From Catajapyx aquilonaris (lineage: Eukaryota), in NCBI GenBank assembly GCA_000934665.2, contig JYFJ02004299.1, positions 1-33,169 of the forward strand: a stretch of DNA of 33,169 bases, written 5' to 3'. Position 1 is the first letter of the stretch, and every line of letters starts with the position of its first letter. The position numbers were made by a program, and so were the translations under genes. Positions 1-33,169 of this stretch are shown one piece after another. The notes beneath the pieces were generated by a model. It was not told the DNA's origin and ran no database searches. It saw only the letters and a list, made by a program, of their open reading frames with translations.

Positions 1-152
1 AGGGTGGGTGGAGGGGGGTGCATGTGGGGGCCCCAGGGTTGGCGCCGGCGGCAGTAGCTGAGGCCTGAAGCGATCGCTGGTCGTCCGGTGAGGAAGAGGA
101 AGGAGGCTACCTGCCTGCTTTTGTACCTGCTTCCAGGCAGGAAGGAACAAAC

Positions 153-200
153 GAAGGAAGGAAGGAAGGAAGGAAGGTGGAGGAGGAGGAGGAGGAGGAG
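153..200 (+). repeat. (GAAG)6 followed by (GGA)7 microsatellite
   Basis: Directly visible purine-rich repeats in the intron upstream of the 372 exon. Confidence 0.9.
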
Positions 201-371
201 CCGCCGCTGCAGCTGTAGCAGCGGGCATGTCAGCTAGTGTGTTGCGCTTGTTAGGGGCCGGGGCAGGGCTCGGGCGGGTGGGCTGGGGATGGCAAATGGC
301 CCCGACGCTCATTCTTGCGATCTTTCTCTGCCAGGGCCCACCGAAATGTTTGTTTGTTGTCTTCCGGACAG

Positions 372-650
372 ATGTGGAAAAGGAGAGGTGCGGCGGTGGG
401 CTGGACAGCGCCGCGGCCAACCTGTACGAATCTGTGTGCGTCCCGGACCTGAACGACTTCTTGAGTGGTTACCCGTCGGCACCTCCTGGGGCCACCCCGG
501 CACCGGTTCCGCCACCACCTCCGTCGGCACCAGCACCAGCGCCAGCTCATTCACCGGCGCCTGCGCCATCGCCAGCACACGCATCTGCGCCGCCTCCACC
601 CTCATCTGGCTCCATGGCGCACCAGCACCAGCCCAAATCATACCTGGACG
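372..650 (+). CDS. pnt: Pointed/Ets-1-like transcription factor, internal coding exon (Pro/Ala-rich region, probably just after the PNT/SAM domain)
   Basis: Acceptor ttgtcttccggacag at 370-371 and donor G|gtcagt at 651. Phase 1-1, 279 nt. Reads (D)VEKERCGGGLDSAAANLYESVCVPDLNDFLSGY...HQPKSYLD. Phase matches the downstream exon chain leading to the ETS domain; DVEK resembles the residues following the PNT domain in Ets-1/Pointed. Confidence 0.7.
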
Positions 651-1364
651 GTCAGTTCCATTATTGTGTCATTTTCGGGTTGCTTCATACGGGGAGCGCG
701 CCCGAGGTGAAAGTGCTGCATGTGACGACAGGAAGTGGTGGCCTCCCCCTCCTACCTGCTCCCACCCCCTTCTATACAACACCTGAGCCCCGCCACCCAC
801 TTTTTCCCAGGGCTTGCGGAAGTGGGGGCAAAGGTGAGGCCGATTGTTGGCAGCGGGGGTGGGACGGTAGTCTGGACTGAGATGTGCAGCATCCGGAGGA
901 CTTTGGTCCGGGTCCAAACTGCTGTATCTCCTCCCTCCCCGTTCGGTGCAACGCACTTTGGGCGCGGGCGGTGGAATTATTTAAAACCTTTCTGGAGCGG
1001 AAGAATGCATGCTCGTGGTCCTAATTCGGGCCCGATTCATGAACCAGCAGTGTGAATGGGGTTGCCGGTGTATGTGTTGCCGATGCGGCTGCCAAGACGC
1101 GTTGCGTCACTTCCGGGGGAGGGGGTGGAACGAGGCCGCCGAACTTGAGCCACTTGTTTGATTTTGGCCCGGGGTCCATTCATTTCGCAGCAGTCTTTTC
1201 TCCCCATCCTCCACCCTGCCTGCTGCCCTACTGCTAAGCGCCGGAAATACTCTCCTCTTCTCCACCTCCTCAAAATACTCGGGAGCTGCCCAGATTGGGT
1301 TTGTGAATGGGATGCATGGGGGAAAGAAGGGTCGGGCTTTTTGAGAGGCAGCCCCACCCCAACT

Positions 1365-1436
1365 AGTCCCGTAGTTCAGTGGAAGAACGTCGCTCGTGGT
1401 TCGAGCGAGACCTGGGTTCGATTCCCAGCGGGGCGA
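1365..1436 (+). ncRNA. tRNA-like (pseudo-tRNA / tRNA-mimic) element, copy 1, intronic in the ETS gene
   Basis: Acceptor GTCCCG/CGGGGC, U8-A9, D arm GTTC-AGTGGAA-GAAC, non-canonical anticodon arm TCGCTCG-TGGTT-CGAGCGA, variable region GAC, T arm CTGGG-TTCGATT-CCCAG. A- and B-box present; TTTT at 1458-1461. Confidence 0.7.
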
Positions 1437-1549
1437 GCGGGGAGTGTTGCCAGGGAGTTTTGCGGGTGGGTCAGGTCGCGGCGACGGATGAGCTGAGTGT
1501 GGTTGGGCATAACACACGTGTGATCCATGCACTGGTCCTTCAGCCGCAG

Positions 1550-1801
1550 GCGGCGGATTCAGCCATCAGTTGGGCGAGACCAGCATGCTGGAGTCCGGCC
1601 CCGGGTCGGCGCCGGGGGCCGGCGGAGGAGGGAGCGGTGGCGGTGGCCCCGATGCAGCCCCCGGCTCGTATGAGACCTCCGACCCCGACTACCAGGCGTT
1701 GGAGGGCGGCAGCGGGGGAGCTGCCCCTTCGTCTCAACACTACTTGGACGGCTCGTCGCCCGAGTTCTACCCGCAGTACCTCAAGAGCAACTTCGGCCGC
1801 G
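1550..1801 (+). CDS. pnt: Pointed/Ets-1-like transcription factor, internal coding exon
   Basis: Acceptor ccttcag|ccgcag| (in-frame alternatives at 1544 and 1550) and donor G|gtgagt at 1802. Phase 1-1. GC-rich codons, reading (G)GGFSHQLGETSMLESG...YETSDPDYQALE...SPEFYPQYLKSNFGR. Confidence 0.75.
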
Positions 1802-2949
1802 GTGAGTACCCACTCTTTTTCCGACACATCCGCTTTTTCGGCACAAATTTAGCACGTCCAGACCACTTCCCAGTGTGCCATTTTCTTGATTCAGCGGTGT
1901 TTTTTTTGCGTCTAAAAGTAAAGTTTGGCGTCACCTACGCAAATACTCAGGAATGGTGTGTACTGTTGCCGCCGGACGGACCTGTAATGACCATAGCTCC
2001 ACTTTCAGCTTGTTTCGTTAATTTCGGGCAACTTGGCGGGGTAGAAATTCTTGGCATCAGGGAGAACTTCTACGGCGTAACCTACCGCCCGGCCCATTAC
2101 CATGGTCGGTTTAAGTCTAGTTTTTATGCCCAGTATAGTACATAATGCATTAAGCCAGCGGTCGGTCCCCGTCGCGGTGGTGTGCCGCCAGGGTCTTGCT
2201 GACGGGCGTCGAACTGATCTAAATCCAAGTCCTCTCTTTTGTTCTTTTAGGCCAATGACGCGTGATTGCATAATTACAGGGGTGTATAGGTGGGCGACGG
2301 CGTCCTTTTGTCCCTTTGTCCCTTTTTGTCCAATGAACCACCAACCAGACCGCGAAATAAATCTTGTCAAATAAGTGTATACGGGGGGTGATCTATTATT
2401 GGCGAATTTTTGTACACAGGGTTCGAACATGTCTCGTAGTGCGTGGAAGCGACAGTACAGATAAGGATCATTGGTTAAAAACAATAGCCTACTGGTATTG
2501 TCTAATAATTGAGAGCCAGGAGTATTTTAACAATTGAATCGCAACATTTCCGGACGAATTTCGTTACGTTCGCTTGTGACTTGGTTATAGACGCAGAGTT
2601 GATATAGTACATATAGGATTGCGATGTGGGGTGGTGGAAAAGAATAGCAAATATCCTCCCCGACTTCGTTCCGAATTGCTAACGACAATTATTGGTTTAA
2701 TTTCGGCTCCATTAGAGAGATAAGCGACTCTCAGTTTTTGCCATCCATTTGGGGCCTTGTAGTCTGGATAGCGGAGGTAACTTATCCGTGGAATAACTTT
2801 GCATTTTTAACATTTTGGTACGTTGCCCCATGGGTGAGTTACCTCCGATGTCTGTACTAATTCATACCCCGTTATCAGCCTTTTTCGGCTCTTTAGGGGG
2901 GAAGTTTTCTTTTGACTGGAACTCTTTGCTTTCATTTTACTGCACTTTT

Positions 2950-3130
2950 TGGGATGGGATAGGGACGGAAGGAAGCGGCTGTGGCCTGTTAATGACGGAA
3001 ACAACTCCGGAATTTTCCTAGAGGGACCGTGGGAAACCACAGAAAACCACGGTCAGAGTTGCCGGCCCCGGGATTTGATCCCAGGACCTCCCGATTAGCA
3101 GTCCGACACCGTATATCCCCTACTCCAAAC
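2950..3130 (-). mobile_element. tRNA-derived SINE relic
   Basis: Minus strand has a tRNA head (tcggactgctaatcgggaggtcctgggatcaaatcccgg, degenerate B-box) followed by ggttttctgtggtttccc...aggccacagccgcttccttcc, a body typical of insect tRNA SINEs as I recall them. Boundaries approximate. Confidence 0.7.
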
Positions 3131-3198
3131 TGCCTCGGTACCCGATGTCTGTACTATAGGGCCGATAAAGGTCAACTAATATCGTGCGGAATATACTA

Positions 3199-3552
3199 CA
3201 GGCAACTCCCGACTTACTTGGATCCGGACTTACGTAAAAATTCCGACCTGCGCAATAATCTACGGCATTGACAAACTGGTAACGTATAAAATGCGGCCAA
3301 TTGTGAGAAAACGGCGCGGCGGGCGCTAAAGGCAACTCAAACCTGCCCGCCTAGGCTCATTCCCTCAGTCATTTTGCGACCAAATTATGGGCCTCGCGAA
3401 GAATACCTTCCCGCTCGCAACAGCCTCAATGTGATAGGACAGTGACTGCAGTATCTGTGTATAAGTACCGCACAGTATACTGAGTAATTTTTAAAAACAG
3501 GTTCCGAGTTACGTAAAATTGCGGAACGATCCACGTAAGTCGGGGGCTTCTT
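3199..3552. mobile_element. Tc1/mariner-pogo-type MITE (degenerate)
   Basis: TA|caggcaactcccgacttacttggatc on the left is inverted against gatccacgtaagtcgggggc on the right. Internal repeat ttacgtaaaa near both ends; no ORF. Confidence 0.6.
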
Positions 3553-6500
3553 TATTCGTCTACTTAGAAACTGCTTAGAAATGGTGGCCGAGTGGGTTAC
3601 TCTGCAGGATATTCCCGCAGCTGCAGGTAGACGACCACACTTGACGAAACGAAAATTGACAATCGATTACATCTCCGCAACAGAACCTGCAAATGCAAAA
3701 TCATCTGAATGTTTTTGAGCGATATAGTACACCTGTAACGGCCATCACATAACGCGATTATTCCAGTACGCTAATGTAATAAGGTACAAACACACACATA
3801 GGAAGCGGTCTTATCAGGAACTGTTCCGTCCCTCAACAACATGCGGTTGGTTTTAACTTATCTACATTTTGAAAACAAAACGTGGTAGAGAAATTGTTGC
3901 ACAGGGTAACCCCACAGGAAGTGACAATCTCTCCTGGCAGTGTCGTAAATAATGAGCATGTCAATGTGACTCTAGAATAAATGGGGACACCGTCGATGTT
4001 CGCAAATACACGTGAAAACGACAACAAACAGCCGCACACTGCCAAAGCGTAAAGTCGCACCGTCCACATCTTTATGCTCGCGACTGTACCATGCAAAAGC
4101 TGGACTCTTGCCTGACCAATGATATCGGGCTTAGGGTGCATCAGAAATAGGACGTAGAAAGGTGCGCCAACTCAAAATGTGCAAGGATTGTGCTGGCACG
4201 ATGCATCCGTTGGCATCAGATGAGCGCCGGCGTTAGCACTTTCCGATTATAAGAGGAAGAACTGAGGTCAGTTCATAACTGCTCCAGATCAATGGGAAGT
4301 GATGACCCGGCCAACCTTTTGTTTGCACCTGCGTGTATGGGTCGTATCTTTGCGTTGATACTATTATTCTGAAGGGGGATGACCACGTGCATTGGGCGGA
4401 TACTGGCAATTATTGATGATCATGCGCGGTACGGGCTCGTATACGGCGGGGTTCCGTTATTTGCGACAGATTCGTTACAGGCAGGTTGAGCGTCATTAGC
4501 ATGTTGCGACTTCCTTGTCATGTGAAGTGATTGTCCAGAGGGACGAGCCAGGTTGAACATAACGCGTGCATCAGTATTTTGCACATCCTGTGAGACACAT
4601 CGGTGTGTCACGAATATCGTGTGCAGTATAGGGATGGTGCAATATCACGTGACCTTTGCGCAATGTCGCTGGTAACAAAATCCCTTTTGAAAAGGATCGA
4701 CGATGGTGTATTCTTACAGGGCTCTCCTATCAGGCCAACCCAGTCGACTTTGGAAATGCGATGACCTCATAACCTCCGTGCCCTCCACCTTAGATGCTCA
4801 CGTATCAGGTGAACAATTGATCCGAAATGAAACCGTTTGTCCGACTAGTCCAGCAAAATATACTTGCTCCTCAGGTCGCTACCGCACCTGCCTGTTTTTT
4901 CCCCACCATTTTTTATTATTATTTAGCCTGAGGCCACCTTCCCCACCACCACCACCCTCCCCCTGTTCCTTTGTTTCCGGCCGGCCGGCTGCTGCCGCCC
5001 CCTCACCTTGATTGTTACTTAGCTTAAGGCCGCCGCAGCTGACGCCAACTTTCTTGGCCATCCGGCATGACAAGCAAGGTGGCCCGGTGGAAGCGGCCGG
5101 TGCAACCGATCGCTCGGCTCTAATATTTCGGAGCTGGCCTGCTGATTATTATGGAGATACTCCTGGTTGTTAGCCACGCCATGTATGTGCGTCATATGCG
5201 GCCTGAAAGATGGACTCATTTATGGTACAACAGGTGCCATCGGGAGTGTCCAATACCTGTACAGTAATTAAAATGATCACCTCTATAGTAATTAGCATAG
5301 GGTTTGGTCACAGAGAAGCGTAATTTAGAAATTGCGCACGGAATAAAATCCACGAAGGTGATTCACCATGAACCGTCACTTTTTTTGTGGAGTTTGGCAA
5401 GTCTGGTTACTCTTGCGTTGATCCGGTTGTCACTGTGGCCATAATGGGTATGTGACTTGGCGATTTTGTGTAATGAGAGGCGTAAACATGTTTTATTATC
5501 CGCCCACCCGAACAATACCTTTAATTTTTTTTTTTATAAAAAATTGTTCGTAGCTTTTAATGGAGTAAAGGCTCGTGAATTTGCGGTTATCACGTTTTTA
5601 TCCCGAACCCGTCAATTGCACGTGTTTTTGCGAATTGTTACAAAACCTGACCAACTGACATCGTATTGACGCAGCGCGTGAAATTATTTCTACGTTGAAA
5701 TTGCGTGCAACCAGATGTGTGAAATTGCTGTCTACGCTTCCAAATATTTACGCGCTGTGCTGAGTCAGCTTACCAGGGCAGATAGTATGGACAAACTTGT
5801 CCGTTATCAAGCCCAGCCAGGGGAGATATATCCATGAAGAGGGAGGGGGAGACAAAAAAAAAACTCTGCTTCTGTTTCATATTTTATCAGATATGTTCAT
5901 TCAGTTCTGTTCCGTTATTCTAAAGTCAGTTTTTTTAATGAACCGTTGTCATTCTCGGCAGTTTATGTCCGCTGGACTTATTTCATTTATTCGGTTTTTT
6001 ATTTTATTTTATTTTTTTACATAGTCTGTACTCTGTACTTGAGCGTGCCGTAACGCTGGCATAGGGAACCACCACATACCATTGCCACCTACTTTATAGA
6101 CGACCCCATAGCTACATCCGGTAGACGACATTGTTGTCTGTCGATAGTGCAAATTCTGTAAGTGGATTACGTGACGACCTTGTCCCGTAATGGACGCAAT
6201 GTAGTCCATAAACCATGTTTTTTCGATATTTCGCTGTAGAATTGCAGAGTAGAAAGTGCTGAATCATCCGCTGTTATTCAGAATGCGACATGCAACAGGT
6301 GCTATAGTCATTTCTGTTTCAACTTACATTATTAGGAAAACTACACTGCTTTTATTTTTGATCATAATAGTTTTGCACATGTTATTGAGCTTGTGACCCA
6401 TCCATATGGATATACTAGTTTCAGTGAGTGAATTATCGGGAAAGTCCAATGACACTTTTAAGGACAAGGTTGGCCGCTGCATGAATCTCAATGAAGGCAT

Positions 6501-8220
6501 AATTAATACAGATGAATGCTGAGACGTATCGCAATAGGCCAGATTCTCAATTGTAAATTGAAGTGCTGACCCACACTTGCAAGGTCGGTCAATTGAGAGG
6601 CAACACGGGCGACATTTACGTGGCTGAATAATGCGAAGACAAGAAAGTTAATATTGATGAAAAGGCACGTTGGTGGACGATAGGCTTCGAACAAAAACCG
6701 AGTCAGCAAGCAATTGTTATTATGGAGAGTTGCCTCCACCTGCTGAGGAATGCTGTGTAACACCTGTAAATAACGAGTACACCTGTTAGCATTATTTTGA
6801 TTCCACGACACAAGTCTCTGACTGAACATAAGCAAGGATAATTGTGAACTGTTTTATCTCGATATGGCTAAAAGCGTCTTAGTCACAGAACTTAATGTGT
6901 TACGGCTGATACCGATATCGGGGTAAATAAACACCGTGTTAATATATTGTAAATTATTAAATCGATTTTGTGTTACGTTATTGTTTACGACACTTTTAAG
7001 ATGCAGGTCGTGCAATTTCCGGTATTGCATGTGCATAATTTAGCGTGAAATACTGTAGTTGGCCCAATGTCACCCTCAGTTCATGGCAGAAAATCGTGTC
7101 CAACAGAAATCTCTCATTACTCTTGGGCAAATCTGAACATTACTGGAAGTAAATAAATATTTGATAGGTAACAATCCGAAACCAATTTTCGTTCCACCCA
7201 ACTTGCCTCTTCCTAGAACATGTATTTTTTTTCCATGTGGGAGGAGAAAATTGAGGATGCGCCTCCCATAAGCAGGGCTAAAATTGCACAAATGAAGTCA
7301 AGGTCAGGGGGGATCATTAAAAAAAAAAAAATACGGTCCTGCGGTCCTAATGGTGCATTTCAGCCAAACGGTGTTACGAAAATCTCAACACGACGCCAAG
7401 TTCCGGTAATTTGTGCGTTTCTGAAGGACCACCGTTTTGGGCTGGTATATGTGGCACGTGTTTCCCCGGTGGTGGGCGTCCATTTCCGAATCAAAATGAT
7501 AAATTCAGACTTGTATCTAGACAAGGAAAGTTTTGATTGCAGGTTGAATGGCCCATTTAGTGAGGAATCAAATGTCCGACTGCTCGCCTTGGACACTTGC
7601 CCGTAGAACATTGTCGTTTGTCAGTGTTCAATGAGGACTTTAATCTAGGCCTCACTTTGAGATGAATTAAGGAAAATATGAAGATATTTTGTTACATGCA
7701 TGCTGTCGTATTCTACATACTTTTAAAATGTCTTCCCCCCCCCCCCTCCCCCCTGCAGGATGCAAAATCATGGTGGCAGTTGAGATAGTGTGGTGATGCT
7801 TGCAACATTACTAACATAATAATTGCTAGAGCAAAAGGTGACTCACCGCCTGCTTTTCATGCAAATTTTGGTATTAAAATGCTTAATAAGAGATAGTGGT
7901 TCAAGTTGCAGTTCAAAAGTTGAAATTCGACACAGGTTCCCAGCTAAAGTAGCCTTAACCTCGGGTTTAAACTTCATGTAGGTTGCAAGTTCATGGGAAG
8001 GATGGGGTTGACAACCGGACTTATCTGAGGTGTGTGATGATGAACTCGTGGGACGTATTGAATTTCAAGGAAAACTGACCAGTAGGGGACGTTGCGGCTA
8101 GAAATATGTGGTAGCCACCGCAGTTGTCGTGCTGGAAAGGTGCTGGACAGTTCAGAATAGTGAATCTCGCTCAGGATGTGGTTGTGGAATGCTGCAGACT
8201 GGAATGAAATCTGGAATGGG

Positions 8221-8520
8221 CCTACCGATGGTGCTACCAATGCTGCTACCCATGGTGCTACCAATGGGACTACCAATGGTGATACCAATGGGGCTACCGA
8301 TGGTGATACCAATGGTGCTACCAATGGTGATACCAATGGTGCTACCAATGGTGCTACCAATGGGACTACCAATGGTGCTACCAATGGGACTACCAATGGT
8401 GCTACCAATGGGACTACCAATGGTGCTACCAATGGGACTACCAATGGTGCTACCAATGGGACTACCAATGGGACTACCAATGGTACTACCAATGGTATGA
8501 ATGGGACTACCATTGGTACT
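8221..8520. repeat. 12-nt tandem repeat array (ACCAATGGTGCT / ACCAATGGGACT / ACCAATGGTGAT), about 24 units
   Basis: Directly visible, no spacers. Produces the repetitive ORFs TNGA/TNGT, MVLP/MGLP, VAPL/VVPL and IGST/IGSP. Confidence 0.95.
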
Positions 8521-8991
8521 ACGACCCGGAATACAGATGGGAATACACACCGTAGGTGTTAGGTTTATGTGAAAGGAGGAGTTGACAACTTACCTGCAGT
8601 CTTTTAAGACCCACTTGTGACGTGATGTAAGGTGTAGTTACATGAGGGGCCCAGGCAGGCTAGTTTCATGGTTGCAATTATATAGGCTGACTACAGCTGA
8701 CTTTAGCAGATTTCCATCTATGGCCAAGTCCTCTCAATCTCATTTCGAATGCAACTGGTCCTCAGGATCAAAGCATGAGTTGAATTTAATTGGAAAATGA
8801 TCAGTGACACTATGAGGAAATTGGATCTGGAGATGTGTGTGATAGCTTCAGTTACCTTGCTGGCAAAGTAGTCGATGGTTCAGAATAGTAATGTCCCCTA
8901 AGATGTATTTCTGTGCAGACATTGTGTTACCTCTTTTGTTTAACCCTCACTGCATTAACCTACAGTAAGGTAATTTTGTCTTTCTGAACAG

Positions 8992-9312
8992 GTCGGTATG
9001 GCGCCAGTGACTATGGCGAGGCTTATGGAGCCAGCCCGCACTACGACTCGCCACCCTTCCAGACGGTCCCCACTGCTACCCCTGCCCCTGCCCCTGACCA
9101 GTGGGCACCCTCGCCTTCAGAATTGGCCCATGCGCACCATTTGCACGCTCACCATGCGCATGCAACATTTCTTCGTGAACCTAGTGCCCAGGCTGCGCCC
9201 ACGACACATGGCCATGCCCACGGCCATGCCCATCCTCACAGCCACCCGCATACCCAGCCCAACGGTGATACCAAACCAGTGATCCAGGCCTCTATGCTAA
9301 ACAGCTACACAG
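8992..9312 (+). CDS. pnt: Pointed/Ets-1-like transcription factor, His-rich exon before the ETS domain
   Basis: Acceptor ttttgtctttctgaacag at 8990-8991 and donor G|gtgggt at 9313. Phase 1-1. Reads (G)RYGASDYGEAYGASPHYDSPPFQTVP...HGHAHGHAHPHSHPH...DTKPVIQASMLNSYT, in frame with the ETS exon. Confidence 0.85.
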
Positions 9313-9413
9313 GTGGGTGCTACATTGCCATTAAAGGTGTTTAAATCTACAAGTATATACTCTATACTGTACACATCTCATATACCCGGGTTCTCATTGA
9401 CTAATTTACACAG

Positions 9414-9711
9414 GTGGTGGGCCCTGCTTCACTGGCTCCGGACCAATCCAGCTGTGGCAATTTCTGCTGGAGTTGCTGACGGACAAAAGCTGCCAAAGCT
9501 TCATTGCCTGGACAGGAGATGGTTGGGAATTCAAGTTAACCGATCCCGATGAAGTGGCGCGTCGCTGGGGCATCCGCAAGAACAAACCTAAGATGAATTA
9601 TGAGAAGCTGAGCCGAGGCCTGCGATACTATTATGATAAGAACATTATCCATAAGACCGCAGGCAAAAGATATGTTTACCGCTTTGTGTGTGACCTGCAG
9701 AACTTGCTGGG
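9414..9711 (+). CDS. pnt: ETS DNA-binding domain exon, Ets-1/Ets-2/Pointed subfamily
   Basis: Reads [98 protein letters not shown], the Pointed/Ets-1 ETS domain. Acceptor tttacacag, donor GG|gtgagt at 9712. Confidence 0.97.
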
Positions 9712-9787
9712 GTGAGTAGAACCTGTTTGTTTACCTCAGAACTCAGGAGGCAACAGAAGGTAAAATTGTTGCATCTTTTCTTGACAG

Positions 9788-9851
9788 ATATACCCCAGAG
9801 GAGCTGCATGCAATGGTTGATTTGAAGCCTGAGAAGAAGGAAGACGACTGA
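9788..9851 (+). CDS. pnt: Final coding exon of Pointed/Ets-1-like gene
   Basis: Acceptor cttttcttgacag at 9786-9787, phase 2. Reads (G)YTPEELHAMVDLKPEKKEDD with TGA at 9849-9851, matching the Ets-1 C-terminal YTPEELHAML motif. Confidence 0.95.
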
Positions 9852-10344
9852 AGAGATGCACTGTCCGCTTTGTGTTCCATCCAGCCTCGAGACCGCTCTT
9901 AGTGCCTTCTGGTGGAGAAGCGAAGACAAAGATGAGGAGTAGGAGGAAGGGGAGGGAGGGAGAATGGACCAGTGCTGCCCCAGCAAATGCTGGCTTTTCC
10001 GGGCTGCCAGGCGACCAAGCACATACACTTCGAGGTTTGCTCCCTGCCGATGGAACAAAAAATGAACAAGTGTAGTAAGTTAAAAAAAAAAACAACTTAG
10101 GTGTTTTGCAATCATGCATTTTAAGTTAATGTACATAAATTTTAGTTTATGTATGACATTGATTGTTGTGATTGATTTGGAGCCAAAGGCTGTTATAAAG
10201 CGTACTAGACTATTGACATGACAATTTTGTCCAAGCAGTGACAATCACGAGGACGCTAGTTTTTTCATCTAAGAGGATTTTTGTACAGGAAATCAAAGAT
10301 ACCAACAAGGTTACAAAATATTCTGTGTTACAAGGTAACGACCA

Positions 10345-10354
10345 AATAAATAAA
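10345..10354 (+). terminator. Candidate polyadenylation signal of the ETS gene (overlapping AATAAA; a further one at 10665-10670)
   Basis: AATAAATAAA in the AT-rich region about 500 nt after the stop codon. Confidence 0.35.
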
Positions 10355-13300
10355 TTTCGTAGGACCACTTTTTGTACATAATTAGTCTGACATTTACTAC
10401 AAAGGAAAAGAATGTGATCATATATCATTGTTTTAAGCAAAAATGAAGATGGATGGAAGATCTGAAATGCTACAAAAAAATACCTATACAGTATAGATAC
10501 TTAGATCTAAGTCATAGATTTAAATGAGCTGACTTATCACCCACCAAATTTTAATTGTCTATTTATTTAAGCTGCACCTATAAAGTCTATTTTCGTCTGA
10601 TTGGCTCCACTATATGTATGACCCAAATTTTGTACTTAGAATTATTACTATTATACATTGTCCAAATAAAAGGGAACTTCCAGCGGAACGTTTTGGAAAA
10701 GCCTCATTGGAGCGACGACATTCTGTCACCTGCCAGCTCTGGGCTGTGTCATTATGAGCGCCAGGTCTAGGAATTCAATCAGACGATGGATGGATTGGTT
10801 GTTGGCAGGCAGGCATTTTTTTCCCTCCATTTTTTTTTACTTGGGACCAGGAAGAAGAAAAGGAGGAGGAGGAGCGGAAGTTGGAGGAAGCAAATTCCAC
10901 GATCCTTCAAAATGTAATTTCGTGATTCTAGATTCGTCGCTTCCTCTTTTTCATCCCCCCTCCCTTGCGTCCCCCCCCAAACCCTCCTCTCCCCACCTCC
11001 TTCATCTCCCTCCCCCTCCCCCTCCCCCTTTCCCTTAAACTAATGGACAAATTGAATCATGGGAGCAGGCCCTTAACAAGGTTTTGGAGCCCCGCGTTTT
11101 TCTCCTAACCTAATTTGGACTGTATCACCACTTTGATTTTGACACAAGCAGGCCTTTTGGGCCTAAATGGTGGGGATTGCTGGCTGCCAGCTTGAGAGGG
11201 CCCAATTAATGCATAAGGGGGTGGGACACGGGGGTGGGCAAGGCACAAACTCCAACAAACAATTACTTTACTCGCCTAACTACCTAGTTTGGCCAGGACG
11301 CCACCTGCAAAAAGGAAGGAAGGAAGGAAGAAGGCACAGGGAGTAGGTTGTTGGGGAGGGGGGGGGGGCGCACCGTGGGAACAAGTGCTCCTCGTGCCAC
11401 GGGCCAATAACCGCCCCGACAACAATATGGCATTGTGCTGAGCCTGGCCTGGCTTTTTTATTAGTCGAGCGGACTTTTGAGCAAACTTTACGGGTATAAG
11501 GGGGGGGAAGGTTGGCATGAGGGAGAATGGCTTCCGCTGGGAGCCCGCGTCTTATCGTGGGGATCATCTACTCTCAAATAGGTGAGTGAGTGTATCGGGA
11601 AGGATGCTCGGAACTTGTAACACCCCACACCTCCCCTTCTCCTCCCCCAGTAAAGCTCACACTTGATTGTTGGCGGTAGGCCGGATGCCGGTTGGTGAAA
11701 GTAACGTTCGCTCTCTCCATACGCCGTCTTGGATTCTTGATTCATTGTCTTGGGAGATTCGGGCAGGAAGCACCGGGTGCAGGGGATAGGGTGGGTGGGG
11801 GGGAAGATTCATGATTTCGTACAACTGTACTTCCAAGGCCCTCCGGTATAACCTGATCCATCCATTCATTCCCCTCGAGTTGGGGGGGGGGGGGTTTACA
11901 TCCCTCCTCTGCCCTCGCTCGGTTGCTTGTTCGCCGGACTATTAACGAAATCATGTGCCTAAACCTATTTTATTCTTGTTTTCGGAGCTTCCTGAATATA
12001 TGCGATTTGAGGAGATGGAGTTAGGGTCATAGACTATGTTGTGGAGCCGAGAGCAGCGACCTGGCGACATTAGATTGTCCTATTGCATCAATTGATTCAC
12101 CTTTGCTATTTTCGGGTCGCAAGTCGAAGCAAAGAGGTGGTGGCCTCGAATCCAGTGGTCTGAGGGGATGAGTCCATTACCTTGAGGTGACCTCAGTTGA
12201 AAATGGAGGGTTGGAGTAACTCGAGACGCCTGTCTTTCTCGGGTGTTTGAACTGTCTTTGACATCCAGTGACATAATGCTCGTCCTCTTTGTCGGCACCG
12301 GCGCTGTGTCTGCAGACTTGGAAATGGCAGGAAAAGAGCCCAATAGGACAATGGCTCTCTTCAAACTGCACAATAGGTAGGTATAGGCAATAGCCAATAG
12401 GTAGTAAAACTATAAACGGAAGTTGATAGTCGTGGGGGTCCAGGATTCTCTACCGACCCTGTAACACTTTTCTTACCCATTTCCGGCCATACATATGACC
12501 AGAAGCATGACGCATTTTATGTTAGTTATGACTGTCAATTAACGAGGTACTAGGATGGGTAACCTCGGCCGAATTTCTTGTTTACACCACGTGTAAGGTA
12601 AATTCAAACTCCCCTACAACGTTGTGAGAGTATTGTAATATATAAAAAATATTCTACTTCTACGTTGGTGTTAGATGTTGACACTGACGCTGATTTTTTT
12701 TTTACATAACTGATGGTTAGTCAACTTACTGCCAAGGGGGAAAATATGGCCTGTGACTGTGCTCCTTCATGGTTAATCAGCTGAATAATGCAATACACAA
12801 TAGACCAAGGCCCCCAAATGCAAGGTATAACTTCCGGTAAAAAATGGACTTTTTATATTGCTGTTAAATCTCAGCAGCATGTTCCTAACGGGTATTTGTA
12901 GTAGTATTGCAAAACGAAGTATCTGGGAGTTTCTCGACTGTTGTAATCTTTGTTTTGCTTACCTATACCAGCCTATACTAATTGAACCGTGCTCTACATG
13001 CATATACTGGTATATTTGATAGCTCAACAACTACTACGTCACGGTGGCGCCCTTTCAATAGCTTGCTGCATAGAAAGATTAGAAACTGACAGATGAATTC
13101 AATCTGAGGAACATGCTTATTAATTATGACGATCTTAATAATAAATAGCACCAGTTACTACTTACTGTTCTAGATTCTTCGTCACATACAGTCAGGGTAT
13201 AGCTACACACAACCACGCTACAACTATTATAGACTGGAGTATGCTCGTGGTAGTCAAATAGCCTGAAGTACCAAAGTCCAACAGCATAGTTCCCGTGAGG

Positions 13301-13505
13301 ATGTCAACCAGACCCTACGTCCGTCAAGCTGTGCCATCCCACTTCCCGGTCGTGTAGTCTTTTATCGCAGTTAGTGCCGCGTTGGTCCTAGTCAGTGCTG
13401 TTTCAGTATTCTTTGATGCTGCTGCTTAAATTTTTCTCATTATCTGTGTAGCCGGAAGCCCTCCATTTTAGTGCAGAAATCTGGATACTTATAACTTATT
13501 ATAAC

Positions 13506-14156
13506 TAAGTCCGGATTTTTAGGCAAATGCCTAGTTCCTTTACAGTTGGGATGTTTTGTGAAGAGATCTATCCGTTTCATAAGAGCAGGATGTGGAAAAT
13601 GCAGGTTTTATAGTGCCTAAAATTGCCTATTTCGTGGTTTTAGGAACTATTTTGTCTATTCTGGTTTTTGGCCTTTTTTTGGGATAGTTAGTTTTGAACT
13701 TTTTGAAGCAATTTCGGGACTTTTTAGACCTATTCCGGACTTATTCCTTCAGACTGTTCAGAGGCATGTTTGGTAGTTTTGTGCGGAGTATTTTTTGTGC
13801 TCCTGTGAAACGACAAAAATCGTTCATAAGTAATTATAGTTTCACTAATGAAAATCTACTGTATAAAAATATTTGGCAACATACTGTGCAAGTGGAAACG
13901 GGCTTTAAGCGGTCGAGTCCAGAGCAAGTGATACTTGCTTGCACTTTGTGTCTTGTTGCCGAAGTTTTGTGATTTTCTGTCAGTTTATCGTTGTTATTAG
14001 GTTTTTGCTCTGGTTTGTGACCTTATATTTATTATTTAGGCCAATAAAATTTGTGCCTCTCTTTGATTTTCTGTAACATTATCTTGCATACGCCCACAAA
14101 AGTAAAATTTTCTTGCCTATTTCAGGGTATTTTCGTTCCTAAAAATCCGGACTCTA
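13506..14156. mobile_element. Non-autonomous DNA transposon (hAT-like MITE)
   Basis: Terminal inverted repeats ta-agtccggatttttagg (13506-13523) and cctaaaaatccggactcta (14138-14156). 8-bp TSD-like flanks attataac / cttataac (7 of 8 match). Subterminal tgcctattt-type repeats. Confidence 0.8.
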
Positions 14157-16259
14157 CTTATAACATCCAGGCTGGCGAATATAGGCGACGTTCTTGTTCC
14201 ACAAACTATGGAAAATACACACTTGGCCTTTTGTTTAGCCGAAACTTTTGGGTAAGTTAATTGCGCACTGTGCTGCTAATAAGGTAAGCAAAGAATTTTC
14301 GAAACATTAACAGCAAATTGTTTGCATGCACTGTACGCGCAGATCTGCAGACTTCTAACCTCGAAACGTCTCAACTCCATATAACTTATCTCATAACATA
14401 CACTGTAACGCTCTGAGGCGCGACCTAGAGACTATAGATCATACAAAGATCATACAGAGGATGGGTACTATACAATATAGTGTGGCGTGACTGTAATAGC
14501 ATTAAGTGCCTGCTTAGACAACCAGAACATTACGTGCTAAAACCTCTCCTCTGCCTTTCAAATGTGCCTATTTCAAGATCAAAATGATCGCACTAACTCA
14601 TACGAGTCTATCCCCCGGCCATCTGTTGGTACTCTCTCAACTCTCCGAAATGATTGTGATTTTCTGGGGCGTTAATGAAGTGTGTGGGAACCACGCAAGC
14701 TTTAAAAAATACGCTAATGTAGGCTACACGAATATACAGTACAACCAAAGACTTGTGTTTTATTTTCTCCATGTAGTTATGACAATCTTGCCTAGCGTTC
14801 CTTTTAGTTGGTTCTAACAGAGAGGCCCAGCAGTTCAGTTGAACCTCATACATCATAAAGAATCGCGTATATGCGCATCCACTCATAACTGCATCACCCA
14901 CTCTGTAAGGGCAACATTACTTAACTGCAATCACTACGTTATTGTTGGCCTTGGCTGCAATCTACTCCACTGGCAGGATATAAACCAGACTTTCCTGACA
15001 TCTAGGGACGGCTTGCTTTACTTCCCCAACCAAACGCCTACAGATGGCAGGAGAGGAGAAAGGTTGGTGGCATCTCATGAACTGAATATTTATTACGGCT
15101 GGCAGAATATTTCATTAGCTCATTTGTCTTGGTTCACCTCAATCTTAGATCTCACAATTAGAGCAGTTCAGGCGGTTTAGCCCAACCAGAGTCCTTCAAC
15201 ATCGGCTGCCCCATAATTTAGTAAAAAATTGTAAATAAAAAATTACGTGCAGAATTTTAAAAGGACATTCCCGACACATTCATGGCTAGTTGCGCTATTT
15301 ATTAAATGAGGCTTAAATGACCCGTCCTTGAAACTAGCAGATGGATAACCTAACATGTTGGCTACGGGAAGTGATATCTGTTTATTTATTTCATTTTTAT
15401 TTAAACAAATTATTTGGTGGGGGGGGGGAGCGGGAGCATAATTATATGCTCATCGGAATGTGGCTTGTAGAGCGGTGAACATATGCACTGTTAACATTAT
15501 GAAATAATGGGTTAAAACACTACACGATACAATATCCTGGAAGGTATGCGTCCCTTCGTGCGGCCTCCTGCTGGCGGCATCACCTTGCCTCTCCCTATCT
15601 CCATCTATTATCTATCCTGTCTCCGGGAGTCGAATTAGGAGGTAGAGATTTGCTACAGTGTATAGCGGCAGCATATAGCCGAAGCTGATGGGGTCATTAT
15701 TTCCCGCTGTTATCCAGCGCAATATAAACGGCCGGGTCTAAAGGTGTTGGCTGCAATAAGAGGCAGGCACATCCAAAATTGCGTGCAGTTGGGAACACTG
15801 CGCGACATAATTTCATTGTGGCACCGGCACTCTGGTATACGGAAATGAGCCAGGCTGCCGGCTCGCTTTATTTCAAGAACGTTACATTCTAAAGCCACTT
15901 TGGCTACGTTGTGCTCTCGTCAAATCATATTTTGGTAAGCCGTTTTACATGAAGCTTACAGTGCAAGCCTCATACACCAAGTGAATAGGCATTCACCCTG
16001 TGTGCATGCAGTGCAATAGTCCAATTGTGGCGCATCCTGCACACTGCAACCTTTTCTGTAAGAACAAAAATGGTGCCCCCATGACCATCGGAGCCTGCAA
16101 GCGTAGTGGCAGAACGCAGCTTGGGCAAGTAGTGAGTCGGTGGGCAAGCGCCGAGAGTTCCACCCCCTCCGGATCGATGTCAGCTTTTCTCCCGCTGCCA
16201 CCCCCATGGGTTGCCCCGGCCCTTCCGAGGCATCCTGGCCCGTAGTCTGATCCGACCCC

Positions 16260-17122
16260 TCAGTCCGCTGGCAGGTGCGGTGGCAGGTGCTCAGCTCGTA
16301 AGTACAAACCCGTCCGGCTCGTGCGGCCCATTCAACCCCGTAGTTCAGAGGCAGAACACACCTGATCAGTGGACCTGGGTTCGATTCCCAGCGAGGTTGG
16401 GGGCTGAGCCGGAGCAGGGTACACTAGATAACTTACATATTAGGGGGAGGTGGGGAGGGGCTGCCTAATTCTTGCCGTCTTCCTCCATGCATGAGTCCGC
16501 TTGCGCGCAGTCGGACGGGCCGCTGCTCGCGCCCTCCTTTCCTTGCTCCCAATCGATCACACAGCCCCCGTAGTAGTAGCAGCACCATCATCGGCGTCCG
16601 CTCATACCCACCCATCGGTCTTGCATTGTTGTGTGTAAGTGAGAGTGGTGGCCTGGTTAGGCTGGTCCCCCATTAGACGGAGGCAGGAGGATGGGGGGCA
16701 TAGGAGCTTAGTAGTGGAACCTGCAGAAGGGGGAGGGGGGGGATGTTTTGCAGGGTTGGATGGGGAGGGAGGGGCTGGGAAGAAAGGAGGGAGGGGGAGG
16801 GTGGGTACCATGGGTGCCAACAGGTTGAGGTGCGGGTTATGGGGCGAATCGATCGATGGCGGGAAAGACAGCAGGGGCGCCAATGTTGGCCCATCTCCCT
16901 GCCTCCGATCAGGGTTGACCCGATGACCTCTTTCGACTGTCAGTCTTGCCCACTTTGATAGGAAAAAGGTGGTGAGTGTGCGATGTGTTGGGGAGCGGGA
17001 GGTTCTGCGGTCCTGCACGTGCTACGGAGCCGGCAGGAATGAGTTGGCACTCTTGCTGCAGTCGCAGCCTGCAGGAGAGCCTCGTCCGCTTAGGAAACGT
17101 CGTCTGCCCGGACGTTCTGCAG
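16260..17122 (+). promoter_or_regulatory. GC-rich putative Dop2R promoter / 5' UTR region with Inr-like motifs and short non-coding exons
   Basis: TCAGTC at 16260 and 16940 and GCAGTC at 16507, each followed by a strong donor (gtaagt 16298, gtaagt 16635, gtgagt 16972). Candidate acceptors at 17061, 17074 and 17122. Two GCAGGTG E-boxes at 16271 and 16283. Confidence 0.45.
16334..16399 (+). ncRNA. tRNA-like (pseudo-tRNA / tRNA-mimic) element, copy 2, at the 5' end of Dop2R
   Basis: Acceptor AACCCCG/CGAGGTT, D arm GTTC-AGAGGCA-GAAC, shrunken anticodon arm CAC-CTGATCA-GTG, variable region GAC, T arm CTGGG-TTCGATT-CCCAG. The T-arm block is identical to copy 1. Confidence 0.7.
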
Positions 17123-17206
17123 GCGGCAGACTAAGTGCGTGCCTGGTGCTGCTGCCTGCGTGCGTGCGTGCGGTGGTGGTGGGCTAGTGGCGGCGCCTGG
17201 TGGAGG

Positions 17207-17335
17207 ATGCCCCAAGCGGCCTCCTTGCTGAGCAGAAGATGGGGCAAGGCCACGCCGCCCAGCACCAGAGCCATCGCCAGCACCACCACCAGCACCACCA
17301 GCACGCTGTTGCACCTACACCACAACCACTCTTCG
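17207..17335 (+). CDS. Dop2R: Probable first coding exon of dopamine D2-like receptor (start ATG at 17207 or 17239)
   Basis: GC-rich ORF ending at donor TCG|gtgagt (17336). From 17207: MPQAASLLSRR...STTTSTTSTLLHLHHNHSS (phase 0, with an NHS sequon). From 17239: MGQGHAAQHQSH...PQPLF (phase 1). No homology support; inferred from splice phase. Confidence 0.55.
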
Positions 17336-18459
17336 GTGAGTGGCCATCTTCTTTCAATGGCGGAGGGGGGTTGGCCAAGGGAAAAGAGCTCATGCGCACC
17401 ACGGATATATAAGCACCGGTTCTGCACATTTTTGCTCACATACTGGCATCGGAAGCATGTGGTCTAGGTTGTGACACAGTTTAGAGGAAGGCCAAGTTAG
17501 ACGTCCCCAAGAAGTTCTTGTGTACCTCGCGCGTTGTGGTTCCAGTGACGTGCGGTCATGTGATTCTTTAATTATGCCGCACATGGTACATAGCATAATA
17601 TTTTGCATGAGCTTAATCAGTAGGGTAATACTTATGGAATGTACAAAACACATTTTGAGATGAATTCCACACCAAGAGAAGCATCCACTAATATCGAGCT
17701 CCTCACTCTTCTATCTGCACCACAATATGTGGATTCTCCAAATGCCATTCCATAGAGATAGTGGTGTAGTTAATATGCGCTTCTTTTTGAAGACTTGCCG
17801 TCAGAGAGTCTAGTCCGGTTAGCTCACATGGACACAATCCAATCGGTAGTGTATACAGTCAGGAGCGGGGTGAGCGCCAGCATTGAAATCCCTTGAGATG
17901 TCCAAACTGGATGTAAGAAAAGTTACAGAACTTGCAGTATAGCGTAATCTAATTTATGTGACACACGGACATCAAGGGACGAAATTGTCACGAGGACCAT
18001 TTCGCATTAATTCGCGTCTACCAGAGCTTGCGGATGACTTATCATTGACGTGGACTCATTTTGCGCAAAAGTACTAATATTTCATGAGAAGGGGCGGAAA
18101 GAAAGTGGGGTTCCTAACAGTTCCCCTGCCCCATTCTGGCACTTGTGATATCCACGGGGTGTGTCTGTAGTTCTAAAAAGGATTAGAGTCAGGTGATAGT
18201 CGAATTTATCAGGCGCCATAATTAATGTTCTCTATTTTTTGTTATTGGATCGTCACGAAGCAGCGAGTCAATCCAACTCTAGGACTCCACGCCTCAAAAT
18301 CGAAGGGTTGCGTGCGGCATATCGTCAAAAAGGAGCACACTTGCGGTCAAGTTTCCCTGGCCACTTGGCTAAAGAAACTATCGTGCGGTTTGCTGAGAGC
18401 TCTGCTTGTACAGTGTTGACAGCCTACCTGACAGGGTTCTAAACGGATCCTTCCTTCAG

Positions 18460-18534
18460 TTGTCAGATGGCGCCACAGAGGTACTGGAGCAGCCCTGGAC
18501 GGAGGCAGAACCGTCTTGGAATGTCACGGAACTG
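18460..18534 (+). CDS. Dop2R: Probable second coding exon of dopamine D2-like receptor N-terminus
   Basis: Acceptor ccttccttcag and donor CTG|gtgagt at 18535. 75 nt, reading LSDGATEVLEQPWTEAEPSWNVTEL with an NVT glycosylation sequon. Its phase-0 end matches the next exon. Confidence 0.7.
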
Positions 18535-19264
18535 GTGAGTGATACATACCATGTTATACTGTATATAAGGAGACCGCAGGAACTTTTTTGTATGAAAATG
18601 TAAAGCACGGAAATATTTTTCCGAACTGTTGCATATCTCTGCTGAAAGAACGTACAATGTGAGGCATATTGTCTCTGAATATAGGGGGTGGCATGATTTG
18701 GCAACTGCGCGTTCCTGTTGTATAGATTGGGCCAGGAGTTCCCAATAATCTCGGAGCTTTCATTTGTGCTGGTAGTTTCTTTTCATTTTTTGACGTTACC
18801 TACGAGAAAATACTGACTAAGTCCCAATTCTCATTTTGTACTGCACGTTCGGTTGGGACGTGGAGAAAATGAACTTCTCGGGCTGTTTTCACTCATTTTT
18901 TCGTAGAAAATAATTGTTACCTGGTCTGCTCTCAGCTGGAGTTGCAGGATGTAACTAGGAATGGTATTACCGATGTATATATACAGTGCATGTGGAACTG
19001 GATGGAAAAAAAAAAGATCCTGCGAACGTCATAAGCGGCTTTGATTCTATTGAGAAGCAGAGACGAGAGTCTCTTCGAATTCGTATCCGGAGGAATTTAT
19101 TAGGATAGAAAATCCACAAAAGACCAAACATATAGACCTTCACCTCCTCTGTCAATCAATCCTCCATCACTTGTTGGGAAGCAGGAGTCAATCCAGCCCT
19201 GATTTCAGCTAATAAAGATCCTTGCCTATACCTGCAGAGGCGACCCAACACCAACAATAGTAGC

Positions 19265-19409
<145 letters not shown>

Positions 19410-19994
19410 GCTTTTTGAAAATATTAATTAAACCCTATTGACGGGAAACTTGATGCATTGCACCACCTGCTGGGACATCCGACAATATATTTTTACGAGG
19501 TGTTCTATTAGATCGCACACAAAGATTATATAGATTGAGGCTGACACATGATATATGGACTTGCTATGTGTATTTGGATCATTTCAACATCCCAGATAGA
19601 TAGGGTAAAGCGGGTGAATCGTGTCCCGTTATTTGCTCTGTCTGAAAGAGTGATTACTTCACGTGGAGACTCGAAGAGATTGTTCATAAAGTGCGTCACT
19701 CTTTTAGAGGGTAAGGGGAATTTATGCTAGCGTGACGGACGATGACGTGATGCGCCAAAGTCACAATGAAACAGAGGTAGTCGAACTTCTGTGGTGAAAT
19801 TCGAAGTCGCTCATTGTTTTTTCATGCATTGTAGAAGTCCATCAAGCATGAATGAAAAATCGGGACTGTATTCAAATCACGGACCCCTAAGTTACTTGTA
19901 TGATCACGAGGTTTAAAGTCAGGGTTGCATTTTATGATAATATATTTTACTGTTCTTTGCCACATGGTTGTCAAAACAGTGCTCACTAGCTGGT

Positions 19995-20165
19995 AATCCT
20001 GTGGTGCTGTAGTTAGAGATGCAGCCCTCCTCATGTAGGATCCCCTGTCCGAACCTCTGGTCGGGCAGACGACTTTCTCATGTGAAGAGAGTTTCCATGG
20101 TTCTCTCGTGGTCGCGTGGGTTTTCTTGGGGTTCTCCCGTTTTCTTTAGCAATCAAAATCCATCA
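19995..20165 (+). mobile_element. Degenerate tRNA SINE with V-domain-like central region
   Basis: Weak tRNA head, then gagagtttccatggttctctcgtggtcgcgtgggttttcttggggttctcccgtttc. This resembles the V-SINE core (ggagtttgcatgttctccccgtg...gcgtgggtttcctccgggtgctccggtttcc) as recalled from memory. Confidence 0.55.
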
Positions 20166-20999
20166 ACCTTGAGTATGAATTTGAATTAATAATCGGGAAT
20201 TAAAAGAGGCTCAGTCCAGAGAGGCCACAGACTATCACGGGGTAACCATTATGATTCTTATCATTACTTTGTAATGAGGCTCACTGACTAAAGGTTGCCC
20301 TGAAATAGGTTCAACTTGTTAAAATAATGGAGTGAGTTTAAAGAAAGACTTTTTATGTGAAAAGTTTGATTAATGACTTGCTTATCATATGCCTGTGGAG
20401 TGTGGTCACTTCTTGTGCGTGATACCTATTCGCCCCAACCATATAGCCTATTCCAACGCGGGTGCACATTGAGCTGTGCAGGAACATATATTGTAGGGAC
20501 ATATCTGATATGCATCGGTAACGGTATAAGCTGCAAGACAATTCCGTGTCCTGGAAATGCTTGAAATGGAACGCAGGGATTGGCCGCATACAACAGATAT
20601 GCTTTTCTCAGAAATAATGCAGGTTCATGTCAAAGACACTAAACTAACATCTACGACGATTAAATAGAAATGAATTTAGCAGATGCAGAATAAACAGACG
20701 ATTTGACCAGTTTTCCCCGAACGTTCCTGGCTATGAATATGAAACCCTTCACCGCTACTTGCCGGTCCAACAAGATATCAACACTCCTTACATAAATGCA
20801 GTCTATTTAGCACATTTGCAGTAAGTAAATAAATATTTGATTACTTTAGTAGGCTAGTTGAAAGTAACTGCTGCACTCGTCCGAGATAATAATTTGATGT
20901 CAAAAAATCCTGCTTTTGCAACCTCCCTCTACACCAGTTTTCCTATCTAAAATTTTGAATAATTAAAACCTTCCATGCGGATCAGCAACGACCGCATTA

Positions 21000-21220
21000 A
21001 AGCCTGGTTCACATGTGGCCGATTTTCGGACTCGCGTGACTATTTTCGGTCACGAACAGTTTGAAGTAGCTGGGTGGCTTCTTCCTATCACAAACAGAAA
21101 GAGAAGACGGTCCCAGTCACCCCAACTACATCGAACTGTTTGCTTAATAAAAATCAACCGCTAAACGGCCTTTAAAGGCAAAAAATGGTCTTGTATACAC
21201 GCACGATGTGAAACAGCTTT
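21000..21220. mobile_element. Foldback MITE (PIF/Harbinger-like)
   Basis: Outer inverted ends aagcctggttcacat / atgtgaaacagctt. Inner inverted pair aacagtttgaagtagctgggtggct (21055-21079) / agtcaccccaactacatcgaactgtt (21115-21140). Confidence 0.55.
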
Positions 21221-24200
21221 TTTTTGGCCTCAAAATCTGAACAGACAGCCGTTACTTTTAACTGCTGCACTGAACGTTATTAGAATTTCTGTCAGCCGTT
21301 GTACGATATTTTGGCAAACGAAAATTTGGCTTGAATGCAAAGTCTTCTCAATATTTCTGAGCGGTTGCCATTGCCACATATAGGGAGAGTGGCTGAACTA
21401 ACCTGATTTGGACCCTTTTGTTCCGCGGATCATCAGATATACAGCACCCAAGTTGGGTGCCTGGATGTGTGTAGTATCACGCCTGCGCCTCCCCCTTTTA
21501 TACTTCCGAAGTCCACCCTTCCCCCAAAAAATACAGCCTCGCTAATATATCCCAGCCCTATATGACCCCCACGTTGCCAACCAACCGCAAATTACGGATA
21601 CATCCTATTGCTTCACACGGGAATGGGTATTGGTTTTGCATTGAGTGTCGGTACTGCATGTGTGTGTTTGTCGAGTAAAAGTTTGAAAGGACACGGTGTT
21701 AGTTAACTGATTGAAACAAAAAATCTGGATATGATATATGATAAATTATTTTTGATAGCTTCATGCGAAACAGGCATCAATGTTGGACTAGAGAGACCTT
21801 CGACTCCAAGTCACTTTCCGGATCGAAGAGTAGACTAATTAGGATTCGGTTCGAAGATCCATACTTGCAAGAAAATTCATTACAGGACTTTGAGAGTATT
21901 CCTATTCTTTCAGCCGAGTTTGCCTATTGACTCGCTCCCGATGTCATAAGGTAATGAGCGCATAATAATAATTACGGGGGTGTAGTTTCTAGATATAGTA
22001 GTATATACAGGATATATACGTGGGTAGAACAAAAGTAAGCTCAGAACAGTTATATGGTTTCATCCTTTTGCCTTCAAGTATGAAATAATGGCCTTTCATA
22101 TCATGTTCCTCTAACATCCCACGCTGCACTTTACAGCGGTATTCTACGTGCTATATTTCAAATTTACTTTAAAAAATTCACTCTATGGGAATGTTGCTTT
22201 AAAACATTTGATTGCACGCATACTTGTTACTCCGATGGTGTCTAGTATCAATAAGACGTTGGTGTTACAGTTGAATTTGTAACTGACGCAACCAGGACTT
22301 TCGATAAAATATAATTTAAATGTGCAACTACGGGGGTTTCCCATTTATGCTACAATTCTGGCATGCTTTACCTAGTAAAACAAACTAGGATACAATTATT
22401 AACAATTTAGGTTATCATGAAAAGCATTTCCGGCGTTCTGTTGCCCGTGTTTCATTACACGGAATTCACACCATACATCACAGCATGCCGAAGTGCACAG
22501 TGTGTACGTGTTGTACAATACGTAGAAGGCACTGGGTTCGTAACAGCTTCTACACTGGAAATATCAATGTTTTCTCTTGTACATTACTGCGTGTAAGACC
22601 CTACGTTACAAGGGCTTCATGCAATTTCGTCGTCGGCATTTTGTTACACACAAATTGTAATTTTCGCCACCGAGTATTTATTTGAAAATGACGTGCCCTT
22701 GGTTCCGTTATTAAGAAACCGTCCCTGTTCTGCCATATACGTTTCCCTAGATGCAAATTGAATTGGACATAATTATACATTAATACTTCCCTCCTGAGCA
22801 TCAGAGTTAATCTCGACTCAAGGCCAATCTCAGCCTCCCAAGCCTCGATGATTCTTGCTCAACTGTATAGCACCAAACTAGGATATTATTAGAAGGTGTT
22901 GCACAGTCCACTGTCGTTAATATTTACCCTCGACCCATTTACGCATTTCTAGTTACATACTGGCTAGGGACACGGCAGTTATGTAAAGCTGACTGTAATT
23001 CCTTCATAATGTGAATTTGAAGCCAAGGGAAATGATTACTTTCTCATAATATGAAGGGCGCTTTCCCTATTAAAGTCCATTTTGGTCGCATATTAAGGCT
23101 GTTCCTTATTATTACTATGCCCCTTGCCCCCATTTTGAAAATCTTCCCGTACCAGAGAGGTAGGAGTTGAGGGAAAAGAATATGGAAGTATGCACCGTGT
23201 GGAAGAGGCTCATTATGCCCGGACTTTTAGCTTCTCCCGTATTTAGGAAATGGAGTTTAGATTGGGAAAGAGCTCATCTGCATTGTTCATGAGGAAATAC
23301 TTTGCAAGGCTGGCACAGCCCAGGCCGCAATGAAGGGCTCTCGGGGGCTGAAGGATTGATCAGTGAAGTGTCCGCGCATAATTATGTGCCTAGATCCGCT
23401 TCCTATGGGGGCATTTCGCAATCTGCTGATAGCAGGTGGTGGGTGGATCTTGTGGAATCAGGGGGACCGTCTGCTAGCAACTGGCCAAGACCCTTTTTAT
23501 TACCTCAACCTATAATTATGACCAAGATGTGACGAAACGAGGTCGGACCCACTGCGCCCGATCATTTATTTACGAGTAATTCCGGGGGCCGACCACTTGG
23601 TGACAGTATGCCTGCTTATATATAGTACTGTACTGTACACCTTTGGTGTAAAGTACACAAGTTTAGGAATGTGTGATCATAATCAGCTTAACTTGACAAT
23701 GTAAGCGTCTTTGGCGTAGAATTGAACGATACATTGTGTGTGCAAGATGCGAGTTCGTGCGCATTACTTTGAAGATGATCCTAGAACAATGGCACCCATT
23801 GTGAGTCCGAAGTTTCAAGTACTGTACTTTCAGTTAACTACCATGATGGGAGTTGGATTCAAGTATTCCACAGCACTTGGAAGGACTATAGGTGTAATCC
23901 GAGCTCTTGATTCACAGTACGGTTTAGAGCTGAAGTTGTTTCGTGCCAATTGAAAGTAGCTTTCTGAGGAAAAAAGTATAGGAGCCTTTTATTCCTTAGC
24001 TATTCTTACTTTGGCGAACAATAATTTGAACAAGGTTCGTTGCTGAAACTGTCCAAGGCCCCGAGTTTTGGCGGCATAAATGATGTAGCATAATGAACAA
24101 GAGTGCGGTTTGTTTTGACACGTATATATATACACAGACCCAGCCGCAAGCCGCACAACGCATCTATGGGACACATAATTCATAAGGTAGCTTGCGGCAC

Positions 24201-24541
24201 AGTATCCAACAGCACAGTGAGCACCTTTGTAAGAGACCGCTGCGCCGTATTGTACTACACCAAGCTGATGCCGCTGATTTAGGCTGGAGGTCTCACCAGA
24301 ACCCCTCATCCTCATGTAGCAGATTAGTTCCAAGAAGAAAATTGCTATTCGCGCCTATAGGGAACAATTTGCATTACTTTCTAAGCGTGACACGTGCCTC
24401 GGGTGTAAACATTTCATAACATCCCCCTACAAATGAATAACCTGGAATAACCTCCCTAGGGGAGGAGGACAGACCCCCGAAATACTCCTCCATTATGACA
24501 TGATGAGTATGTTAATAAAGGTTTGTGACAATATGTTACAG

Positions 24542-24979
24542 GCGGAGTGGGCGGAGAGCAGCAGTGGCAACAGCACGTGGCAATGGCTAGGCGTCGGAGT
24601 GGCTGCTGGAGGCGACGGAGGCGGCGGGGTCGGAGCAGGGGCGGACGGTGCTGGGGCAGGAGTTGGGGCCGGAGGAGCCGGAGGGGCAGCGGGGGCAGGA
24701 GCCACTGCAGCTGGAGCGGAGGTGGCGGCGGAAGGCGCTGTCGCCGGCGCCAATGGCACCCTGGCGGGCGACGACCAACTCTTGGAGCCCGAGCGCCAGT
24801 ATTGGGCAGCACTGCTGGTGCTCTGCCCCGTGCTGACCGTCTTCGGAAATGTGCTGGTCATCCTGGCAGTCCGTCGGGAGCGTGCCCTGCAGTCCGTCAC
24901 CAACTACTTCATCGTGTCCCTGGCACTGGCCGACCTGCTGGTAGCCGTTTTGGTGATGCCGTTTGCCGTTTACGTTCTG
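24542..24979 (+). CDS. Dop2R: Dopamine D2-like receptor exon: Gly/Ala-rich N-terminus, TM1 and TM2
   Basis: Reads [60 protein letters not shown], matching insect Dop2R (GN, LAxAD motifs). Acceptor ttacag at 24540-24541, donor gtacgt at 24980; phase 0-0. Confidence 0.93.
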
Positions 24980-25111
24980 GTACGTAGGCTACATGCCACC
25001 CTACTACCGGCTCTTGCCGGACTGTCTTGTATGTGTGTTGTCACTCGAATCACTAGCCCGAAGCAAGTAGCATGCACGCTGTCTCTCTTCGTCCTCCTCC
25101 CCTCGGTCCAG

Positions 25112-25221
25112 GTGAATGGTGTCTGGGGCCTGCCGCCCTTTGTCTGCGACTTCTACATAGCCATGGACGTCACTTGCAGCACCTCATCCATTTTTAACTT
25201 GGTGGCTATCTCCATAGACAG
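25112..25221 (+). CDS. Dop2R: Dopamine D2-like receptor exon: ECL1 and TM3 up to the DRY motif
   Basis: Reads [37 protein letters not shown], with the amine-binding Asp3.32. Polypyrimidine acceptor; donor AG|gtaggt at 25222 splits the Arg codon of DRY. The next exon was not found in the window. Confidence 0.95.
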
Positions 25222-25732
25222 GTAGGTACGCCTTCATTCATTTTGTGTCTTACTTTATTCTTATTTCAATTACGTCCCTATTTTTATGATGTAATGTCGG
25301 TGTGTCTTCGCTACAATTCAGAGTGTAGTGTACATTTTGTAATCATATACTGCTATTTATCCGGCAGTACACGGTGTAAGCACCGGAAATAGCTCTCACT
25401 TGCGGAGTGGGTGCACTTTAATTGCCTTTCAATTATTGGACCACGAACGCAGTTGTCCGTAATATAACATGGCTGGCAGGTCCGTATTGCCGACATTTGA
25501 ACCGGCCTGACTCGCTCGCTACCCCCCCCATAACCCTAAATGTCGAAAAAACCGTGGTATTTCTGAACTGGACGGAAATAGCAGCCAGCTATAACTGACA
25601 ATCTCATTAGCCTGTCCTTGCGCCATCGAACTGCAAACTGGCGGTTTTAGACATCTGATCAATGAAATTCCCATCTGAATTGGTGGTTTAGGACCTCTCT
25701 TCTGTATGAATCCTGTCTGGTCCTATCTGATT

Positions 25733-25749
25733 GTGTGTGTGTGTGTGTG
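25733..25749. repeat. Short (TG)n microsatellite
   Basis: Directly visible. Confidence 0.8.
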
Positions 25750-26695
25750 CCTACCGGAGCATGTGGGCCACATTGATTGGTGTGCAACATGTGGAGCGAG
25801 ACTGGAAGAACGCGTGCTCATAGGCCATCACTTTAAGTATGATGGGGGACCCATGTTGACTTAAATGATTCATAAATCAGGTGTTGACCGCCGTGCCTTG
25901 TACGGCGTTTCATGTTTATAACACTTTTCACCACTTTTATTGCAACCGGATAGGACTTATGGGCCACCTTGCGGCCATAAGCCGTACGTCATTTCCCCGC
26001 CAGCCCGTTGAAGAAATCCTGTCATCCTGGCCTAATGGGCAACCCAAGCGCCTCTTTTGTTCACCAGGTAGTACAGATCGCAGGGGGAAATGGTAAACGC
26101 TCGTGATCGTTCAAAAATCGCGATACGGATCGCGTTTGCGGGAATTCATTTCTAGGCATGCAAATCGGGCGCAGAGCCAGGTCCATGATGGAAAGGATTG
26201 GAGGATTATTGTGTCTGGATGGCGGTTGGGAGCAGAAATAATATTATTGTTTGAATGAAGAGCAAGAATCGAATATTGGCGTGGCGGTATCACAGTACTT
26301 GTGTGTACCATATGCTCGTGTCCCGTAAGTTAGCATAATAACAATGCAATTTGCTGCTCATTTCACTTTCGCCTGAGCGTTACGCCTGCGGGCACTCAAC
26401 AACTCGCACTTTCATAAGCGCGGAGAGTATTATGCAATCAAACTGTAGCGATTTGTAACGAAGTTTTCATGCTACAGTTCCGTTTACTCGATTGGGTTGA
26501 GCGTCGGTGACGTATCAGGCGACAGGCTTAACAGCTGGTGTGGTTAATAGTTGCAATCGGGCTCCCCTTTAAAAAAAATCACAGCTGAGTAAAGTACAAA
26601 GAAGCAGATGCACATTCAGCATGTTGATGCACCGGTATGTGTAGTGGTAAATTATCCTATCCTAGTACAAAAAAAAAACCAAATTATACAGTATG

Positions 26696-27034
26696 CAGAT
26701 GGTCAGTAACACCCAGATTCGCTTCAGGTAGTTATTTTTTGGCATATTTTGAGGCTAAAATATGCTACTATTTTTAAAGGGCCGGGAAGCATAATATTAT
26801 TATGGCGTGCGGAGGCAATGTTGTCTTGGTGACATCATGTTAATGAATGGGCTATCATGTGGAAAGATAGATTATCCATATGGGGACATCATCAAAACTT
26901 AATTTTCGCAGCACGCCATGTTTTTTCTCGCAGCAACCCATGTTTAAGCATCGATGCCAAATATGATGTAAAATATTTTGTCCTTATAATAGGTCTAGAA
27001 ATTGCTCACCTGAGGTATAACAGACCACCCTGTA
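26696..27034. mobile_element. Degenerate mariner-type MITE
   Basis: Right end ctgaggtataacagaccaccctg|ta is a typical TA-CAGGGTG terminus. The left end cagatggtcagtaacacccag is its degenerate inverted counterpart. Confidence 0.45.
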
Positions 27035-29131
27035 GAGTGATGCAAATGCCATCATTTGCATCACTCTACAGGGCGATCTGCGATAGGAGCATGTTAAAAA
27101 GTTCCTGCTGCAAACATTTTTTAAAATAAACAAATGTTGGGTAAAAAGTGCTGAAGTAATAGAGTGCTCATTAGTGTACGTTTGTTGCAGCGTGAATACT
27201 CCACATTAGCTGAGTAGCCCAAGCCAAATGTCATATGTCGAGCAAAAGGTTGATACTAAGTTATACATTTTCTCCAGATGATTATGACATTCTATTATTA
27301 TTTCAGTAAGAAGCGTAATTAATTGGTGTCCCATACCACTTTTTATGTAAACTACTCTACGCTACGCACAGTTTTAATTCGTTGTCGTTCCAAACGATGC
27401 CATGTGTTTCCACTCATAATTAAAACTGATACGATGAGATATTGTAGCAGAAGTACCGTGTTAGTCAGACCAAGGTTTACACCGTATCGATCATGTCCGC
27501 GATAATAATGCGACAGCTATCAATAAGAATAGAAAAGGGCGCGTAGTTCTTTCTTAGTTATTCCTATGCAACATACACTGAACATGACCTCCTCCCGTTT
27601 ATAGTTGATTGGTTGAAGGCTATGGCAACGTTTTGCTGACCCCACTAGCAATCATGATCAATACCATTTTAAAGAGACTTTGTTATGCCAGGTATTTGGA
27701 ACATGCCCCCATTTAGCAAGCAAATTAACACCTTTGTTTCCATTTATGCCCCCCCCCCAAAAAAAAAAAAATGGGATTGAATACATTTGACATGCACGAA
27801 GTGGCTGAGTTGCCGTGTTACAATAAAGCAGTTTGAGTGACGTTTCAATGACGGTCATCACTGTAGCCTTTTTTGGTTTATAATATAGGTTTACATGCTA
27901 ATTTTACGCTTGTGATAAGCATGCTTCCCGTTGTGAACCACACGCCAATTTTTGCCAATTTTATCCCATTTTTTTCTATTGCTTATTCGCACAAAACCAC
28001 ATACAGGTGCGAAACGATATTCATCATTTTCAGAGTGGCCATGTGTTTTTATCCCGACGAAGGAAGTTGAACGATGCAACCTATAATTACTCATTCGTGT
28101 AATTATTTATCTGTCCATCTATCCATCTCGTCTGGTGCAGGGAGTATCGGGGGAGTTTAGTAAGTTTGACCAAGCCGTGCATTTGTGCAACCGCCAACTA
28201 GCTCATGTAGGTCGACTAACCAAGCGTACTGGCAGTCGCCCAATTAAACATGATTCTCTCCGCTCGTTTGGAAATGTACTCAAGCCCAGCGTGAAAGATT
28301 CAATTTTGCTTTTGCCCACTAGCCATATCTGAGTCCTCTCTATACGTATGTGTATGTGTGGCCACATACTCGGAATTGGGCTGCACGAAAGATGCCCGAA
28401 TCTATTTTTACGAGAGGTGCCACTTGGCAGGCATGATCGATGTTTCCACGTCCATCTGTCTTGTCATGCCATGCACTTTCTTGTATTTTTTAATGCAGGG
28501 TTTTCGTGGCACACGAAGGCCTGAACGGTCACGTGTTGATCCATGGGATCAGCCTGGGAAGAAAAGGATCATATTTGGTGCAGGATGAGACGTTAACGGT
28601 CGGGGTTACATTATTTTTCAATGGATGTCACGCGTCCTCGTCATTATCTGGAAGCGATCAAATGCTGGCATGGGAGGAGACTAGCTGTGGGACGGGTAAT
28701 TAATGTTTCAAAGGCATTGTACGAGCATAGCATACTTGCACAGTAGGGGGGAGGCTGATAGGGTAATCCGTGATTGAAGCGGTGCGTTGCAAAACTCGAT
28801 GTACGTTTTGATCAAGTGTATGGGCGGATGAATTGAGGTGTCAAAAATCTGCCTAAATTGTTTACATGGTTCGAGTCAGTTGGATTCGGAATTTTAATTG
28901 GCGTATCATCGCTTGCGATTTTTTTTACAGGAATGCAATTACTTATGATAATAATTATTAGTAGGTGCGATACTATTAGTCGATGTGGAATTCAAAACTC
29001 TATAGTTGTGGCACAAAAAAAAGTTTAATATTACTCATATTTAAACCGAACATCATTGAATTTTAATCCGGAAAAGTGATATTTGAAAAATAAAGGCACT
29101 GAAGTAAATGTGATTATTTTTATTCGGGGAA

Positions 29132-29230
29132 GTGAAGTGGCGCTGCGGTAATGTACGAGCCCACAGATGGAAGGTTCCCGGGTTCGATCTCAAGCACGGA
29201 CCACCCCCCTTAATCTCATGCGGAGTTTGA
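29132..29230 (+). mobile_element. tRNA-derived SINE head fragment
   Basis: A-box-like tggcgctgcgg (29138-29148) and B-box ggttcgatctc (29181-29191). The stems do not close into a cloverleaf. Confidence 0.5.
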
Positions 29231-32200
29231 TCACTTGGAAATAGGCATGTGCTACATAATAATTACATCACCATTATAAAATTTTCCTATAAAAGTGGCA
29301 ATCGTAGATGAAGAATGACTCGCAAGATATTTTGAAACTACAAGTTGTATTAGCGTAACAAACTAAACAGGTAACATTCAATGAAATTTAATATAAATGC
29401 GTTATCAATATTATTGTAATTACAAATAGTGCTACATGAACGAACCATTTAAAATGACTAGTGGTATTTTCGTGCCGATGTTGTCCTACAAGTGATTAAT
29501 GAGATAATATACGCTTTATATGAAAATGTAAGCGACGAAACCGACAGCGTATGTTTAATGACTTTAGTAACTTACTAATTGCATGCAGAAAATAATTCGA
29601 GACATGTTATTTTTCTTGCCTTCTCAGGAGTTTAGGGTTTAGAGCACTTTTATTGCATTTCACAGCATATTTTCTTCGTAATTTGGCCCAAGGCTGCTCT
29701 GCATGTGCTTTAGAAGAAGTATAATTAGCTCTCTTCATATGTGTAATCCCCTTGATAGTGTACTGTAAGGCAGCCATGGTGTAATTCACACCACCTGCTT
29801 AGTTATAAGCCTCCTCTTTTGCCGGCGTCAATAGGCGAACTACAGCCTGCACCTCATTCCCAAGTGCATAAATTATTATCACACGCATAGTTATATATTT
29901 ATACCGTTAAGATCTTTTTAATCTAGCCATCCCTCTGGTAAGAGAATCATAATTCATCATAATTCATCTGCATCCTACACTCCATGCTATAAGCGAGGAG
30001 AAATCAATTTAGCTAAAGTTACTTTTAAAAGTTATTTAAATGAAAACGTCAAAACCAATCCTGACGTATTCAAGTACAGTACAGTATAACACACCGGTAC
30101 ACAAGTCGGACAATATGACCACGAGACATTAGAAACAAAAAGTGATGAATTTGGTGATGTATTGTCTCATTTATGTTTCCCACTGCTTCCCTATTTCCTG
30201 CTTTTCTTATTTAAATAACACTTTGAAACCAATATTTCACTTATTGATTTCACATTGTTAAATGCATTAAACATGTTATCTGGTCTTGTTTTACGTTGCC
30301 GAAAATATAGGCTAACATGCTCGAGCCTGGATTGGCCCTGTCATTCGCGGATAGATTTCCGAAGGTAAATGATCGCTTGTTTGCACAAATGCAATCTTTC
30401 TCGGATTGTTGTGTGCATTCTGGCCTTTGTTGTCCGAAGTTTTCCTCTGACTCATTTTGTGACATTATGGCCTAGATTACTATGCAAAGTCAGTTGGAAG
30501 AACAAGCCTCACAAACAAGTATGGAAAAACAAATACGTATATATTGTTGACATTTCTGATTATCGTAGTTTCTTCAAATTACCGGCGCAAAAGTAGCAAG
30601 TGATTAGTCTACGCCATCCATAATTAAAAAGTTTTAATTTGCTGCCGATCCCTAATTTCCATATTACAATGATTATATCTGGGGTGATATTGCATGCTCG
30701 TATGCGTTCACATTAGGAAAAGTCGAGTCGAGTGAATCCTGATTTGCCAAAAGGTCACATGCTGATGAATGTATTACTAACTAAATGTAAAAAAAATGTT
30801 TGACTGTACACTCTGCTACAAAATCCGTTGAGCTCCTGTGCATTTTCTTTTGTTAGTTCCGTATACTGTAAGGGTGATGCATCGCATGGAGCATAAAAAT
30901 ATCAAAAACACTCTGAGTGTGTAGATCAAACCTTATATACGAAGCTCATGTTCCAATAGCCTTGTCAGGAGTATATTGTAAACTGGAAAAATGGCGAAAA
31001 TGTGGCTTCAAATGGAGACTCGATTGGAAGTGAGTTATTCGGCAGTTTTCATGTTGTGGTGGGGACGGTAGTTTCGATTTTTCTCCTGGTTTATAGCCAG
31101 TGGGTAGGGAGGAGGTGAATTTGCTCCACTACTTCCAGTGACAAGTAGCTTAAGCATTTTGGAAAGCTAACTGTCAACCAATGTGGCATGTTGGGACTGC
31201 AGGCCACTAAAGCAAGGATATAGTGAATAGTTATCGATTCCAACATGTAGGCCTACAGCCATATATTCTTCTATGTAATGCCTCTGATGTAAAAGCCACT
31301 TGAGGTCCCTAATGCACTTGTTTTTGATGTGAAGTACTTTATTGCCGCAACCAGTGGGTCTTACAAGATATATGATGTTTTTGTCAGACTGTATGAGCTA
31401 GTCATGCCATCGTCGTATCAATTTTCGTGTGGTATGACGTAATGTAGTTGGGATAAATCTAAGCTGGCATATTTGACGCATGGTATTAACTGAAGAGGGC
31501 ATGTGTTTCGAAACTTTGTGGAAAATGGGAATTTCATGTGCACCAGAATAAGAAGTGAATTTACAGTACGGATTTATTGAACAGGATCAACTGCGGAAGT
31601 TCCATCAGGTACAAGTCTTTAATCCTGTAACGTGTGCATATAGGAAGCGTTTTGGTCCATGCGCATTTCCACATTTTTCAAAAAATATACGTGAAACATT
31701 ACAAAATGACCATCCGATTTTGTAACTATGCGTATAGCAGGTAGCATTGTCAAACCATGTCAATTGTAGATGTCCATAAGCGAATCTACATAGCTACATG
31801 CATTTGAGTAATTAGGCTAGAATTACCATGTGTATTGATTAAGAAATGTTATTTTTACCTTTTTGCTCATTTTTAACACGACCTGACATGTTTCGAGCTG
31901 CGATGCATTAGTTCAAGTAAAAACATTTCACAACATTTCATGATAATTCTTTTGAAGTTTTGACAGCAAACTCCCAGCCCTGCCTGTGTGATTTTAAGCC
32001 ATGTGTATTCAGTATATGGACGTAAAGTAGGAAACGCGTTTGGGAATTAATATTGGAGACTCTATAGAGCAGTCTATGGTATAGGTTGAATATCACAGAT
32101 GTTCTTCTCGACAAGCTCTTGCATCAAACTTAATGCTCTAGTGTCTAGTGCCATATTGCTTTTCATAGATGGGGAGACCTTGTGTACAGCGACAATTACA

Positions 32201-33012
32201 TTCTGTCTGGGTAAAGGGAATAAGCAATGAAATAAGCGAAAATAAAGTTGAGTGCATCCTGTGTCTTACAATTAATGTACTCTCTGTCGATAGGTGAAAG
32301 GGCAGGTCCATTCCCATTTTACTTAAATTCATTCACAGGTGAGTAGGGACTGAACCTAATATCTGCCTTGTAAACAGGAAATTTCATTTCCTTCTCCTGA
32401 AAAACAGACTTGTCCTGACATGTGCCCCCTTTTTACCTGGGACCACAGAATAATAATGTCATAGAAACTGGAAAAGTGGCCTCTGGAAGAGGTTTGCCAA
32501 ACCAATTTGTGCGATCATTTGCAAATATTCCTGCATCGTACGCAGCCTACATTTTGCAAGTAACAACTCGGAGGAAAATTCTGCGATACCACACTCACGC
32601 ATCATCATGTGTTATGACATGTAGTGTTGTAGCTCTGCTTGAGCAGTAAATCCCTATTGTCCTGTCGAGTAATTTCATATACAGTTTCTGGGTATCATTG
32701 CATAGCATTAACTTGAATGGCGAATCTCAGCAACAGTGACATGAAGCGAATGATGCGTATCGCTTTGAGAGCTTATACTGTACATTAAGCTTTGCCACCG
32801 AGCACGTGTGATAAGCTTGTTGGACAGGGTTTTATCAGTGTACCTGACCTATCATGTATGGACGTTAGTGTACCGCGACAGCAGTCAGATTTGCCCTCAA
32901 TCTCTATTGCTCAGGCTTCGTCTTTTATTTTTAGATCATATCTCGTATATCTACTGTTTTCGTCGTGGTATACTGGTATTGCAGCAAAACCACCGACAGA
33001 CTCTATGGTGTA

Positions 33013-33169
33013 AGGGCCGGTTGCACCAGTCGCGGTATATCGAACGGTATATGGAAGAACCCTGCACCGCGAGTATACGGTATATTCCATGAAAAACCGC
33101 GGGTTTATTCCATAGCGTTGCACCGGTCCAGATAAACGGGGCGTGTCCGGTAGTACGCTGGCTCATGAG
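33013..33169. mobile_element. Left end of a putative PIF/Harbinger MITE, truncated by the window edge
   Basis: TAA followed by gggccggttgcacca, with internal repeats gttgcacc / cggtatat / accgcg. The other end is not visible. Confidence 0.4.

Follow-up and report, generated by a model that had tools for sequence, protein, structure and literature searches.

Are the two tRNA look-alikes that lie near an ETS gene and a D2-like receptor gene of Catajapyx aquilonaris leftovers of tRNA-type genes, or are they elements in which the tRNA elbow is kept by selection? We analysed the whole stretch of 33,169 nucleotides in which they occur (hereafter, the window), comparing the two copies with each other, with their genomic setting and with known tRNA-like systems.

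Shared arms and unrelated middles

Two tRNA look-alikes are found in the window, both on the + strand and 15 kb apart: the 72-base copy 1 (1365–1436) and the 66-base copy 2 (16334–16399). The Rfam tRNA model RF00005 scores them at 41.9 and 40.8 bits, respectively, both above its gathering score of 29, and gives no further tRNA matches over the whole window. ARAGORN called copy 1 alone, as tRNA-Thr(GGT) at 1364–1438, and made no call on copy 2. A family model scanned over the window likewise detected no third copy, the next match reaching 18.0 bits and lacking a T arm.

The 22-base T-arm block is identical in the two copies and, with up to 3 mismatches tolerated, is present exactly twice in the window as compared to 0.00 occurrences expected; the 21-base D-arm pattern (19 of 21 positions identical between the copies) occurs twice as compared to 0.01 expected. 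When the copies are compared without the middle segment, they agree at 41 of 49 positions; the eight that differ are positions 16 and 20 of the D loop, acceptor positions 2, 3, 68, 71 and 72, and the discriminator. If the outer acceptor, the discriminator and these two D-loop positions are set aside, 41 positions remain, with zero changes. The middle segments, in contrast, are 23 bases long in copy 1 and 17 in copy 2, and are not alignable. The acceptor, D and T arms are of canonical size in both copies, and both retain the residues that are generally known to build the tRNA elbow, namely U8, A14, G15, G18, G19, A21, C48 and the TTCGA loop. The acceptor stem is paired at six of its seven positions in each copy, with an A.G mismatch at 1:72 in copy 1 and a C.A mismatch at 5:68 in copy 2; pair 2:71 is G-C in one copy and A-U in the other, a single instance of a double compensatory change. 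No block shared between the flanks was found, and the GC content near both copies is 0.60–0.62, as compared to 0.45 window-wide. On all these points – the shared D-arm and T-arm blocks, the retained tertiary contacts, the altered but still paired outer acceptor, the unrelated anticodon arms of 19 and 13 bases, the unrelated flanks and the GC-rich surroundings – the preliminary description of the locus agrees with our counts and comparisons.

That description had also taken both anticodon arms to be hairpins still, which is borne out for copy 1 and only weakly, if at all, for copy 2. In copy 1 a D stem of 4 bp closes a loop of 7 bases, the variable region is short and the T arm canonical; the anticodon arm, of 19 bases, can be drawn either as 7 bp with a 5-base loop or, in an alternative register, as 5 bp with a 7-base loop and one extra base at the junction of the D and anticodon stems. 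Its minimum-energy fold is the cloverleaf (−30.6 kcal/mol, z −2.44). In copy 2 the anticodon arm is cut to 13 bases (3 bp and a 7-base loop), and the cloverleaf, at −14.6 kcal/mol, lies 3.5 kcal/mol above the minimum-energy fold of −18.1 kcal/mol; with a z of −0.67, and 45 of 200 shuffles folding equally well, this fold is no better than that of shuffled sequence. An anticodon stem of 5 bp that closes a 7-base loop at the canonical spacing is present in neither copy. Position 37, which by rule is a purine in tRNAs, is a pyrimidine in every register that can be drawn for either copy. We take both sites to be real tRNA-derived sequences that are unable to decode.

Any sequence derived from a tRNA carries a B box. 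Scanning the window for the B-box pattern GGTTCGANNCC with at most one mismatch returned eight sites, of which only those within the two copies, at 1415–1425 and 16378–16388, are exact. A T4 run on the + strand at 1458–1461, 22 bases past copy 1, is a candidate Pol III terminator; it is not significant, because for 17% of the positions in copy 1's intron a T4 run starts at most 25 bases away. No T4 run is present for 347 bases 3' of copy 2.

Genomic setting

Copy 1 resides in an intron of a gene of the ETS1/ETS2 (pointed) type, the best solved relatives of which are C-ets-1 (E 2.1e-62). A spliced transcript contig of 2585 bases joins position 650 to position 1544, skipping an 893-base intron with GT..AG ends (651–1543, + strand). 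The coding exon upstream (370–650, + strand) continues in frame into the next one (1544–1801, + strand), which is followed by the donor GTGAGT at 1802, and the ETS DNA-binding-domain exon lies further downstream (9415–9712, + strand; Pfam Ets, E 1.2e-36; ends read from the sequence). Copy 1 starts 714 bases past the 5' splice site, and its end is 107 bases short of the last base of the intron, which is removed normally in this sole transcript contig.

Copy 2 is located in the spacer that separates the ETS gene from the first coding exon of a D2-like aminergic receptor gene; the inferred ETS poly(A) site is about 5.7 kb upstream of it, and the first in-frame ATG of the receptor is 8.1 kb downstream. 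The first recognisable coding exon of the receptor gene is at 24500–25000 (end approximate; + strand; Pfam 7tm_1, E 4.8e-20), and among solved relatives the D(2) dopamine receptor is the best (E 2.2e-21). None of the transcript contigs places copy 2 inside a gene. GTAAGT at 16298, near copy 2, is a mere motif, one of five donor-like hexamers in 15900–17600. While both copies had been proposed to be sense to a Pol II gene and close to splice signals, these proposals hold for copy 1, given the spliced contig and the used 3' splice site 107 bases away, and are conjectural for copy 2, beside which lies the GTAAGT motif. Both copies are on the + strand, which is the strand of the ETS gene and of the receptor gene alike.

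Copy number and SINE features

A true SINE is located at 2860–3122, just 1.5 kb from copy 1, and has a summed contig depth of 3.4–4.1 x 10^5, as compared to a depth of 11–16 for the bin containing copy 1, a difference of about 10,000-fold. Of the features of a SINE, the two copies have the head with A and B boxes, but neither a shared body nor a tail or duplication: in the 60 bases downstream of the copies there is no A-rich tail, CCA is also absent, and the flanks offer no direct repeat better than one of 5 bases, which 70% of random control pairs equal. As had been described before from the missing body, tail and target-site duplication, and with a depth contrast of some four orders of magnitude at copy 1, copies 1 and 2 are not SINE copies.

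Close relatives of copy 1 are few in the DNA contigs. Contigs with at least 80% likeness over copy 1 amounted to one variant contig per DNA run, in a comparison that is blind to members with another middle and that likewise missed copy 2's own contig. This third variant matches copy 1 save at five places, all within 1398–1407, that is, in the anticodon loop and at a single base that precedes the variable region. The depth of the variant (39.6, 23.3 and 26.9) compares with 22–31 for single-copy contigs.

Origin of the copies

We favour, with moderate confidence, the explanation that the copies are low-copy pseudogenes of tRNA type, or else degenerate Pol III units of that type, which stand alone and belong to a small, diverged group in this genome. 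We infer an origin from tRNA-type parents and no function in the host genes; a regulatory role is possible, and an effect of the copies on the neighbouring genes is unlikely. Descent of both copies from tRNA-type parents would account for the identical D and T arms, since in such parents these arms would be fixed by two jobs, the L-shaped elbow and the internal Pol III promoter with its A and B boxes. The anticodon arm, lying between the boxes and serving neither job, would be where lineage differences and disabling changes gather. The copies would be scattered without their flanks, as ordinary tRNA genes are, copy 1 having landed in sense orientation in one of the introns of the ETS1/pointed-type gene, a short one that is still removed normally, and copy 2 in the GC-rich spacer that precedes the gene of the D2-like receptor; any transcription of the copies would start from their own A and B boxes. 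Since the D and T arms also serve as the internal Pol III promoter, their being intact is expected from tRNA-type parents; inheritance therefore suffices to explain it, and selection acting on these copies is not needed as an explanation.

Several observations argue for such an origin: the low tRNA scores and the acceptance of only one copy by ARAGORN, the non-canonical anticodon arms with a pyrimidine at position 37, the poor fold of copy 2, and the presence of the window's only exact B boxes at the two copies. The lack of body, tail and target-site duplication, together with the unrelated flanks, resembles dispersed tRNA genes. It is also consistent with this origin that the intron of copy 1 is cleanly spliced out in the only transcript contig, and that copy 2 has neither a nearby T4 run nor the support of a transcript contig. 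Finally, the 22-base T-arm block is generic. It is present in at least 120 metagenome loci; of the 60 that were scanned, 15 have it within a tRNA or tmRNA gene of assorted bacteria, and 20 further loci without an ARAGORN gene comprise 19 tmRNAs and one tRNA.

According to PMC8450103, repeats and pseudogenes derived from tRNAs are known to form a major class among the low-scoring tRNA predictions of animal genomes. Our copies resemble these pseudogenes in their low covariance-model score, their non-decoding anticodon arm, their kept A and B boxes and in standing alone in an intron or spacer, and differ from them in that decay is not molecule-wide: the elbow is untouched in the two or three sequences, and relatives are few. 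Other observations speak against the pseudogene explanation. Divergence is strongly non-uniform, with 41 unchanged positions as opposed to an unalignable middle; the changes in the third variant again avoid the elbow; the outer acceptor bases differ and yet pair, including the double compensatory change at 2:71; there is no swarm of decaying copies, given the few close relatives; and both copies lie on the strand of both genes. Plain neutral decay of a single ancestor cannot leave an intact elbow next to an unalignable middle: either the parents differed, or a few mutational events of large size took place, or the copies themselves were under selection.

The last of these options, a small family of non-decoding tRNA-like elements in which selection on the copies keeps the elbow and the acceptor, is a possible alternative, which we hold to be the less likely one. 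It would explain the intact elbow beside the unalignable middle and the outer acceptor that changed with its pairing kept, as well as a third variant that differs from copy 1 in the anticodon loop and one adjoining base rather than in the elbow. That close relatives are low-copy, unlike the neighbouring SINE, that copy 1 is in sense orientation 107 bases before a used 3' splice site, and that both copies have exact B boxes also fit it. However, two or three sequences are too few for real covariation, and inheritance would predict conserved A and B boxes just as well. Copy 2 is, moreover, poor as a cloverleaf, and the transcript contigs do not put it in a Pol II gene.

The preliminary description had proposed a selected family of this kind, acting in cis on pre-mRNA cleavage, splicing or promoter architecture. 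Such a family could act in three ways. One version would have RNase P and RNase Z excise the copies from Pol II transcripts, as in the case of GUT15 or mascRNA. GUT15 and CR20-1 of Arabidopsis serve as a precedent: they are described in PMC6152437 as a related tRNA-like pair that belongs to two different Pol II genes and has no canonical anticodon arm, one of them intronic, with a disrupted A box; in the experiments reported there the RNAs derive from Pol II RNA and receive CCA, and splicing of the host intron is inhibited. Like this pair as presented in that report, our copies have canonical acceptor, D and T arms and a well-conserved T loop, and one of the two, here copy 1 only, is intronic in sense orientation; unlike it, their A and B boxes look usable, they are known here from DNA sequence, and the plant and arthropod elements bear no sequence relation. 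Cutting in the ETS intron would compete with splicing, and the transcript contig is the spliced form. The mascRNA and menRNA modules of MALAT1 and NEAT1 are described as lying 3'-terminally in a long non-coding RNA, with a triple-helix element next to them, and as defining the RNA end (PMC8457004; PMC6152437). Our copies share with them, as far as those accounts go, the tRNA shape of the fold and an anticodon region that does not decode, and such a fold might in principle be recognised by RNase P and RNase Z. Copy 1 does not correspond to a mascRNA-type 3'-end module, as it sits inside an intron that gets removed.

In a second version the copies would be folded intronic splicing elements similar to nimtRNAs, human intronic tRNA look-alikes of mitochondrial origin that, according to PMC7722341, raise splicing efficiency and require the cloverleaf to do so. 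Copy 1 is likewise a cloverleaf-forming look-alike, not expected to decode, in an intron of a protein-coding gene. The nimtRNAs are reported to derive from mitochondrial DNA inserts and not to be processed into small RNAs, while the elbow of our copies is nuclear-type (G18, G19 and the TTCGA T loop); and the nimtRNA effect is reported to be strongest near the 5' splice site, not 100–200 bases before the 3' site (PMC7722341). The third version would have the DNA of the copies bind TFIIIC or Pol III, shaping chromatin near both genes. TFIIIC-bound tDNAs and extra-TFIIIC sites are reported to act as chromatin boundaries (PMC3395662, PMC4226948), and our copies may resemble these sites in having an exact B box within GC-rich DNA near Pol II genes.

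Less probable still is a numerous, mobile and tailless tRNA-derived retroposon (a body-less SINE head or tRNA retropseudogenes), of which our two sites would be chance insertions. While two copies in 33 kb suggest a dense family or a local cluster, and the genome is rich in tRNA-derived repeats such as the SINE at 2860–3122, the copies have no tail, CCA, target-site duplication or shared flank, and copy 1 lies in a bin of far lower depth than the SINE bin. A master element should leave many near-identical copies, the middle included, as opposed to the one close variant at 80% likeness or above, and the family model recovers no further copy in the window.

It is highly improbable that the copies are decoding tRNA genes with odd anticodon arms (a tRNA-Thr(GGU) for copy 1 and a GAU-containing 7-base loop for copy 2), as the ARAGORN call, the scores above the Rfam gathering score and the T4 run 22 bases downstream of copy 1 could suggest: the scores of both are low for a working gene, the T4 run is at chance level, position 37 is a pyrimidine in both, copy 2 has 66 bases and a 3-bp anticodon stem, and copy 1 has a loop of 5 or 9 bases unless the extra junction base is placed between its D and anticodon stems. 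To our knowledge, a Thr anticodon with G34 is avoided in eukaryotes.

Anatomy of the two tRNA look-alikes

To characterise the tRNA-like sequences in the window, we searched it with Rfam and with ARAGORN. Among the six Rfam matches up to E 1, exactly two are tRNA matches: copy 1 at 1365–1436 on the forward strand (41.9 bits, E 8.8e-06) and copy 2 at 16334–16399, also on the forward strand (40.8 bits, E 1.7e-05). Both score above the tRNA gathering score of 29, and the other four matches fall far below their own thresholds. ARAGORN recognised copy 1 only, calling it a tRNA-Thr(GGT) at 1364–1438. The 22-base T-arm block occurs twice in the window when up to three mismatches are allowed (0.00 occurrences expected from shuffles), as does the 21-base D-arm pattern (0.01 expected), and a chance match is therefore ruled out.

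We compared the copies segment by segment, cutting them at the cloverleaf boundaries. Outside the middle segment – the anticodon-arm segment that separates the D and T arms – 41 of 49 positions are identical, with complete identity in the D stem (4/4 and 4/4), the T stem and loop (17/17) and bases 8–9. The D loop differs at two of its seven positions, and the remaining six differences are confined to acceptor positions 2, 3, 68, 71 and 72 and to the discriminator. Six of the seven acceptor-stem positions pair in each copy, the 2:71 pair being G-C in the first and A-U in the second. No convincing alignment could be made of the middle segments, which measure 23 bases in copy 1 and 17 in copy 2. 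In copy 1 this segment can be drawn as a perfect 7-bp stem closed by a 5-base loop, or as a 5-bp stem closed by a 7-base loop, which leaves an additional base following the D stem; in copy 2 it forms a stem of 3 bp closed by a 7-base loop. As the elbow (the D and T arms with their tertiary-contact residues) is untouched while the middle is unalignable, uniform neutral decay from a single ancestor is excluded.

The two copies also fold differently. The minimum-energy structure of copy 1 is the cloverleaf (-30.6 kcal/mol, z -2.44; 1 of 200 shuffles was as good), whereas in copy 2 the cloverleaf, at -14.6 kcal/mol versus -18.1 kcal/mol for the minimum-energy fold (z -0.67), is not the minimum. 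We found no block shared between the flanks of the two copies, no 3' tail at either copy and no target-site duplication: the best direct flank repeat is 5 bases long and was matched or beaten by 70% of control pairs. Both copies match the B-box consensus exactly. Since a T4 run following copy 1, a possible Pol III terminator, has a chance expectation of 17%, it was dropped as evidence. The preliminary description was sound in reporting two tRNA-like copies with common arms and unrelated middles and flanks.

Gene setting of the copies

At the level of the gene family, the names that had been given to the neighbouring genes are borne out. One exon encodes an ETS domain (Pfam Ets, E 1.2e-36), for which the nearest solved relatives are C-ets-1 and C-ets-2 (E about 1e-62); another belongs to a rhodopsin-type receptor, and its nearest solved relative is the D(2) dopamine receptor (E 2.2e-21). 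The exon structure around copy 1 was read with the aid of X5, a sequencing run of unspecified kind from another sample. A 2585-base X5 contig covers 370–649 and 1543–1803, its join skipping 893 bases with GT..AG ends, and the letters read as exons 370–650 and 1544–1801 in one frame. Copy 1 therefore lies in sense within an 893-base intron (651–1543) of the ETS gene; 714 bases separate its start from the 5' splice site, and 107 bases its end from the 3' end of the intron. The same contig establishes that a spliced form of this host intron exists; X5 has no contig over the host intron or copy 1, an absence that is uninformative on expression.

Further ETS-gene exons, with splice sites read from the letters, lie on the forward strand at 8992–9312, 9415–9712 and 9788 onward. 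On the same strand, a stop codon was read at 9849–9851, followed by AATAAA motifs at 10345 and 10665, and the unplaced 1516 bases of the X5 contig would end near 10.68 kb. The large intron of this gene also carries, just upstream of the exon at 8992, a minisatellite at 8167–8544 (period 12/24 bases, about 13–23 units, 85–88% matches).

Copy 2 is located approximately 5.7 kb beyond the inferred end of the ETS mRNA; the receptor exon's first in-frame ATG (24500) follows 8.1 kb further on. Five donor-like hexamers occur in 15900–17600, among them a GTAAGT at 16298, near copy 2. The proposal that both copies are embedded in genes is borne out for copy 1 only, by the spliced X5 contig; copy 2 sits between the inferred ETS mRNA end and the first recognisable coding exon of the receptor. 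GC content is 0.60–0.62 around both copies, and the high GC at copy 1 comes partly from the adjoining GC-rich coding exons. Elsewhere in the window, two perfect trinucleotide arrays, (TAT)25 followed by (ATC)24, abut at 19265–19409, and the reverse strand carries, at 27018–27083, a hairpin whose nearly perfect stem of about 26 bp encloses a 10-base loop. Its resemblance to a plant miRNA family is weak, at 28.3 bits far under the gathering score of 140, and the assignment was rejected; the hairpin may be a small inverted-repeat element.

Copy number and a variant sequence

The preliminary description had suggested scanning genomes with a model of the two copies; we ran such a model on the window. 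The model, with arms paired and middle left free, was built from copies 1 and 2, and the window was scanned with filters off. No third member emerged among the ten matches up to E 10: the best other match, at 18.0 bits, is without the T arm, and the rest score 7.6 bits or less.

To estimate copy number, we placed DNA contigs from X1–X3 (one sample, possibly the source of the assembly) on 230–8100 at 80% likeness or more, a region that holds copy 1 and ends short of the 308-base minisatellite. Single-copy contig depth in these runs is 22–31, and the bin containing copy 1 has a depth of 11–16. Over 1399–1407 there is exactly one contig per run, with depths of 39.6, 23.3 and 26.9; this count is blind to members with a different middle, as copy 2's own contig did not fall on copy 1. 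Relative to the window, the contig is a variant with three substitutions and two insertions of one base each. All five changes lie between 1398 and 1407, a stretch made up of the anticodon loop and a single base where the variable region starts, and the arms carry no listed difference.

The window's own version of copy 1 is absent from the placed X1–X3 contigs. Contigs are missing over most of 230–2596, the exceptions being the bin with the variant and, in X1, a bin of low depth at 756–1018, despite the fact that X1–X3 contain 97–98% of the sampled words of window 1–10000. The gap presumably reflects a filter in the placing method that drops records, hiding the cognate contig of copy 1. With the window's own version unplaced and records dropped, two identities are left for the variant: a third member of the family (a paralogue), or this locus as it occurs in the X1–X3 sample. 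The full depth of the variant speaks against a heterozygous allele. Whichever of the two it is, the variation again falls outside the elbow.

A SINE-like repeat of very high copy number lies at 2858–3114 on the forward strand. Its summed depth, taken over about 2860–3122, reaches 3.4–4.1 x 10^5 in X1–X3 and 1.6 x 10^4 in X5, with about 50–110 contigs per variable site and many variant contigs and loose ends; its T-arm-like part is unlike that of copies 1 and 2. A second, decayed look-alike of this SINE lies at about 20000–20140 on the reverse strand. That copies 1 and 2 are themselves SINE copies is ruled out by their unrelated flanks, the lack of a tail or target-site duplication and, at copy 1, the contrast in depth. 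Contig placement also produced many apparent joints from unrelated contigs at the C-rich tract 7733–7755, and those ending at 7732–7738 are best treated as artefacts.

Probable origin of the copies and known precedents

Both arms joined by any middle of 10–30 bases gave no match in metagenome contigs, prokaryote genomes or viral contigs, and a looser two-arm pattern likewise gave none in the prokaryote genomes. Because neither pattern is found in the prokaryote genomes searched, a bacterial contaminant tRNA is ruled out. The T-arm 22-mer alone, by contrast, has exact matches at at least 120 metagenome loci. ARAGORN, applied to 60 of these, called a gene overlapping the match in 15, either a tmRNA or one of various tRNAs, and among 20 further loci without an ARAGORN gene Rfam identified tmRNA in 19 and tRNA in one. 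Its presence in bacterial tmRNAs and assorted tRNAs shows that unrelated RNAs can come to have the same T arm; being generic, the block is uninformative on the parent of either copy.

We lean, with some reserve, towards copies 1 and 2 being low-copy tRNA-type pseudogenes. tRNA genes and their pseudogenes normally have identical cores and unrelated flanks. Each copy would have descended from a tRNA-type parent of its own. In those parents the D and T arms would have been fixed by their part in the elbow and by the A and B boxes that they contain, and the present copies would be dead or idle.

The alternative put forward in the preliminary description, a family of mimics with selection acting on the copies themselves, is possible but in our judgement doubtful. 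To our knowledge, processed or structural tRNA look-alikes in Pol II genes have so far been documented in plants (GUT15) and vertebrates (mascRNA, nimtRNAs); this kind of element is already known. There are two precedents. Arabidopsis GUT15/CR20-1 are a pair of related tRNA-like sequences that lack a canonical anticodon arm; one of them lies in an intron, is released from Pol II RNA by processing, carries a CCA tag and inhibits splicing of the intron that hosts it (PMC6152437). In human nimtRNAs, splicing efficiency is raised through the cloverleaf (PMC7722341). Like copies 1 and 2, the GUT15/CR20-1 elements form a related tRNA-like pair with a non-canonical anticodon arm, and their processing from Pol II RNA was shown in Arabidopsis. 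It is possible, though unlikely, that the copies represent an animal counterpart of this plant pair: a small arthropod family of tRNA-shaped elements that do not decode and that lie within or next to neuronal and developmental genes, which might be excised from or fold in Pol II transcripts, or recruit TFIIIC, with the elbow and acceptor selected and the anticodon arm drifting freely. Among the papers listed for crustacean tRNA-like elements and tRNA pseudogenes, none described such a family, which may still be in print. If the elbow is indeed selected in the copies, they would constitute a gene-associated tRNA-mimic family in an arthropod, and the host intron of copy 1, short enough at 893 bases to fit easily in a minigene, would be a testable case.

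A numerous tailless retroposon family is improbable. Working tRNAs are barely conceivable, and the Thr-GGT call at copy 1 is improbable. Should the copies be ordinary pseudogenes, their value is practical: gene finders call such sites tRNA, and they should be flagged as non-decoding.
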